Shown here: positions 1-64,000 of the stretch, piece after piece
Layout of the letters: every line of letters begins with the position of its first letter
Numbering within the stretch: position 1 is the first letter of the stretch
From: an uncultured Chromatiales bacterium
GTDB taxonomy: Bacteria; Pseudomonadota; Gammaproteobacteria; CBFCYW01
Assembly: GCA_965602395.1 (NCBI GenBank)
Contig: CBFCYW010000001.1
Location: 2,846 to 66,845 of the forward strand
DNA length: 64,000 nucleotides
Reading direction: 5' to 3'
Translations under genes and position numbers: made by a program
The notes under the pieces: model-generated
Database searches by the model: none
Told to the model about the DNA's origin: nothing
Seen by the model: only the letters and a program-made list of their open reading frames with translations

Positions 1-1170
1 GCGCAGCGACCGGGGGTGATCTCCTTCGCCGGCGGCCTGCCCAACGAGGCGGCGATGCCGGCGCTGGATCTGGCCGAGGTGCCGCCCGGCTACCGCCAGT
101 ACGGCCCCAGCGAGGGCGAGCCGGCACTGCGCGAGGCCATCGCCGGCGAGCTGCGCCAGCTCGGCATCGACTGCGCCGCGCAGCAGGTGCTGATCACCAG
201 CGGCTCGCAGCAGGGGCTGGATCTGCTGGCCAAATTGTTCATCGACGAGGGCACTCCCGTGGCGGTCGAATCGCCGACCTATCTCGCCGCATTGCAGCTG
301 TTCGAGCTGTTCGGCGCCGCACTGCACGGCCTGCCGGCGGGCGAATCCGGGCCGGATGCGCGCGCGGCAGCGGAAATCCTGCACCGCGAGCGACCGGCGC
401 TGTGCTACCTGATCCCCAGCTTTCAGAACCCCACCGGGCGCTGCTACGACGCCGCCAGTCGCGCGGCGATGCGCGCCGTGCTGGCCGAATCCGGCAGCGT
501 GCTGATCGAGGACGAGCCCTACCGCGAGCTGGTCTACGATGCCGTCGAGCGGCGCCCGATCTGCGCCGGCCTGAGCGAGCGCTGGGCCTATCTGGGCAGC
601 TTTTCCAAAACCGGCATCCCCGCTCTGCGGATCGGCTTTCTGGCCGCCTCGCAGGAGCTGTTGCAGCCGCTGATCCGGCTCAAGCAGGCCACCGATCTGC
701 ACAGCAACCGCGTCGGCCAGTACTGGGCGCTGCGCGCCCTGCAGGCTGCGGATCGCGGCGCCCGGCTCGAACGCCTGCGCGATTTCTACCGCGGCCGGCG
801 CGATGCCATGGCTGCAGCGCTGGAGCGCCATCTCGGCGGCCACGGAGATCGGCTCGCCGATTGGCAACTGCCGGCCGGCGGGCTGTTTTTCTGGATTAAA
901 CTGCGCCGTGCGCAGGATACCGGCGAGCTGCTGCAGCGTGCGCTGGCGCAGGATCTGGCCTTCATGCCCGGTGATCCCTTCTTCCCCGGAGAGCCGGACG
1001 CCAGCTACCTGCGGCTGAACTTCAGCCACGCCACGGTGGCGCAGATCGACGAGGGCGTCGCGCGCCTGGCGTCGCTGCTGCGCCAGTCGGAGTTGCCGTC
1101 GGCAGCCGTTGCAGGCTTATCGGCAGGCCGCGCGCAAGAACGGTCAGCGACGGGAACCGAAGGTGACTGA
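1..1170 (+). CDS. PLP-dependent aminotransferase, class I/II (5' end cut by the window edge)
   Basis: The frame is open from base 1, with no stop upstream of the GTG at 16. Motifs [19 protein letters not shown] and [14 protein letters not shown] (PLP-lysine region) are typical of fold-type I aminotransferases. Confidence 0.8.
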
Positions 1171-1891
1171 ATTAACCCGCCGCCGCGCCTTTATCGAAGG
1201 CGCTCGCGACACCCTGCCGATGATCGTCGGCGCGATCCCCTTCGGCATTCTCTTCGGCGCGCTGGCGGTCACCAGTGGCCTGTCGCCGGCGGCGGCGCTG
1301 GGGATGTCGCTGCTGGTGTTCGCCGGCTCGGCGCAGTTCGTCGCCGCCGGGTTGCTGGGGCAGGGCGTGGGCGTGGCGCTGATCGTGCTGACCACCTTCG
1401 TCGTCAATCTGCGCCATGCCCTGTACGCGGCGACGCTGGGGCCGCATCTGCGCGGCCTGTCGCAGCGCTGGCTGGCGCCGCTGGGTTTCTGGCTCACCGA
1501 CGAGACCTTCGCCGTGGTCATCCACCGCTACCAGCAGCAGCCGCGGATGCCGCAGCGCCAGTGGTACTACCTGGGCTCGGCGCTGGCGATGTACGCCAAC
1601 TGGCAGCTGTGCACGCTGGTGGGCATCGTCGCCGGCAGTCAGCTCGCCGGGCTGGCCGAATGGGGGCTGGAGTTCGCGATGGTCGCCACTTTCATCGGCA
1701 TCATCGTGCCGCGCATCGTCAATCGACCGATGCTGATCTGCGCCCTGGTCGCCGGCGCGGTGGCGCTGCTGGCGCGCGGCTTGCCGCACCAGCTGGGGCT
1801 GATGGCCGGCGCGCTGGCCGGCATCGCCGCCGGCGTGCTGGCCGAGCGCTGCGCCGGCGCTGAATCGACGGCAGAGGAACGCGTGTCATGA
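1163..1891 (+). CDS. azlC: AzlC family branched-chain amino acid exporter subunit
   Basis: Polytopic membrane protein with AzlC-like [17 protein letters not shown]...[11 protein letters not shown] prefer the in-frame GTG at 1163 (8-nt overlap with the upstream stop) over the ORF-track start at 1109. The stop overlaps the azlD ATG (ATGA). Confidence 0.75.
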
Positions 1892-2220
1892 GCGGCTGGA
1901 ACAGCGATGAGTGGCTGATGATCGCCGGGATGATGGCGGTGACCTTTGCGGTGCGCTACCCGCTGCTGGCGCTGGCCGGACGGCGCGAGCTGCCCAAAGC
2001 CATCGCCCGTGCGCTGAACTATGTGCCGGTGGCCGTGCTGACGGCGATCTGCGTACCGATGGTGCTGCTGCCGGCTGGCGAATGGGCCCTGTCGGCGAGC
2101 AATCCGTGGTTGCTGGGGGCGATGGCATCGGTGCTGGTGAGTTGGCGCAAGCGTCATTTGCTGGGCACGATTGGCGCTGGATTGCTGGTGTTTTTCGCCG
2201 CGCGCTGGCTTTTGGGCTGA
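1888..2220 (+). CDS. azlD: AzlD family branched-chain amino acid transport protein
   Basis: 110-aa hydrophobic protein immediately after azlC and coupled to it by an ATGA overlap, the classic azlCD pair. Confidence 0.75.
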
Positions 2221-2354
2221 GCCGTCGGTGAATGGTTTTTTTGGGGGGAGGGCGAATTTCAGGCGGGCGGGATCCTGCCGGCCCTGGCGTAGACCCCGGG
2301 CGGCCCGCTCGCGCTGGCACGAGCCGGGGCGCGCTGCGCCGCCAGCCGGCTGGC

Positions 2355-2897
2355 TCAGCGCTTTTTCAGCAGCACATACACCGCCCCGGTGCCGCCGTCC
2401 TCCGGCCGCGCCGAGCAGAAGGCCAGCACTTCGCGACGCTGGCGCAGCCAGTGATCGAGCAGTGGCTTGAGCACCGGACCGCGATCGACCCGCTTGCGCC
2501 CCTTGCCGTGGATGATGCGCACGCAGCGCCGGTCGTGTTCGCGCGCCGCCTGCAGGAACAGCGGCACTTCGCTGGCCGCCTCGCCGGCGCTGAGACCGTG
2601 CAGATCCAGCTCCGCCTGAATCGCGTAGGCGCCGCGGCGCAGTTTGCGCAGCACCGCCTGCTGCACCCCTTCGCGGGCGAAGGCGAGGTGTTCGCCGGTG
2701 TCCAGCTCGGCCGGGTCGATCTGTGCGGACAGCAGCTCGCCCATCACCGCGCGCTCGTCGGCCTCGCGCTGGCGCGGCCGCGCGCCGGGCGGTCGCGGCC
2801 GCGAGTCGTGGCGGTCGTTGCGTACCGGGCGCACCTCGCCGACCGCGTCGCGGAACAGCGCGAGTTCTTCTGCGGAAATGCGTGGCTTGTCGCTCAT
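2355..2897 (-). CDS. Smr/MutS2-family small endonuclease domain protein
   Basis: The C-terminal Smr domain (ELDLHGLSAGEA...RCVRIIHGKGRK...VLKPLLDHWL) starts from MSDKPRIS at 2897. The longer ORF-track N-terminus is an R/G/A-rich artefact. Confidence 0.8.
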   Translation of the reverse strand: MSDKPRISAEELALFRDAVGEVRPVRNDRHDSRPRPPGARPRQREADERAVMGELLSAQIDPAELDTGEHLAFAREGVQQAVLRKLRRGAYAIQAELDLHGLSAGEAASEVPLFLQAAREHDRRCVRIIHGKGRKRVDRGPVLKPLLDHWLRQRREVLAFCSARPEDGGTGAVYVLLKKR

Positions 2898-3011
2898 GGC
2901 GCGATTATGGGTGCAGTGCGGCGGCGGTGAAAGGGGCCGGGCGAAAAGCCCGCCGCGCGCGCCGGCTATCCCAAGCGATAGCTGGCGGAGGCGCCGCCGG
3001 ACGGCTAGTCT

Positions 3012-3992
3012 GTGCGCCCCGCGATGCCGACCCGACTGCGCCGCACAGCCATGTTGCCCCGCCCGATAGCCCATTCCCCGCTGCTCGGATTGCTGCTCGC
3101 CAGCGCACTGTCGCTGCTGCTCGCCCCGCTGGCGGCGGCTTCGGTTTTGCAGCCGGGCCAGCGCGTCTGGCTGCGGATGGATAGCGACAATCTGCGCGAC
3201 GACGGTTACGCCGTGGGTCTGCTGCTTGAAGTCACCGGCGACAGTGCCACGCTGCGCGTCAAGGAGTGGGTCGAAGGCCCGGGGCGCACCCTGTACGGCA
3301 GTTGCCGCACCGGTCCGGGCGGTTTTCAGGCAGCGGTCGGTGCCGCTGAGCTGGCTGCCGAGGCCGCCACCGGAAGCGAGCCGGCGATCGCCGGCGTGCC
3401 GCTGGCGCTGCTCAGCGATTGGCGCAGCGGACGCCACCGCTTTTTACAGCGCGAGCAGTTGGCGACGATTTTCTTCCGCTGGAACGGCGATGCCGAGCAA
3501 CAATCCATCGGCCTGCCGGCGCGGCGCGCGCGGATGGCCGCGGCGCGCGCCGCCGAGCTGGGGCTGCCGCGGGTGGCGGCGGCCTTCGCCCTGGTCGAGG
3601 CGGATCTGCGCGCCGCCGGTGCCGATGGCTTTCCGCGGCCCGCGGTGCAGCAGATAGCGGCCTGGCCGGCGGCGCTGGACGGTGTCGAGGCGGTGCTGGT
3701 GAGCTACCCCGATGTGGCGCTGGAGCTGCGTCCGATGGCTGCGGATCTGCTCTGGCTGGCCTTGGAGCGGCTGGCCCTGCGGATGCGCGCGCGGCTTGCC
3801 GAGCTGGCGGCGCTGGAGCCGGATCTGGACGCGGCATTGCGGCGCTGGCCGCAGCTGCTGGAGGTGTGGCGCGAGCATCGGCACTGGCTGCGATTGCCGC
3901 CGCTGCAGCGGGGGGAGCCATCGAAGCGGGCGGCGGGGTTGGCCACCGGCGCCGAGGCGCGCCGCGCCTGGGCGGCAATCGATAATTTTTAG
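3012..3992 (+). CDS. hypothetical exported protein
   Basis: N-terminal hydrophobic signal-like segment (LLGLLLASALSLLLAPLAAASV). Codon bias resembles the neighbouring genes and I recognise no family. An alternative start is at 3051. Confidence 0.45.
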   Translation: MRPAMPTRLRRTAMLPRPIAHSPLLGLLLASALSLLLAPLAAASVLQPGQRVWLRMDSDNLRDDGYAVGLLLEVTGDSATLRVKEWVEGPGRTLYGSCRTGPGGFQAAVGAAELAAEAATGSEPAIAGVPLALLSDWRSGRHRFLQREQLATIFFRWNGDAEQQSIGLPARRARMAAARAAELGLPRVAAAFALVEADLRAAGADGFPRPAVQQIAAWPAALDGVEAVLVSYPDVALELRPMAADLLWLALERLALRMRARLAELAALEPDLDAALRRWPQLLEVWREHRHWLRLPPLQRGEPSKRAAGLATGAEARRAWAAIDNF

Positions 3993-4004
3993 CGGGAGTG
4001 GAGC

Positions 4005-4517
4005 ATGCAAGTCGGCAGAAATCGCGTGGTGTACATGGAATATCGCGCCTGGAACGAGCGCGGCGAGCTGGTGGAAACCACCGAGGGCAACGGCGCCTTC
4101 GCCTATCTGCACGGTCGCGGCAATATCCTGCCGGGGCTGGAGGCGGCGCTGGAGGGGGCCGCGGTCGGCGACACGGCGCGGGTCACGCTGACGGCGGAGC
4201 AGGCCTACGGCGAGCGCGTCGCCGAGGCCTGCGTGACGGTGCCGCGCGGCCAGTTGGCGGCCGGCGTGCGCGGCGAACTCGGCGAGCGGGTGCAGATCCA
4301 GGGGCCGGATGGCATCGTCGAGTTCACCATCACTGCGCTCGACGGCGACGCGGTGACGCTGGACGCCAACCACCCGCTGGCCGGGCAGGCGCTGACGTTT
4401 GAAGTCGAGGTCACCGCGGTGCGCATGCCGCACAAGGATGAGGTTCGCCACAAACGCCTGCACCACGCAGGGCATCATCTGATGGTCAGCGATTCTTCGC
4501 GATTCGATGACGACTGA
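4005..4517 (+). CDS. slyD: FKBP-type peptidyl-prolyl cis-trans isomerase, SlyD-like
   Basis: GGAG RBS upstream. Motifs VVYMEYRAWNERGELVE...LHGRGNILPGLEAALEG...ANHPLAGQALTFEVEV, followed by a His-rich tail (HKRLHHAGHH). Confidence 0.85.
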   Translation: MQVGRNRVVYMEYRAWNERGELVETTEGNGAFAYLHGRGNILPGLEAALEGAAVGDTARVTLTAEQAYGERVAEACVTVPRGQLAAGVRGELGERVQIQGPDGIVEFTITALDGDAVTLDANHPLAGQALTFEVEVTAVRMPHKDEVRHKRLHHAGHHLMVSDSSRFDDD

Positions 4518-4561
4518 AGCGCTCGCTCACCGCCCCGGCCCGCGTTGCCCGCGCGATCCGC

Positions 4562-4611
4562 GCAGGCACAAAAAAGCCCGGCTTTGAGTCGCCGGGCTTT
4601 TTTGTGCCTGC
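4562..4611. terminator. bidirectional rho-independent terminator between convergent slyD and soxD-like genes
   Basis: Perfect inverted repeat AGGCACAAAAAAGCCCGGC / GCCGGGCTTTTTTGTGCCT around an 8-nt loop. The GC core is flanked by A6 and T6, so it reads as a hairpin plus U-tract on both strands. Confidence 0.8.
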
Positions 4612-4665
4612 CAGATGCGCCGCGATCAGCGGTTGCGATCTGGCGGGCTTCAGCCTCTCTCAGCG

Positions 4666-5316
4666 CTAGTCTTCATCAACCTTGGGGATCGCGCCCACCG
4701 ATACATCGCCGACCACCGCCTTGCCGCGGATCTCCGGTTCGACGTCGTAGCAGTCCTGCATGCAGCGGGTGTTCTGCACGTCGGGGCGATCGTCGCTCCA
4801 GAAGCTGTCCTCGTTGGGCATCTTCAGGTTGCGCAGGAAGTCGGCATCGACCCGCTGGTCGTACTCGACCATGTCTTCCATGTTGAGCATGTAGGCGACG
4901 ATGCCGTAGACCTCGTTGTCGCTCAGCGTTTGCGGCGCGAAGAAGGGCATGGCGCGGCGCACGTAGTCGAAGATGCCCGGCGCGTTGTGCCAGTAGCTGC
5001 CGATGGTTTTTTCCGGGCGGTCGCCGGTGAGCGAGTCGCGCGAGCCGCCGGCCAGCGGCAGGTAGCCGCGTGCGCCCTCGCCGAAATCGCCGTGGCACAT
5101 GGCGCATTTGCTCAGGTAGACCGGCTCGCCTTCTTCGGCGCTGGCGCCGCCCGGCGGCAGGTTGTCGCCCAGATAGTTGACATCGATATCCCACAGCGCG
5201 AGGTCTTGCTCGGTGATGGTGGTGCCGATGCTGCTCCAGTCGGCGGCCACCGCGCTGCCGGCAAAGGCCAGCGCCGCGCCGAGCAACGGGGCCTTAAACA
5301 TTGACGATCTGGACAT
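4666..5316 (-). CDS. soxD: monohaem c-type cytochrome, SoxD/SorB-like partner of the molybdoenzyme
   Basis: Signal peptide (MFKAPLLGAALAFAGSAVA) and a single CAMCH haem-binding motif. It overlaps the 3' end of the upstream molybdopterin subunit gene. Confidence 0.7.
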   Translation of the reverse strand: MSRSSMFKAPLLGAALAFAGSAVAADWSSIGTTITEQDLALWDIDVNYLGDNLPPGGASAEEGEPVYLSKCAMCHGDFGEGARGYLPLAGGSRDSLTGDRPEKTIGSYWHNAPGIFDYVRRAMPFFAPQTLSDNEVYGIVAYMLNMEDMVEYDQRVDADFLRNLKMPNEDSFWSDDRPDVQNTRCMQDCYDVEPEIRGKAVVGDVSVGAIPKVDED

Positions 5317-6643
5317 TCTTCACCTCCCCGTCGGGCATCACGCGCCACACCTGCTGCGAGTTCTTGTGATAGATGTTGTTGGTGCCGCGGGCTTCGCGCA
5401 GCTGGGTCAGGGTGGGCTGCACGTAGCCGGTCTCGTCCACCGCGCGCGAGACGATCAGCGCCTCTTCACCGTGCCACTGCCAGGGGATGGTGAAGCGGGT
5501 CAGCGCTTTGGACAGCACCGGCTCCATCAGTTTGGCTTCGCGCCAGTTTTTGCCGCCATCGACGGAGACATCGACGTGGCTGATCTTGCCGCGACCGGAC
5601 CAGGCCAGGCCGCGGATCTCCTGAAAACCCTGCGCTTTGATGCGCTTGTCCGGGCAGGGGTAGGTGATCACCGAATTGGCTTCCTGATAGAAGCTGAACT
5701 GGCGCGCTTTGCCGTCGGGCATCAGGTCGGTGTAGCGCGAGTTCTCCTCGCGGTGCACCCAGGGCTTGTCGCCGAACTTCAGCCGGCGCAGCCACTTGAC
5801 GCTGACGTTGGCCTCCATGCCGGGGATCAGCAGGCGGATCGGGTGGCCCTGCTCGGGGCGCAGCGGCTCGCCGTTCTGGGCGTAGACGACCATCGCATCC
5901 TTGAGCATCTCCGCGCCGTCGGGGATGTCCTTGCCGTACTGGTCCCTGGCGCCCAGCAGCGGCAGCGAGCGGGTCATCGCCGAGGCGTCGCCGCCCTCGG
6001 CGAGCATCCAGGTCGCATCCGGCTCGACGCCGGCGGCCTCCATCAGCGTGCTCAGCTTGACGCCGGTCCACTCCGAGCAGGAGAGCATGCCGTGGGTGAA
6101 CTGGATCGAATCCATCTGCACACCCTTCCACTCCATGCCGCCGTTGGCCGGGCATTCGAGGAAGTGGATCGCGGTGTGCTGCGGGAAGCGGCGCAGGTCT
6201 TCGCGGGTCAGTTTCAGCGGCCGCTTGACCTTGCCGTGCAGCACCAGCAGATGCTTGTCCGGATCGACGTCCGGGCAGCCGCCGTGGTAGCGCTCAAAGT
6301 GCAGGCCGCCGGGGGTGATGATGCCGTGCATGTCCTGAATCGGCGAAAAGCTGATCGAGGCGATGGTGTCCGGGGTCAGCCACTCGACGTTGCGTCGCAG
6401 GATATCGGCCTCAAACTTGGACGGCTTGCCGTAGGGCACGCTGACCACGCCGCGGCCGAGAAACTTGTTGGATTCGGGGATCGGCAGCGGCTCGGCGGCC
6501 GCCGGTGCCGCAGCGCCAAGCAGCCCGCCGCCAGCCAGGGATGTGCCGGCCAGTGCTGCGCTGTCGCGCAGAAACTTGCGGCGCGTGCCGGATTGCGGCT
6601 GTTGTTCGGCCGGCGGCTGGCCAGTCGGAACCTTGTCGGGCAT
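5294..6643 (-). CDS. soxC: sulfite/sulfane dehydrogenase molybdopterin subunit (SoxC/SorA family)
   Basis: Twin-arginine signal (TRRKFLRDSAALAG). Sulfite-oxidase-family body (HFERYHGG, LECPANGG, SCSEWTGV, AQNGEPLRPEQGHPIRLLIPG). The start at 6643 follows a GGGAGG RBS; the upstream extension in the ORF track is rejected. Confidence 0.85.
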   Translation of the reverse strand: MPDKVPTGQPPAEQQPQSGTRRKFLRDSAALAGTSLAGGGLLGAAAPAAAEPLPIPESNKFLGRGVVSVPYGKPSKFEADILRRNVEWLTPDTIASISFSPIQDMHGIITPGGLHFERYHGGCPDVDPDKHLLVLHGKVKRPLKLTREDLRRFPQHTAIHFLECPANGGMEWKGVQMDSIQFTHGMLSCSEWTGVKLSTLMEAAGVEPDATWMLAEGGDASAMTRSLPLLGARDQYGKDIPDGAEMLKDAMVVYAQNGEPLRPEQGHPIRLLIPGMEANVSVKWLRRLKFGDKPWVHREENSRYTDLMPDGKARQFSFYQEANSVITYPCPDKRIKAQGFQEIRGLAWSGRGKISHVDVSVDGGKNWREAKLMEPVLSKALTRFTIPWQWHGEEALIVSRAVDETGYVQPTLTQLREARGTNNIYHKNSQQVWRVMPDGEVKNVQIVNV

Positions 6644-6937
6644 GAGAGCCTCCCGTGTTTTTCTTGTCGATTCTGGCGCGCCCGGCCGGTGCTTGCGGTG
6701 TCCGTAGCAGGCCGTCGCCAGAGCTGCAGTTTGCGCATCCGCCGTTGCTGCGCCGCGCGGCGCGGCCGCCACCGAGATTTAGAGGCCGGGGGGCAGACCG
6801 TGCGAAAAAATTGATCGGAGCCGATCTCGTGGCGATGATATCCGCGTGCCGCCGAGCGGCAATACCACTCACGGGATAAGGTTTTGCGCGGCCCTCGACA
6901 AGGGCTTTGCACAGGGCCGCACAAGGGAGACGGACAG

Positions 6938-7339
6938 ATGAGCGATAAACGTGTGCCGGACGATGCCGAATTGCGTCAGCGCCTGGGCGAGCAGGCCTAC
7001 CGGGTGACTCGCGAGGGCGCCACCGAGCGCGCCTTCAGCGGCCGCTACCACGCTCACAAGGGCAGCGGCATCTATCGCTGCGTGTGTTGCGCTGCGGTGC
7101 TGTTCGACTCGGCGCAGAAATATGATTCCGGCAGCGGCTGGCCGAGCTACTGGGCGCCGGCCGCCGGCGCGCGGATCGAGGAGCGCAGCGACCGCAGCCA
7201 CGGCATGTTGCGCACCGAGGTGCGCTGCGCCACCTGCCAGGCGCATCTGGGCCACGTCTTTCCGGACGGCCCGCCGCCGAGCGGGCTGCGCTATTGCATC
7301 AATTCGGCAGCGCTGGATTTTGTCGCCGCCAGCGACTAG
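6938..7339 (+). CDS. msrB: peptide-methionine (R)-S-oxide reductase
   Basis: Two CxxC pairs (CVCC, CATC) and the GWPSY / RTEVRC / HLGHVF / RYCINS motifs. Confidence 0.9.
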
Positions 7340-7372
7340 TGCGCCGCCGGGCGGCTTTGCTGCGGCGGCGGT

Positions 7373-8434
7373 TCAGTCGGCGAGGTCGGTACTGGCCGCC
7401 GTGCTCTGATCCTCGTTTGCCGGGCTGTCGCCGCCGTCCAGCCAGTTGAGCACCAGCTGCGCCAGCGCCGCGGCCTGCGGCGCGCTGTCGGTGAATGTCG
7501 GCAGATTGCACTGCGCGGCGATTTCGCGCGCCGCGCGTTCGGCATCGGCGGCCTGCCTGGCGCGCAGGCTGACGGCCAGAACCTGCACGCCGGCGGCGCG
7601 CAACTCGGCGAGCTTGTCGGCCACCGGCCGCGCCTTGCCGGCATTCGGTGAGTGCTGCAGGATCGCCGCCGCAGCGCCGGCGGCGCGCGCCAGCTCGCCA
7701 TCGTCGATGGCGTGGCGGCTGCTGTGGCTTTCGATCAGGACCAGCTCGGCGCGGGTCTCGCGGTCGCACTGCTCGACCACCGCGGTCAGCGCTGGCAGCA
7801 CCTGGGTGTCTTGCAGCGCGTCCATCACCAGGCCGAATCGCCCGCCTTGCAGCCAGCCGGTCTGGCCGGTGTAGATCAGCTCGGCGCGGCGCTCGGCGTG
7901 GCGCAGAGCCTTGAGCAGCTGGCGCGCGGTGGTGTGCTTGCCGACCGCGGCGCCGGTGCCGAGCACCGCCAGGCGACGGCTGCTGGCCCGGTTCGCGGGG
8001 TCGGCGGTGGGCAGTTGCGCGGGTGCTGCGCAGAGGTCGATCAGCTCCACTTTGGCGGCGCGCGCCAGGGCGGCGATCTCCTCGTCCTCGGCGAGCCGCT
8101 GCGCCAGCGGGTTGACCACGGGCAGGCCGTTTTTGAGCGCGTCGCGCACCAGCGCGCGCAGCGCGTCGTCGAGCCGGCCGTCGTCGGTGGCCATGCCGAT
8201 GATGCAGTATTCGGGAGTCTGGCGGCTCTCGTCGATGGCTTCGTCGATGCTCGCCACCACCGGCATGCCGCGGTGTTTGCCGTCCAGCAGGCTGCCGGCG
8301 TCGCCCTCGTCACAGTCGGGGTCGACCACCGCGCAGACCCGAAAACGCTCGCCGCCACGGATCAGTGCGTGGGCGATTCTGCCGGCTTCGTGAAGCAGCG
8401 CGCCGGGGACGAGAACGAGGGCGGGAACACGCAT
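7373..8434 (-). CDS. DUF1611 domain protein (DgcN-like)
   Basis: The segment LAVLGTGAAVGKHTTARQLL...IYTGQTGWLQGG...VLIESHSS matches my memory of the DUF1611 P-loop-like core. The start at 8434 is MRVPALVLV. Confidence 0.6.
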   Translation of the reverse strand: MRVPALVLVPGALLHEAGRIAHALIRGGERFRVCAVVDPDCDEGDAGSLLDGKHRGMPVVASIDEAIDESRQTPEYCIIGMATDDGRLDDALRALVRDALKNGLPVVNPLAQRLAEDEEIAALARAAKVELIDLCAAPAQLPTADPANRASSRRLAVLGTGAAVGKHTTARQLLKALRHAERRAELIYTGQTGWLQGGRFGLVMDALQDTQVLPALTAVVEQCDRETRAELVLIESHSSRHAIDDGELARAAGAAAAILQHSPNAGKARPVADKLAELRAAGVQVLAVSLRARQAADAERAAREIAAQCNLPTFTDSAPQAAALAQLVLNWLDGGDSPANEDQSTAASTDLAD

Positions 8435-8789
8435 GAAAGCAATCCCTTGGGCGTTATTTTTTGCCTGACTTATGAGCCCGTCCGAAGGCGATATCCCCAG
8501 CCATCGGGCGGGGTTGAGAGCCGCGGTTCGGGCGAATCGGAGTGTGCCGAGGGGGCTGCGGCTTGTCCAGATAGATAGCGCACAAAAAAATGCTGCCGCG
8601 ATTGTCTCAGCCGTTACAGAAAGGTGCGCCAAATCGTTTGTTGAAATTGTCGTAACGCTTCCGTAAAACATGTGTTTGGATCGACCCGGCGACAGAATCC
8701 GGGCGACGTCATCCAAAGTCTGTCACCACAGCGCGCCAGCGAGCGTGCAAAGGCAATCCGCAGAGCGATCTGCAAATGGAGGAAACCCG

Positions 8790-10382
8790 ATGATTCGCAA
8801 GCTCAAGAGGCTGGCTGGCGCGAGTGCGCTGGCGCCGGCCATGCTCGTCGCCTGCCTGGCCACCGGCCTGGCCGCAAGCCCGATGACCGCACAGGCCAAC
8901 ACCCTGCGCATGGCCTACGACGCCGATCCGGTCTCGCTCGACCCGCACGAGCAGCTCTCCGGCGGCACCCTGCAGCTCTCCCACATGGTGTTTGATCCGC
9001 TGGTGCGCTGGACCCAGGAGCTGGGCTTCGAGCCGCGCCTGGCCGAGAGCTGGGAGCGCCTCGACGCCAACACCGTGCGCTTCAAGCTGCGCCAGGGCGT
9101 GAAGTTCCACTCCGGCAACGAAATGACCGCCGATGATGTCATCTGGACCTACCAGCGTCTGCTGGAGAGCCCGGATTTCAAAGGCCTGTTTGCGCCCTTC
9201 AAGGCGATGAACAAGGTCGATGCGCACACCATCGACTGGGTCACCGACGGTCCCTATCCGCTGGTGCTGCACCAGGCGACCTACATCTTCCCCATGGACA
9301 GCGGCTTCTACAGTGGCGATGACGCCAACGGCAATCCCAAATCGGCGCTGAAAAAGCACGGCGACACCTTCGCTTCGAAGAACGCCTCCGGCACCGGGCC
9401 GTTCACCATCACCTCCCGCGAGCAGGGCGTGCGCGTCGAGTTCGCGCGCTTTGCCGACTATTGGGACAGTGCCTCGCCGGGCAATGTCAGCAAGATCGTC
9501 TTCACCCCGATCAAGGAGAACGCCACGCGCGTCGCCGCGCTGCTCTCCGGCGATGTCGATTTCATCGCCCCGGTGCCGCCCACCGATCTGGCGCGCATCG
9601 AACAGAATGAGGGCACCGAGCTTGTGACCATGTCCGGGACGCGCATCATCACCTTCCAGATGAACCAGAATCGTCGCGAGGAATTCAAGAACCCGAAGGT
9701 GCGCCAGGCGATCGTCTACGCGATCAACAACGTCGGTATCGCCAAGAAAATCATGAAGGGCTTCGCCACCCCGGCCGCCCAGCAGGGCCCCAGCGGTTAC
9801 GCCGGTTACAAGGCATCGCTGCAGCCGCGCTATGACCTCGACAAGGCCAAGCAACTGATGGCCGACGCCGGCTACGCCGATGGCTTCAGCATCACCATGA
9901 TGGCGCCCAACAATCGCTACGTGAACGACGCCAAGATCGCCGAGGCAGTGGCCGGCATGCTGGCCAAGATCGGCATCAAGGTCGATCTGAAAACCATGCC
10001 CAAGGCGCAGTACTGGCCCAAGTTTGACGAGCGCGCCGCGGACATGATGATGATCGGCTGGCACTCGGACACCGAGGATTCGGCCAACTTCAGCGAATTC
10101 CTCACCATGTGCCCGGATGCCGACAGCGGCGCCGGCCAGTACAACAGCGGCAACTACTGCAACCCGAAGGTCGACGAGCTGATCGTCGCCAGCCGCACCG
10201 AGACCGATGAGGACAAGCGCGCCGCGATCCTCCAGGAGGTCGAGCAGATCCTGCACGATGACGCCGCCTTCGTGCCGCTGCACTGGCAGAACCTGGCCTG
10301 GGCCGCGCGCTCCGGGGTGGGCATCGCCGATGTGGTCAACGTGATGAACTTCCCCTATCTCGGGGATCTGGTGATCGAATAG
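8790..10382 (+). CDS. ABC transporter substrate-binding protein, family 5 (peptide/nickel, DppA/OppA-like)
   Basis: GGAGG RBS and a signal peptide. The body is typical of family-5 binding proteins (LRMAYDADPVSLDPH, VKFHSGNEMTADDV, GTGPF, WHSDTEDSANF). Confidence 0.85.
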   Translation: MIRKLKRLAGASALAPAMLVACLATGLAASPMTAQANTLRMAYDADPVSLDPHEQLSGGTLQLSHMVFDPLVRWTQELGFEPRLAESWERLDANTVRFKLRQGVKFHSGNEMTADDVIWTYQRLLESPDFKGLFAPFKAMNKVDAHTIDWVTDGPYPLVLHQATYIFPMDSGFYSGDDANGNPKSALKKHGDTFASKNASGTGPFTITSREQGVRVEFARFADYWDSASPGNVSKIVFTPIKENATRVAALLSGDVDFIAPVPPTDLARIEQNEGTELVTMSGTRIITFQMNQNRREEFKNPKVRQAIVYAINNVGIAKKIMKGFATPAAQQGPSGYAGYKASLQPRYDLDKAKQLMADAGYADGFSITMMAPNNRYVNDAKIAEAVAGMLAKIGIKVDLKTMPKAQYWPKFDERAADMMMIGWHSDTEDSANFSEFLTMCPDADSGAGQYNSGNYCNPKVDELIVASRTETDEDKRAAILQEVEQILHDDAAFVPLHWQNLAWAARSGVGIADVVNVMNFPYLGDLVIE

Positions 10383-10443
10383 ACCAGTGGCTCACGGCGG
10401 CGGGCCATCCGGCCCGTCGCCGCACCTCTCAAGCGACCCAAAC

Positions 10444-11421
10444 ATGCTGCGATTTCTCCTGCGCAGGCTGGCTCAGGCAGCGGTGGTGATGCTGGTCATC
10501 AGCCTGCTCAGCTTCTCCATTCAGGACCAGCTCGGCGATCCGCTGCGCGAGCTGGTCGGCCAGCGCGTGTCCGAGGCCGAGCGCGACCTGCTGCGCGAGC
10601 AAATGGGTCTCAACGACCCCTTTCTGGTGCAGTACTGGCGCTTTCTCGGCCGCGCCGTGCAGGGTGATCTGGGCGATTCCTACTTCTTCAAGCGGCCGGC
10701 GCTGGAGGTGATCCTCGACAAGTTCCCGGCGACTTTCGAGCTGGTGCTGGGCGCCAGCGTGATCATCCTGTTCTTTTCCGTGCCGATCGGCGTCTACTGC
10801 GCGATCCGCCCGCGGACGTTGTTTTCGCGGCTGATGATGGGCGCGAGCATCGTCGGCATCTCGATACCGGTATTTCTCACCGCGATCATGCTGATCTACG
10901 TGTTCTCCATCCAGCTCGGCTGGATGCCGTCCTTCGGTCGCGGAGAGACGGTCGATGTGGGCGGTTGGCAGACCGGCCTGCTGACCGCCGATGGCCTCTG
11001 GCACCTGGTGCTGCCGAGCATTTCGCTGGCTTCGATCATGCTGCCGCTGTTCATCCGCCTGATCCGCGCCGAGATGCTGGAGGTGCTGCACACCGAGTAC
11101 ATCCGCTTCGCCACCGCCAAGGGCCTGTCGCGCTACAGAATCTGGTTTCTGCACGCGCTGAAGAACACGCTGCTGCCGGTGATTACCGTCGGCGGGGTGC
11201 AGATCGGCACCATGATCGCCTACACCATTCTCACCGAGACGGTGTTTCAGTGGCCGGGCATGGGCTTCATGTTTCTGGAGGCGGTGAATCGCGTCGACAC
11301 GCCGCTGATCATCGCCTACCTGATCGTGGTCGGGCTGATCTTTGTCATCACCAACACCCTGGTCGATCTGATCTACGGGCTGGTCAACCCGACCGTGCAG
11401 CTGGCCGGGCGGCAGGAGTAG
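10444..11421 (+). CDS. ABC transporter permease (DppB-like)
   Basis: N-terminus MLRFLLRRL....MLVISLLSF and the EAA-loop region EYIRFATAKGLS. Confidence 0.85.
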   Translation: MLRFLLRRLAQAAVVMLVISLLSFSIQDQLGDPLRELVGQRVSEAERDLLREQMGLNDPFLVQYWRFLGRAVQGDLGDSYFFKRPALEVILDKFPATFELVLGASVIILFFSVPIGVYCAIRPRTLFSRLMMGASIVGISIPVFLTAIMLIYVFSIQLGWMPSFGRGETVDVGGWQTGLLTADGLWHLVLPSISLASIMLPLFIRLIRAEMLEVLHTEYIRFATAKGLSRYRIWFLHALKNTLLPVITVGGVQIGTMIAYTILTETVFQWPGMGFMFLEAVNRVDTPLIIAYLIVVGLIFVITNTLVDLIYGLVNPTVQLAGRQE

Positions 11422-11425
11422 CGGC

Positions 11426-12346
<921 letters not shown>

Positions 12347-12407
12347 TTTTCCCCGCACTTGCTGCGACACTGCGCCAGCGGCCGCCGGTCGCGCCGATGG
12401 AGTCGGG

Positions 12408-13154
12408 ATGAAAGTCATCGCCAGTTACAGCATCAAGGGCGGGGTGGGCAAGACCGCCGCGGCGGTCAATCTGGCCGCCGAGGCCGCGGCGCGCGGCCGC
12501 CGCGTGCTGCTGTGGGATCTCGACCCGCAGGGCGCGGCCAGCTTCCACCTCGCCGAGGACGCCGAGCTCAAGGGCGGCGCCGAGGCGCTGCTGGCCGAGC
12601 GCAAGCGGCTCGCCACGCGGGTGCGCGGCACACACTGGCCGCGCCTGAAGCTGATCCCGGCCGACTTCAGTCACCGCCAACTGGACGCTTTGCTGGGCGA
12701 TAACAAACGCCCCGAGCGGCGCATCAGCCGGCTGCTCAAGCCGCTGCGCGACAGCTACGATCTGGTGCTGCTCGACTGCGCGCCGAGCATCTCGCTGACC
12801 GCTGAGAGTATCTTCCACGCCGCCGATGCGCTGCTGGTTCCGGTGATCCCCAGCACGTTGTCGCTGCGCACCCTGCAGCAGCTGGCCGGTTTTATCGACG
12901 ATATGCCAGCAGAAGCGCCGCGCCTGCTGGCGTTTTTCTCGATGCTCGACCGGCGCCGCCGAATGCATCAGTTCACCCTTGAGCATCCGCCGCGCAAGCT
13001 GGCGGAATTCCTCGATACGGCGATTCCCAATGCGGCCCAGGTCGAACGCATGAGCGGCCGCGCCGCACCGCTGCGCGACTTTGCTCCGCGCTGTCCTGCC
13101 GCACAGGCCTATGCGGCCCTGTGGCGCGAGCTGGCGCGGCGGCTCGATCTGTAG
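12408..13154 (+). CDS. ParA/Soj-family ATPase (orphan)
   Basis: Deviant Walker A KGGVGKT at residues 10-16 and LLWDLDPQGAAS. A GGAG RBS lies upstream. No parB-like gene is adjacent. Confidence 0.8.
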   Translation: MKVIASYSIKGGVGKTAAAVNLAAEAAARGRRVLLWDLDPQGAASFHLAEDAELKGGAEALLAERKRLATRVRGTHWPRLKLIPADFSHRQLDALLGDNKRPERRISRLLKPLRDSYDLVLLDCAPSISLTAESIFHAADALLVPVIPSTLSLRTLQQLAGFIDDMPAEAPRLLAFFSMLDRRRRMHQFTLEHPPRKLAEFLDTAIPNAAQVERMSGRAAPLRDFAPRCPAAQAYAALWRELARRLDL

Positions 13155-13196
13155 CCGCTGCGCGCTGCCGCCTGCCCGTGGGCCGGACGCTGTCTA

Positions 13197-13226
13197 TTGC
13201 CACGGGCGCTGTTGCCACGGGCGCTG
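13197..13226. repeat. perfect 2 x 15-bp tandem direct repeat TTGCCACGGGCGCTG
   Basis: Read directly from the intergenic region between the ParA-like and deacetylase genes. Confidence 0.9.
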
Positions 13227-13355
13227 TGAGCGGCATCACTGAAGTCGCCCCGGCGCCATCTAGAATGCACGGCCACTGCCGCCACAGCGCGCAGATCCCC
13301 CCATCCAGACAAGGCCGGACGGGCGCCGCGGCGCTCCGCCGCAAGGTGCAAAGGC

Positions 13356-13994
13356 ATGCTGAAATCGCAACTGAAGGCCGCCATCGGCCGTTTGATGCCC
13401 GGCGTCGTGCTGGTCAAGGGCCGCCCGGCGGACAAGCCGCGGGTGTCGCTGACCTTTGACGACGGCCCGCACCCGGAGCACAGCCCGCGACTGCTCGACA
13501 TCTTTGCCCGCGAGGGCATCAAGGTCAGCTTTTTCGTCGTCGGCGCCGACGTCGAGCGCCACCCCGAGCTGGTGCGGCGCATGCTCGCCGAGGGCCACGA
13601 GGTGGCCAACCACAGCTACGACCACTACAAGGTGCGCAAGATGGATGACGCCGCCTATCTGGCCGATCTGCTGCGCTGCCAGCAGGTGCTCGATGAGGTC
13701 ACCGGCCAGCAGATGCCACTGGTAGTGCGCCCGCCCTACGGCATCATGCGCGCGCGCACCACACTGGCGCTGGCGCGCCGCGGCTATCGCCACATTCTCT
13801 GGTCGCAGGACAGCGACGACAGCGCCTTCGACGGCGATGGCAGCTTTGCCGCCCACGTCGCCGCCAAACCCATCGTCGATGGCGACATCCTGCTATTGCA
13901 CGAGGACTACGCGCACACCGTCGAGGAGATGCCGCAGATCATCGCCGGCCTGCGCGAGCGCGGCTTCGACATGGTGCGCAGCTGCGATCTGTAG
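13356..13994 (+). CDS. polysaccharide deacetylase (NodB homology domain) family protein
   Basis: Motifs LTFDDGPHPEHSPRLLDIF...VSFFVVG...GHEVANHSYDH. Confidence 0.8.
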   Translation: MLKSQLKAAIGRLMPGVVLVKGRPADKPRVSLTFDDGPHPEHSPRLLDIFAREGIKVSFFVVGADVERHPELVRRMLAEGHEVANHSYDHYKVRKMDDAAYLADLLRCQQVLDEVTGQQMPLVVRPPYGIMRARTTLALARRGYRHILWSQDSDDSAFDGDGSFAAHVAAKPIVDGDILLLHEDYAHTVEEMPQIIAGLRERGFDMVRSCDL

Positions 13995-14033
13995 CGGCGC
14001 AGCAGCGCTCCACAGCCCGCTTTGGGGCGTCGA

Positions 14034-14777
14034 TCAGGGCTTGCGGCTGAGGCGCATGAACAGCGGCCAGCGCACGCGCCGCGGCGTGGCATCCGCCCAG
14101 TGTTCGGCGATTTCAGCATCCAGCGCCGGTAGCGGATCGGTGTGGCCGGCGCCGATGTAGCGCTGCGTAGCCGACCAGGTGCCGAGGTACGCAAGTAGTT
14201 GCTCGCGGGTCCATTCGGCGCTCATTTCGAAGTCTGTCACCGGCAGCTCGTCGAAGGGCAGGGGCAGATTGCGATAGCCGGTTTCCACGTGGTAGCGCTC
14301 GGTTGGCCAGTAGGCGCCGACCACCTCGCCGTAGTAGCGCAGCAGGATCGGATCGACATCGCTGCCGGCGCGCTGGTTGGCGTAGCCCCACACCGCCAGC
14401 AGGCCGCCGCTTTGCAGCACCCGATCGGCCTCCACCGCAAAGGCCGCGTGATTCAGCCAGTGGTAGGCCTGGGCGACGCTGACCAGCTGCACGCTGTTCG
14501 CCGCCAGGCCGCTGTCCTCGGCGCTGGCGACGTGGTAGTCGATGCGCGGATGGGGTATGGCGTTGGCGATCTGCGCCGCGCTGGCATCGCTGGCCAGCAC
14601 GCGCTCGAAGTGTTCGACCAGTGCCAGGGCAGCCTGGCCGCTGCCGGTGGCGCAGTCCCAGGCCTGTTCGCGGTGCGGCGCCAGCGATGCCAGCCAGTCA
14701 AACAGCTCTGCCGGGTAATGCGGGCGGTGTTCGCTGTAGGCTGAAGCCTGGCTGGAGAAGTAATCCTTAAAGTTCAC
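14034..14777 (-). CDS. class I SAM-dependent methyltransferase
   Basis: Motif I region AWDCATGSGQAAL, then VLASDAS, then LLAVWGY. Confidence 0.75.
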   Translation of the reverse strand: MNFKDYFSSQASAYSEHRPHYPAELFDWLASLAPHREQAWDCATGSGQAALALVEHFERVLASDASAAQIANAIPHPRIDYHVASAEDSGLAANSVQLVSVAQAYHWLNHAAFAVEADRVLQSGGLLAVWGYANQRAGSDVDPILLRYYGEVVGAYWPTERYHVETGYRNLPLPFDELPVTDFEMSAEWTREQLLAYLGTWSATQRYIGAGHTDPLPALDAEIAEHWADATPRRVRWPLFMRLSRKP

Positions 14778-14808
14778 GGCGCGTTATTCCCTCGCTTTGG
14801 TGGGGTGT

Positions 14809-15888
14809 TCAGCTTTGCGTCGGTCGACGCGCGGCGAGTGGCGTCGCCAGCTTGGCTGCTAGTTCTCGCAGCAGCGACTCGGTGGTTTCCCAGTCGATGC
14901 AGGCATCGGTGATCGATACCCCGTATTGCAGATCGCCGAGATCCGCCGGCACTTTTTGATTGCCGGCGTGCAGGTGGCTCTCCAGCATGATGCCGACGAT
15001 CGAGTGGTTGCCCTCGTCGATCTGGTTGGCCACATCGCGCGCCACCAGCGGCTGGCGCTCGTGGTTCTTGTGGCTGTTGGCGTGGCTGCAGTCGACGATC
15101 AGATTCTGCGGCAGGCCGGCCTTTTCCAGCGCCGCCTCGGCCTCGGCGACGCTCACCGAGTCGAAGTTCGGCTGCTTGCCGCCGCGCAGGATGACGTGAC
15201 CGTAGCGATTGCCGCGGGTTTCGATCACCGCCACCTGACCCGCGCCATTGATACCCAGAAAACAGTGCGACGAGGCCGCCGACTGCATGGCGTTGATCGC
15301 CACCCCGAGGCCGCCGTCGGTACCGTTCTTGAAGCCCACCGGGGTGGACAGGCCGGAGGACATCTCGCGATGGGTCTGCGATTCGGTGGTGCGCGCGCCG
15401 ATCGCCGCCCAGCAGAACAGGTCGGCGAGGTATTGCGGGCTGATCGGGTCGAGCGCTTCGGTGCCGGTGGGGATGCCCTGTTCGGCCAGCCACAGCAGCA
15501 GCTCGCGGGCCTTCTCCAGCCCTTCCTCGATGCGGAAGCTGTCGTCCATCCGCGGGTCGTTGATCAAACCCTTCCAGCCGACTGTGGTGCGCGGTTTTTC
15601 GAAATACACGCGCATCACGATGTACAGCGAGTCGCCCAACTCCTCGCGCAGCGCCTTGAGCCGCGTGGCGTATTCCCTGGCGGCCGCCACGTCGTGGATC
15701 GAGCAGGGTCCGGTGACCACCAGCAGGCGGTGGTCGCGACGGTCGAGAATGGCCTCGATATCGCGCCGCGCCGCGGCGACCGTGGCGCTGGCGGCGGCAC
15801 TGGCCGGCAGCTTCTGGTGCAACGCGGTGGGCGAGACGAGGACGCGTATATTGGCGATGTTGACGTTTTCGAGGGATTGCTGGCTCAT
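14809..15888 (-). CDS. 3-deoxy-7-phosphoheptulonate (DAHP) synthase, class I
   Basis: Motifs LLVVTGPCSIHD, YFEKPRTTVGWKGLINDP, DCSHANS. The start at 15888 is MSQQSLENV. The feedback specificity (F/G/H) cannot be read from the sequence. Confidence 0.9.
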   Translation of the reverse strand: MSQQSLENVNIANIRVLVSPTALHQKLPASAAASATVAAARRDIEAILDRRDHRLLVVTGPCSIHDVAAAREYATRLKALREELGDSLYIVMRVYFEKPRTTVGWKGLINDPRMDDSFRIEEGLEKARELLLWLAEQGIPTGTEALDPISPQYLADLFCWAAIGARTTESQTHREMSSGLSTPVGFKNGTDGGLGVAINAMQSAASSHCFLGINGAGQVAVIETRGNRYGHVILRGGKQPNFDSVSVAEAEAALEKAGLPQNLIVDCSHANSHKNHERQPLVARDVANQIDEGNHSIVGIMLESHLHAGNQKVPADLGDLQYGVSITDACIDWETTESLLRELAAKLATPLAARRPTQS

Positions 15889-16055
15889 GGGGTCTGTCTG
15901 TCGTGCTGCTGCGAAGCGGCTGATTGTGCGGCGCACCATTGTAGCGCAAGTGCGGGCGGATTCGCGCGCTCAGCGTGGCCGGGCGAATCGGCGTGTCGAA
16001 TGCGTGGTGGCTGGGGATGGCGTCGGCCCGATGCCGGGCTGGCGGCTGAGCCGTT

Positions 16056-19016
16056 TCAGTGCTGGCCGGCCAGATAGTTGCGGAAGTCGTCGAAAGGCAG
16101 CGCCCGTGAGTAGAAGTAGCCCTGTACCTCATCGCAGCCGATAGTGCGCAGGAAATCCACCTGTTCGCCACTTTCCGCACCCTCGGCGACGGTGGTGAAG
16201 CCAAGATCGCGAGCCAGATGCACGATCGCGCGAGTCACGTCGCCGCTCTTGCGATAGCGCAGCTGGCTGACGAAACTCTGGTCGATTTTGATCGCATCCA
16301 CCGGCAGGTTGATCAGATAGCTGAGGGCCGAGTAGCCGGTGCCGAAATCGTCCAGCGAAACCGTCACGCCTCGCCCCCGCAGGCTCGCGATCACCTGGCT
16401 GGCGCGATTGAAATCTTGCAGCAGCATGCTTTCGGTGATCTCAAACTCGACCCAGCCGGCGGGTGCGCCGCAATCCCGCAGCGCCGAATCCAGCTCGGCC
16501 TCCAGTCCGTCCTGCATGAACTGCTGCGCCGAGAGATTGATCGACAGGCGCAGTGGTGCCCGGTGTTCATCGCAGAGGCGGCGGATGTCATTCATCACGC
16601 AGCGCATCACCCAGCGGCTGATCTGCGCCATCAGCCCCAGTTCCTCGGCGGCGGGCAGGAAGCTCGCGGGCATACACAGCCCTTCCTGCGGATGTTGCCA
16701 GCGCAACAGGGCTTCGGCACCCGTGGTGCGCCCACTGGTCAGGCTGATCCGCGGTTGGTAGTGAATCTCCAGTTCACCGTACTCCAGCGCCTGGTGCAGG
16801 TCGTGCTCGCGTTCGAGCCGGCGCTCGATATCCAGGCCGCAGGGGGCGTAAAAACGGTAGTGGCTGCCGCTGTAGCGCTTGGCCTGATGCATCGCCAGGT
16901 TTGCGCAGCGGATAAGCTCATCGGCCTGCTCGCCGTGCTGTGGGTAGAGACTGACACCGATGCTGCACTGGCAATGAATATTCTGCCCGGCCAGTGCCAG
17001 CGGTCGTTGCAGATCGTGCAGGAAGCGCCGCAGCGCTGCGCTCAGCTTACTGCGCGTGACCCGACAGAGAATCAGGAATTCGTCGCTGCCGAAGCGCGCC
17101 AGGCGATAGCCGTCGCCGAAGTTGGCGCGCAGCAGAGCAGATAGCTGTACGAGCAGCTCATCGCCGGCGGATTGCCCGAGTACATCATTGATTCTTTTGA
17201 AATTATCGAAATCGATAAAGGCCACCGCCAGCGGCGTCGGCTGGCCGCCATCGCGCCGTGCGCGGATAGCGCGTTCGATCAGCTGCTGCATGTGCGTGCG
17301 GTTGGGCAGGCCGGTGAGCGCGTCGTGGCGTGCCTGGTGGGTCAGCTTGCGCTGCAGGCGATAGAGTGAGGTGACGTCATCCATCGCCAGCACCGTGGCT
17401 TGCCGGCCGGGCACCGGGCTGGCGGACACCTTGAGCACCCGGCGCAGCCCGGAGGCGCCATTGTACAGATACACCTTCGGCCGCCCGCTGCTCTGGGTGT
17501 GCTGATCGTTGCTCGGTTGCAGCAGGTCGCTGGAGTCCTCGGGCAGCCCGCTGAGCAGGCCAATCGGCAGCGTGCCGGGCGAATCGGTTGGCGCGGCCTT
17601 TTCCCTGGCCTTTTTCCTGGCCTTCTCCGTGGTCTTGTCCGGAGCCTGGCGGGCGTCGCCCGGCGGCGAGGCGTACAGCGATTCCGCACGCCAGCCGAGC
17701 GGCCCGCGCAGGCCCAGCTCGCTGATGGTGTTGCCGCGCAGCTGGCGCGGACTCCTGTCGAGCAGTTCGGCGGCGCGGCGGTTGGCGAAGCCGATACGGC
17801 CGCTGGCATCGATCAGCAACACGCCATCGGCCACCGCGTCCAGCACCGCTGAGCTCTCGCCACGCAGTCGCGACAGCGCACCGGCGATATGCCCGGCGCG
17901 GTACAGCCGAATCGCCAGCCAGGTCAGCGTCAGCAGCAGCAAGGCGTCCATGCTCGGCAGGTAGTGGCCGTGGCGCAGCGCGACCTGCTGTACCAGTAGC
18001 GTGGTCAGTCCCAGCGCCAGCGCCGCTCGACCGCTGCCACGACACAGGAAAGACATCGGCTGCAGGGCCAGTGCACAGACCAGCAGCGCGGCCAGCATGT
18101 GCCGCTGCCAACCGGGGACGTGGTGGAGGATCCTGTCGTCGAGCAGCGCGGCCGTAGCCACCGCGTTGAACAACAGCGCAGGCTGGCTGGGGCCGCGGCC
18201 GCTGGCGTCGAGCGGGTAGTGCGGCGCCAGCCCCTGGCTGCTGACGCCGACCAGCACGTGCTTGCCGGCGAAGGTCTGTGCCGGCACCTCGCCGTTGATC
18301 ACGTCGGCGAAGCTGAAGCGCGGCGGCAGGTGCCGCGAGGTATCGCCGGGCAGAAGCCAGCCGTGGTTGTCGGTGAGCAGATGCGTCTCAAGCCGGTTCC
18401 CGTGCTGTGCCAGCGCCAGCGGAAAGGCGGGCAGCCAGCCACCGGGCAGGGCCAGAAAGGGTTGCAGTTCGCGCAGCGTGCCGCTTCCGTCGATGCCCGC
18501 CGAGGCGTGGCCGAGGGCCGCGCTGGCATTTTTCAGCTTGTCCAGCGGATAGCTCAGCCAGAAACCGTCACTCGGCTGTGTGCCCGCGCCGCCGATCGAG
18601 GCGGATGAGGTCGCTGCGCTGGCCACCGCCACCGGTAGCACAACCCGCCGGCTGCGCCGCATCGCCGCGGCGAGTGCATCGTCGTCGCTGTCACCGAAGC
18701 GGCTCGGCTCGGCAAAGATGATGTCGAGCCCGATAGCAGTCGCGCCGGCGGCGTCCAGCCAGTCGATCAGCACCGCGTGGTTGTGCCTCGGCCAGGGCCA
18801 CTGGCCGAATTCGGCGAGACTGGCCTCATCGATTTCGATCACGGCTACGTGGCTTGCGGGTGGCGTCGCGAGCAGTTGTTCCTGCAGCTCCAGCAGCCAG
18901 CCGTCGAGCCCGGACAGCGCGCGGCTGGAGCGCAGCGCCAGATAGCACAGCAGCAGAACCACGATCAGCGCCAGCCGAGGGGTCAGCGTCCATTGCAGGG
19001 GAAGGAGGCGCGGCAT
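16056..19016 (-). CDS. CHASE2 sensor - TM - PAS - GGDEF(degenerate GSDEF) - EAL signalling protein
   Basis: N-terminal CHASE2 (VAVIEIDEASL..GQWPWPR..GLDIIFAEPS). GGDEF domain with RFGSDEFLIL. EAL domain with EALLRW, EFEITES, DDFGTGYS, KIDQSF, QGYFYS. Its start overlaps the upstream gene's stop (ATGA). Confidence 0.85.
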   Translation of the reverse strand: MPRLLPLQWTLTPRLALIVVLLLCYLALRSSRALSGLDGWLLELQEQLLATPPASHVAVIEIDEASLAEFGQWPWPRHNHAVLIDWLDAAGATAIGLDIIFAEPSRFGDSDDDALAAAMRRSRRVVLPVAVASAATSSASIGGAGTQPSDGFWLSYPLDKLKNASAALGHASAGIDGSGTLRELQPFLALPGGWLPAFPLALAQHGNRLETHLLTDNHGWLLPGDTSRHLPPRFSFADVINGEVPAQTFAGKHVLVGVSSQGLAPHYPLDASGRGPSQPALLFNAVATAALLDDRILHHVPGWQRHMLAALLVCALALQPMSFLCRGSGRAALALGLTTLLVQQVALRHGHYLPSMDALLLLTLTWLAIRLYRAGHIAGALSRLRGESSAVLDAVADGVLLIDASGRIGFANRRAAELLDRSPRQLRGNTISELGLRGPLGWRAESLYASPPGDARQAPDKTTEKARKKAREKAAPTDSPGTLPIGLLSGLPEDSSDLLQPSNDQHTQSSGRPKVYLYNGASGLRRVLKVSASPVPGRQATVLAMDDVTSLYRLQRKLTHQARHDALTGLPNRTHMQQLIERAIRARRDGGQPTPLAVAFIDFDNFKRINDVLGQSAGDELLVQLSALLRANFGDGYRLARFGSDEFLILCRVTRSKLSAALRRFLHDLQRPLALAGQNIHCQCSIGVSLYPQHGEQADELIRCANLAMHQAKRYSGSHYRFYAPCGLDIERRLEREHDLHQALEYGELEIHYQPRISLTSGRTTGAEALLRWQHPQEGLCMPASFLPAAEELGLMAQISRWVMRCVMNDIRRLCDEHRAPLRLSINLSAQQFMQDGLEAELDSALRDCGAPAGWVEFEITESMLLQDFNRASQVIASLRGRGVTVSLDDFGTGYSALSYLINLPVDAIKIDQSFVSQLRYRKSGDVTRAIVHLARDLGFTTVAEGAESGEQVDFLRTIGCDEVQGYFYSRALPFDDFRNYLAGQH

Positions 19017-20815
19017 CAGAACATGATCAGCGCGATAAGCAGCGTCGCCGGCAGCCGGTAATCGTGGCTGATCACTGCGCGCGGCACGCTTGCACTCCAG
19101 GCGCTGCGCCGGGCGTCATCGGCCCGGCTGTGGTCGCCGCCATCACCGCTCGCTGGTTGCGCGCCGGATGGATAGACCGCGCGCAGGCGCACGAAATAGT
19201 CGCCATCCGCCGGCCGCGGCAGACTGACCAGTGGCGCTGCGCGCTGCACGCAAATGCCGCTGTCGACGATTTCGGTGAACTGCTCGTCAGCGGCCAGCTG
19301 CACCTCGTAGTGGCTGACCCCGGGCAGCGCCGGCCAGCGGATCACGATGCGATCGTGAAAGGCGAATGTCTCCGGCGGCGCCGGTCGCGGCGCACGGATG
19401 CGCAGCTTGCCGCCACTGCCGGGCTCGCTTTCGCGGCCGCTGTCGGTGACTGCGATGACCCGCCAGTGGTACTCGCCCGGTGGCAGATCCGCGGGTAGTT
19501 CGATGCGCTGTGCGGCGCCGCTGCGCTGCAGCAGGGGGCTGGAGAAATCCTCGCTGCCGCTCAGTTGCACGCGATAGCTGTCGGCGCCCGCCGCGGCCCG
19601 CCACGCCAGTGCGATCGGCGCGCCGTAGCCGGCCTCGCGGCGCGCCTCGATCAGCTCCGGCGTCGCCGGTGCGGGCGTCATCAGCAGGCTGTGCTCGGCG
19701 ACCCGACCGAGCAGGCCGGCGTCGTCGAGTGCGGCGATGCGCAGGTACAGGCGCCGTTCGCGTTCGGCGTGCAGCTCGGCGCGCGGCTCGGTCAGATGCT
19801 CGCTGCGCAGTATTTGCAGGAAATCGGCATCCGCGGCCACTTGCAGTCGCCAGGCCGCGGCGCCGGGGATCGCCGGCCAGCGCAGCTCACCGCGGCGCTG
19901 GGTGAAGCGTTCCGGCAGCGCGGACAGATCGGGGGCGTCGAGCAGTGCCACCGGCTCGCCCGGGGCTTCGCCGGGGGTGACGCTCAGCCCTCGTCCCTCG
20001 GGTATTTCGCTGGCGCCGAGCGCGTTGGCGACCAGGGTTGCGCCGCTGCTGACCTCCTCGCGCAGGCGGCCGTCGGCATCGACGCGAGCGCGGAACTCGG
20101 TGCCGCGCACCGAGGTGGTGGCGGCGGGGGTGATCAGCTCGAAGCGTCGATTGGGGTCGCCGCGGGTTGGCACGCGGATCTGGCCTTCGCCGGCGGTCAG
20201 CTCGGTGCTGATGTGGCTCAGGCGGCCACCGGCGTAGCTCTCGCTGCGCAGGATGCGCAGTGCGCTGGCGCTGCCCAGATGCAGCTGTGTGCCATCGAAA
20301 AAATTCAGCACCGCGGCGCCATCCTCGCCGGTGCCGAGCTGGTCGCCCGGCGCCAGCGAGAGGCCCGCGCGTAGCGGCTGTGCCACCACGCTGGGACGGC
20401 GCAGCCAGGTTTCGCCGGCCACGGCGGCGATTGAAACTGGGCTGTCGTCAGCGCTCAGCAGGTGGCGGGGGAACACCAGCCGGCTGCCGGGCTGCAGGCG
20501 CTGTGGTTGTTGGATATCGTTGAGTTCAAGCACCTGCAACACGTGCTGCGGGCTGCCGAGGAAATGCTCGCTGAGCCGCCAGGGGTTGTCGCCTTCGCGC
20601 ACCGTGTAGGTGATCGTTTCGGGTGGCTCGGGCGGGGTGTCGTCAGCCGTTGCGGGATCGCCTGCGCCCAGAGCTGGTGCACTCAGCAGCGCGGCGAGCA
20701 GTAGCGCCAGCGCCGGCCAGGTTCGTGCCACGGGGGCCGGGAAACGGGCATGAGTGCGCCGCTGCGAACGCCTTGAGCGCTGGATTGGACGCATACTTCG
20801 TGACAGCGGGTGCAT
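19016..20815 (-). CDS. exported LysM + FecR-domain protein with C-terminal beta-sandwich repeats
   Basis: Signal peptide, then a LysM-like segment (YTVREGDNPWRLSEHFLG...LNDIQQPQRLQPGSRLVFP). A FecR-like region follows (AGLSLAPGDQLGTGEDGAAVLNFFDGTQLHLGSAS). It pairs with a CHASE2 gene. Confidence 0.7.
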   Translation of the reverse strand: MHPLSRSMRPIQRSRRSQRRTHARFPAPVARTWPALALLLAALLSAPALGAGDPATADDTPPEPPETITYTVREGDNPWRLSEHFLGSPQHVLQVLELNDIQQPQRLQPGSRLVFPRHLLSADDSPVSIAAVAGETWLRRPSVVAQPLRAGLSLAPGDQLGTGEDGAAVLNFFDGTQLHLGSASALRILRSESYAGGRLSHISTELTAGEGQIRVPTRGDPNRRFELITPAATTSVRGTEFRARVDADGRLREEVSSGATLVANALGASEIPEGRGLSVTPGEAPGEPVALLDAPDLSALPERFTQRRGELRWPAIPGAAAWRLQVAADADFLQILRSEHLTEPRAELHAERERRLYLRIAALDDAGLLGRVAEHSLLMTPAPATPELIEARREAGYGAPIALAWRAAAGADSYRVQLSGSEDFSSPLLQRSGAAQRIELPADLPPGEYHWRVIAVTDSGRESEPGSGGKLRIRAPRPAPPETFAFHDRIVIRWPALPGVSHYEVQLAADEQFTEIVDSGICVQRAAPLVSLPRPADGDYFVRLRAVYPSGAQPASGDGGDHSRADDARRSAWSASVPRAVISHDYRLPATLLIALIMF

Positions 20816-20967
20816 GATGATCTGTGCAAACTGTGCCGTGCTTGCGGGGCGTGACGGTGAGTTTCCATGCCGGTGAGAAAGCGGTTTGGATCGGAACCTG
20901 TCAGTCGAATAATTTGAGCACTAACTTTAGATGGTTGTCGTGGACTATGTTTTGACTTTTCAGCCGA

Positions 20968-22119
20968 TTATTTGGCGTTCTGCTCAATTTTCAGCATGCC
21001 ATTGGCCACGCTCAGCCGGCATTCGCCGTCGAGTACCCGGCGCAGTTGCGCACCGATCAGCTGCTGCCGCCAGCCGGCTTCGACCAGGCTGCCGTTGTTG
21101 CTTTGCATCAGGCGCTCCAGCTCGCGCCGCGGGGCCAGCTGCGCCGGGTTGATATCAAGCTCTGCTGCGCGCTGCCGGGCGACCGCTTCGAGCAGTGTGA
21201 GCACCGCTTCCTGCGCTGCGCTGGGCTTGTTTTTGCGCCGCCGCGGCAGGGCGCGCGGCTGCTGATCGCGGCACTCGCGCACCAGTTGCAGCAGTGCCGC
21301 AGCGTGGCGTTTGCGGGCGCCGTCGGAGAGGCCGCGGATGCGCGCTAATTCTCCGGCGTCGCTTGGTTTCAATTTGGCAATGTCGAGCAGTACGTCGTCT
21401 TTCATCACCCAGTTGCGCGGCAGGTTGGCTTCGCGCGCGCTGCGCTCGCGCCAGGCGGCCAGTTCCTGGGCGATCGCCAGGCTGTGGCCACGCAGGCGTT
21501 CGACGCCGCGCAGCTTTTGCCACAGATCCTCCAGCGGCTTGTCGTAGCGCGCCGGGTCGAGGAGTGCGTCGAACTCCGCTGTCAGCCAGTCGAGGCGGCC
21601 CAGGCGTTGCAGCTCGTCGCGCATGCGCGGGTAGAGCTGCGCCAGATAGACCACATCGTCGGCGGCGTAGCTGAGCTGCGCGGCGGACAGTGGCCGCTGG
21701 CTCCAGTCGGTGCGCGAGTGGGCCTTGGCCAGCTCCACGCCGAGCACCGCCTGCACCAGCCGCGCGTAGCCCATCTGCTCGTCGTGGCCGAGCAGCGGTG
21801 CGGCGAGCTGGGTGTCAAAGACCGGTTGCGGCGGGCGGCCGCGCAGGCAGTGGAAGATTTCCAGATCCTGCGATGCGGCGTGAAAGACCTTGGTGATGCG
21901 CTCGTCGTAGAGCAGGTCGAGCAGCGGGTCGAGCGCCACTGCCAGCGGATCGATGCAGGCGACGACCTCGGCCGTGGCCAGCTGGATCAGGCACAGTTCC
22001 GGCCGGTAGCTGCGCTCGCGCAGGAACTCGGTGTCCACCGCGATCCACTCGACGCCGGCGAGTTGTTCACAGAGCTGGCGCAGCGGTTCGGCGCTGTCGA
22101 TAAAACGGGGTTGGGGCAT
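20968..22119 (-). CDS. rnd: ribonuclease D
   Basis: DEDD exonuclease motifs (VDTEFLRERSY, KVFHAASQDLE, YAADDVVYL) followed by an HRDC region. Confidence 0.9.
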   Translation of the reverse strand: MPQPRFIDSAEPLRQLCEQLAGVEWIAVDTEFLRERSYRPELCLIQLATAEVVACIDPLAVALDPLLDLLYDERITKVFHAASQDLEIFHCLRGRPPQPVFDTQLAAPLLGHDEQMGYARLVQAVLGVELAKAHSRTDWSQRPLSAAQLSYAADDVVYLAQLYPRMRDELQRLGRLDWLTAEFDALLDPARYDKPLEDLWQKLRGVERLRGHSLAIAQELAAWRERSAREANLPRNWVMKDDVLLDIAKLKPSDAGELARIRGLSDGARKRHAAALLQLVRECRDQQPRALPRRRKNKPSAAQEAVLTLLEAVARQRAAELDINPAQLAPRRELERLMQSNNGSLVEAGWRQQLIGAQLRRVLDGECRLSVANGMLKIEQNAK

Positions 22120-22244
22120 GTTGAAGCTCGGCGCCGGGGCGCGTCCTGGTGGTGATCGCCTGTGGTTGTCGTCGTGGCACGCTGCCGCTGGCGCGGGGCG
22201 GGAGGTCGCAGGCGAGGCGCGAAAGAGGGGAGATTGGCGCTTGA

Positions 22245-23102
22245 GTGACGCCGCAATTGGGAATATTATCCCAACTTATGAGCGAACAAATTGCCACAGC
22301 TCTGCTCGCCGCGATGGAGCGCCTGCTGCGCCCGCTGGTGCGCATTCTGCTGCGCAATGGCATCGCCTACGGCCAGTCCGCCGAAGTGTTGCGCAAAGTA
22401 TACACGGATGTCGCCTACGACGATTTCACCCTGCCGGGCAGGAAGCAGACTGTGTCGCGCGTCGCGGTGCTCACCGGCCTGACCCGCAAGGAGGTCAAGC
22501 GCCTCCACGAACTGCCGCCCGGTGATCTGGCCGATAGCCACGAGCGCTACAACCGCTCGATCCGCGTGATCACCGGCTGGCTGACCGATGCGCAATTCCT
22601 CGCGGCCGACGGCGAACCCGCCGAGCTGCCGCTGAGCGGTGCCACCGGCAGTTTCGAGGCGCTGGTGAAAAAGCACAGCGGCGACATGCCGCCGCGTGCG
22701 GTATTCCAGGCGCTGGCCGCCGCGGGCAGTGTCGCCGAGCGCGATGGGCGCGCGGTGCTGCTGCGCCGCGCCTACGTGCCGGGTGGCGATCCGGTGGACA
22801 AGATCGCCATCCTCGGCAGCGACTGCGCCGAACTGCTCGACACCATCGACCACAACCTGGTCAGCCCGCGCGACGCCTTGCACTACCAGCGCAAGGTGAG
22901 CAGCGCGACGCTGCGCGCCGACCAGGTCGAGGCCTTCCGCGAACTGAGTGCCGCGCGCTCCCAGGCCCTGCTCGAAGAGCTGAACGCCTGGCTGTCGCAG
23001 CGCGAGGTCGCCGAGGGCAGCGACCAACCGGGCCGTGCGGTGAGCCTTGGCATCTATTTTTACCGGGAACGCGATACGGACTCGGAGGAGTCATCAACAT
23101 GA
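22245..23102 (+). CDS. DUF6502-like protein with a probable helix-turn-helix
   Basis: The segment RKQTVSRVAVLTGLTRKEVKRL looks like an HTH. Start is uncertain: GTG at 22245 (GGGGAG 13 nt upstream) or ATG at 22278. The stop overlaps the next ATG (ATGA). Confidence 0.55.
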   Translation: MTPQLGILSQLMSEQIATALLAAMERLLRPLVRILLRNGIAYGQSAEVLRKVYTDVAYDDFTLPGRKQTVSRVAVLTGLTRKEVKRLHELPPGDLADSHERYNRSIRVITGWLTDAQFLAADGEPAELPLSGATGSFEALVKKHSGDMPPRAVFQALAAAGSVAERDGRAVLLRRAYVPGGDPVDKIAILGSDCAELLDTIDHNLVSPRDALHYQRKVSSATLRADQVEAFRELSAARSQALLEELNAWLSQREVAEGSDQPGRAVSLGIYFYRERDTDSEESST

Positions 23103-24694
23103 ATAATCGCCCACGTGATGTCGTGCTGAGCACAGCCTGGCTGCGGCAATGCTGCTCCGCCCTGTTTGCGGGAGTCTCGCGCAGCGCATCGGCCGGCGCA
23201 TCGGCCGGCGCACTGGCCATTGCCGCAGGGCTGCTGGCCGCCTGTGGCGCCAGCAGTGGACCGACGGCCTCGGGCATCGGCGGTACCGGTTTTGTCGCTC
23301 GCGGCGAGATCAGCGCCATCTCCGGCGGCGCGACGCAGGCGGTCGACAGTATCACCGTCAACGGCAGCGCCTACGCGCTGGCCGGGGCCAGTGTCAGCGT
23401 TGACGATAGCGCTGCCAGCGCCGATGACCTGCGCCTCGGCATGGTGGTCACCGTGCGTGGCAGCGGCGATCTCGCCGAGGAGGTGGTCTACGACGACGAG
23501 GTCGAGGGGCCGATCGTCAATCTGCAAATCGCCGCCGACGGCGATTCGGCGACCTTCGACGTGTTCGGCATCGCGGTCAGCGCCAGCGCCAGCGGCACGC
23601 ACTTCGATGCCGACAGCAGCGGCTTCGGTCTCGCCGCGCTGGCCGACAAGCAAATGGTCGAAGTCAGCGGTTTTCGCGACAACGGTGCGCTGCAGGCGAC
23701 GCGCATCGAGCTCAAGAGTGCCAGCTTCAGCGCCGGCGCCGAGGTGGAGGTGAAGGGCACGGTCAGCGGGCTGGGCGCGAGCAGCTTCACCTTGGCCGGG
23801 AATCCGGGTCTGACGATCAGCTTCGATGCCGGCACCGAGCTGGATGAGCTGCCCGGCGGCACGCTCAGCGACGGCGATTTCGTCGAGGTGCGCGGCACCC
23901 TGAACGCCACTATGGATCAACTCGACGCAGATGAAATCGAGGGTGAGGACGGCGCCCTCGGCGGCGAGGATGGCGCACAATCGAGTGTTGAAGGGCTGGT
24001 CGGCGGCGTGCAGCAGAATACTGGCGGCAACCCCGAGCTGTCGGCTTTCACGGTCGCCGGGCAGCTGGTGGACGCCTCCGGCGCCGGCACCGAATTCCGC
24101 CCGGCGTCGCTGGCACAGAGCCTGGCCGACGGCATGCGCGTCGAGGTCGAGGGCGAGCTGCAGGGCGGCGTGCTGGTGGCCGACGAGGTGAAGCTTAAGA
24201 GCGAGGCCAGGGTCGCGGCGCTGCTCGATGAAATCGACGAGAGCGCCGGCACGCTAACGCTGACTTTCGCCCCGGGGCTGAGCATCGTCGTCGACTACGG
24301 TGCGGCGACCGAATTCGACGAGCCGCTGAGCCTGCTCACGGTGGATATCAGCCACGTCGAAGTGGAGGGTGCGGTGGACGCCGCCAGTGGCCGGCTGCAG
24401 GCCGCGCGCGTGCGCGATGCCGAGCAGAACGGCAGCGAGCCGGTGAGCATTCGCGCGCGCGTCGAGGCATTCACCGCGCCCGGCATCGGTGGTCTCGGCA
24501 GTGGCTCGATCACCCTGCTCGGGGTGGATTTCACCGCCGGCGGCGCAGTCTTCGAGGCCGAAAACGGGGATCCCATCGATTCGACGACCTTCTGGAGCCA
24601 GCTGCGCGTCGGCGACGAGATCGAGCTGGAGGACGAACTCGCCGGCAACCTGCAGGGTGACGGCAGCGCCGACAAGGTCGCCTTCGAGGATTGA
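23099..24694 (+). CDS. lipoprotein with repeated DUF5666-like OB/beta modules
   Basis: Lipobox LLAACG. At least four recurrences of a module ending in (M/F)VEV.G...G.L.A..IEL/VKL. Very acidic and Gly/Ala rich. Confidence 0.6.
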   Translation: MNNRPRDVVLSTAWLRQCCSALFAGVSRSASAGASAGALAIAAGLLAACGASSGPTASGIGGTGFVARGEISAISGGATQAVDSITVNGSAYALAGASVSVDDSAASADDLRLGMVVTVRGSGDLAEEVVYDDEVEGPIVNLQIAADGDSATFDVFGIAVSASASGTHFDADSSGFGLAALADKQMVEVSGFRDNGALQATRIELKSASFSAGAEVEVKGTVSGLGASSFTLAGNPGLTISFDAGTELDELPGGTLSDGDFVEVRGTLNATMDQLDADEIEGEDGALGGEDGAQSSVEGLVGGVQQNTGGNPELSAFTVAGQLVDASGAGTEFRPASLAQSLADGMRVEVEGELQGGVLVADEVKLKSEARVAALLDEIDESAGTLTLTFAPGLSIVVDYGAATEFDEPLSLLTVDISHVEVEGAVDAASGRLQAARVRDAEQNGSEPVSIRARVEAFTAPGIGGLGSGSITLLGVDFTAGGAVFEAENGDPIDSTTFWSQLRVGDEIELEDELAGNLQGDGSADKVAFED

Positions 24695-24946
24695 CACCGG
24701 CGGCGATCGCGGGCGATTGCACAGCCCGGTGCTGGTGATCGGCAGGCTGTGATCTCTTCAGTCCCCCGCGCACTCGGGGGGCGTTTCACTTCCGCGGGTC
24801 TGTCTTTTTTGTAACCGTGAAACATATGCTTGCTGCGCCAAGGCAACCGTTTTGTCACCTATTTGACAAGGATGTAGCGATAGTCTGCTGGTACTGGAAG
24901 CGGCCAAAGACGGCCGCGGACGCAGATCGTCGGGGAGGCGACAGCC

Positions 24947-25909
24947 ATGTTTATTATCCGTTCGTGGCGTTTTCTGCGGGTGCCTTCGGCACTCATTTCA
25001 CTGGCATTTCTGGCGATGATTGCGCTGCAGATGACCGCCTGCATGGTCGCCAACAGCGGCGAGGGACAGGCGGTCGCCTCTACCCATCAGCCCACCGGAC
25101 GCCTGTCACTGGCGATCACCGATGCGCCGCTCGCCGCCGCCGCGCAGGTGGTGGTGGAGTTTGCCGGCGTGGCGGTGCAGGGCGTCGGCGGCGTCTGGCA
25201 CGATTTCGACTTCAGCGCGCCGCGCCACGTCGATCTCGTCAATCTCGCCGGTGGCGGCAGTGAATTGCTGCTCGATGACGTGATCCTGCCGGCCGGCAGG
25301 TACCGGGCGATCCGCCTGTGGGTGAATGCCGAGGGCGGCGCCGGCGACTCCTTCATCGTGCGCGAGCAGGGCGGTGCGCGACGCGGCCTGCGGATTCCCG
25401 AGGGCGCCCGCGACGGGCTGGAACTGCGCCACGAATTCACCGTTGCCGCCAATGGCATCAGCGCCTTTACCGTCGATTTCGACCTGCGCAAGAGCGTCTT
25501 CGCGACTGCCGCGGATGACGGCGATTACCTGCTGCGGCCGTCGCTGCGGCTGGTCGATAACCTGACCGTGGGGCGCATCACCGGCAGGGTCGCCGGCGAG
25601 CTGCTCAACGGCGATCACTGCAACACCGGCGCCGTCTATCTCTACAGCGGGCGCGGTGCGATCCCGGACGATCTCGGCGGCAGCGGTCAGCAGCCGCTGG
25701 TCGCGGCGCCGGTGCTGCGCGATGCCGCCAGCGGCGATGGCTTCGCCTACACCCTGTCCTATGTCGCCGCCGGCGATTACACCCTGGCCTTCACCTGCCA
25801 GGCGCTGGTGGATGTCGCCAACAGCGACGAGCCGCTGCATTTCAGCGTGCCGAACGAGGTATCGCTGGTCGCCGGCGCGGTGGCCAAAGTGGATTTCTCA
25901 TCGCTCTGA
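24947..25909 (+). CDS. DUF4382-like lipoprotein
   Basis: GGAGG RBS and a lipobox-like LQMTAC. The LSLAITDAP...VVVEFAGVAVQ...DLVNL signature matches what I recall for DUF4382. Confidence 0.6.
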   Translation: MFIIRSWRFLRVPSALISLAFLAMIALQMTACMVANSGEGQAVASTHQPTGRLSLAITDAPLAAAAQVVVEFAGVAVQGVGGVWHDFDFSAPRHVDLVNLAGGGSELLLDDVILPAGRYRAIRLWVNAEGGAGDSFIVREQGGARRGLRIPEGARDGLELRHEFTVAANGISAFTVDFDLRKSVFATAADDGDYLLRPSLRLVDNLTVGRITGRVAGELLNGDHCNTGAVYLYSGRGAIPDDLGGSGQQPLVAAPVLRDAASGDGFAYTLSYVAAGDYTLAFTCQALVDVANSDEPLHFSVPNEVSLVAGAVAKVDFSSL

Positions 25910-25949
25910 ACCGATTTCTTTCTCGCCAGGCTTTGAGCCGCGAATTCCG

Positions 25950-25974
25950 GGCCGCCGCAGAGGCGGCCTTTTTT
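25950..25974 (+). terminator. rho-independent terminator after the DUF4382 gene
   Basis: GGCCGCC-gcaga-GGCGGCC stem followed by TTTTTT. Confidence 0.8.
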
Positions 25975-26014
25975 ATCCCGCCAAAGTTATCCCGCCAAAT
26001 TTATCCCACCAATC
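25973..26014. repeat. three tandem 14-bp direct repeats (TTATCCCGCCAAAG / TTATCCCGCCAAAT / TTATCCCACCAATC)
   Basis: Read directly. The array starts inside the terminator T-tract, about 175 nt upstream of the rhodanese start. Confidence 0.9.
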
Positions 26015-26187
26015 CCGATGGCGCATTGCAGCCCGCGGCGGCGGCGATTTGATACGCTCTGCGGCGCGCGTCGCCGACAGCGGCGATGCGCGGAACAGCG
26101 TCGCCAATGGCCGGTCACAAAGGCAGGCGCGACGATTGTCACGATCGTGCCGACGCCAGGCCATCAGCGCCGCCACCGGGAGTCGTT

Positions 26188-26844
26188 ATGAACATCGCCA
26201 CTGCGCAGCCTGTGCCGCTGTTGTTTGCCTTTGCCCTGATTCTCGGCGCGGCTGGCGCGCCACCGGCGCTGGCGGTCGACCAGGCGCAGGTGCGCGAAAA
26301 GTGGCACACGCCCTACGGCCTGTATTTGTCGGCGGCGGAGGCGCTGGCGATGAAGCGGCGCGATGGCGACGCGCTGGCCTTTGTCGACGTGCGCACCCGC
26401 GCCGAGCTGAAATACGTCGGCGCGCCGCAGCAGATCGACGTCAACCTGCCGCTGCGGTTTTTTCAGACCGATCGCTGGAGCCAGCGCAACGCCAGCTTCG
26501 CCACCGATCCGAACCGCCGCTTCGCCGCCGAGCTGCTCGCCTGGCTGGCCACTCGCGGCGGTGATCGCGACACGCCGATCATCCTCATGTGCCAGTCCGG
26601 CAGCCGCTCGCCGATCGCCGCCAAACTGCTGCACCGCGCCGGTTTCAGCACGGTGTACACCCTCTACGAGGGCTTTGAGGGGGTGAAGGCCAAATCCGGC
26701 GAGCGCGCCGGTCAGCGGGTGGTCAACGGCTGGAAGAACGCCGGCTTGCCGTGGTCCTACCGGCTGGCGCGGGAGAAGATGTACGCGCCGGATCAGTGGG
26801 TCGCGGCGGCCGACGCTTCGAGCAGCGGTACGGCCAGCGAGTAG
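26188..26844 (+). CDS. periplasmic rhodanese-domain sulfurtransferase
   Basis: Signal peptide ending ALAVDQ. Rhodanese active-site loop MCQSGSRS. The start at 26188 follows a GGGAG. Confidence 0.75.
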   Translation: MNIATAQPVPLLFAFALILGAAGAPPALAVDQAQVREKWHTPYGLYLSAAEALAMKRRDGDALAFVDVRTRAELKYVGAPQQIDVNLPLRFFQTDRWSQRNASFATDPNRRFAAELLAWLATRGGDRDTPIILMCQSGSRSPIAAKLLHRAGFSTVYTLYEGFEGVKAKSGERAGQRVVNGWKNAGLPWSYRLAREKMYAPDQWVAAADASSSGTASE

Positions 26845-27500
26845 AGCGCCAGCGCGATCACCGCCAGCCCGGCGGCGCGGCGCAGCCAGGTGTGCCGCGC
26901 CAGGCGTTGCAGGCCGCGCGCCGCGGCGCCCAGGGCGAGCAGGGTGGGCAGGGTGCCGAGGCCGAAGGCGAGCATCAGCAGCGCGCCGTCGAGCGCCGAG
27001 CCGGTGGTCAGCGCCCAGACCAGCACCGAGTAGACCATGCCGCAGGGCAGCCAGCCCCAGACCAGCCCCAGCGCCAGCGCCTGCGCCATCGAGCGCGGTG
27101 GCAGAAAGCGCCGGCCGAAGGGTTCCAGATGCCGCCACAGGTGGCTGCCGAGCCGCTCCAGCGGCGCCAGCAGTGGCGTGAAGCCGGTCAGATAAACGCC
27201 CAGCGCGATCAGAAACAGCGCCGCCAGCAGCGCGGCGACGTGTCGCGCGGTGTCCACTTCGATAAAGCTCAGCGCGCCGGCACCGAGGCCGCCGGCGATG
27301 GCGCCGGCGCTGGCGTAGCTGGCCAGTCGTCCGGCGTTGTAGGCGAGCAGATAGCGCAGCAGCGCGAGCGGCCGCTGGCGCACCGCGGCCGGCAGGCCCA
27401 TGGAGAGCGCGCCGGCGATGCCACCGCACATGCCCACGCAATGGCTGCCGCCGAGCAGGCCGATCAGCAGCGCGGAGATCAGCAGGCTGGCGTCGTTCAC
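26793..27500 (-). CDS. TauE/SafE-like membrane protein with HCxxMCGG motif (cco-cluster associated)
   Basis: N-terminus LLIGLLGGSHCVGMCGGIAGAL. Polytopic. It occupies the position seen next to ccoS/ccoH in Pseudomonas-type clusters. Confidence 0.7.
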   Translation of the reverse strand: MNDASLLISALLIGLLGGSHCVGMCGGIAGALSMGLPAAVRQRPLALLRYLLAYNAGRLASYASAGAIAGGLGAGALSFIEVDTARHVAALLAALFLIALGVYLTGFTPLLAPLERLGSHLWRHLEPFGRRFLPPRSMAQALALGLVWGWLPCGMVYSVLVWALTTGSALDGALLMLAFGLGTLPTLLALGAAARGLQRLARHTWLRRAAGLAVIALALYSLAVPLLEASAAATH

Positions 27501-27572
27501 GCGTGGCTACGGTTGGCTGTGGTGGGGCAGGCTTGTGCGCGGCGACGCGCCGCTGGCGCCGCTCCGCGCGGT

Positions 27573-28121
27573 TCAGTCCAGCGCAGGTTGCAGGCGCACG
27601 CTGCGCGAGTGCGGATAGTTCAGCTCGCCGGAGAGCCGCCACCTGGCGTCGGTCGGCTGCAACCGCAGATACCAGCGCGCCTTTTGCAGCGGCACCGCCA
27701 GCTCGGCGTTGTAGCCGCTGGCGTCGCGCTGCAGTTGCAGGCTGCGATCGCGATCGGCATGGGTGGGGTGCAGCAGCTGCAGATGCAGCTGGTCGGGCAT
27801 CTGCTCGCCGGTGGCCAGTAGTTGCAGAGCGCGGCCGTTGCCGTCGAAACGCAGCAGGGCGTCGAGGCCCAGAGCGGCGGCGCGCTGGCCGGCTTCGCGC
27901 TGCAGATTGATGGCCTTGCCCTGCTTGTAGTAGTCGCCGACCACCAGACTGTCGCGGTTGCTGACCGCGATGATCACGGTGATGATCCCGGCGATCACGG
28001 CGCTCATCGGCAGGCCGATCAGCACCCAGGGCCAGAACTGGCGGTACCAGGGCTGGCTGTCTTCGAGCTGCTGTGGCTTGCGCGGCGCGCTGGGTTTGTC
28101 GGCGAGGCTCATGCTGTTCAT
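27573..28121 (-). CDS. ccoH: FixH/CcoH family cbb3 oxidase assembly protein
   Basis: Motif PWYRQFWPWVLIGLPMSAVIAG...VGDYYKQGKAIN. Confidence 0.75.
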   Translation of the reverse strand: MNSMSLADKPSAPRKPQQLEDSQPWYRQFWPWVLIGLPMSAVIAGIITVIIAVSNRDSLVVGDYYKQGKAINLQREAGQRAAALGLDALLRFDGNGRALQLLATGEQMPDQLHLQLLHPTHADRDRSLQLQRDASGYNAELAVPLQKARWYLRLQPTDARWRLSGELNYPHSRSVRLQPALD

Positions 28122-28181
28122 CTCGTTACTCTGCGGTCTGTGGCGCTGCGCTGGCAGCGTTACTGTCGTCGACGGCCGGCA

Positions 28182-28220
28182 TCAGCGGCTGCTGTCAGCG
28201 GCTGCCGTCAGCGGCTGACG
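28182..28220. repeat. 3 x 13-bp tandem repeat TCAGCGGCTG(C/A)(T/C)G spanning the ccoG stop codon
   Basis: Read directly as tcagcggctgctg tcagcggctgccg tcagcggctgacg. The third unit carries the ccoG stop. Confidence 0.9.
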
Positions 28221-29641
28221 GGGCCGAGGAAGCGCGCGTTTTCGGTGCGGCTGATGTCTGAATCCAGCGCGTTGATGTGGAAGCGGATCTCGCTGCTCGG
28301 GGTCTTCAGAAAGGCCGGATCGATGCGCACGCTGACCACCTGATCGAAAACCTCGCCGGCGGGCAGGGTGATGCTCTCGGGGGCGACCAGCTCGGCCTGT
28401 TCGAGGCCGTCGATGGTGATCCGGTATTCGCGCGCGTGATCCTCCATGTTGACCAGTTTGAGCAGGTAGACGTTTTCGGTCAGTCCGCGGTCGGTGGTGC
28501 GGTACAGGGCGTTGCGGTCGCGGATGATGTCCAGCTCCAGCGGCACGCGCTGGGAGATGGCGAAGATCAGCCCGGCGCACAGCGCCAGCAGCAGGCCGGC
28601 GTAAATGATGGTGCGCGGCCTGAGGATGTGTGTGCCGGCACCGTCGAGGGCATTCTGGGTGGTGTATTTGATCAGCCCCTTGGGGTAGCCGACCTTTTCC
28701 ATCACCTCGTCGCAGACGTCGATGCAGGCGGCGCAGCCGATGCACTCGTACTGCAGCCCGTTGCGGATGTCGATGCCGGTCGGGCAGACCTGCACGCAGA
28801 GGGTGCAGTTGACGCAGTCGCCGAGCCCCAGCGATTTGGGATCGCTGCCGCGTTTGCGCGCACCGCGCGGCTCGCCGCGCGTTTCGTCGTAGGAGATGAT
28901 CAGCGTGTTGGAGTCGAACATCGCGCTCTGGAAGCGCGCGTAGGGGCACATGTACAGGCAAACCTGTTCGCGCATCCAGCCGGCGTTGCCGTAGGTGGCG
29001 AAGCCGTAGAAGACAATCCAGAACAGCTCCCAGGGGCCGAGCGAGAAGCTGATCAGCTTGTCCCAGAGTTCATCCAGCGGTGTGAAGTAGCCGACGAAGG
29101 TGAAGCCGGTGTACAGGGAAAAAGCAAGCCACACGGCGTGTTTAGTGATCTTGAGGCGCCATTTGCGCGCGCTCCACTGCCCCTTGTCGAGCTTCATCTG
29201 CTGGCTGCGGCTGCCTTCGATGTGGCGTTCGATCCACAGGAAGACCTCGGTCCATACCGTCTGCGGGCAGGCGTAGCCGCACCACAGGCGACCGGCCAGC
29301 GCGGTGAAAAAGAACAGCGACAGCGCGGCGATGATCAGCAGCACGGCGAGAAAGAAGAAATCCTGCGGCCAGAAGGTCAGGCCGAAGATGTGGAATTTGC
29401 GTTCGGGCAGATCCAGCAGCACTGCCTGGCGGCCGTCCCAGCGCAGCAACGGCAGGCCGTAAAACAGGCCGAGCAGTGCCAGCACGCCGAGCACGCGCAA
29501 GCGCGCGAAGATGCCGGTGACCGCGCGCGGATAGATTTTCTCCCGCTTGCGGTAGAGCTCGATCGGCTCGGCTGGCGGCTGGTTTTTGTCGGCGCTGTGC
29601 GCCGGGTGCTTGTCGGGCGACGGCTGGTTGCGCTCGCTCAT
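28208..29641 (-). CDS. ccoG: cytochrome c oxidase accessory protein CcoG (4Fe-4S ferredoxin-type)
   Basis: Motifs LYRKREKIYPRAV, CGYACPQ, CVNCTLCVQVCPTGIDIR and CIGCAACIDVC. Confidence 0.9.
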   Translation of the reverse strand: MSERNQPSPDKHPAHSADKNQPPAEPIELYRKREKIYPRAVTGIFARLRVLGVLALLGLFYGLPLLRWDGRQAVLLDLPERKFHIFGLTFWPQDFFFLAVLLIIAALSLFFFTALAGRLWCGYACPQTVWTEVFLWIERHIEGSRSQQMKLDKGQWSARKWRLKITKHAVWLAFSLYTGFTFVGYFTPLDELWDKLISFSLGPWELFWIVFYGFATYGNAGWMREQVCLYMCPYARFQSAMFDSNTLIISYDETRGEPRGARKRGSDPKSLGLGDCVNCTLCVQVCPTGIDIRNGLQYECIGCAACIDVCDEVMEKVGYPKGLIKYTTQNALDGAGTHILRPRTIIYAGLLLALCAGLIFAISQRVPLELDIIRDRNALYRTTDRGLTENVYLLKLVNMEDHAREYRITIDGLEQAELVAPESITLPAGEVFDQVVSVRIDPAFLKTPSSEIRFHINALDSDISRTENARFLGPVSR

Positions 29642-29916
29642 CGCGTCGATGGTCTCCGGTTGACGGTTTCACTGGGGTGCTGGAAGTACTGGGTCAGCGC
29701 GCTGGACAGGGTGGTCAGTAGCCAGAAACAGAAAAAGCCCGTGCTGTAGGCACCGAGTCGGGTTACTTCGGCGTCGCCGTGACCACTGGCGATGGCCAGC
29801 TCGATGGGATCAAAAAAGGTGAAAAACAGCGCGGTCGCCAGCCCGGCGGTGAGGAACGCGGGCCAGAGTACCGCGACGGTGTACTGGGTCTTGGTGATCG
29901 AACGGTTTGCTGCCAT
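29638..29916 (-). CDS. small two-TM membrane protein, unknown function, coupled to ccoG
   Basis: Two hydrophobic segments in 92 aa. ATGA overlap with the ccoG start. I recognise no family. Confidence 0.5.
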   Translation of the reverse strand: MAANRSITKTQYTVAVLWPAFLTAGLATALFFTFFDPIELAIASGHGDAEVTRLGAYSTGFFCFWLLTTLSSALTQYFQHPSETVNRRPSTR

Positions 29917-30057
29917 GGTGCTGGGGTTCCGGTTGCGGTGTGCCGCGAGGCATACGGGTTGCGCGTAGGGGGAGGGTGGCCCCGTTCTCGGGCGGCCTGT
30001 GCCCGACCGCTTACGGAATCCCCCCGGAGATTGCGCGGCAATTGTACGAACCGACTG

Positions 30058-30109
30058 CGGGCACGTCCCTCCCCCGCATGGTATGGGTCGCGGGGGCGGG
30101 GCGTGCCCG
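30058..30109 (-). other. GC-rich 20-bp stem-loop just downstream of ccoP
   Basis: CGGGCACGTCCCTCCCCCGC / GCGGGGGCGGGGCGTGCCCG pair 18/20 plus 2 G-U positions, with a 12-nt loop. There is no U-tract, so this is not a canonical terminator. Confidence 0.4.
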
Positions 30110-30126
30110 CAAGTGGTGGCTCCGGA

Positions 30127-31017
30127 CTAGTCTGCGGACAGGCTGTAAATGTAGGCCGACAGCAGGTGCACCTTGTCTTCGCCGAGGAAGTCGCGATGGC
30201 CCGGCATCTGGCCGTTGCGGCCATTGCGGATGGCGCGCGCGATCATCGTTGGCGAACCGCCGTACAGCCAGACGTTGTCGGTCAGGTTGGGTGCGCCGAG
30301 TGCCGGGTTGCCGCTGCCGTCGGGCATGTGGCAGGCGGCACAGACCGCGAAGCGGGCCTTGCCTGCCTCGGCCTTGGCGGCGTCCACGTCGCGGCCGGAG
30401 AGGCTCTCGACATAGGCGACCACTTCGGCGATGCCTTCCTCGCCGCCGAGCGCGGCGGCCATTGGTGGCATCACCCCCCGGCGGCCCTCGAGGATGGAGG
30501 TTTTGATCGCCTCCGGCGAGCCGCCGTACTGCCAGTCGTTATCCGCCAGGTTGGGGAAGCCGGGAGCGCCCTGGGCGCTGGAGCCGTGGCAGACCGCGCA
30601 GTAGTTGAGATACAGGCGACGGCCGACGGACAGTGCTTCCTCGTTTTTGGCCAGTTCCGGGATCGGCGTCTTGGCGTAGGCGGCGAAGATCGGGCCGTAC
30701 TCTTCCTCGGCGCTCTGCACTTCGGCTTCGTACTGGCCGGTCGAGGTCCAGCCGAACATGCCCTCGAACTTGCCAAGGCCCGGGAACAGCGCCAGGTAGA
30801 TCAGACCGAAGATGATGGTGATGTAGAACATCCACAGCCACCAGCGCGGCATCGGGTTGTTGTACTCCTCGAGGTCGCCATCCCAACTGTGACCGGTGAC
30901 CTCACCCTGGGCTGCTTCGCCGGCCCGTGGCTTGGCGGCCCAGTGGATCAGCCAGTAGCAGGCGAGAATGTTGCCGATGGTCAGGACGATGATCCAGACA
31001 CTCCAAAAATCGCTCAT
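30127..31017 (-). CDS. ccoP: cbb3-type cytochrome c oxidase subunit III (dihaem)
   Basis: N-terminus MSDFWSVWIIVLT and two haem motifs, CAVCHG and CAACHM. The start at 31017 overlaps the ccoQ stop; the longer ORF-track N-terminus is rejected. Confidence 0.9.
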   Translation of the reverse strand: MSDFWSVWIIVLTIGNILACYWLIHWAAKPRAGEAAQGEVTGHSWDGDLEEYNNPMPRWWLWMFYITIIFGLIYLALFPGLGKFEGMFGWTSTGQYEAEVQSAEEEYGPIFAAYAKTPIPELAKNEEALSVGRRLYLNYCAVCHGSSAQGAPGFPNLADNDWQYGGSPEAIKTSILEGRRGVMPPMAAALGGEEGIAEVVAYVESLSGRDVDAAKAEAGKARFAVCAACHMPDGSGNPALGAPNLTDNVWLYGGSPTMIARAIRNGRNGQMPGHRDFLGEDKVHLLSAYIYSLSAD

Positions 31018-31193
31018 TGCTCTGCCTCCGCTACAGATTTCTTGTGGATGCGTTCTTCTTCGGCGTCGAACAGTTGTCTGGCGGCGGCGTCGAAGCGGGA
31101 TTTCTGTCGGCTGCTCCAGGCCCAGGCCCAGACGCCGATGAAGGCGATGAAGGCGAGAACCGTGGCCAGCGAGTGCAGGTCTTTGATATCCAT
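31014..31193 (-). CDS. ccoQ: cbb3-type cytochrome oxidase subunit CcoQ (59 aa, below the ORF-track cutoff)
   Basis: My hand translation gives MDIKDLHSLATVLAFIAFIGVWAWAWSSRQKSRFDAAARQLFDAEEERIHKKSVAEAEQ*. One TM helix. It fills the ccoO-ccoP gap exactly and its stop overlaps the ccoP ATG. Confidence 0.7.
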   Translation of the reverse strand: MDIKDLHSLATVLAFIAFIGVWAWAWSSRQKSRFDAAARQLFDAEEERIHKKSVAEAEQ

Positions 31194-31198
31194 GGCGA

Positions 31199-31807
31199 TT
31201 ACCTCCGGGCCTTGATGACGGTGCCGAGGTTCTGCAGGTACGCAACCAGCGCGTCCATCTCGGTCTTGCCCTCGATGCTGGCGGCTGCGCCGGCGATGTC
31301 TTCGTCGCTATAGGGCACGCCGAGGGTGCGCATCACCTCCATCTTGGCTGCCACGCCGCCGCTATCGAGCTGGTTTTCGGCCAGCCAGGGGTAGCCGGGC
31401 ATGTTGGACTCGGGAACCACATCGCGCGGGTTGATCAGGTGCACGCGGTGCCAGTCGTCCGAGTAGCGGCCGCCGACGCGGGCCAGATCCGGCCCGGTGC
31501 GCTTGGAGCCCCACTGGAAGGGATGGTCGTAGACGAACTCGCCGGCGACCGAGTAGTGGCCGTAGCGTTCGGTTTCCGCGCGGAACGGGCGGATCATCTG
31601 CGAGTGGCAGTTGTAGCAGCCCTCGCGGATGTACACGTCGCGGCCCTCCAGCTGCAGTGCGGTGTAGGGTTCGAGACCCTCGACCGGCTCGGTGGTGCTC
31701 TTGTTGAAGAACAGCGGGACGATTTCGGCCAGCCCGCCGATGCTGATCACGATCACCACCAGCGCTGCCATCAGGCCGATATTCTTTTCGACAACTTCAT
31801 GACTCAT
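31199..31807 (-). CDS. ccoO: cbb3-type cytochrome c oxidase subunit II (monohaem)
   Basis: Motifs [11 protein letters not shown]..., [16 protein letters not shown] and [16 protein letters not shown]. Confidence 0.95.
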
Positions 31808-31826
31808 GATGTCTGGTTCTCCCTGC

Positions 31827-33263
31827 TCAAGCCGACTGGGGCGCGGTTTCGTTGGACTTGTCGGCGACCGGTTCGCCGGACTGCGCGCCGCCCACGGTGC
31901 GGGCCACGTTGTAGGCCATCACCAGCATGCCGACGAGGAACAGCAACCCGCCGAGGAAGCGCACCACGTAGAACGGGTAGGTGGCTTCGAGGGATTCGAT
32001 GAAGCTGTAGGTCAGCGTGCCGTCGTCGTTGACCGCGCGCCACATCAGGCCCTGCATGACGCCGGCGATCCACATCGAGGCGATGTACAGCACGATGCCG
32101 ATGGTCGAGGCCCAGAAGTGCACCTCGATCAGCTTGTTGCTGTACATGCCCTCGCGGCCGAACAGCTTCGGCAGCATCGCGTAGATGGCGCCGATGGAGA
32201 CCAGTGCCACCCAGCCGAGGGCGCCGGAGTGCACGTGGCCGACGGTCCAGTCGGTGTAGTGGGAGAGGGCGTTGACGGTCTTGATGGACATCATCGGCCC
32301 CTCGAAGGTGGACATGCCGTAGAAGGACAGCGAAACCACCAGGAAGCGCAGGATCGGATCGGTGCGCAGCTTATGCCAGGCGCCGGAGAGGGTCATGATG
32401 CCGTTGATCATGCCGCCCCAGGAGGGTGCCAGCAGGATCAGCGAGAAGATCATGCCCAGCGACTGGGTCCAGTCCGGCAGCGCGGTGTAGTGCAGATGGT
32501 GCGGACCGGCCCACATGTAGGTGGAGATCAGCGCCCAGAAGTGCACCACCGAGAGGCGGTAGGAGTAGATCGGCCGACCGGCCTGCTTGGGCACGTAGTA
32601 GTACATGATGCCGAGGAAGCCCGCGGTCAGGAAGAAGCCCACCGCGTTGTGGGCGTACCACCACTGCACCATGGCGTCGATGGCACCGGGGTAGACCGAG
32701 TAGGACTGCCACAGGCTCACCGGCAGCGCCGCACTGTTGACCAGATGCAGCACTGCGACGGTCAGGATGAATGCGCCGAAGAACCAGTTGGCCACGTAGA
32801 TGTGCGGCGTCTTGCGCTTGAGGATGGTGCCGAAGAAGACCACCGCGTAGGACACCCAGACCAGCGTGATCAGGATATCGATGGGCCATTCCAGCTCGGC
32901 GTATTCCTTCGAGGTGGTGATGCCCAGCGGCAGGGTGATCGCCGCGGCCAGAATCACCAGCTGCCAACCCCAGAAAGTGAACGCGACCAGGCCGTCCGAG
33001 AACAGCCGCACCTGGCAGGTGCGTTGCACGATGTAGTACGACGTGGCGAACAACGCACAGCCGCCGAAGGCGAAGATCACCGCATTGGTGTGCAGCGGAC
33101 GCAGCCGGCTGTAGGTCAGCCAGGGAATGTCAAAGTTGAGTTGCGGCCAGGCCAGCTGGGCGGCGATCAGCACGCCGACGGCCATGCCGACGATGCCCCA
33201 GACCACCGTCATGATGGTGAACTGGCGCACGACCTTGTAGTTGTAACTTGTTTGATTATCCAT
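31827..33263 (-). CDS. ccoN: cbb3-type cytochrome c oxidase subunit I
   Basis: 478-aa polytopic haem-copper oxidase ([42 protein letters not shown]). Confidence 0.95.
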
Positions 33264-33450
33264 CGGTCTCGATCACTCCCATCGAGCTAGGGGTTTATGG
33301 CGAGGCTTGCGCTGTGGGCACGGATGCGGTTCGCGAGGAGCCGGATTATGGCAGATTTATTAGTACCTGCTAATATTCTGTTTGTGCACAACGGCACGCC
33401 GCACCGCTTCTGAGCGTGGCCAAGGTTGCCGGAGGCATGCCAAGGCCGTT

Positions 33451-33464
33451 TTGATTCAGGTCAA
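33451..33464. promoter_or_regulatory. FNR/Anr box TTGAT-TCAG-GTCAA upstream of ccoN (and of fnr)
   Basis: Matches the TTGAT-N4-(A/G)TCAA consensus. It sits in the ccoN/fnr divergent region, about 190 nt from the ccoN start. Confidence 0.65.
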
Positions 33465-33707
33465 TAAGGCTAACGGAACGTTGTGCGGCGCACAATGAAT
33501 GCTTGCCGGGGACACGGCCAGTGCGGCCCGGTGAGCGTCGGAAAAAGGCGCCGATCATTCGTCGGTTGCACTGCACTCAGCACGCACGCCGATGCCGCGA
33601 GCAGGTATAATCGGTGGTCGGATTCGCTGGTCGAATGTGCCGGTGATCATCACCACGGCTTGGCCCAAGGTGCAACTCAGCGTGCAGCTCAAGGTTTAGG
33701 GGGCTCA

Positions 33708-34448
33708 ATGAAGATACGCCCGGTCATCGACGTCCACAGCGTCAAGGTCAGCTGCGGCTCGTGCAGCCTGTCGGAGCTATGCCTGCCGCGCGGACTGAAT
33801 GACGAGGAGCTGGAAAGGCTCGATAACGCGGTTCAGCACAAGCAGAAGCTGGAGCGCGGCGACCATCTGTTCCGCGCCGGCGAGCCACTGCGCGCAGTTT
33901 ATGCGGTGCGTTCGGGCTCGCTGAAGACCACCCTGTCCACCAGCGATGGCGCCGAGCAGGTCACCGGGTTCCACCTGGCTGGCGAGCTGGTCGGGCTCGA
34001 TGGCTTCGGCAGTGGCGAGCACGGTTGCAATGCCCAGGCGCTGGAGAGCGCCACCGTCTGCGAGCTGCCCTATCAGGATTTCGAGGAACTGTGCGGCCAA
34101 CTGAGCGGCCTGCGCCGCCAGGTGATGCATCTGGTGGGCAAGGAGATCACCCAGGATCATCGCATGCTGCTGGCGCTGGGCAAGATGGCCGCCGAAGAGC
34201 GCTTGGCCACCTTTCTGCTGAGCCTCTCGCAGCGCTACCGCGAGCGCGGCTTTTCAGCCACTGAATTCAACCTCAGCATGCCGCGCCACGACCTCGCCAA
34301 CTACCTGGGCCTGGCGGTGGAGACGGTCAGCCGGCTGTTCTCGCGGCTGCAGGATGAGGGCCTGGTGGAAGTGCAGCGGCGCAGCATCCACATCCGCGAT
34401 CTGGATGGCCTGCGCCGCCTCGCCCACGACGAATGCTCGCCGGACTGA
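33708..34448 (+). CDS. fnr: FNR/Anr family oxygen-sensing transcription regulator
   Basis: N-terminal Cys cluster SCGSCSLSELC plus a mid-protein Cys. The HTH has the ETVSR recognition motif. The start at 33708 is MKIRPV. Confidence 0.9.
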   Translation: MKIRPVIDVHSVKVSCGSCSLSELCLPRGLNDEELERLDNAVQHKQKLERGDHLFRAGEPLRAVYAVRSGSLKTTLSTSDGAEQVTGFHLAGELVGLDGFGSGEHGCNAQALESATVCELPYQDFEELCGQLSGLRRQVMHLVGKEITQDHRMLLALGKMAAEERLATFLLSLSQRYRERGFSATEFNLSMPRHDLANYLGLAVETVSRLFSRLQDEGLVEVQRRSIHIRDLDGLRRLAHDECSPD

Positions 34449-34484
34449 AGCCGCCGCCGCGCCCCCGTTGAATGGGCTCTCGGC

Positions 34485-35894
34485 TCAGATAGTGCGCGAA
34501 AAGCGCGGCTGTTCGCTCGCCTGGCGCAGGCTGACATCGAAGGGCATGCAGATGTTGCGCAGTAATAAGCGCCCTCGGGGGTTGATTTCGATGCGCTCGG
34601 CAGTGAGCGACAGCAAGCCGTCGCGAGCCATCGCTGCGAGCATCCCCAATTCCTGCTCGAAGTAATCCGCAAAGCTGAACACACCGATCACCGACGTGGC
34701 GTGGCGCTCAAATTCGGCGATGTCCACCGCGTAGTCGCAACACAGCTGCTGGATCACCTCGCGGCGCAGCTGGTCGTCCGCATTGAGCTGCACGCCGCGT
34801 GTGACCGGCAGCTCGCCGGCGTCGAGGCGCTGATAGTAGTCGTCCAGGGTCTTTTCGTGTTGGCAGTAACTCAGGCCAACCTTGCTGATCGCGCTCACGC
34901 CCATGCCGATCAGATCGCAATCGGCGTGGGTCGAATAACCCTGGAAGTTGCGGTACAGATTGCCGGCGCTCTGCGCCGCCACCAGTTCGTCGTCCGGCTT
35001 GGCGAAATGATCCATGCCGATGTACACATAGCCCGCGCCGATCAGCTTCTCGACGCTCATCTGCAGAATCGCCAGCTTCTCTTCCGGCGTCGGCAGTTGC
35101 TCGCTGCAGATCTGTCGCTGCGGCTTGAACAGGTGCGGCAGGTGGGCGTAGTTGAAGATCGACAGGCGATCCGGGGAGAGCTCTTCGATCACCCGATCCA
35201 GCGTTCGCGCAAAGCTGTCGCGCGATTGCAGTGGCAGGCCGTAGATCAGATCGATGTTCACTGAATGGGCGCCGAATTCGCGGCAGGCGTCGAGCACTGC
35301 GCGGTTCTGCGCCAGCGGCTGCACGCGGTTGACCGCGCGCTGCACCGCTGGGTCGAGATCCTGCACGCCGAGGCTGAAGCGGTTGAAGCCCAGTTCGCGC
35401 AGATGGCGGACGCGCTCGCGATCCACCGAGCGCGGGTCGATCTCGACCGAGTAATCGCCGCGATCGTCGTCGCGCAATTTGAAGTGCCGCTGCGTCGCCT
35501 CCATCAGCGTCGCGCTCTGCTCGGCGCTCAGGTAGGTCGGCGTGCCACCGCCCCAGTGCAGCTGCTCCACCGTGCGATCGCGGTCGTAGAGCGCCGCCTG
35601 CATGGCCATCTCGCGCAGCAGATACGTCATGTACTGCTCGGCGCGACGGCGATTGTTGGTGACCACTTTGTTGCACGCACAGTAGAAACAGACCGTGTCG
35701 CAGAAGGGCACGTGCACGTACAGGGATAGCGGCCGCGGGATGGGATCGTCGTTGCTCAGCCGCGCCAACTGCTGGTAGCGCTCAGTGTTGAAGGCCGGGG
35801 TGAAAGACGCGGCGGTCGGGTAGGATGTGTAGCGCGGCCCGCTCTGGTCGTAACGGCGGATCAGCTCGGCGTCGAATTGGACAGATCCCTGCAT
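34485..35894 (-). CDS. hemN: oxygen-independent coproporphyrinogen III oxidase (radical SAM)
   Basis: Motifs RYTSYPTA, the CxxxCxxC cluster (HVPFCDTVCFYCAC) and GGGTPTYL. Confidence 0.9.
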   Translation of the reverse strand: MQGSVQFDAELIRRYDQSGPRYTSYPTAASFTPAFNTERYQQLARLSNDDPIPRPLSLYVHVPFCDTVCFYCACNKVVTNNRRRAEQYMTYLLREMAMQAALYDRDRTVEQLHWGGGTPTYLSAEQSATLMEATQRHFKLRDDDRGDYSVEIDPRSVDRERVRHLRELGFNRFSLGVQDLDPAVQRAVNRVQPLAQNRAVLDACREFGAHSVNIDLIYGLPLQSRDSFARTLDRVIEELSPDRLSIFNYAHLPHLFKPQRQICSEQLPTPEEKLAILQMSVEKLIGAGYVYIGMDHFAKPDDELVAAQSAGNLYRNFQGYSTHADCDLIGMGVSAISKVGLSYCQHEKTLDDYYQRLDAGELPVTRGVQLNADDQLRREVIQQLCCDYAVDIAEFERHATSVIGVFSFADYFEQELGMLAAMARDGLLSLTAERIEINPRGRLLLRNICMPFDVSLRQASEQPRFSRTI

Positions 35895-35958
35895 CGGCGG
35901 ATTCCGTGATCGTGGCATGAGTGGCAGCGAACTCTAGTTGGCGCTTGGCGGTTTAACC

Positions 35959-35972
35959 CTGACGCAAGTCAA
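35959..35972. promoter_or_regulatory. degenerate FNR/Anr box CTGAC-GCAA-GTCAA
   Basis: One mismatch in the left half-site. It is centred about 70 nt upstream of the hemN start. Confidence 0.45.
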
Positions 35973-35995
35973 CTGCCACTGTGGCACATTGTCGC

Positions 35996-36009
35996 TTGAC
36001 GCATATCAA
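35996..36009. promoter_or_regulatory. FNR/Anr box TTGAC-GCAT-ATCAA in the hemN/ccoI divergent region
   Basis: Near-consensus palindrome, 37 bp centre-to-centre from the other box. Confidence 0.65.
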
Positions 36010-36039
36010 CACCAAAAACCAGACAGACTGCACACTGCC

Positions 36040-38571
36040 GTGCCCGATTTGCAGCAGAGACCCGCCGTGACCGCAGCCCCTCCCTCGCTTGCTCGCTCGA
36101 CCATCGACGCGCCCGGCGGCGACGCCTGCGCGCTCGATACCGGCTGCTACCACTGCGGCCTGCCGCTGCCCGCCGGCGGACAATTCTCGACGCGCATTCT
36201 CGGCGCCGAGCGGCCGATGTGCTGCGCCGGCTGCGAGGCGGTGGCGGCGGCCATCGTCGCCGCCGGCCAGGAGGATTTCTACCGCCACCGCACCGATCTC
36301 GCCGCTGGCGCCGCCGAACTGGTGCCGGATTTCCTGCGCCAGGCCGAGGTCTACGACAACCCCGGCATGCAGCGCAGCTTCGTCAGCGATGCCGGCGACG
36401 GCCGCCGCGAGGCCTCGCTGCTGCTCGAAGGCATCACCTGCGCCGCCTGCGCCTGGCTGATCGAGCGCCACCTCGGCCAGCTGCCCGGCGTGGTTTCGGT
36501 GAACGTCAACTACAGCAGCCACCGCGCGCGCGTCATCTGGCAGCCGCAGGCGATCCGCCTCTCCGCAATCCTCGCCGCGATCCACGCCATCGGCTACCGC
36601 GCGCAGCCCTACGACGCCAACCGCAGCCGCGCACTGCTCGACGCCGAGCGGCGCCGCTCGCTGATCCGCATCGGCGTCGCCGGGGTGTTCGGCATGCAGG
36701 TGATGATGCTCGCCGCCGGCCTCTATCTCGGCGACTGGAGCGGCATGGAGGATGGTTACCGTGCGCTGTTCAACTGGATCAGTCTCGGCCTCACCCTGCC
36801 GATCATCGGTTACAGCGCGCAGCCCTTCTTTCGCGCCGCAGCGCGCGACCTGCGCAGCCGCCAGGTGGGCATGGACGTCCCCGTCAGCCTCGGCATCGGC
36901 GGCGCCTTCGCCGCTTCGCTGTGGGCCACCGCGAGCGGCCAGGGCACGGTCTACTACGACTCGGTGGCGATGTTCGTGCTGTTTCTGCTCACCGCGCGCC
37001 ACTTCGAGCTGGCCGCGCGGCGCCGCGCCGGCGAGGCCGCCGACCGCCTGGTGCAGCTGCTGCCGGCCACCGCCACGCGCATCGACGACGATGGCGGCGA
37101 GCAGCTGGTGCCGGTCACCGAATTGCAGGTCGGCGAGCGCCTGCGGGTGCGCCCCGGCGAGCCGATCCCCGCCGACGGCGAAGTGCTGGAGGGTCGCTCC
37201 AGTGTCGATGAGGCACTGCTCAGCGGCGAATCGCTGCCGGTCAGCCGCGGCCCCGGCGATACCGTGGTCGGCGGCTCGCTGAATGTGGAGAGCCCGTTGC
37301 TGGTGGCGGTGCGCAGCGTCGGCGAGGACAGCGTGGTGTCGCAGATGCTGCGCCTGCTGGATCGCGCCCAGGCGGAGAAGCCGGCGATCACGCGCATCGC
37401 CAACCGCGTCGCCGGACACTTCGTGACCGCCGTGCTGTTGCTGGCGCTCGGCGTCGGCGGCTACTGGTATTTCGTCGCCGGCGCCGCCGACTGGCTGCCG
37501 ATCGTGGTCTCGGTGCTGGTGGTGACCTGCCCCTGCGCGCTGTCGCTGGCGACGCCCACGGCGATCACCGCGGCCAGCGGTGCGCTGACCGCTGAGGGCT
37601 TGCTGATCACCCGCGGCGCGGCGCTGGAAACGCTGGCGCGGGTCGACCACGTGTGCTTCGACAAGACCGGCACGCTGACCGACGGCAGGCTCGCCGTGCA
37701 GCGCACCGTGCCACTGGCCGACTGCGACGCGGAGCATGCGCTGGCACTGGCCGCGGCGCTGGAGGCGCACTCCGAACACCCCATCGCCCGCGCGCTGTGC
37801 GCCGCCGCTGGCGAGGCGCGCGGCGAGTTCACCGCCGGCGAGGTCGACAACACCCCCGGCAGCGGCCTCAGCGGCAGCATCGACGGCCGCCGCTACCACC
37901 TCGGCAACGCCGAATTCATCGCCGCCCGGGGCATTGCCGCGCCCGCGGCGGCAGGGCTCGATGAGCTGCGCGCCGAGGGCGCGACGCTGGTGCTGCTGGC
38001 CGACGGGCAGCGCGCGCTGGCGGCCTTTCTGCTCGCCGACCAACTGCGCCCCGGTGGCGCCGAACTGGTCGCCGCACTGCACCGCAGCGGCTGTCGCGTC
38101 AGCCTGCTCAGCGGCGATCACGCCGCCGCCGCGCAGCGCGTCGCCACCGCGGTCGGCATCGACGAGGTGCACGCCGGCCTCGGCCCGGCGGACAAGCTGG
38201 CGCGGCTGCGCGAGCTGCAGGCCGGCGGCGCGGTGGTGGCGATGGTCGGCGACGGGGTCAACGACGCCGCGGTGCTCGCCGGGGCCGACGTCTCCGTGGC
38301 CATGGGCAGCGGCGCCGATATCGCCGCCGCCAGCGCTGATCTGCTGCTGACCACCGAGCATCTGGATGCACTCGCCAGCGGTTTTGCCAGCGCGCGGCGC
38401 ACGCTGTGGATCGTGCGCCAGAACATCGCCTGGGCGATCGGTTACAACCTGCTGGCGCTGCCCGCCGCCGCGGCCGGGCTGGTGGCGCCGTGGATGGCCG
38501 CGATCGGCATGTCGCTGAGTTCGCTGCTGGTGGTGGCCAACGCCTCGCGGCTGCGCCGCACGGGAGCCTGA
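36040..38571 (+). CDS. ccoI: copper-translocating P1B-type ATPase for cbb3 oxidase maturation
   Basis: Motifs CYHCGLPLP, CCAGCEAV and the HMA-like GITCAACAW. P-type ATPase motifs CPC, DKTGTLT and GDGVNDA. There is no ATG near the 5' end; candidate in-frame starts are GTG 36040, TTG 36049 and GTG 36067. Confidence 0.85.
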   Translation: MPDLQQRPAVTAAPPSLARSTIDAPGGDACALDTGCYHCGLPLPAGGQFSTRILGAERPMCCAGCEAVAAAIVAAGQEDFYRHRTDLAAGAAELVPDFLRQAEVYDNPGMQRSFVSDAGDGRREASLLLEGITCAACAWLIERHLGQLPGVVSVNVNYSSHRARVIWQPQAIRLSAILAAIHAIGYRAQPYDANRSRALLDAERRRSLIRIGVAGVFGMQVMMLAAGLYLGDWSGMEDGYRALFNWISLGLTLPIIGYSAQPFFRAAARDLRSRQVGMDVPVSLGIGGAFAASLWATASGQGTVYYDSVAMFVLFLLTARHFELAARRRAGEAADRLVQLLPATATRIDDDGGEQLVPVTELQVGERLRVRPGEPIPADGEVLEGRSSVDEALLSGESLPVSRGPGDTVVGGSLNVESPLLVAVRSVGEDSVVSQMLRLLDRAQAEKPAITRIANRVAGHFVTAVLLLALGVGGYWYFVAGAADWLPIVVSVLVVTCPCALSLATPTAITAASGALTAEGLLITRGAALETLARVDHVCFDKTGTLTDGRLAVQRTVPLADCDAEHALALAAALEAHSEHPIARALCAAAGEARGEFTAGEVDNTPGSGLSGSIDGRRYHLGNAEFIAARGIAAPAAAGLDELRAEGATLVLLADGQRALAAFLLADQLRPGGAELVAALHRSGCRVSLLSGDHAAAAQRVATAVGIDEVHAGLGPADKLARLRELQAGGAVVAMVGDGVNDAAVLAGADVSVAMGSGADIAAASADLLLTTEHLDALASGFASARRTLWIVRQNIAWAIGYNLLALPAAAAGLVAPWMAAIGMSLSSLLVVANASRLRRTGA

Positions 38572-38572
38572 T

Positions 38573-38815
38573 ATGGAAATTCTCTACCTGCTGGTACCGA
38601 TTGCCGCGCTGCTGGCGGTGCTCATCGCGGTGGCGTTCGTCTGGGCCATCCGCTCCGGCCAGTTCGAGGATCTCGAAGGCCCGGCGCACCGCATTCTGAT
38701 GGACGACGACGACGAGTTGATCCCCCGGGATGCGCGCTCGCAGCCGGCCGACAGCGGCGAATCGCCGGCGCAGTCGAAGCCCGCCCGGCAGCACAGCGAA
38801 CCCCGGCAGAAATGA
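38573..38815 (+). CDS. ccoS: cbb3 oxidase maturation protein CcoS
   Basis: The segment MEILYLLVPIAALLAVLIAVAFVWAIRSGQFEDLEGPAHRIL is typical of CcoS/FixS. It begins 2 nt after the ccoI stop. Confidence 0.85.
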   Translation: MEILYLLVPIAALLAVLIAVAFVWAIRSGQFEDLEGPAHRILMDDDDELIPRDARSQPADSGESPAQSKPARQHSEPRQK

Positions 38816-38943
38816 TCGCCGGGCGCAGCGCAGCGGCAAGCCGACGCGCCGCGCGGTAGCCACAATTGGCGATTGGCCCGCCGCGGCGGCGCAGTGCGTG
38901 CTAGCTTCTGTGCATTGAAGCGGCAAAACGCGCGCAGCAGCCC

Positions 38944-39309
38944 ATGCTCTACAAAACCCTCGGCTTTTTCTTTGTCGGCCTCGCCGCACTCGGCGTGGCG
39001 CTGCCGCTGTTGCCGACCACGCCGTTTCTGCTGCTCGCCGCCGGCTGCTTTGCGCGCTCCTCCGAGCGCTGGCACGCCTGGCTGCGCGATAGCCGCCTGT
39101 TCGGCCCGCTGCTGCTCGACTGGGAGCAGCGCCGCTGCGTCTCGCGGCGCACCCGCGGCGTGGCACTGCTGTCGATGGCCGGGCTCGGCGGCTACTCGGT
39201 GGCCTTTGCCATCAGCAATCCCTGGCTGCAATTGTTCGGCCTGTTGTTGCTGGCCATCGGCGCTGCGGTGATCTGTCGCATCGACGCCTGCGAGACCTGC
39301 GGCGACTGA
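38944..39309 (+). CDS. ybaN: YbaN/DUF454 family inner-membrane protein
   Basis: Motif GLAALGVALPLLPTTPFLLLAAGCFARSSERWHAWL. Confidence 0.75.
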   Translation: MLYKTLGFFFVGLAALGVALPLLPTTPFLLLAAGCFARSSERWHAWLRDSRLFGPLLLDWEQRRCVSRRTRGVALLSMAGLGGYSVAFAISNPWLQLFGLLLLAIGAAVICRIDACETCGD

Positions 39310-39395
39310 GCTGGCAGGGCGGCCTGGCGAGATGCGTGACGCCGTTTGCAGTGGGCGGATGCGGCGCGCCGGGCGTGCCGGTACACTCCGCCGCC

Positions 39396-41381
39396 ATGCT
39401 TAACTTCAGCCAAGTCACCCTGCGCCGCGGCACGCGCGCGCTGTTCTCGGATGCCAGCTTTATCATTCACGCCGGCGAGCGCGTCGGCCTCACCGGCGCC
39501 AATGGCTGCGGTAAATCCAGCCTGTTCGCGCTGCTGCGCGGCGAGCTGTCGGTGGACGCCGGCGACGTGTCGCTGCCGCCGGGGCTGGAGATCGCCCACG
39601 TCGCTCAGCAGACGCCGTCGCTGGCGCGCCCGGCACTGGATTACGCCATCGATGGCGACCGCGCGCTGCGCATCGCCGAAGCCGAGCTGGCGGCGGCCGA
39701 GGCCAGCGGCGACGGCAATGCCCAGGCGCTGGCGCACGCGGCCATCGATGCTCTGGACGGTTACACGGCGCGCAGCCGTGCGGCCCGGTTGCTGGCCGGG
39801 CTGGGCTTTTCGCAGGCGCAGCAGAGCCGGCCGGTGGCAGATTTTTCCGGCGGCTGGCGGATGCGCCTCAATCTGGCCCAGGCACTGATGTGCCGCTCCG
39901 ATCTGCTGCTGCTCGACGAACCCACCAATCACCTCGATCTGGATGCGGTGCTGTGGCTGGAGGAATGGCTGCGCGGCTATCCCGGCACTCTGCTACTGAT
40001 CTCTCACGATCGTGATTTCCTCGATCGCGTGGTTGCGCGCATAGCTCACATAGAGCATGAAAAGATAGCTTTATATAGCGGAAACTATTCGCAATTTGAA
40101 AAACAGCGCGCAATGCATCTTGCCCAGCAGCAGGCCGCTTTCCAGCGCCAGCAGCGGGAGATCGCCCACATCCGCAGCTACGTCGATCGCTTCCGCGCCC
40201 AGGCCACCAAGGCGCGCCAGGCACAGAGCCGGCTGAAGGCGCTGGCGCGCATGGAGGAGATCGCCCCGGCGCATGTCGATTCGCCATTCCACTTCGAATT
40301 TCGCGCCGCTCCGGCCCTGCCCAGCCCTATGCTGCGCTGCGATGAGTTGAGTCTGGGCTACGCCGGATCAGCGGTGTTGGAAGATATCGATTTCACCCTT
40401 ATGCCCGGCCAGCGAATCGGCCTGCTCGGCGCCAATGGCGCCGGCAAGTCGACGCTGATCAAAGCCCTGGCCGGCGGCATCGGGCGCAGCGATGATGGCG
40501 CACGCAGCGGCCCGCAACGGACTGGCCCGGCGGTGCTGAGCGGCACGCTCGAACCAGCGCGCACCCTGCGCGTCGGTTATTTCGCCCAGCACCAGCTCGA
40601 ACAGCTCGACCCGGCCGCCAGCCCGCTGCTGCACTTGCAGCGCCTCGATGGCCGCGCCAGCGAGCGCGATCTGCGCGATTTCATCGGCGGTTTTGGTTTC
40701 CACGGCGATCAGGCACTGGCTGCCACGGCACCGTTTTCCGGCGGCGAAAAAGCGCGACTGGTGCTGGCGTTGCTGGTCTATCAGCGACCCAATCTGCTGC
40801 TGCTCGATGAGCCCACCAACCACCTCGACCTGGAGATGCGCCATGCGCTGACACTGGCGTTGCAGGGGTTCGATGGCGCACTGCTGGTGGTCAGCCACGA
40901 CCGCCACCTGCTGCGCAGTGTCGCCGACCAGCTGTGGCTGGTGGCCGATGGCGGTCTGCGCCCGTTTGACGACGATCTCGACGGTTACGCCCGCTGGCTG
41001 GCGCAGCGTCGCAGCGCCGCCGCCGCGGAGCCTGGCGGCGGCGGTGGTGGCAAATCGGCTGGCGCGGCCGATGCCACGCATACGGAGAGCGCCGAAGCCA
41101 GGCGCCTGCGCAAGCGTGCCGAAGCCGAGCGGCGGCGCGCACTGCAGCCGCTGCGCGATGCCGTGTCGCGCGCTGAAGTGCAGTTGGAGCGCTGCGAGCA
41201 GGCGCTGGCAAAGATTGATGAAAAATTATCTGATACAGATATTTATGCAGACAACAGAAAGCACGACCTGAAGTCTGTGCTGGCCGAGCAGGCCGACTGG
41301 CGTGGGCAGCTGGAGCGCGCCGAGGAAGCCTGGATGGAAGCCGGTGAGGCGCTGCAGGCGGCCGAGGCCGGCAGCGCTTGA
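39396..41381 (+). CDS. ABC-F family ATPase (YheS-like)
   Basis: Two ABC cassettes (GANGCGKSS, LSGGWRMRL / GANGAGKST, FSGGEKARL), no TM domain and a C-terminal coiled-coil. Confidence 0.9.
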   Translation: MLNFSQVTLRRGTRALFSDASFIIHAGERVGLTGANGCGKSSLFALLRGELSVDAGDVSLPPGLEIAHVAQQTPSLARPALDYAIDGDRALRIAEAELAAAEASGDGNAQALAHAAIDALDGYTARSRAARLLAGLGFSQAQQSRPVADFSGGWRMRLNLAQALMCRSDLLLLDEPTNHLDLDAVLWLEEWLRGYPGTLLLISHDRDFLDRVVARIAHIEHEKIALYSGNYSQFEKQRAMHLAQQQAAFQRQQREIAHIRSYVDRFRAQATKARQAQSRLKALARMEEIAPAHVDSPFHFEFRAAPALPSPMLRCDELSLGYAGSAVLEDIDFTLMPGQRIGLLGANGAGKSTLIKALAGGIGRSDDGARSGPQRTGPAVLSGTLEPARTLRVGYFAQHQLEQLDPAASPLLHLQRLDGRASERDLRDFIGGFGFHGDQALAATAPFSGGEKARLVLALLVYQRPNLLLLDEPTNHLDLEMRHALTLALQGFDGALLVVSHDRHLLRSVADQLWLVADGGLRPFDDDLDGYARWLAQRRSAAAAEPGGGGGGKSAGAADATHTESAEARRLRKRAEAERRRALQPLRDAVSRAEVQLERCEQALAKIDEKLSDTDIYADNRKHDLKSVLAEQADWRGQLERAEEAWMEAGEALQAAEAGSA

Positions 41382-41513
41382 ATCTCTCTCGCCCGGCTGC
41401 GTCGGCTTGCCGTCGTCGTCGCGGCTGCTCCGCCACGCTGCGGCATTGCGCCTGGTTCCGCCGGCACGGCTGATCAAGTTGTGCCGGCAAGCGCCGCTGA
41501 TTGCCTGATCGAC

Positions 41514-43490
41514 ATGCATCGGGAGACCAACTTGGCGCGCATCAACTGGCAATTCAACGGTCGCCGCAGCAGCTTGCGGCTGCGTCTTACGCTGGTGGCG
41601 GGGTTGGTACTGGCGGCTTTTATCGCGCTGACCGGCCTGTTCTTTCACGTCCTCGGTGAATACGACGCCAGCGCGCAGCGCGTCGATCTGGTGCAGAAGG
41701 TGGACGGTGCGGTGATCGGCGCGGTCAACGCGCTGCTGCGCCATGTGCAGCGCGGTGATCAGCTGCAGCGCGAGGGCCTGGACGACTACCGGCAGAGCAT
41801 CCGCGCGCGTCGGACCAGTGATCGCGAAGCCTTTGCAGCGTTCGCCGATCGGCTGCGCAACGGCATGCCCGAAGCCGCTGCGGGGAGCGATCTGGCGGCG
41901 CGGCTGGAGCGCATCGCAGCACAGTTGGATGCCTATTACGTGGCGCAGTTGCGCTGGCTCGAATTGCGCGCCGACTACGGCTTCAGCGCTGCCGACGGCC
42001 TGCGCGGTGAGCTGAACATCGCCGCCGCGGGACTGGAGCAGCGGATCGGCTTCGCCGGGCTGTTCCGCGATCTGGCGCAGAAGATGCGCAAGGCGGAGAA
42101 GGACTATCTGATCACTGGCGGCGAGGAGTACCTCGCGGCGGCGCGCAGGCATGCCGGGGAACTGCAAAAGTGGATCGCGGATTTCGGCTTCGCCGAGCAG
42201 CACGGTGCGGCGATGGCTGGCTATCGGTCGCTGTTTGAGCAGGTCGCCGCGGTGCGCGATGAGCTGTTCGCCGCCGACGGCGCCCGCGGCGCGGCTTTGC
42301 CGGAGCTGCTCAGCGTTGCCGACGGGCTCAAGCAGCAGCTGCGCGCTGGCCAGTTGCCAGCGGTGCGTGCCGCAGCGGAGGCTACCGGCGAGCGCGCACG
42401 CCTGCTGGTGCTGCTCGCGGCGCTGGGCGTCGGTGCGCTGATCACGCTGCTGCTGGCGTCGGTGTCGCGCAGCATCACCGCCGGGCTGGCGCGCATCATC
42501 GACACGCTGGCGCAGCTCTCCGCCGGCGATCTGACCCGCCGCGTCGCCGCCACCGATGCCGGCGACGACGAGATGGGGCGGCTCGGTGCTGCGGTCAATC
42601 GCATGGCCCAGGATCTCGGCGAGCTGGTGGCCCTATCGAGCCGTGCCAGCGCCGATATGCAGCACATGGTCGGTGCCTTGGATGGCGAGACCCGTGCGCT
42701 GGCCGAGAATAACCACACCATCAGCGGCAAGGCCGGCGGCATGGCGCAGGGTGTGCAGGATATGAGCAGCACTGTCGGCAACGTCGCCCAGTCGATTGAC
42801 GAACTGCGCGCTGCGGCGAGCCGAACCGCAGCGGCCTCCGAGAGTGGCGCGCGGGTTATCGGGCGCACCGATCAGGCCCTCGGCGACATCTCCGGGGTGG
42901 TGACCGAAGCGGTCGGGAAGGTCGATTCACTACGCCGGAGTTCGGATCGCATCAGCATGGTGGTCGAGGTCATCGATGCCCTCGCCGCGCAGACCAATCT
43001 GCTGGCCCTGAATGCGGCTATCGAGGCGGCCCGCGCCGGAGAGGCCGGGCGCGGCTTTGCGGTGGTCGCCGAGGAGGTGCGCGAGCTGGCCGAGAAGACC
43101 GTCTCGGCGACCCGCGAAATCACCGATATCGTCGATGCTATCCAGAGCGAGTGCGGCATGGTGGCGGAGACTATCGAGCGCGGTCGCCAGGCGGCCGGGC
43201 GCGGCACCGAGCTGGGCGGCGAAGCCTCGGCGGCGATGGCGGAGATCAGTGCGCAGGCGCAGACTATGGCCGCTCGCGTCGGCAACATCGCTGCGGCGGT
43301 GGAGCAGGTGACGCAGGTGATGCAGGTGATCGGCGGCGACATGCAACGGGTCGCCGATGAGGTCGCCAGCAGCGAGCAGGTGGCGACGCGCATCTCCGCC
43401 GCCACCGGCGAGCTGAGCGGCAAGTCTGAAGAACTGCTGACGATGAGCGGGCGCTTCGTGGTTGCCGCCAGCGGCGATCGCCGGAGCTGA
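41514..43490 (+). CDS. methyl-accepting chemotaxis protein
   Basis: N-terminal TM, a roughly 270-aa sensor region, a second TM, HAMP, and the conserved signalling hairpin ([33 protein letters not shown]). Confidence 0.85.
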
Positions 43491-43622
43491 TTCGCCACCT
43501 CCGCGCCGATCGGCAGCTGCACCGCTGCCCGGCGCCGCCGCACTGTGTTAGCTTGCCGGGCGCCAGCGTCCCGGCATCCGCGCGATGCGCCGGGCGCACC
43601 GACCAACCGGAATCGCCAGCGC

Positions 43623-44579
43623 ATGCCAGACGACAAGTCGCGCGCCAGCGCGCGCGCGCCGCAGACCCCATCCCCCGATACCCGCAGGATCGGCTCGCGC
43701 CAGGCATCCTGGCTGGCGGGTCTGCTGCGCCTGCTCGCTTGCTTCTCGCCGCGCGCCGCCGCCTGGCTGGTGGAGCGCCGCTGGCGCCGCGTGCAGCACT
43801 TCGCAGCGCCGCCGCGCGAAGCGCACTGGGTGGCTGCGGCGCAGCGTCGCTGGATCGGTGGGGGTGGTTCGGCCGCCGCTGGCTCGGCTGACGCTGCGCG
43901 CGGCGCACTGCACTGCTGGGTGTGGGAGGGGCGCGGGCCGTCGGTGCTGCTGGTGCATGGCTGGGCTGGTCGCGGTGCGCAGCTGGGGGCTTTTGCGGCA
44001 CCGCTGCTGGCCGCCGGGTATCGGGTGATCGCTGTCGATCTGCCCGGTCACGGCGATGCCGTGCGGCGCCACACGGACGTCGCCGAGTGCGCCGACGCGC
44101 TGCTCGCCGTGGATCTCGCCGAGGGGCCGCTGGCCGCGGTGGTCGGACATTCCTTTGGCGTTGCGGCAGCCGCGCTGGCCTGCCGCAGCGGGTTGCGCGC
44201 GGCGCGCTTCGTGGGTATCGCGCCGCCGGCTTTCGGCGAGCAGATGCTGGCCGCGTTCGAGGCGCAGATGTCGCTGTCGCCGGCGGTGCAAAAGGCGCTG
44301 CGCCGACGCCTGGCACGGCGCCTGGGGGCGGATTTCATCGCCCGGCTTTCGACGGCCGAAAGTGCCCGCCACTGCCGCATGCCGGCTTTGATCGTACATG
44401 ACGAAGGGGACCGTGCGGTCGGCTGGCAGGCGGGCAGGGCGGTGGCGGATGCCTGGGACGGTGGCGCCGAATTCCACCTCTGTCGCGGCTTGGGGCACTT
44501 CCGTGTGCTGCGCGACGCGGCGGTGATCGAACGCTGCGTGAGCTTTATCGAGGGTGCGCGCAGCGAGCGATGCGGCTGA
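43623..44579 (+). CDS. alpha/beta hydrolase
   Basis: Motif LLVHGWAGRG and the nucleophile elbow GHSFG. The start is uncertain (43545 in the ORF track). Confidence 0.7.
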   Translation: MPDDKSRASARAPQTPSPDTRRIGSRQASWLAGLLRLLACFSPRAAAWLVERRWRRVQHFAAPPREAHWVAAAQRRWIGGGGSAAAGSADAARGALHCWVWEGRGPSVLLVHGWAGRGAQLGAFAAPLLAAGYRVIAVDLPGHGDAVRRHTDVAECADALLAVDLAEGPLAAVVGHSFGVAAAALACRSGLRAARFVGIAPPAFGEQMLAAFEAQMSLSPAVQKALRRRLARRLGADFIARLSTAESARHCRMPALIVHDEGDRAVGWQAGRAVADAWDGGAEFHLCRGLGHFRVLRDAAVIERCVSFIEGARSERCG

Positions 44580-44591
44580 GCGTTGGTGCGC

Positions 44592-45410
44592 TCAATGGAC
44601 CGCGGCACGCAGTCCGACGGTGCCACCGAGCAGGTAGTCGCTCCACTGCTCGAACAGGTGGCGGCTCGGTGAGGCCAGCACCGAGCGCGGCTCCAGCGCG
44701 GCGCGGAATACGCTGTCGCCGTCGAGCGTCTGGCAGTAGCCGCCGGCTTCTTCGAGGATCAGCACGCCGGCGGCCATATCCCACAGGCGCTGTCCGCCGT
44801 GCAGGTAGATGTGGCCGCGCCCGGAGGCCATCCACGCCCACTCCATCGCGCAGGAGCCGACGTTGCGCTGTGAGGCATAGGGTGGCCTGTTGGCCAGCAG
44901 GCCGCGCATGCCGGGGCTGAGGCGCTTGAAGTCGACCAGTGCGATGGCGCGACGCAGATCGAAGTCGATGCCGGGAATGCTCAGCGGGCGGCCGTTGATC
45001 CAGGCGCCGTTGCCGCGCTCGGCGGCGAAGACCTCGCCGCGAATCGGATCGCAGATGACGCTGATCTGCGGCTGACCGTCGGCGATCAGGGCGGCGCAGA
45101 TGCCGAAGATCGGCACGCCGGCGGCGAAGTTGCTGGTGCCGTCCAGCGGGTCGACGCACCAGAAGGGTTCGTCGCTGCGTTCGATGATCTCGTGCTGCTC
45201 GGTGGCGCTCATTTCCTCGCTGAGAAAATTGACCCCGGGCAGCAGGGCGTCGAGCTCTTCGCGCAGGTAGTCGTTGCAGGCCAGATCTGCTTCGGTGAGC
45301 AGGCTGCCATCGGCTTTGAGGGTGTGGCTGACGCGGTTGAAGCGTGGCAGCAGGGTGTCTATGGCGGCGCGCTGGACGATGTCCTGCAGCTGCCGGAGGT
45401 CACTGTGCAT
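44592..45410 (-). CDS. inositol monophosphatase family protein
   Basis: Motifs FLSEE, WCVDPLDGTSNF and WDMAAG. Confidence 0.85.
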   Translation of the reverse strand: MHSDLRQLQDIVQRAAIDTLLPRFNRVSHTLKADGSLLTEADLACNDYLREELDALLPGVNFLSEEMSATEQHEIIERSDEPFWCVDPLDGTSNFAAGVPIFGICAALIADGQPQISVICDPIRGEVFAAERGNGAWINGRPLSIPGIDFDLRRAIALVDFKRLSPGMRGLLANRPPYASQRNVGSCAMEWAWMASGRGHIYLHGGQRLWDMAAGVLILEEAGGYCQTLDGDSVFRAALEPRSVLASPSRHLFEQWSDYLLGGTVGLRAAVH

Positions 45411-45690
45411 CGTGGCTTCCTTGTTCGTGGTTTGCGCCTAGCGTAGCGAGGCGTCGGGCTGCGGATTGTGACGCGTTGGTTAAACGCAAGCCCTTGATCG
45501 GCATGAAGCAGTGAGTTGTTGAACAGTTCCGTAAGGTGATTTTTCCGGCCTCGCATGAACTAATCCCCACCGACCCAGTCACAGGGGCCATCTGGGGGTT
45601 GTCGCTCTGCGCCGACGCTTCGGATGAACGCAAACGCCAAGACCGAGCGCCCGACTACGGGCTATCCAAAACTATCTGGAGATGACTAAT

Positions 45691-45945
45691 ATGAACACTG
45701 CCAAGAAGACTTCTGGTTTCGCCCTCGCCGCCGCCGCTGCCGCGATGCTCGCTACCGCACCGATGGGTGCCGTGCACGCCGGTGCCGACAAGGGCAAGTG
45801 TGTCGGCGCCAACAGCTGTAAGGGTCACAGCGACTGTGCCACTGCGACCACCTCCTGCAAGGGCCAGAACGCCTGCAAGGGCCAGGGCTTCATGAAGATG
45901 ACCAAGGCCGAGTGCGAAGAAGCCGAAGGCACCTTCGAGGGCTGA
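45691..45945 (+). CDS. exported six-Cys RiPP precursor, bufferin/HvfA-like (Sec signal, SPase I type)
   Basis: GGAG lies 9 nt upstream of the ATG at 45691. The signal [30 protein letters not shown] precedes GAD. Core: [50 protein letters not shown]. It lies directly upstream of the DUF692/DUF2063 genes. Confidence 0.75.
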   Translation: MNTAKKTSGFALAAAAAAMLATAPMGAVHAGADKGKCVGANSCKGHSDCATATTSCKGQNACKGQGFMKMTKAECEEAEGTFEG

Positions 45946-45960
45946 TTTCGATCCCCAGCC

Positions 45961-46006
45961 ACGCCCGGATCGCAAACCGTGCAGCGGTTGCGTATCCGGG
46001 CGTTTT
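45961..46006 (+). terminator. intrinsic terminator-like hairpin between the two precursor genes (likely attenuator)
   Basis: ACGCCCGGAT pairs with ATCCGGGCGT (10 bp). An 8-bp inner stem with two bulges and a 5-nt loop follows, then TTTT. Confidence 0.5.
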
Positions 46007-46051
46007 CATACCCATAAATCCGCGCTGTGACGCGGGGGAGACCAAGAGAAA

Positions 46052-46321
46052 ATGAGTACTGTAAGCAAAACCACTGGATTTGCCCTCGCCGCAGCCGCGG
46101 CCACAATGCTGGCAGCCTGTTCGTCCACTGGCGGCGGCCTCTACGGCAGCAGCGCCAGCGCCGAAACCGGCAAGTGCATCGGCGGCAACAGCTGCAAGGG
46201 GCACAGCGATTGCGCCACCGCAACCACCTCTTGCAAAGGCCAGAACGCTTGCAAGGGCCAGGGCTTCCTGAGCATGACCAAGAGCGAATGTGACGCCGCC
46301 GGCGGTACCTTCGAAAGCTGA
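46052..46321 (+). CDS. exported six-Cys RiPP precursor paralogue with lipobox (predicted lipoprotein form)
   Basis: GGGGGAG RBS. The signal [23 protein letters not shown] has a canonical L-A-A-C lipobox, followed by the S/G-rich linker [16 protein letters not shown]. Core: [50 protein letters not shown]. Confidence 0.75.
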
Positions 46322-46382
46322 TCGACTCCACTCGTCGCGCCGCGTGCGCGGTGCGGCGTTGGCCGCAGCGAGGCGACCGCGC

Positions 46383-47240
46383 ATGACGCAATCCGATCAT
46401 TCCGAACGCCCCTTTCTGGGGTTCGGTCTCGGCCTGCGGCCGGACCACTACCCGACGATCGTCGAGCAGCGCCCGGCTGTGGACTGGTTCGAGATCCTCT
46501 CCGAGAACTACATGATCGAGGGTGGCAAACCGCTGCACTTTCTCGATCACATCCGCCGCGATTACCCGCTGGCCATGCACGGCGTTTCCATGTCGCTGGG
46601 CAGTACCGACCCGCTGAATATGAGCTATCTGCGCGATTTGCGCGCACTGATCGACCGCGTGCAGCCGGTCTGGGTCTCCGACCACCTGTGCTGGACCGGT
46701 GTCGATGCCCACAATCTGCACGACCTGCTGCCGTTGCCCTACACCGAGGAGGCCATCGAGCACGTCGTCGAGCGGGTCTGTCGCGTGCAGGATTTTCTCG
46801 GCCGGCGGATCCTGCTGGAGAATCTATCCAGCTACGTCACTTACACCGAATCGGCGATGAGCGAATGGGAGTTTCTCAGCGCCATTGTCGAACGGGCCGA
46901 CTGCCTGATTCTGCTCGATGTGAACAACATCTTCGTCTCCGCCGTGAACCACGCTTTCGATCCGCTCGACTACCTGCGCGGCGTGCCCGCAGAGCGCGTC
47001 TGGCAGTTTCACGTCGCCGGCCACAGCCGCAACGCCAGCGGGCGGATTCTGGTCGACACCCACGACCAACCGGTGTGCGATGAGGTCTGGGCGCTGTACG
47101 CCGAAGCCGTGCGCCAGTTCGGACCGGTTTCGGCGATGATCGAGCGCGACGGCAATATTCCGCCCTTCGACGAACTGTTCGCGGAGCTGCAACAGGCGCG
47201 GCGCATCGCCGAGCCGATCCTCGCCGAGCACGCCGCGTGA
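46383..47240 (+). CDS. DUF692 / MNIO (multinuclear non-haem iron oxidase, MbnB/BufB-like) RiPP maturase
   Basis: Motifs [61 protein letters not shown] and QFHVAGHS are the UPF0276/DUF692 TIM-barrel signature. Confidence 0.9.
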
Positions 47241-48025
47241 GCGGTCTGCGCGGATTGCAAAAGGGCTTTGCCGCAGCGCTGCTGCGCGGCGAGCCGGCGA
47301 TTGCCGAACGCATCGTCTCGGATGACGCCGGCAGCGCCGGCGAGCGTCTGGAGATCTACGCCCACGCTTACGTGGCACGCCTTCAGGAAGCGCTGGAGGT
47401 GGATTTTCCGGGCTTGCTGGCGCTGCTCGGCGAAGATTTCTATCGCGCCACCCGCGAGTACATCCGCGACAACCCCTCGCACTACGCCTCGGTGCGCTGG
47501 TACGGCAACCGTTTTGCCGACTGGCTGGCGGCCGCCGAACCCTGGTGTCAGCGACCGGAACTGATCGAGCTGGCGCGCTTTGAGTGGGCGCTGGCAGCGG
47601 TGTTCGATGCCGCCGATGAGCAGCTCGCCACACTGGAGCAGCTGATGGCGGTTCCACCCGAGCACTGGGGCGGCATGCGACTGCACCCGGTAGCGGCGAT
47701 GCAACGGCTCGATCTGCACTACAATGTGGCGCCGCTGCGCGAGGCTGCACGCAACGGCGAGCCGTTGCCGGAGCTGTCTGGCGATGATCAGCCGGTAGCC
47801 TGGCTGGTGTGGCGCAAGGGGCTGGACCCGCACTGGCGCTCGCTGGAGGTCGATGAGGCATGGGCGCTGGATCGCTGTGCCGAGGGCGCCGATTTCGCCG
47901 CGATCTGCGCGGGGCTGTGCGAATGGGTCGACGAGGCCAATGCACCATTGCGCGCAGTCGGATTTCTACAGCAGTGGCTGGGTGATGAGCTGCTGAGCCG
48001 GATCGAGCCGGCTACCCCATCGTGA
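47237..48025 (+). CDS. DUF2063 family protein (BufC/HvfC-like partner of the MNIO enzyme)
   Basis: The GTG start overlaps the DUF692 stop (GTGA). Motifs [42 protein letters not shown] and ELARFEWAL. Confidence 0.8.
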
Positions 48026-48086
48026 GCATTCTGCCGCCGCGCGGGTGGCGCTAGAATGCGCCCCCCTGAAATTTGCCGAGGCCGCG

Positions 48087-48344
48087 ATGATGTCCGATAA
48101 ACCCGCCAACGATGAGCCGCGACAGCCTGCCGGCGAGCCGCAGCAGGCCGAGCCGGGCCTCGGTTTCTGGGGTGTCACCAAAAGCATTCTATGGGCCGGC
48201 CTCGGGGTGCAGAGCGAGGCCAATCGCCAGCGTGATTTCAAACAGGGAAAGATGGTCCACTTCGTCATCGGTGGGCTGATTGGCACGCTGCTTTTCATGC
48301 TCGTCGTGTGGCTGTGGGTGCAGTCGATGCTCGCCGGTACCTGA
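48087..48344 (+). CDS. DUF2970-like small membrane protein
   Basis: The segment FWGVTKSILWAGLGVQSEANRQRDFKQGKMVHFVIGGLIGTLLFML matches my memory of DUF2970. The ATG at 48087 or 48090 follows a GAGG. Confidence 0.6.
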   Translation: MMSDKPANDEPRQPAGEPQQAEPGLGFWGVTKSILWAGLGVQSEANRQRDFKQGKMVHFVIGGLIGTLLFMLVVWLWVQSMLAGT

Positions 48345-48401
48345 TAGTCCGCAGCGCTCGCGACCGCGAGCGAATTACAGGGCTGTGCGTAATCGTATGA
48401 A

Positions 48402-48754
<353 letters not shown>

Positions 48755-48784
48755 TCAGTCGCCATCCGGACTTGGGGCAGCGCC

Positions 48785-50158
48785 TTGTTTGATCGCCCGG
48801 GCAGTGGTGAGAAAACTCTGCTGGTCCACGTCTCGCTAGGCCAGCCCAGCTGTGCCGAGGCGCGACGGGAGTTCGCTGAACTGGCGGTCTCCGCCGGCGC
48901 TTCGATTCTCGGTGACATCGATGCGCTGCGCGCCAGGCCCGATCCGCGCTATTTCATCGGCGGCGGCAAGGTGGACGAGATCGCTTCGGCGGTCGCCGCA
49001 CTCGGCGCCGACATCGTCATGTTTGATCACGCATTGAGCCCGAGTCAGGAGCGCAATCTGGAAAAGCGCCTGCAGTGCCGAGTGCTCGATCGCGCCGGAT
49101 TGATCCTCGATATTTTCGCCCAGCGCGCGCGCTCATTTGAGGGCAAGCTGCAGGTGGAGCTTGCACAATTGCAGCACCTGTCGACGCGGCTGGTGCGCGG
49201 CTGGACCCACCTGGAGCGGCAGAAGGGCGGGATCGGCCTGCGCGGTCCGGGCGAGACCCAGCTGGAGACCGATCGCCGCTTGCTCGCCCAGCGTATCAAG
49301 CAGATCCGCCGCCGGCTCGACAACGTGCGTCGCCAGCGCGAGCAGGGGCGCGCCGCCAGACGCAAGGCCGAGGTGCCCACGGTGGCGCTGGTCGGCTACA
49401 CCAACGCGGGCAAATCGACCCTCTTCAACAGTCTCGCCGGCGCCGGGGTCTACGCCGCCGACCAGCTCTTTGCCACCCTCGACCCGACCCTGCGCCGGCT
49501 GGCACTGGGCGACGGTCAGGCGCTGGTTCTGGCGGACACCGTTGGCTTTGTCAGCGATCTGCCCCACGAACTGGTGGCGGCATTTCACGCCACCCTGCAG
49601 GAAACGCGCGATGCCGATCTACTGCTGCACGTGATCGACGCCGCCGACGAGCAGCGCGGCGAACACATCGCCGACGTGGAAGCGGTGCTCGACGAGATCG
49701 GCGCCGGCGAAGTGCCGGTGCTGCGCATCTACAACAAGATCGATTGCTGTGCTGCGAGCGCGCACATCGAGCGCGACGAGAGCGGAACGGCGCGCGCCAT
49801 CTGGCTGTCGGCCGCCAGTGGCGAAGGGCTGGAACTCCTGCGCGAGGCGCTCGCCGACAGCTTTCGCCGCAGCCGCGTCTCGGGCTGCCTGCAGCTCGGC
49901 CCGCAGCAGGGCCGCCTGCGTTCGGCGCTATACGCCGAGGATGCCGTGCTCGGCGAAGAATCCACAGAGGATGGCGGTGCGCGACTTGAGATCGATCTCG
50001 ATCAGGTCGCCTGGCAGCGAATTGCCAAACGTGAGGGCCTGTCCGACGATGTGCTGCAGACATCGGCTGTGCCAGTCGCCGCGGACATGGCGAACAAGGC
50101 GGGCGAGGCTGCCGCCGAATCGGCAGTCCAGCTTGCCGCGGGCGCCGCGCGCCCCTAG
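48785..50158 (+). CDS. hflX: GTPase HflX
   Basis: TTG start giving (M)FDRPGSGEKTLLVHV. G motifs GYTNAGKST, DTVGF and NKID. Confidence 0.9.
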   Translation: MFDRPGSGEKTLLVHVSLGQPSCAEARREFAELAVSAGASILGDIDALRARPDPRYFIGGGKVDEIASAVAALGADIVMFDHALSPSQERNLEKRLQCRVLDRAGLILDIFAQRARSFEGKLQVELAQLQHLSTRLVRGWTHLERQKGGIGLRGPGETQLETDRRLLAQRIKQIRRRLDNVRRQREQGRAARRKAEVPTVALVGYTNAGKSTLFNSLAGAGVYAADQLFATLDPTLRRLALGDGQALVLADTVGFVSDLPHELVAAFHATLQETRDADLLLHVIDAADEQRGEHIADVEAVLDEIGAGEVPVLRIYNKIDCCAASAHIERDESGTARAIWLSAASGEGLELLREALADSFRRSRVSGCLQLGPQQGRLRSALYAEDAVLGEESTEDGGARLEIDLDQVAWQRIAKREGLSDDVLQTSAVPVAADMANKAGEAAAESAVQLAAGAARP

Positions 50159-50217
50159 AATTTCGCGCTTGCAGTAGCGCGTCTGACACCAGAAATTCAC
50201 TAGTTACGGAGCGATAT

Positions 50218-51408
50218 ATGGCCTGGAATGAGCCGGGTGGCGGTAATCGGGACCCATGGGGGGGCAACCGGAATGACAAGGGGCCGCCGGATCTCGACGA
50301 GGTCTTCAAGAACCTGCAGAGCAAGTTCGGCGGCATTTTCGGGCGCCGCGGTGGTGGCTCGGGCAATGGTGGTTCCGGTGGCGGGCGCTTCAGTTCGATC
50401 GGTGGCACGCTGATCATCGTCATTGCGGCGATCGCCTGGCTGGCCTCGGGTATCTATCTGATCCAGCCTGCCGAGCGCGGTGTGGTCACCCAGTTTGGGC
50501 GCTATGTGGCGACCACTACCCCGGGGCCCCACTGGCATCTGCCGTGGCCGATTCAGAGCGTGGAAAAGGTCAATGTCGACCAGATCCGCTCGGTGCTGAT
50601 GCGCAAGCAGTCGATGCTCACCCGCGATGAGAATATCGTCGAGATCGACATGTCGGTGCAGTACAACATCAAGAATGCCGAGGATTTCCTCTTTAAGGTA
50701 CGCACCCCCGACGCCACGCTGCAGCAGGTCGCCGAGAGCGCGATCCGCGAGGTGATCGGTGGCAACGATATGGACTTCATCATCACCCAGGGGCGCGATG
50801 CCATTGCCGCCGGCACCAAGGAGCGTGCGCAGGCGATCCTCGATGACTATTCCACAGGGCTCTTTCTGACTACCGTCAACCTCGAGGGCGCGCAGCCACC
50901 GGAGCCTGTACAGGCCGCCTTCTCCGACGCCATCAAGGCGCGCGAGGATGAGCAGCGTTTCATCAACGAAGCCGAGGCCTACGCCAACGAGATCATCCCC
51001 CGCGCCCGTGGTGACGCCCGCCAGATTCTCGAACAGGCCAAGGGCTACCGCACCCGCGTGACCAAATCCGCCGAGGGTGAGGCCAACCGCTTCACCGCGC
51101 TGCTGCGCGAGTATGAGAAAGCGCCCGGGGTGACCCGCGATCGCCTCTACATCGATGCGGTGGAGAGCGTCCTCAGCCGTTCCAGCAAGGTGGTGGTCGA
51201 CGTCGAGGGTGGCAACAACCTGATGTACCTGCCGCTGGATAAACTGATCGGCCGCGATGGTGCGTCCCAGGCTGCCGACGACATGCGCAACTTCCGTCCG
51301 GGTTCGAGCACGCCGCTGCCGACCCCCGAAGCCCAGTTCACCCCGTCATCGTCGCGCCTGCGCAACAGCGGCGATAGCGGCAACCGCAGAGCAAGGGAGC
51401 CGCGTTGA
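50218..51408 (+). CDS. hflK: FtsH protease modulator HflK
   Basis: N-terminus MAWNEPGGG..., a Gly-rich stretch, a TM segment and an SPFH domain. Confidence 0.9.
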   Translation: MAWNEPGGGNRDPWGGNRNDKGPPDLDEVFKNLQSKFGGIFGRRGGGSGNGGSGGGRFSSIGGTLIIVIAAIAWLASGIYLIQPAERGVVTQFGRYVATTTPGPHWHLPWPIQSVEKVNVDQIRSVLMRKQSMLTRDENIVEIDMSVQYNIKNAEDFLFKVRTPDATLQQVAESAIREVIGGNDMDFIITQGRDAIAAGTKERAQAILDDYSTGLFLTTVNLEGAQPPEPVQAAFSDAIKAREDEQRFINEAEAYANEIIPRARGDARQILEQAKGYRTRVTKSAEGEANRFTALLREYEKAPGVTRDRLYIDAVESVLSRSSKVVVDVEGGNNLMYLPLDKLIGRDGASQAADDMRNFRPGSSTPLPTPEAQFTPSSSRLRNSGDSGNRRAREPR

Positions 51409-52277
51409 TGAACCGTTCCTCGATGATCATCGTCGTGGTGGCGCTGGCGGCGCTGATTTTCGCCGCCTCCACCTTCACCGTCCACGAGCGTGAAAAGGCC
51501 ATCAAGCTGGCCCTGGGTGAGATTGTGCGCGCCGACTACAAGCCGGGGCTGCACTTCAAGATCCCCTTCTATAACACGGTGCACGTGTTCGATGGTCGCA
51601 TCCTGACCCTCGATGCACGCCCCGCGCGGGTGCTCACCAGCGAGAAGAAAAACGTCGTCGTCGACGCCTTCGTCAAGTGGCGCATCGCCAACGTCGAGCG
51701 CTTCTTCCGCGCCACCTCCGGGGACGAACGCAACGCGCTGACGCGGCTTTCGCAGTTCACCAACAAGAGCGTCTTGGACGCGGTCGGCAAGCGCACCGTA
51801 AAAGAGGTCATCGCCGGCGAGCGCGTCGAGTTGATGGGCGAGGTGCAGACCCAGGTCAACCTCGCGGCCAGTGAGCTGGGCGTGGAAGTGACCGATGTGC
51901 GGGTGAAAAAGGTCGAGCTGCCACCGGATGTGTCCGACGCGGTTTACAGCCGCATGGAAAAAGAGCGCGCCACTGTGGCCAAGGCTTTCCGCTCGCGCGG
52001 TGAGGAGCAGGCCAAGGGCATCCGTGCCGACGCCGAGCGCCAGCGCGAAGAAGTGCTCGCCGAAGCCTATGCTGAATCCGAGCAGATCCGCGGTGAGGGC
52101 GATGCCGTCGCCGCCGCGACCTACGCCGCGGCCTACGGCGCCAACCGCGAGTTCTACAACCTCTACCGCAGCCTCAACGCCTACCGCAACGCCTTCGGCG
52201 GCGCCGGCGACGTGCTCGTGCTGCAGCCGGATTCGGAATTCTTCCGCTACTTTAACCAGTCGAGCGGAAACCAGTAG
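51405..52277 (+). CDS. hflC: FtsH protease modulator HflC
   Basis: SPFH domain and a 4-nt overlap with hflK. Confidence 0.9.
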   Translation: MMNRSSMIIVVVALAALIFAASTFTVHEREKAIKLALGEIVRADYKPGLHFKIPFYNTVHVFDGRILTLDARPARVLTSEKKNVVVDAFVKWRIANVERFFRATSGDERNALTRLSQFTNKSVLDAVGKRTVKEVIAGERVELMGEVQTQVNLAASELGVEVTDVRVKKVELPPDVSDAVYSRMEKERATVAKAFRSRGEEQAKGIRADAERQREEVLAEAYAESEQIRGEGDAVAAATYAAAYGANREFYNLYRSLNAYRNAFGGAGDVLVLQPDSEFFRYFNQSSGNQ

Positions 52278-52331
52278 AATTGCCCGCGCCGCTCCGGCGG
52301 CACGAGCAACCGAATACGGCCTCATTCATCG

Positions 52332-52361
52332 ATCGGGCGGTCTGCACCGCCCGATTTTTTT
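52332..52361 (+). terminator. rho-independent terminator after hflC
   Basis: ATCGGGCGG-tctgca-CCGCCCGAT stem followed by a 7-T run. Confidence 0.75.
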
Positions 52362-52375
52362 CGTCGGAATTCCGG

Positions 52376-52558
52376 ATGAGCGAAATACTCTCCGCCGTCG
52401 CCCTGCTGTTGGTCATCGAGGGGCTGCTGCCCTTCGCCAGTCCGCGCGCCTACCGCCAGGCTGTCGCCCAGCTGGCGCGACTGCCGGACCGACAGCTGCG
52501 TCTGGTGGGGCTGGCCAGCATGCTCGCTGGCGTGCTGCTGCTGTACTGGATTCGCTGA
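52376..52558 (+). CDS. DUF2065 family small membrane protein
   Basis: The segment MSEILSAVALLLVIEGLLPFASPRAYRQ is in the conserved position between hflC and hisZ. Confidence 0.7.
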   Translation: MSEILSAVALLLVIEGLLPFASPRAYRQAVAQLARLPDRQLRLVGLASMLAGVLLLYWIR

Positions 52559-52590
52559 ACCCCCGGGCCGCGCCCGGCAAGCACTGCAAC

Positions 52591-55096
<2,506 letters not shown>

Positions 55097-55123
55097 ATCC
55101 GGCTGTCGCCGGGATCGGCGCCG

Positions 55124-55936
55124 CTACATCTGCCGAAAGCGCCAGGCGTAGGCGCGGCTCACGGTGAGCGTCCGCTCGCTGTCGCGCAGGCGCAGTTCGA
55201 GGCGGCCGTGGAATTGGCGGCTGATCTCGGCGATGGCGGCCACGTTGACAATGCTGGCGCGGTGCACGCGCCAGAAACTGTCCGGGTCGAGGCTCGCTTC
55301 CAGCTCGCGGATGCTGGTGCGGATCGGGTAGTCGCCGTCGGCGGTAATCACGCTGGTGTACTTGTCTTCGGCGACGAAGCACAGCACCTCACTGACCGAC
55401 AGCAGTTTGACCCGCTCGCCGATCGCGGCGCGAATCCACTGCAAGCGGCCATCGCTGCCGCCCACCCCGGTGCTGGCGTTGGCAGCCACCGCTTTCGCCC
55501 CGCCTTCCCCCTTCGCCGCGGCGCCGCCGAGGCTCTGCAGCAGTGCCTCGATCAGCGCCGCATCGGGTGCTGGCGCGCACTGCTGGCGCAGCCGCTCCAC
55601 GCTCTGCGCCAGTCGCGCGTCGCTGACCGGCTTGAGCAGGTAGTCCAGCGCGGCGTGCTCGAAGGCTTCCACGGCGTGTTCGTCGTAGGCGGTGACGAAC
55701 ACCGGGCGACAGCCGGCCGGCAGTTGGCGAGCCACTTGCAGGCCGCTGCGACCGGGCATGCGGATGTCGAGAAAGGCGATGTCGGGTCGCAGCGCAGCGA
55801 GCTGTGCTGCGGCCTCATCGCCGTCGTGGCAGACGGCGACGATCTCCAGCTCCGGCCACAACAGCGCCAGGCGCCGGATCAGATCCCGAGCCAGCGCCGG
55901 TTCATCCTCGGCGATCAGCGCGCGCGTTGCGTTCAT
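55124..55936 (-). CDS. LytR/AlgR-family response regulator (REC + LytTR)
   Basis: REC domain (LIAEDEP, FLDIRMPG). A Gly/Ala-rich linker precedes a C-terminal LytTR domain (FVAEDKYTSVIT...RVHRASIVN). Confidence 0.85.
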   Translation of the reverse strand: MNATRALIAEDEPALARDLIRRLALLWPELEIVAVCHDGDEAAAQLAALRPDIAFLDIRMPGRSGLQVARQLPAGCRPVFVTAYDEHAVEAFEHAALDYLLKPVSDARLAQSVERLRQQCAPAPDAALIEALLQSLGGAAAKGEGGAKAVAANASTGVGGSDGRLQWIRAAIGERVKLLSVSEVLCFVAEDKYTSVITADGDYPIRTSIRELEASLDPDSFWRVHRASIVNVAAIAEISRQFHGRLELRLRDSERTLTVSRAYAWRFRQM

Positions 55937-57207
55937 TGTGACGTTTCGACGGCTGCGGTGGCGGTTTCCCTGGCGTCGTTTGTGTTGCGATCGGTCGAGG
56001 AACCGGCTGCGGCAATGGCCGTGTCGTGGTCATCGATGGCGGCTGCCGTCGGCGCGGCTCCGGCGCTTTCGGCCTGGCTGGTCGCGTCCTGGAGCGCCCA
56101 GGGCTGGGCGATGATCGGCAGGCTGAGTCGCGCGGTGAGGCCGCCACCGCGGTTTTCTTCCAGCTCCAGCGCCGCGCCGCCGTTGTAGTAGCCGCGCAGT
56201 CGTGCGCGCAGGTTTTCCAGCCCGTTGCCGCTGCCCGAGGTCTGACTCGACGGGTTGAGGCCGATGCCGTTATCGCTCACTTCGAGCAGGATTTCTCCAC
56301 TGCCCGGCGCGCCGTCGCCGCCCTCGTGGCGGCCGAGAATCAACAGGCGGCCGCCGCGTGGGCAGGGTTCGAGGCCGTGGATGATGGCGTTCTCCACCAG
56401 AGGCTGGAGCAGCATCGGTGGCATGGGCTGGGTGCGCAGGGCCTCGTCGACGTAGATGGCCACCGCCAGCCGGCCACCCATTCGCTGGCACATCAGCGCC
56501 AGATAGCTTTGCAGGAGATCGAGTTCTTCGCCGAGGGTGCAGTGGCTCTGCCGGCTGTGGCGCAGGCTGGCGCGCAGATAGTTGATCAATTCGCCGAGCA
56601 GCGCGCGGCCCTGGGACGGGTCTTCGGCGAGCAGGCTGTCGACGTGCGCCAGGCTGTTGAAAAGAAAGTGCGGCTCGACCTGCGCGCGCAGCAGGCGCAG
56701 CTGCATCTGTGCCTCTTCACGCTGCACTTCGGCGGTGCGCAGGCGTTGCTGCTGGAGTGCGCCGCGGGCCTCGTGCAGCCGTTGTTGCAGGGTGAAGTAG
56801 GCGGTGGCGATGGTGCCGAACAGCAGGCCGATGAGCACTATCTGCCAGTAGACGTCCGTGCCACCGCTGGCGTTGAGCTGATTGCCTGGCGTGACGTCGA
56901 ACAGCAGGCTTGAGAGCTGGTAGCCGAGAGCCGTGCCAAGCAGCGATCCGGCGACTATGGCCAGTGGTGTCGCCAGTGGCTGCAGCCGGTCGTGTCGCTG
57001 GCCGAGCCGGCTCAGGGTGATTTCCACCGCGCTGAGGATGGATAGGCCGACGCACTGAGAAAACAGCAGGTTGACAGCGAAGCTGCCGCCATAACCGATA
57101 GAGGTCAGGAAGATGGCGATCAGCAGGTTGCCGATGATCACCATCGCGGCACGCAGCCAGCGCGGCCAAAGATTCCAGCCGCGCCTGACGTGTGTCGCGA
57201 GGCCCAT
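55933..57207 (-). CDS. LytS/YehU-type sensor histidine kinase
   Basis: Multi-TM N-terminus. His_kinase box QVEPHFLFNSLAHV. HATPase region (ENAIIHGLEP, DNGIG). 4-nt overlaps with both flanking genes. Confidence 0.8.
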   Translation of the reverse strand: MGLATHVRRGWNLWPRWLRAAMVIIGNLLIAIFLTSIGYGGSFAVNLLFSQCVGLSILSAVEITLSRLGQRHDRLQPLATPLAIVAGSLLGTALGYQLSSLLFDVTPGNQLNASGGTDVYWQIVLIGLLFGTIATAYFTLQQRLHEARGALQQQRLRTAEVQREEAQMQLRLLRAQVEPHFLFNSLAHVDSLLAEDPSQGRALLGELINYLRASLRHSRQSHCTLGEELDLLQSYLALMCQRMGGRLAVAIYVDEALRTQPMPPMLLQPLVENAIIHGLEPCPRGGRLLILGRHEGGDGAPGSGEILLEVSDNGIGLNPSSQTSGSGNGLENLRARLRGYYNGGAALELEENRGGGLTARLSLPIIAQPWALQDATSQAESAGAAPTAAAIDDHDTAIAAAGSSTDRNTNDARETATAAVETSQ

Positions 57208-57491
57208 CAGTGGGGCTCCCGATTCATCAGCTCGGCCACTTTGCGGGCTTCCCACTCCTCGCCCAGCCAGTGCTGTGGCAGATACAGCACCGCAGCGTGG
57301 CAGGCGAGGCCGATGCCCCAGCCGAACAGCGGATAGAAAAACCACAGTTTGCCGGGGCTGCCCAACAGATCGATGAGCAGCAGGCCGATGTTGACCACGG
57401 CGTAGATGGCGGCGTGGATGTACAGGCCGCGCAGGCGGTGCACCTGTTTGCGAATGCGTTGCTCGGTCAGCTGGCTGTCGTTTTGCGGCAT
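57207..57491 (-). CDS. 2TM-domain small membrane protein
   Basis: The segment RLRGLYIHAAIYAVVNIGLLLIDLL...WFFYPLFGWGIGLACHA gives two TM helices. Its stop overlaps the kinase ATG. Confidence 0.6.
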   Translation of the reverse strand: MPQNDSQLTEQRIRKQVHRLRGLYIHAAIYAVVNIGLLLIDLLGSPGKLWFFYPLFGWGIGLACHAAVLYLPQHWLGEEWEARKVAELMNREPH

Positions 57492-57548
57492 GGCTCGATC
57501 CTCGCTAAAAGTGATGGCTGTGACAATCGATGCGGGCGATCCTTCGCC

Positions 57549-59129
57549 TCAGGCGGTGACGAAATTGCCATGAAAACCCAGTGGCAGGGCGTAGGGCAGG
57601 GCGGCCTGAAACAGCGGCCCGGCATCCACCGCGGCGGCATCGAAGACGCTGATCAGGGTGCGTCCGCGGCGCCAGTCGAGGGCCGTGCCCAGCAGCCAGG
57701 CGTCGCGCTCGCCACTTCCCCCGGGCCTGGGCACGACGATGTGCTCCTCGGCGGCGATGCCAGCCCCGTAGTCGTAACGAAGGGCGATGGCGCTGCGCAG
57801 ATCGCGCGCTTCGATGGCGCTGAAGAACGGCTGCCGGGTCGCGGCGTCCGCTGCGCCGTCGGCGAGCGCGTAGCGATAGCGGTAGCGGCGGCCGATGTGG
57901 CGCGGGTGCAGACGGGGGAACTCGCCGTGGCCGCCGATCTTCATCTCTTGAGCGCCGCCGCCGCGAAGGTCGAGGCGCAGCTGCACGGCGCGGTTGTCGG
58001 CGCGGGCCGGTTCGCCGCGCATGATCTGCCGCGCATAGCCGGTGACCACGCTGGCGTCGGCGTAGCGCTGGTAGTCGAGATAGACCGCGTCGCGATCATC
58101 CCAGGCGCCGCCAGTGTGAAAGACGAATCCCGCCGGCAGCTCGAACAGCCGTTGCCGATCCCAGTCGGCCTTGTCCACCAGCAACGCGCGCATCGCGCCG
58201 TCGGCGCGCCAGCGGTGGCTGTCGAGAAAGCTCGCGCCATCGGCGTAGGCCGCGGCCGAGAATTCGAACGGCGGCAGCAGAAAGACCAGATAGCGGGCGG
58301 TGATGGCGAAGTCGTGGACCATCGGTTCGCCGCCGGCCCCGCCGCCCGGCAGCGGCAGGGCGCGCACCTGGCGCAGTGCAGCATCGGCGCCGATGTGCCA
58401 GATCACTAGCCGGCCGCTGCCGGGGGCGATGCCGAAATTCCACAGGCTGCCGTCGCGGTCGCGCTTGGGGTGGGCGGAAAAGGGCAGGCCGGCGCTCGCT
58501 TCGGACCAGCGCTGCCGGCCGATGGTGGACAGATCGCGCGGGTCGACGCGATGCGCGCTGCCGCCCTCCCACAGGGCCAGCAATTCGCCGTCGTGGGCGA
58601 TCACGCTGATGTTGGCGGGGTTCATTGCATCCGCCGAGGCGGGTTGGCGCAGGCTGGCGTCGCGGGTGCCGAAGCCGGGGTAGAGCAGGTGCCCGGCGCG
58701 CGACTCCTCGCGGTATTTTCGAGTCTGCACGAAGCGCCCGCGGTGGCTGAGGCCGGCGTCGTCAAAGCGGAATTCCTGCAACATGCCGTCGCCATCGAAC
58801 CAGTGCGTGTAGCGGCGCCCGCCGCGCCCGTGGCGCGCCGGGCCGTTGCGGTACAGCGTGCCGCGCAGGGTGGCGGGAATGCGGCCGTGGAGGATCTCGA
58901 TCTCGCCGCTGGCGGCGCCCAGGCTGTCGCGGGTCACGCTGCTCAGGCCCAGTGTCCAGCGCTCATCGAGCGCTGCGACAGATGCCTCGCCCGAGGCGGC
59001 GGTTGATGTCGCGATCGGGAACCAGCCGCCGGCGGCCAGAGCGCCGCTGCTCGTGGCGGAACCCAGGATGCCCGTGCCGGCGGCGCAGCGCAGAAAATCG
59101 CGTCTGTTCACTGGCGGCTCCGCAGTCAA
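57549..59129 (-). CDS. carotenoid oxygenase family (CCO/RPE65) protein with twin-arginine signal
   Basis: The signal is NRRDFLRCAAGTG. His-containing motifs HWFDGDGM, VHDFAIT, FHTGGAW and GFHGNF. The start is TTG 59129 (overlapping the upstream stop) or GTG 59111. Confidence 0.8.
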   Translation of the reverse strand: MTAEPPVNRRDFLRCAAGTGILGSATSSGALAAGGWFPIATSTAASGEASVAALDERWTLGLSSVTRDSLGAASGEIEILHGRIPATLRGTLYRNGPARHGRGGRRYTHWFDGDGMLQEFRFDDAGLSHRGRFVQTRKYREESRAGHLLYPGFGTRDASLRQPASADAMNPANISVIAHDGELLALWEGGSAHRVDPRDLSTIGRQRWSEASAGLPFSAHPKRDRDGSLWNFGIAPGSGRLVIWHIGADAALRQVRALPLPGGGAGGEPMVHDFAITARYLVFLLPPFEFSAAAYADGASFLDSHRWRADGAMRALLVDKADWDRQRLFELPAGFVFHTGGAWDDRDAVYLDYQRYADASVVTGYARQIMRGEPARADNRAVQLRLDLRGGGAQEMKIGGHGEFPRLHPRHIGRRYRYRYALADGAADAATRQPFFSAIEARDLRSAIALRYDYGAGIAAEEHIVVPRPGGSGERDAWLLGTALDWRRGRTLISVFDAAAVDAGPLFQAALPYALPLGFHGNFVTA

Positions 59130-59557
59130 TCGGCGAGTCGGATGGTCAGGCGCTGTGCACCGGCGAGGTGCAGTGCGGCGTCTTCGAAGCTCGGCGGACC
59201 CAGGTTGCCGCGCGCGTCGCGGCTGAAGCCGTGGGGTTCGGTGGGCATGCCGAGCAGGTTGGTGTCCAGCTCGCCGTCGCCGTCAAGATCCTGAAACACG
59301 GCGATGGCGTAGCGCCCGTCGGCGAGTACCGGCAGGCGCACCGACTGCTCGCTGGCGCCCACGGCGACGCGCAGCTGGGTGGTGGCGCCGTCGCCGGGGA
59401 AACCATCGGCGTATTCGTGCACCGCGATGTAGTAGCTGCCGCTGGTCGGGCCGCTGCTGTGGATTTGCAGATCTACTTCAGCGGCCAGCACGCGGCTGGC
59501 GGCGGTGGTGGCCAACAGGGCGCTCAGTAGCGCCGCCGCCTTGTGTCGGATGGTCAT
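59126..59557 (-). CDS. DUF2141-like exported beta-sandwich protein
   Basis: GGAG RBS and signal peptide MTIRHKAAALLSALLATTAASRVLA. The segment YAIAVFQDLDGDGELDTNLLGMPTEPHGFS matches DUF2141 as I remember it. Confidence 0.65.
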   Translation of the reverse strand: MTIRHKAAALLSALLATTAASRVLAAEVDLQIHSSGPTSGSYYIAVHEYADGFPGDGATTQLRVAVGASEQSVRLPVLADGRYAIAVFQDLDGDGELDTNLLGMPTEPHGFSRDARGNLGPPSFEDAALHLAGAQRLTIRLAD

Positions 59558-59990
59558 CTTCCGGTCTCCGTATTCAGCAATGAGCCACACAGTGCGCACG
59601 CTTGTCGCCAGCGGCGAGTGCCTTGCGACGAAGCGCGCGCTAGCGTGTCCGGACTGTGCCAGTTCGTGACGAACGGAAGGTGATTCTGGAAATGGCGACC
59701 CGCTCAACAGCGGTCTCGCAGAGGCCGCGCAAACGCCACAGCCCGCGCTCTGGCTGCAACGGCGGGCAGCATTGGCGCTGCCGGCAGCTGACCCGAAGCG
59801 CTCGCCGCTGGTGTGGGTTCAGCTGTTTTTCGATGGCTGAGAGCGGCGCTGCGATATTTTCAGCAGATGGCCAGCGGCCGCCGCGAACCGGCTGTAGCGG
59901 CGGCCTTCAGGGATGCCGGCCGTGCAAGGGGGGAGATCAGGCGATCCGCCCACCGCCGCGGGCTGCGCAAGCCAGGCCGCCCGCCGCAAA

Positions 59991-60015
59991 CCGGCGCCTG
60001 TGGCGGGGGCGCCGG
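59991..60015 (-). terminator. possible terminator hairpin downstream of lpd
   Basis: On the minus strand, CCGGCGCC-cccgccaca-GGCGCCGG is followed by only TTTG. The U-tract is weak. Confidence 0.4.
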
Positions 60016-60056
60016 ATTCGCAGCGGAACGCCCGCGCAGCAGTTGAGCGGCGGCGC

Positions 60057-61463
60057 TCAGAGATCGGTGCAGCGGCCCAGTGCCAGCTCCGCGGCCATGC
60101 CGATGCTTTCGGCGCGGGTCGGGTGCGGGTGCACGGTGGCGGCGATGTCCTCCAACCGCGCGCCCATTTCGATGCCCAGGGTCAGTTCGGAGATCATCTC
60201 GCCCGCGCCCTGGCCGACGATCACCGCGCCGAGCACGCGCTGGTCATCGCTGGAATAGATCAGCTTGGTGAAGCCCTCGCCGCGGCCGTGGGCCAGCGAG
60301 CGACCGTTGGCCGCCCAGGGAAAGACGCTGCTCTTCACCGCCAGCCCGTGCTCACGCGCCTGATGCTCGTCGATGCCCACCCAGGCCAGCTCCGGGCTGG
60401 TGTAGGCCACCGAGGGGATCAGCTGGGTGTCGAAGGCACAGAGGTGGCCACAGGCGGACTCCGCGGCGACGTGGCCCTGGTGGACGGCGCGATGCGCGAG
60501 CAGCATGCCGCCGGTGACGTCGCCGACCGCAAAGACATTCGCCAGCGCGGTGCGGCACTGCTGATCCACGGGGATGGCGCCGCGCTGGTCGGCGGCCAAT
60601 CCGGCATTCTCCAGCGCCAGTGCGGCGCTGTTCGGCTTGCGCCCGACCGACTGGATGACGCGGTCGGCGACCAGTTCGCCGCTGAAGGCGCCCTCGCAGT
60701 GCAGCGTCAGCGCGTCGGCCGCGGCGTCGATGGCGCTGACGCGGGTGTCGCAGTGGATGCTGCAACCCTCGGCTTGCAGCCGGCGCTGCAGCACCGCCAC
60801 GGCGTCGGCGTCGCAGCCCGGGGCGATCTGCCCGGCCAGCTCGACGATGCTCACCTGGCTGCCCAGCGCGCGGTAGATCGAGGCCATTTCCAGACCGATG
60901 ATGCCGCCGCCGACGATCGCCAGCCGCTCCGGCACCGACTCCAGCTCCAACGCGGCGCGCGCGTCCCAGATGCGCGGATCCTGCGGCCAGCCGGGCAGCT
61001 GCACCGCCGAGGAGCCGCTGGCGATGATGATGTCTTTGGCGCGCCACTGCTCGCCGCTGCCGTCGTGCAGCGCCACCTCCAGCCGGTCGGCGGCGGCGAA
61101 GCTTGCGCTGCCGCGAACCACTTCGACGCGGCGTCGCGCGGCCAACCCGGCCAGCCCGCCGGTGAGGGTTTCGATGACCTTTTCGGTGCGTGCGCGCAGT
61201 GCGCGCAGATCGATCCGCGGCGCCGCGAAGTGGATGCCGAAATCGGCGATCTCGCGCGCTTCGTTGATCACCTCGGCGCTGTGCAGCAGCGCCTTGGACG
61301 GGATGCAGCCCTCGTTGAGGCAGACGCCGCCGAGCGTTTCGCGGCTCTCGACGATGGTTACCGCGCGGCCCAGATCGGCGGCGCGAAAGGCCGCTGCGTA
61401 ACCGCCCGGGCCGCCACCGATGACGACCAGATCTTTTTCCTGCATGTGCTTTGAATCTTCCAT
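60057..61463 (-). CDS. lpd: dihydrolipoyl dehydrogenase (E3)
   Basis: Motif VVIGGGPGGYAAAF, the redox disulfide GGVCLNEGCIPSK and the C-terminal HPHPT. The start at 61463 overlaps the E2 stop (ATGA). Confidence 0.9.
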   Translation of the reverse strand: MEDSKHMQEKDLVVIGGGPGGYAAAFRAADLGRAVTIVESRETLGGVCLNEGCIPSKALLHSAEVINEAREIADFGIHFAAPRIDLRALRARTEKVIETLTGGLAGLAARRRVEVVRGSASFAAADRLEVALHDGSGEQWRAKDIIIASGSSAVQLPGWPQDPRIWDARAALELESVPERLAIVGGGIIGLEMASIYRALGSQVSIVELAGQIAPGCDADAVAVLQRRLQAEGCSIHCDTRVSAIDAAADALTLHCEGAFSGELVADRVIQSVGRKPNSAALALENAGLAADQRGAIPVDQQCRTALANVFAVGDVTGGMLLAHRAVHQGHVAAESACGHLCAFDTQLIPSVAYTSPELAWVGIDEHQAREHGLAVKSSVFPWAANGRSLAHGRGEGFTKLIYSSDDQRVLGAVIVGQGAGEMISELTLGIEMGARLEDIAATVHPHPTRAESIGMAAELALGRCTDL

Positions 61464-62365
61464 CAGAACAGCAGCTTGCGCGGTGTCTCCAGCAGGCCGA
61501 TGTAGTGGCCCATGAAGCGCGCCGCGTCGGCGCCGTTGATGACGCGGTGGTCGTAGGTCAGATCCAGCGGGCAGAGCTGGCGCGGCTGGAATTGCTCGCC
61601 GTCCCAGACCGGTTCGGTGCGGCTGCGGGTGATGCCGAGGATCGCCACCTCCGGCGGGTTGATCATCGGCGTGAAAGCGCGTCCGCCGATGCCGCCGAGG
61701 CTGGAAATGCTCATTCCGGCACCGCTCATTTCGCTGGGGTCGAGCTTGCGCTGGCGCGCCCGCGCGGCCAGATCGGCGATGCGCGCACTGATCGCCCACA
61801 GGCCGATGCGGTCGGCGTCGCGCAGCACTGGCACCATCAGCCCGTGCGGCGTGTCCACGGCGATGCCGACGTGGATGTCGCGCTTCAGCCAGAGGCTATC
61901 GCCGCCATCGGTGAGCGCGGCGTTGAAGCGTGGAAAGGCGGCCAGGCTGCGCGCCAGCGCCAGCACGTGCAGGCTCAGCGCGGACAGCCGCAGACCGCGC
62001 GCGGCGGCCTCGTCTGCCAGCGATGCGCGCAGTGCCTCCACCGCGCCGGTGTCGACCGCGTCGTGGTGGGTCACGGTGGGGATCTGCTGGTGCGAGCCGA
62101 GCAGATTGCTGGCGGCGAGCTTTTCCAGCCGGCTCAGCGGCTGCGCTTCGCCGGGGCCGAGGCTGTCGCGATCCGGCGTGGCCGCGGCATTGCCGGCCGG
62201 CTGCTGCGCCGCGGGCTGCAGGTCGGCTTCACTGAGGTAGGATTTGCCGAGCCTGGCGGCCAGCGCCGGCAGATCGATGCCGCGCTGGCGCGCCAGCTGG
62301 CGCACCGCAGGGCTGGCCAGCGGGGCGGCGGCCTGCGCCGGATTGCCCATCTGTGTGCTGCTCAT
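61463..62365 (-). CDS. 2-oxoacid dehydrogenase E2-type acyltransferase lacking a lipoyl domain (PSBD + catalytic core only)
   Basis: The N-terminus goes straight into an E3-binding domain (ASPAVRQLARQRGIDLPAL). The catalytic core has LTYDHRVINGADAARF. No lipoyl-lysine domain is encoded. Confidence 0.8.
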   Translation of the reverse strand: MSSTQMGNPAQAAAPLASPAVRQLARQRGIDLPALAARLGKSYLSEADLQPAAQQPAGNAAATPDRDSLGPGEAQPLSRLEKLAASNLLGSHQQIPTVTHHDAVDTGAVEALRASLADEAAARGLRLSALSLHVLALARSLAAFPRFNAALTDGGDSLWLKRDIHVGIAVDTPHGLMVPVLRDADRIGLWAISARIADLAARARQRKLDPSEMSGAGMSISSLGGIGGRAFTPMINPPEVAILGITRSRTEPVWDGEQFQPRQLCPLDLTYDHRVINGADAARFMGHYIGLLETPRKLLF

Positions 62366-62368
62366 TGC

Positions 62369-63796
62369 TCAGATCACCGTCGAAATGTACTGGGTTTCCA
62401 TGAATTCCAGCATGCCTTCCTTGCCGCCTTCGCGACCGATGCCGGACTGCTTGACGCCGCCGAACGGCGCCGCCGGGTCGGAGACCAGCCCGCGGTTGAG
62501 GCCGAGCATGCCGAATTCGAGCTGTTCGCCGAGGCGCAGGCCGCGGCCCAGCTCGCCGCAGTACAGATAGGCGACCAGGCCGTATTCGGTGTCGTTGGCG
62601 CGGGCGATGACTTCGGCCTCGTCGTCGAAGGTCTGGATCGCCGCCACCGGGCCGAAGATCTCGTCGCTGCAGCAGGTGGCATCGGCCGGCACGTCGGTGA
62701 GCACGGTGGGCGGGTAGAAGTGCCCGGGTCCCTCCGGCAGCTGGCCGCCGAGGCGGCAGGTGGCGCCGCGCTGCAGCGCGTCCTCGACCAGGCTGGCGAC
62801 CTTGTCGCGGGTGGCGCGATTAACCAGCGGGCCGACGTCGACGTCCTCGTCGAGGCCGTTGCCGACCTTCAGTGCGGCCATTTTCGCCACGTATTTGTCG
62901 ACGAATTCGGCCTCCACATCGCGGTGCACGTAAATCCGATTGGCCGCGGTGCAGGCCTCGCCGAGATTGCGCATCTTGGCCATCATCAGGCCATCCACGG
63001 CGGCATCGATGTCGGCGTCGGCGCAGACGATGAACGGCGCGTTGCCGCCCAGCTCCATCGCCGGGTTGAGGATCTGCCGCGCCGCGCCCTGCAGCAGCGT
63101 GCGACCGACCTCGGTGGAGCCGGTGAAGGACACCACGCGCACCCGCGGGTCATCCAGCAGGCAGTCGATCACCGCGCCGGTGCGCCGCGTCGGCAGCGCG
63201 CTGACCAGCCCGGCGGGCACGCCGGCCTCTTCGAGCAGCGGCATCAGCGCGAGCATGGTCAGCGGGGTCTCGGAGGCGGGTTTGATGATCACCCCGCAGC
63301 CGGCGGCCAGCGCCGGGGCGATCTTGCGCGTGCCCATCGCCGCCGGGTAGTTCCACGGCGTGATCAGCAGCGCCAGCCCGGCCGGCTTGTGGTGCACCAG
63401 AGTGCGCGCGCCGGAGGCCGGCGCCATGCCGTAGTGGCCCTCGGCGCGCACCGCCTCCTCGGCGTTCCAGCGGAAGAATTCAGCGGCGTAGGCGGCTTCG
63501 CCCATGGCGTCGGCGCGGGCCTTGCCGTTTTCCAGGGTGATCAGGCGGGCGAACTCGTCGAGCCGCGCAGTGAACAGCTCGAAGGCGCGCGACAGCACCA
63601 CCGAGCGCTCGCGCGGGCTGCGCGCGGCCCACTCGCGCTGGGCGCGCTCGGCGGCGTCGAGTGCCGCGCGGGCGTCGTCGACCGTGGCCGAGGCCACCTC
63701 GCAGAGCAGGCTCTCGTCGGCGGGGTTGTAGACCGGGAAGCTGGCGCCGTCGCTGGCGTCGCGCCACTGGCCGTCAATGAACAGTTGCTTGTGCAT
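62369..63796 (-). CDS. NAD(P)+-dependent aldehyde dehydrogenase, succinate-semialdehyde dehydrogenase-like
   Basis: Motifs ITPWNYPAAM, FTGSTEVG, ELGGNAP (catalytic Glu) and EACTAANR (catalytic Cys). Confidence 0.9.
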   Translation of the reverse strand: MHKQLFIDGQWRDASDGASFPVYNPADESLLCEVASATVDDARAALDAAERAQREWAARSPRERSVVLSRAFELFTARLDEFARLITLENGKARADAMGEAAYAAEFFRWNAEEAVRAEGHYGMAPASGARTLVHHKPAGLALLITPWNYPAAMGTRKIAPALAAGCGVIIKPASETPLTMLALMPLLEEAGVPAGLVSALPTRRTGAVIDCLLDDPRVRVVSFTGSTEVGRTLLQGAARQILNPAMELGGNAPFIVCADADIDAAVDGLMMAKMRNLGEACTAANRIYVHRDVEAEFVDKYVAKMAALKVGNGLDEDVDVGPLVNRATRDKVASLVEDALQRGATCRLGGQLPEGPGHFYPPTVLTDVPADATCCSDEIFGPVAAIQTFDDEAEVIARANDTEYGLVAYLYCGELGRGLRLGEQLEFGMLGLNRGLVSDPAAPFGGVKQSGIGREGGKEGMLEFMETQYISTVI

Positions 63797-63829
63797 GCTG
63801 AATCCGGGGTTTGTCTGGCAAACGGTTGT

Positions 63830-64000
63830 TTAAAGCAGGTGTTGCAGCGGCTCGGCACCGCGCCGGGCGATGCCGTCGAGCCAGCGCAGCGCGCTGCTGA
63901 TGGGCAGCTGTCGCTGGTCGTAATACAGCGTCAGGCGGCCTTCGTCGCCGCGCCGCGTGATCACCAGCGTCGGCGCGCTGGTAGTGCCGCACCGCAGCTC
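63830..64000 (-). CDS. 3' end of an unidentified CDS running off the window
   Basis: The minus-strand frame is open from base 64000 to a TAA at 63830-63832 (...TLVITRRGDEGRLTLYYDQRQLPISSALRWLDGIARRGAEPLQHLL*). It has no start codon in the window, so it is absent from the ORF track. Confidence 0.4.
   Translation of the reverse strand, partial: ELRCGTTSAPTLVITRRGDEGRLTLYYDQRQLPISSALRWLDGIARRGAEPLQHLL

Follow-up and report, generated by a model that had tools for sequence, protein, structure and literature searches.

A predicted Buf2-type bufferin operon with soluble and lipoprotein precursors in an uncultured Chromatiales bacterium

Introduction

The Buf2-type bufferins, or captophorins of the Cys-Lys group, were described between 2024 and 2026 (PMC11626156; PMC12452194; PMC13097082). 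Bufferins/captophorins are recognised as the largest class of MNIO RiPPs; according to Gadgil et al. 2026 (PMC13097082), about half of the Pseudomonadota reference genomes contain captophorins. The type Buf2 cluster, buf2ABC of Caulobacter vibrioides (CCNA_02999-03001), consists of bufABC without DoxX (PMC11626156, Leprevost et al. 2024). Its product is 18 Da lighter in total, with four central cysteines each losing 4 Da and a disulfide between CysI and CysVI, and it is copper-induced and copper-protective (PMC11626156). 5-thiooxazoles have been confirmed across MNIO-PME1 clusters (PMC13097082). Buf2 clusters carry no linked sigma/anti-sigma genes, tandem Buf2 precursor genes have already been reported, and about 16% of Buf2 precursors are lipoproteins (PMC12452194).

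Here we analyse a locus within a 64-kb stretch of DNA from an uncultured Chromatiales bacterium, hereafter the window. A sequence-only reading had interpreted it as a RiPP cluster of the six-Cys bufferin type, built around an MNIO and a DUF2063 protein, in which a soluble precursor and a lipoprotein precursor are both exported by Sec. Profile matches support that proposal, and all the open reading frames were confirmed at their coordinates. We consider it very likely that the locus, bufA2a-bufA2b-bufB-bufC, is a canonical operon for the biosynthesis of a Buf2-type bufferin (captophorin, Cys-Lys group).

Results

The four genes span 45691-48025 in the order two precursors, MNIO and DUF2063 partner, and they form the only such set in the window. 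Both precursors exceed the curated cut-off of 60 bits of the NCBIfam BufA2 equivalog NF050166 (87.9 bits for bufA2a and 82.7 for bufA2b), and the 46383-47240 gene passes the MNIO_BufB model NF050167 (398.6 bits, cut-off 310) and matches Pfam PF05114 (DUF692) with E = 8e-114. In the product of 47237-48025, residues 7-97 match PF09836 (DUF2063, E = 5.5e-19), while BufC-specific profile models gave no match. The neighbourhood survey that had been suggested found the A-B-C architecture in 73 of the 80 closest BufB loci; among GTDB species representatives, a Thiogranum MAG has the best BufB match (72%). The names bufA2-bufA2-bufB-bufC can be assigned with confidence.

Neighbouring families were considered and rejected. 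PF10048 (DUF2282) did not match the window precursors at E <= 0.01; together with the lack of DoxX, sigma-70 or NrsF domains in the called genes, this rejects a Buf1 identity. A 'weak' precomputed PF10048 match is recorded on an orthologue, not on the window precursors. For HvfA/oxazolin, BufB falls below the cut-off of the HvfB model NF003818 (283.1 against 360 bits), BufC below that of the HvfC model (36 against 142), and the EGKCG motif is absent from both precursors. The earlier assignment to a joint bufferin/HvfA class is imprecise in that it merges two sister groups, of which the locus belongs to the bufferins. Methanobactin was rejected on the MbnB model TIGR04159 (83.4 bits, cut-off 325) and on the DUF2063 partner.

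The first precursor gene, bufA2a (45691..45945, + strand), encodes a soluble BufA2-family protein of 84 aa and has a GGAG 11 nt upstream of its ATG. In a rule-based reading, its Sec/SPI signal peptide has a K-rich n-region, an Ala-rich h-region and the cleavage site ...AVHA|GADKGKC. The second, bufA2b (46052..46321, + strand), encodes a lipoprotein of 89 aa. Read by the same kind of rules, its N-terminus shows K6, an h-region, the lipobox M-L-A-A-C23 and Ser at +2, and it fits the PROSITE lipoprotein rule; a flexible linker of about 17 residues separates the lipobox from the six-Cys core. In the AF2 model of BufA2b, which is of low confidence (mean pLDDT 61), linker residues 23-36 lie below pLDDT 50, and a sequence search of the precursor against the PDB gave nothing useful. 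The source gene call for bufA2b is a 71-aa form from Met19, which would lack the signal peptide. Conservation of the N-terminus, lipobox and linker in the orthologue of the sister lineage L082, where lipobox and linker are identical, supports the 89-aa form.

Both precursors carry the core C-x5-C-x5-C-x6-C-x5-C-x12-C, with CKG after CysII, CysIV and CysV, and the two cores are 94% identical. A search found 3512 homologous precursors, one of them named by NCBI 'BufA2 family periplasmic bufferin-type metallophore'. Across 60 aligned homologues, all six Cys, the CysII-Lys-Gly triplet and the Gly after CysIV and CysV are invariant, and the Lys after CysV is at least 90% conserved.

Precursor number and form vary among the 80 related loci surveyed, which include soluble+soluble, lipoprotein+soluble and lipoprotein+lipoprotein pairs and fused 12-Cys proteins. 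Both window paralogues are under purifying selection (dN/dS = 0.12 for each against its L082 orthologue). It is possible, although we would place it somewhat below even, that they are sub-functionalised, with a diffusing periplasmic buffer and a membrane-tethered one serving different compartments or clients, and that the pairing is a selected architecture. Purifying selection has acted on both forms since before the split between the window and L082, their N-termini are distinct and conserved, and lipoprotein-plus-soluble pairs recur in three further loci (L009, L014 and L069). In each case, the paralogue cores of one genome resemble each other more than they do those of other genomes (81-97%), which points to separate duplications or to homogenisation. 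Against it, soluble pairs occur in L019 and the Bradyrhizobium group, a lipoprotein pair in L170 and fused 12-Cys proteins in other relatives, so that no single pairing is favoured; one soluble precursor suffices in the close relative L084; and the near-identity of the two window cores means that any difference between the paralogues lies in location only. The signs of recent gene conversion between the two precursors are ambiguous: conversion looks clear in L082 (cores 94% identical in nucleotides, 85% at third positions) but not in the window (88% and 70%).

Between the precursor genes lies a terminator-like hairpin followed by a U-run (45961..46006, + strand). A simple terminator scan missed it owing to its long loop and folding recovered it: the segment 45946-46051 folds with -45.7 kcal/mol (z = -3.5). 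L082 keeps the outer stem CCCGGAT/ATCCGGG and the T-run but has a different inner loop. By eye, a GC-rich inverted repeat with a U-rich tail also directly follows the single precursor of L084; in the computed fold, which was not significant, this repeat did not form. The hairpin is probably a partial terminator or a transcript-stabilising element, and its position after bufA2a may raise the precursor-to-enzyme ratio.

The oxidase gene bufB (46383..47240, + strand) encodes an MNIO (DUF692) protein of 285 aa, predicted to convert Cys to 5-thiooxazole. The closest solved structure is 3BWW (E = 5.5e-49). Residues H66, H101, E146, D179, N182, H210, D225, H227 and E254 align to the iron-ligand positions of MbnB; in this alignment the ligand set of BufB is intact. 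The residue aligned to the catalytic Asp of FonB is also kept. It is directly followed by Gly257 (ERDG), where most Cys-Lys-group MNIOs have an Asp (ERDD) that has been proposed to contact the substrate Lys. A Gly at this position is common to 13 of the 80 surveyed relatives, and substrate recognition by BufB may differ slightly as a result.

The partner gene bufC (47237..48025, + strand) is translationally coupled to bufB, its GTG overlapping the bufB stop as GTGA, and this 4-nt overlap is also kept in L082 and L084. Searching the PDB by sequence found nothing for BufC, a DUF2063/RRE-type partner protein (PME1), but its AF2 model (pLDDT 94, pTM 0.88) has as best Foldseek match TglI, the partner of the MNIO TglH (8HI7_A, E = 1e-6, TM 0.61), and its C-terminal domain matches the RRE proteins TbiB1, lasso B1 and PqqD. 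The modelled fold is thus that of an RRE-type partner.

Downstream of bufC, a small membrane protein of the DUF2970 family (PF11174, E = 3.5e-18) is encoded at 48090..48344 on the + strand, and the sequence-only reading had placed it in the downstream slot of the cluster. If that slot were functional, DUF2970 would be a true fourth component at the inner membrane that takes the place of DoxX, for instance by assisting export, anchoring or the hand-off of copper, and the cluster would represent a new bufABC-DUF2970 subtype. The gene has the same direction as bufC and lies 61 nt beyond it, and no terminator-like site separates the two; it stays beside bufC in L084-L086, where DUF488 and ThiS take the place of hfq further downstream; and in Bordetella a DUF2970 gene lies inside the operon of aa3 cytochrome oxidase, a copper enzyme. 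However, DUF2970 adjoins bufC only in the window's own lineage (L081-L086 and L089), and tblastn and a custom HMM found none within +/-7 kb of the 80 closest BufB loci. Conversely, a metagenome scan with a DUF2970 alignment collected 78 loci whose DUF2970 relatives share at most 57% identity; none of these loci had bufA, bufB or bufC within 4 kb, and 45 place DUF2970 directly after metH, a gene that the window does not contain. Its dN/dS against L082 (0.31) is also higher than that of the buf genes (0.10-0.12), and a published survey of bufferin clusters reports no further conserved genes (PMC12452194). The two sets of loci led us to reject DUF2970 as a cluster component, and we regard a role for it there as highly improbable. 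The DUF2970 gene is probably not a functional part of the buf cluster; it and the downstream hfq are unrelated neighbours of the buf operon.

In the slot downstream of bufC, DoxX occurs in none of 52 related loci, and no fourth gene is conserved across the 80 surveyed. What follows bufC there is lineage-specific: AraC, GcvP, CBS/PALP, creatininase or a second Buf1 cluster. The absence of DoxX had been considered worthy of note, but the founding Caulobacter buf2ABC lacks it as well.

Upstream of the operon, a putative ECF promoter of the sigmaE/AlgU type (45556..45583, + strand; TGAACTA-N16-TCACA) lies about 108 nt before the start of bufA2a and is the single match to this motif in the window. 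Its -35 and -10 elements are conserved, with a diverged spacer, in the orthologous loci L082 and L084. The motif is likewise enriched in related loci of Gammaproteobacteria; in generalised form it is found in 10 of 70 independent BufB loci (1.6 +/- 1.3 after shuffling), each time 87-101 nt before the first precursor. A looser ECF pattern, GAAC-N17-19-CGT[ACT], is not enriched upstream of relatives' precursors (1 locus, 2.8 expected), and no SigF-type motif was seen by eye in the 300 nt upstream of bufA2a. Motif conservation thus suggests that transcription probably starts at this promoter, whose cognate sigma factor does not lie in the window. A Pfam scan of the roughly 55 GC3-called window genes found no metal regulator, sigma/anti-sigma factor, DoxX or NrsF in the 64 kb, in agreement with the earlier remark that no metal-sensing regulator is encoded near the locus. 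A FecR-domain protein (19016-20815) is present beside a CHASE2-GGDEF-EAL gene, not beside a sigma factor.

Discussion

On the model of the characterised Buf2 of C. vibrioides, to which the locus is homologous, maturation would begin in the cytoplasm, where a BufB-BufC heterocomplex would bind each precursor via the RRE-like domain of BufC. BufB, with its multinuclear iron centre and O2, would convert CysII-CysV to 5-thiooxazoles, a four-electron oxidation with a loss of 4 Da per Cys, while CysI and CysVI would be spared and form a disulfide after export. Both products would leave through the Sec system. For BufA2a, cleavage by signal peptidase I would yield a free periplasmic protein, whereas BufA2b would be lipidated on Cys23, cleaved by signal peptidase II and remain tethered to a membrane by its linker. 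The Ser at +2 would, under the E. coli sorting rule, direct BufA2b to the outer membrane. The mature products are then expected to chelate Cu(I)/Cu(II), buffering the periplasm against copper excess.

The products could also be made as predicted and serve another purpose, such as defence against hypochlorite or other oxidants, gold, mercury, another thiophilic metal or envelope stress. Related MNIO-PME1 operons are induced by gold and oxidative stress (PMC13097082), with that of H. influenzae induced by HOCl via an ECF sigma factor, and MerC-Buf2 fusions exist (PMC12452194). In the window, the motif ahead of the operon looks like an envelope-stress (sigmaE/AlgU) promoter and not like a copper-sensor operator, and no copper regulator is present in the 64 kb. 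Copper is itself an envelope stressor that activates sigmaE-type responses, which counts against a non-copper role. Moreover, the only Buf2 characterised responds to copper and protects against it (PMC11626156), and all the 5-thiooxazole peptides characterised so far bind copper (PMC13097082). We therefore think that a role other than copper buffering is unlikely, and we retain copper buffering as the expected function.

It is tempting to propose, although we find it rather doubtful, that in a gammaproteobacterial clade including this organism Buf2 is under an RpoE/AlgU-type envelope-stress ECF promoter (TGAACTT-N16-TCTAA-like), not SigF/NrsF or a copper sensor, and that the soluble and lipoprotein paralogues split copper buffering between the periplasmic lumen and the membrane surface. 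If so, bufferin-2 would be part of the general envelope-stress regulon, and a sigmaE/AlgU-like promoter would offer a directly testable answer to how Buf2 clusters without linked regulators are controlled.

Three traits had been thought to set the locus apart: the precursor duplication into soluble and lipoprotein forms, the lack of DoxX and the presence of DUF2970. All of them turned out to be either common or just a matter of adjacent genes, and the locus is ordinary. It is a standard member of a very widespread cluster type, and one more instance leaves the understanding of that type unchanged; its main value is a clean annotation. Soluble/lipoprotein paralogue pairs with near-identical cores nevertheless provide convenient material for asking whether localisation matters in periplasmic copper buffering.

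Several known systems can be compared with the locus. Methanobactin (MbnA/MbnB/MbnC) shares the MNIO oxidation of ribosomal-peptide Cys to a copper ligand, and the iron-ligand residues align, but its partner is MbnC instead of DUF2063, its chemistry is oxazolone-thioamide and its leader-peptide precursor is secreted as a chalkophore for copper uptake. Bufferin 1 (DUF2282, buf1ABCD; the gig cluster of Cupriavidus) uses the same enzyme pair and chemistry on a small folded periplasmic copper-binding protein; it differs in its four-Cys DUF2282 precursor, DoxX (BufD) and linked SigF/NrsF, all of which the window lacks. The HvfA-HvfB-HvfC oxazolin of Haemophilus influenzae and fontiphorin/gonophorin (EGKCG, Lys-Cys group) represent a sister system that also pairs an MNIO with PME1, acts on precursors with signal peptides, relies on 5-thiooxazole chemistry and binds copper; 3BWW is of this type. 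However, their precursors consist of EGKCG repeats where the window has a compact six-Cys domain, their clusters usually include DoxX, and the window MNIO remains under the HvfB cut-off. From the Cys-Lys group of captophorins, which combines an MNIO, PME1 (DUF2063+RRE) and a Cys-rich precursor with Cys-Lys motifs, the locus differs in nothing of substance, its MNIO belonging to the ERDG minority.

From Buf2 of Caulobacter, which has a single precursor gene, the locus differs in its additional second one, which encodes a lipoprotein, in its gammaproteobacterial host, in a sigmaE/AlgU-like motif instead of the SigF type (TGTAACA-N16-CGAAT, S. meliloti RpoE7 operon) and in the Gly that replaces Asp after the catalytic Asp of BufB. 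Both have a Sec-exported six-Cys precursor, a BufB-type MNIO and a DUF2063/RRE partner in a three-gene core without DoxX or a linked sigma/anti-sigma pair, and by analogy the product expected here would carry four 5-thiooxazoles and one disulfide and bind copper in the periplasm.

Results

All ORFs of the sequence-only reading were found in the window. Two tandem precursor genes, bufA2a (45691-45945) and bufA2b (46052-46321), both encoding the six-Cys core C-x5-C-x5-C-x6-C-x5-C-x12-C, precede bufB (MNIO/DUF692 oxidase, 285 aa, 46383-47240) and bufC (DUF2063 partner, 262 aa, 47237-48025), whose GTG start overlaps the bufB stop as GTGA. A gene for an 84-aa DUF2970 protein (48090-48344) and then hfq, hflX, hflK and hflC follow. 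The ATG of bufA2a at 45691 lies 11 nt 3' of a GGAG, while the frame of the other candidate ATG (45682) is not kept in the orthologue; signal-peptide cleavage is predicted just before GADKGKC. The source annotation of bufA2b (P0006, 46052-46105 region) starts at Met19, giving 71 aa and dropping the n- and h-regions of the signal peptide. Since L082, the orthologous locus, preserves the first 22 residues together with lipobox and linker, comparison indicates that the real product is the 89-aa lipoprotein form, with Cys23 as lipobox Cys. No further bufferin-like gene or MNIO was found elsewhere in the 64-kb window.

The locus is a member of the well-catalogued Buf2 bufferin class, and its identification as an MNIO/DUF2063 RiPP cluster with six-Cys precursors was correct, as NCBIfam and Pfam matches confirm. 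Both precursors match NF050166, 'BufA2 family periplasmic bufferin-type metallophore' (87.9 and 82.7 bits, cut-off 60), and BufB matches NF050167, 'MNIO family bufferin maturase' (398.6 bits, cut-off 310), and PF05114 (E = 8e-114). The N-terminus of BufC matches PF09836/DUF2063 and the 48090-48344 product PF11174/DUF2970. BufB fell under the NCBIfam cut-offs for HvfB (283 vs 360 bits), ApyH, MbnB and ChrH. Every testable feature of Buf2 membership was present in the locus; HvfA/oxazolin, Buf1 and methanobactin identities were rejected on their own membership features. The precursor family has 3512 matches at E <= 1e-5, one of them already called BufA2 by NCBI, and in an alignment of 60 homologues the six Cys and the CKG after CysII (the second core Cys) are invariant. 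The top BufB match is from a Thiogranum MAG (72%).

The nearest solved MNIO to BufB is 3BWW (E = 5.5e-49). When aligned to MbnB (7TCR), BufB places H66, H101, E146, D179, N182, H210, D225, H227 and E254 at positions that we take to be iron ligands, and D256 aligns with the proposed catalytic base. At residue 257 (47148-47150) BufB reads ERDG, where most MNIOs of the captophorin Cys-Lys group, which contains Buf2, read ERDD. The second Asp of ERDD has been proposed to contact the substrate Lys (PMC13097082). Gly at this position is common to 13 of 80 BufB relatives and characterises the L002-L013 clade; in some precursors of this clade Cys-Ala replaces Cys-Lys at CysIV and CysV. The AlphaFold model of BufC, built with 69 homologues as input, is confident (pLDDT 94, pTM 0.88). 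Its best structural match is TglI, the partner of the MNIO TglH (8HI7_A, E = 1e-6, TM 0.61), and its C-terminal beta-sheet/helix domain matches the RRE proteins TbiB1, lasso B1 and PqqD.

The survey of homologous neighbourhoods, proposed in the sequence-only reading, covered the 80 closest BufB loci among GTDB species representatives, with a BufA2 gene detectable at 73 of them. Two separate precursor genes occur in 11 loci and a fused 12-Cys precursor, often a lipoprotein, in another 11. Pairs may be lipoprotein+soluble (L009, L014, L069), soluble+soluble (L019 and a Bradyrhizobium group) or lipoprotein+lipoprotein (L170); the close relative L084 (BufB 78% identical) has one soluble precursor. 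Both precursor genes of the window are functional: compared with L082, dN/dS is 0.12 for bufA2a and for bufA2b, similar to bufB (0.10) and bufC (0.12). Paralogue cores are more alike within a genome (81-97%) than between genomes, and each genome has core substitutions common to both paralogues (H vs L after the first CKG, TT vs TS, NA vs NS). In L082 (5601-6229, compared with 45691-46321 of the window) the paralogue cores are 94% identical at nucleotide level, suggesting gene conversion; the window signal is weaker.

Between bufA2a and bufA2b lies a strong hairpin followed by TTTT (45961-46006), and then a second, small conserved hairpin, CCGCGCTGTGACGCGG (46020-46035). The folding energy computed for the sequence between the two genes is -45.7 kcal/mol (z = -3.5), and the position, outer stem and T-run of the first hairpin are kept in L082. 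In L084, a GC-rich inverted repeat with a U-rich tail is visible by eye directly 3' of the single precursor, but is absent from the computed fold, which is not significant (z = -0.7). More precursor than enzyme transcript is a common arrangement in RiPP operons, which the hairpin fits, and it is probably an attenuator setting the precursor:enzyme transcript ratio.

The proposal that DUF2970 occupies a downstream slot of the cluster did not hold. Outside the window, the gene adjoins bufC only within the same lineage, in L081-L083 and L089 (DUF2970 79% identical) and in L084-L086 (67-79%, depending on the alignment), and around the 80 BufB loci neither tblastn nor a custom HMM found it in the 7 kb to either side. 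The gene 3' of bufC in related loci is lineage-specific or convergent; in 52 downstream ORFs of the same direction, Pfam identified AraC/cupin, GcvP, CBS-PALP, creatininase or a second DUF2282 cluster, and no DoxX or DUF2970. Some relatives have, a few kb from Buf2, a second MNIO/DUF2063 cluster of the Buf1 (DUF2282) type: L003 (9516-10968), L006 (3294-4506) and L025 (3583-5096). Scanning metagenomes with the DUF2970 alignment gave 78 further loci (35-57% identity), with no bufA, bufB or bufC within 4 kb and, in 45 of the 78, the gene directly 3' of the metH end. Considering its lineage-limited adjacency, its absence from the BufB loci and its buf-free, often metH-linked relatives, we conclude that DUF2970 is a small membrane protein lying by chance between bufC and hfq. 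Because the 61-nt gap after bufC has no terminator-like site, the two genes may be co-transcribed through read-through. In marine metagenome contigs, metH (methionine synthase) is usually just upstream of the window-like DUF2970 subfamily (L087; 45 of L090-L167), a linkage that we have not seen described before. In Bordetella, a DUF2970 gene lies within the aa3 oxidase operon.

Discussion

MNIO-PME1 loci, PME1 being the BufC-type partner, number more than 24,000 and occur in roughly half of the reference genomes of Pseudomonadota (PMC13097082). Judging from homology to the Buf2 system of C. vibrioides, cytoplasmic oxidation by BufB-BufC would turn CysII-CysV of both precursors into 5-thiooxazoles, a CysI-CysVI disulfide would form after Sec export, and the exported products would chelate periplasmic copper. 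BufA2a would be soluble and BufA2b lipid-anchored through a flexible linker of ~17 residues (pLDDT < 50 in the predicted model); Ser at +2 suggests, under the E. coli rule, sorting to the outer membrane.

Elsewhere in the window, the 7-19 kb ahead of the buf genes contain a complete cbb3 oxidase region (26793-38815). It holds ccoN (31827-33263), ccoO and ccoP, then ccoG, ccoH and a DsbD_2-like gene (minus strand), as well as an FNR/Crp-type regulator (33483-34448), hemN, the copper-exporting P1B-ATPase gene ccoI (35938-38571) and ccoS. This is a copper-related context, yet five unrelated genes stand in between. A SorAB-like sulfite dehydrogenase pair (molybdopterin oxidoreductase and c-type cytochrome, 4666-6772) is in keeping with a sulfur-oxidising gammaproteobacterium. 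Three successive genes of unknown function (22245-25909) encode DUF6502, DUF5666 (three repeats) and DUF4382 proteins, and at 16056-20815 a FecR-domain protein of 599 aa adjoins a CHASE2-GGDEF-EAL signalling protein and has no sigma factor in its vicinity.

Two features flagged as unusual are real but do not set the locus apart. The precursor is indeed doubled into soluble and lipoprotein forms, but tandem Buf2 precursor genes have already been reported, ~16% of Buf2 precursors are lipoproteins (PMC12452194), and the arrangement varies in relatives. DoxX is indeed missing, as it is from the founding buf2ABC operon, and even Buf1 can dispense with it (PMC11626156). The natural soluble/lipoprotein paralogue pair is nevertheless one of two mildly new leads.

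The other is a sigmaE-type promoter motif. As the first reading had stated, no metal-sensing regulator is nearby: a Pfam scan of ~55 called genes across the 64 kb gave no MerR/CueR, CopRS/CusRS, sigma-70/ECF or NrsF gene. Such surroundings are typical, because Buf2 clusters are without linked sigma/anti-sigma genes (PMC12452194). Within 280 nt upstream of bufA2a we found TGAACTA-N16-TCACA (45556-45583); both hexamer-like elements are kept in L082 and L084 (TCACA, TCAGA), while spacer and flanks diverge. We then widened the motif to the shape of the known sigmaE/AlgU consensus, [TG]GAACNN-N15-17-TCNNA. Of 70 independent BufB loci, 10 (L002, L004, L005, L007, L008, L010, L011, L013, L015, L023) have it no more than 300 nt ahead of their first precursor gene, vs 1.6 +/- 1.3 in shuffles, although many of the ten are interrelated and the count overstates independence. 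Its distance to the start codon is 87-101 nt in all ten, its consensus is TGAACTTT-N16-TCTAA/TCAAA, and the spacers are unrelated in sequence. A promoter-like motif of the sigmaE/AlgU type is conserved, then, in front of the Buf2 operons of a gammaproteobacterial clade, and we hypothesize that it is a promoter of this type. MNIO-PME1 operons are known to be under ECF control elsewhere, by SigF in Caulobacter (PMC11626156), RpoE7 in S. meliloti (TGTAACA-N16-CGAAT) and RpoE2 in H. influenzae; unlike these three cases, the window motif would be of the RpoE/AlgU type.

Follow-up and report, generated by a model that had tools for sequence, protein, structure and literature searches.

The best overall explanation of the locus described here, to which we assign a probability of about three in four, is the head of a Buf2-type operon in which a free and a lipid-anchored BufA2 precursor are served by one BufB/BufC pair. 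Among MNIO-modified RiPPs, no known family is larger than the bufferins, a widespread means of defence against copper. In the 64-kb stretch of DNA that was analysed (the window), two small ORFs score above the 60-bit cut-off of the NCBIfam model NF050166 (Cu_RiPP_BufA2, "BufA2 family periplasmic bufferin-type metallophore"), copy 1 with 87.9 bits and copy 2 with 82.7 bits, and on these scores both can be regarded as real genes rather than chance ORFs. Judged from its gene content, this is a bufferin cluster of the Buf2 type, a kind already known, composed of bufA2, bufA2', bufB (the MNIO maturase) and bufC (DUF2063). Dual deployment of the product, free and tethered, seems to be the most economical reading of the two precursor sequences.

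Downstream of the precursors, and like them on the forward strand, are bufB (46383..47240), which encodes a 285-aa MNIO-family bufferin maturase (398.6 bits with NF050167, "MNIO family bufferin maturase", MNIO_BufB, cut-off 310; PF05114, 8e-114), and bufC (47237..48025), which encodes a 262-aa DUF2063 partner protein (PF09836, 5.5e-19) and starts with a 4-nt overlap of the bufB stop. The match of BufC to the NCBIfam HvfC model NF050145 is weak (36.2 bits, far under the 142-bit cut-off). These are followed by a gene for a small DUF2970 membrane protein (48045..48344, forward strand; PF11174, 5.2e-18), the start of which is likely an internal Met near 48087-48090 because the orthologues have 84-85 aa, and then by hfq, hflX, hflK and hflC. 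The precursor genes thus adjoin genes for MNIO (BufB) and DUF2063 (BufC) proteins, and no DoxX gene was found at the cluster, where bufC is followed by DUF2970 and hfq; such a composition is typical of Buf2 clusters. A homologue search yielded 3660 relatives, and all six Cys form invariant columns across 42 aligned homologues (C42, C48, C54, C61, C67 and C80 in copy 2, with the same six in copy 1). No match was obtained when the whole 64-kb window was scanned against Rfam at gathering thresholds (no riboswitch, sRNA or rRNA), a PDB sequence search with the family profile returned no relevant solved structure, and no public sequencing runs containing 45600-46400 were listed.

Both precursors begin with a Sec signal, recognized by rule as an n-region with K and an Ala-rich h-region, which ends in V-H-A followed by G in copy 1 and in L-A-A-C in copy 2. 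Copy 1 (45691..45945, forward strand) encodes an 84-aa BufA2 bufferin precursor with a Sec/SPI signal peptide (45691-45780); the V-H-A signal-peptidase-I site claimed in the original prediction is present in the translation, with predicted cleavage after A30 giving the mature N-terminus GADKGKC and a mature peptide of 54 aa containing six Cys. A GGAG lies 9 nt before the ATG at 45691 but directly abuts the ATG at 45682, and 45691 is by this spacing the likely start. The core of copy 1 (45811..45891, forward strand, 27 codons) holds Cys II-V, the predicted 5-thiooxazole sites; Cys roles within the core were assigned by homology to the Buf2 bufferin of Caulobacter vibrioides (PMC11626156).

Copy 2 (46052..46321, forward strand) encodes an 89-aa BufA2 precursor with a predicted lipoprotein (Sec/SPII) signal at 46052-46117. 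Its lipobox L-A-A-C occupies 46109-46120, with Cys23 at 46118-46120, and is followed by a tether of exactly 16 residues (S24-T39, 46121-46168) that leads into the six-Cys domain; the lipobox and the S/G-rich tether had both been noted from the outset. According to the PROSITE PS00013-type rule, the motif [LVI][ASTVI][GAS]C ends the h-region, its Cys stands at 15-35 and a K or R occurs in the first 7 residues. Copy 2 conforms to this pattern with LAAC, Cys23, K6 and an uncharged h-region, and copy 1 does not. The core of copy 2 (46187..46267, forward strand, 27 codons) is identical in protein sequence to that of copy 1. As for the start of this gene, one automatic gene call begins at Met19 (P0001, 71 aa) and the others give 89 aa; we prefer the 89-aa form since the additional 18 upstream codons are conserved and a Shine-Dalgarno region (GGGGGAG/AAGAGA) precedes the ATG at 46052. 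In an AlphaFold2 model of copy 2, built on the 42-sequence alignment, the mean pLDDT is 61 and values fall below 50 at residues 21-30 and 32-35, which in a model of such low confidence is weakly consistent with a flexible linker.

The gene order inositol-monophosphatase (reverse strand), SPI copy, lipobox copy, bufB, bufC and DUF2970 is kept in two other lineages. One of them (L081-83; about 67% GC) is separated from the window by a full-length orthologue dS of 0.5-0.6, and the other (L085/L089; a sponge-associated metagenome and a 4.29 Mb circular MAG; 52% GC) is saturated at synonymous sites relative to the window. Loss of the lipobox Cys in orthologues had been named as an outcome that would count against anchoring; the Cys is kept at the same position in both lineages, as LAAC in L081-83 and as LGAC in L085/L089. 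In the tether, the window and L081 are separated by 6 synonymous changes and yet have identical residues, and a tether so perfectly kept may be more than a passive spacer.

Canonical lipoboxes were recognized in 15 of the 119 best homologues (13%), with the Cys at 20-27 and position +2 occupied by A, N, S, G or T, never by Asp; their tethers are rich in A, G and S and span 14-24 aa. A first regular-expression search had also placed lipoboxes in L019, L032, L039, L052, L054, L067, L068 and L077; these were false, lying either within the domain or in upstream sequence read from stop to stop. Of the 80 loci listed from GTDB species representatives, 12 have more than one bufA2 gene, and most of these combine SPI with SPI (for example, in Bradyrhizobium). 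Mixed sets are found directly upstream of bufB and bufC in Methylophaga sp. OBS4 (a lipobox copy, then an SPI copy) and in a Cocleimonas MAG (an SPI copy, then two lipobox copies), and in a gammaproteobacterial metagenome lineage (L093/94) the order is SPI-bufA2, bufB, bufC, lipobox-bufA2 and DUF2970. Metagenomic look-ups added a tandem of two lipobox genes (L095) and an orphan lipobox gene (L091). Judged by these signal motifs, mixed SPI/SPII pairing recurs in at least four gammaproteobacterial lineages and is a minority arrangement; the closest named relative among the loci listed, a Chromatiales MAG with a BufB about 71% identical, has one SPI copy only. Downstream of buf2 clusters, DUF2970 occurs only in loci that have a lipobox BufA2, and this holds also when the rest of the neighbourhood is different. 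A single ancient origin of the lipobox copies was considered and found no support, as the domains cluster by genome and not by signal type; the short sequences and concerted evolution would make a tree uninformative.

The signals that may govern expression were sought in the intergenic DNA. A candidate promoter motif, GAACTAA-N14-GTCACA, lies at 45557..45583 on the forward strand, some 108 nt before copy 1 begins, and is the one match in the 64-kb window against 0.01 expected. It is invariant in the window, L081 and L089, while the nearby intergenic DNA has diverged (GC 67% versus 52%). Among 94 loci it was found upstream of bufA2 in 10, all of the window's own clade, and not in other lineages. 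We take the motif to resemble the ECF sigma (sigmaE/AlgU-type) promoter consensus, a candidate assignment with which ECF control of buf genes in Caulobacter would fit. A consensus promoter scan gave no sigma-70 promoter upstream of either copy. Between the two copies, at 45961..46008 on the forward strand, there is a terminator-like hairpin with a stem of about 20 bp, one bulge and then TTTT. The RNA of 45940-46055 folds at -50 kcal/mol (z = -3.5), with four U residues after the hairpin; a simple consensus terminator scan did not list this hairpin, which was detected by folding. At the same place, L081 has a hairpin and U-run whose fold is not distinct from shuffled sequences (z = -1.3; 22 of 200 fold as well), and in L085/L089 the structure is a canonical terminator with U7 (z = -4.7). 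Downstream of copy 2, no such fold stands out (z = -0.1). From its position and fold, the hairpin is likely an attenuator that would set the ratio of copy 1 to copy 2 plus the enzymes; alternatively, copy 2 and bufBC could be poorly expressed or could rely on an unrecognised promoter. The proposed operon would thus run from the candidate promoter through bufA2 (SPI), the terminator-like hairpin, bufA2' (lipobox), bufB and bufC to DUF2970.

Selection on the two copies was assessed from their substitutions. The count made at first, nine synonymous and no non-synonymous differences across the 27-codon core, was reproduced. By the Nei-Gojobori method (S = 16.3, N = 64.7), the probability that none of nine differences would be non-synonymous under neutrality is about 5e-7, a value that refers to the longest identical run, picked after the fact. 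The whole 48-codon mature domain gives sd = 14, nd = 11, dS = 0.75 and omega = 0.14 between copies 1 and 2 (binomial P = 1e-4); constraint is significantly stronger in the core than elsewhere in this domain (Fisher P = 0.001). The "same peptide" of the original prediction is thus right for the 27-residue core; of the 48 residues of the mature domains, 9 are not shared, and none of these is in the core. In a 2026 study (PMC13097082), BufA2 is placed among the "Cys-Lys" captophorins, in which the residues flanking Cys matter for recognition by the MNIO; such recognition would explain the constraint on the CKG-rich core across the family. The proposed dN/dS comparison with orthologues gave a full-length omega of 0.12 for each copy (window versus L081), and so both copies are under purifying selection and, by this measure, functional genes. 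The split from the L089 lineage came after the duplication, and the claim of an old duplication with strong purifying selection on the core was therefore sound.

It is about an even chance that the identity of the cores owes no less to concerted evolution, through gene conversion between the neighbouring genes, than to independent purifying selection, in which case the nine synonymous differences would date the last conversion. The quartet site patterns of the core group the copies by genome rather than by type (4:1 for window/L081, 15:2 for window/L089 and 19:2 for L081/L089), whereas the signal-peptide region groups by type in window/L081 (4:2) and window/L089 (3:0). In L081/L089 this region groups 5:1 by genome, all at third codon positions, a pattern that is probably compositional, and the C-terminal tail carries no clear type signal (by-type counts of 1 versus 0, 5 and 7 by genome). 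Lineage-specific core states are common to both copies (H, TT and NAC in the window; L, TS and NSC in L081; IHC, VNAC and KGT in L089), and domain identity in tandem mixed pairs is 77-93% within a genome versus 45-61% between lineages, while the pair of L093, which is separated by bufBC, is only 55% identical. Both L081 copies use AGT, a Ser codon two steps away from the ACC of the window, they have CTC, TCC and GGA in common as well, and the dS between them (0.29) is lower than the orthologue dS (0.36-0.66); the shared AGT and the low paralogue dS make a clear signature of conversion in this sister lineage, as read from the codons. Against a larger role of conversion, the pS of 0.55 in the window core speaks against a recent event there, many of the by-genome third-position sites relative to L089 can be explained by GC content (52% versus 67.5%), parallel adaptation to one BufB/BufC could yield the shared amino-acid states, and the sequences are very short. 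Taking the genome-specific amino-acid states of the paralogue cores together with the unusual codons of the sister lineage, we consider on this sequence evidence that concerted evolution has shaped the core, so that the paralogue dS would date the last homogenisation rather than the duplication. The dismissal of recent gene conversion in the original prediction accordingly holds for the genome of the window (pS 0.55) and does not extend to concerted evolution across lineages.

Two further readings concern copy 2 itself. It is very unlikely that copy 2 is not lipidated, with Cys23 incidental or a seventh modification or disulfide site, SPI cutting for example after A-S-A37 and both products soluble. 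An A-S-A motif followed by E is indeed present at residues 35-37, but at 15 residues beyond the hydrophobic stretch it is more distant than a typical SPI c-region allows, and the L089 orthologue keeps the lipobox (LGAC) with a tether that has no A-x-A site. Furthermore, the 15 independent homologues with a Cys at 20-27 in a [LIVMF]-x-[GA]-C context always continue with a longer low-complexity linker, in agreement with the roughly 16% of Buf2 precursors with lipoprotein signals given in PMC12452194 (where the passage in question does not name the prediction tool). That copy 2 is redundant or silent, either because transcription ends after copy 1 or because a start at Met19 gives a 71-aa product without a signal peptide, is extremely unlikely, although the strong hairpin with its U-run stands upstream of copy 2 and one automatic gene call does begin at M19. 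Since bufB and bufC, which are necessarily expressed, also stand beyond this hairpin, read-through is needed anyway; the orthologue omega of copy 2 is 0.12 with the first 21 codons and the tether included; the gene is retained across the saturated synonymous divergence to L089; and the other gene calls give 89 aa, with the Shine-Dalgarno region before 46052.

The bufferin system was described in 2024, with precursors that use Sec signal peptides (PMC11626156). In Buf1, BufB and BufC together turn the central Cys into copper-binding 5-thiooxazoles, and modification does not require the signal peptide, so that maturation should tolerate a swap of signal type. In Buf2, the central Cys show a -4 Da shift, Cys I and VI escape modification and are probably joined in a disulfide, and bufA2 is induced by copper (all PMC11626156). 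For the present pair we infer chemistry, lipidation, localisation, copper function and attenuation along the following lines. By homology with Caulobacter Buf2, BufB and BufC would convert Cys II-V (in the CKG/DCA motifs of the core) to 5-thiooxazoles in the cytoplasm; Sec export would follow the modification, and a Cys I-Cys VI disulfide would then form. Copy 1, cut by signal peptidase I after V-H-A30, would become a soluble 54-residue periplasmic metallophore. In copy 2, Lgt would transfer diacylglyceryl onto Cys23, LspA would cleave and Lnt would N-acylate; with Ser and not Asp at +2, Lol would be expected to send the lipoprotein to the inner face of the outer membrane. This sorting follows the E. 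coli +2 rule, which is not universal. Tethering to "a membrane", as first proposed, is borne out as far as a lipobox-type precursor goes, and the predicted site is more specific, namely the outer membrane via Lol. There, a flexible linker of some 16 residues would carry a metal-binding domain nearly identical to that of copy 1. Its lipobox Cys would have to escape the MNIO, as is reported for DybA (PMC13056109).

If the hairpin and U-run end most transcripts, the free form would outnumber both the anchored form and the enzymes. The cores would be kept identical because they must suit a single BufB/BufC pair, fold and bind metal, with occasional gene conversion adding to this; the predicted copper specificity, and with it a protective role under copper stress, is extrapolated from Caulobacter (PMC11626156). 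Only tentatively do we suggest a two-compartment design, a possible but doubtful extension, in which a single maturase would feed a soluble periplasmic copper buffer and an outer-membrane-anchored copy, the intercistronic terminator would set their ratio, gene conversion or co-adaptation to BufB/BufC would match the cores, and DUF2970 would be an accessory to the lipidated form.

The C. vibrioides Buf2 system (BufA2/BufB2/BufC2; BUF_6/12Cys), as presented in PMC11626156, PMC12452194 and PMC13097082, is alike in having a six-Cys precursor with a Sec signal, followed by MNIO and DUF2063 genes without DoxX, and CKG around the central Cys. The present cluster differs in its two precursor genes (SPI and lipobox), the terminator-like hairpin between them and the terminal DUF2970; unlike in C. 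vibrioides Buf2, no SigF/NrsF genes were seen near the cluster in the window. The idea that such an arrangement was undescribed for MNIO RiPPs is largely outdated. According to PMC12452194, lipoprotein signals are predicted for about 16% of Buf2 precursors, and clusters with tandem precursor genes exist; copy 2 would be one such precursor and the locus one such cluster. In the passages searched, lipoprotein signals and tandem genes are reported separately, whereas here both are combined in one cluster. The MNIO RiPPs DybA (with a ChrH-type MNIO) and NedA (a lipidated oxazolin) are, according to PMC13056109, lipidated in E. coli via the lipoprotein pathway, and lipobox bufferins are listed there. 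They resemble copy 2 in the lipobox on an MNIO-modified precursor and in cytoplasmic modification followed by Lgt/LspA/Lnt, and localisation by the +2 rule is discussed; they differ in the macrocycle/hydantoin of DybA and the EGKCG repeats of NedA, and a soluble paralogue with the same core is not described in the passages searched. Neither the mixed SPI and SPII pair in one cluster and its conservation, nor the terminator-like hairpin between the copies, the concerted evolution of the core and the DUF2970 association, are stated in the passages searched in PMC12452194 and PMC13056109.

Over long evolutionary times, some bacteria thus seem to have retained the same metallophore domain in two versions, a soluble one and a predicted lipid-anchored one, under one maturase. 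If confirmed, the pair would be a natural system for asking whether the site of copper chelation within the cell envelope matters and how one MNIO/partner pair handles substrates with different export signals. For tests of bufferin lipidation, which in the papers searched is so far only predicted, it also offers a lipobox precursor accompanied by a soluble counterpart as internal control. Outside the RiPPs, a similar relationship is seen between azurin and the lipid-modified azurin (Laz) of Neisseria, small periplasmic copper proteins that exist in a soluble form and in an outer-membrane lipobox form with a low-complexity linker. Azurin and Laz differ from the bufferin pair in their unrelated fold and the absence of RiPP chemistry, and their two forms occur in different organisms and are not tandem paralogues. 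The mixed pair, the terminator-like hairpin, the concerted cores and the DUF2970 link reveal no new kind of system and are incremental additions to a known one.

The 16-residue, S/G-rich tether that follows the lipobox of copy 2 (bufA2') is identical in protein sequence between the window (46121-46168) and the diverged, syntenic locus L081 (4429-4476). Because the 19 codons from Cys23 to Lys41, tether included, carry six synonymous and no non-synonymous differences between the two, selection may be acting on the tether, which would then be more than a neutral spacer. The tether of the L089 lineage differs (ASSGHDEGSSDP). In one public gene call for copy 2 (P0001, 71 aa; window 46052-46321), translation starts at Met19, and since the resulting product lacks an n-region and retains little of the h-region, the lipoprotein signal of copy 2 could be missed or misclassified in automated surveys.

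Among the loci listed, the closest named relative is the Chromatiales MAG L002, with a BufB about 71% identical. Because L002 (3896-5887) has a single SPI-type bufA2, followed by bufB, the bufA2 duplication, together with its lipobox copy, is specific to a sub-clade. In L081, the unusual core codons AGT (Ser), CTC, TCC and GGA are common to both paralogues (4001-4629), and the paralogue dS (0.29) falls below that of the orthologues; these two features point to gene conversion having acted on the tandem pair in that lineage.

In the Thiotrichaceae MAG locus L001, a lipobox peptide (…LLISGC…; 3571-3810) is encoded directly upstream of a lipobox BufA2, and its C-terminus is made up of short SC[KS]GK-type repeats (KDSCKGKDSCKGKNSCSGK); the peptide is a possible repeat-type Cys-Lys precursor and may be lipidated as well. 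Double-domain BufA2 proteins with 12 Cys were found as P0018 (152 aa), which has the lipobox LAGC, and in Dokdonella (L071, 3905-4456), where the signal is apparently of the SPI type.

A gene for a small DUF2970 membrane protein lies 3' of the buf2 cluster in the window (48045-48344), as well as in L081 (6401-6655), L089 (5496-5717), L093 (3447-3665) and L060 (1458-1640). Among the loci listed, it occupies this position in five of about 15 with a lipobox BufA2, whereas none of about 68 SPI-only loci has it (Fisher P = 1e-4, phylogeny ignored); the loci that carry it probably represent only two independent clades. It is kept beside the cluster despite a varying next neighbor, namely hfq, PFK or GATase. 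In the window, a sigma-70-like match (TTGACG-16-TACAGT; 48402-48429), situated some 75 nt before hfq (48503-48754), suggests that hfq is transcribed apart from the buf operon.

Between copy 1 and copy 2, the window has an apparently conserved, terminator-like hairpin (45961-46008). At the equivalent position, L081 has a hairpin and U-run, the fold of which is indistinguishable from shuffles (z = -1.3), and L085/L089 have a canonical U7 terminator. The interval between copy 2 and bufB in the window is without a terminator. Upstream of copy 1 lies the motif GAACTAA-N14-GTCACA (window 45557-45583), which was not found upstream of bufA2 outside the clade of the window in the 94 loci scanned. The motif is kept across three diverged lineages and resembles an ECF-sigma (sigmaE-type) promoter.
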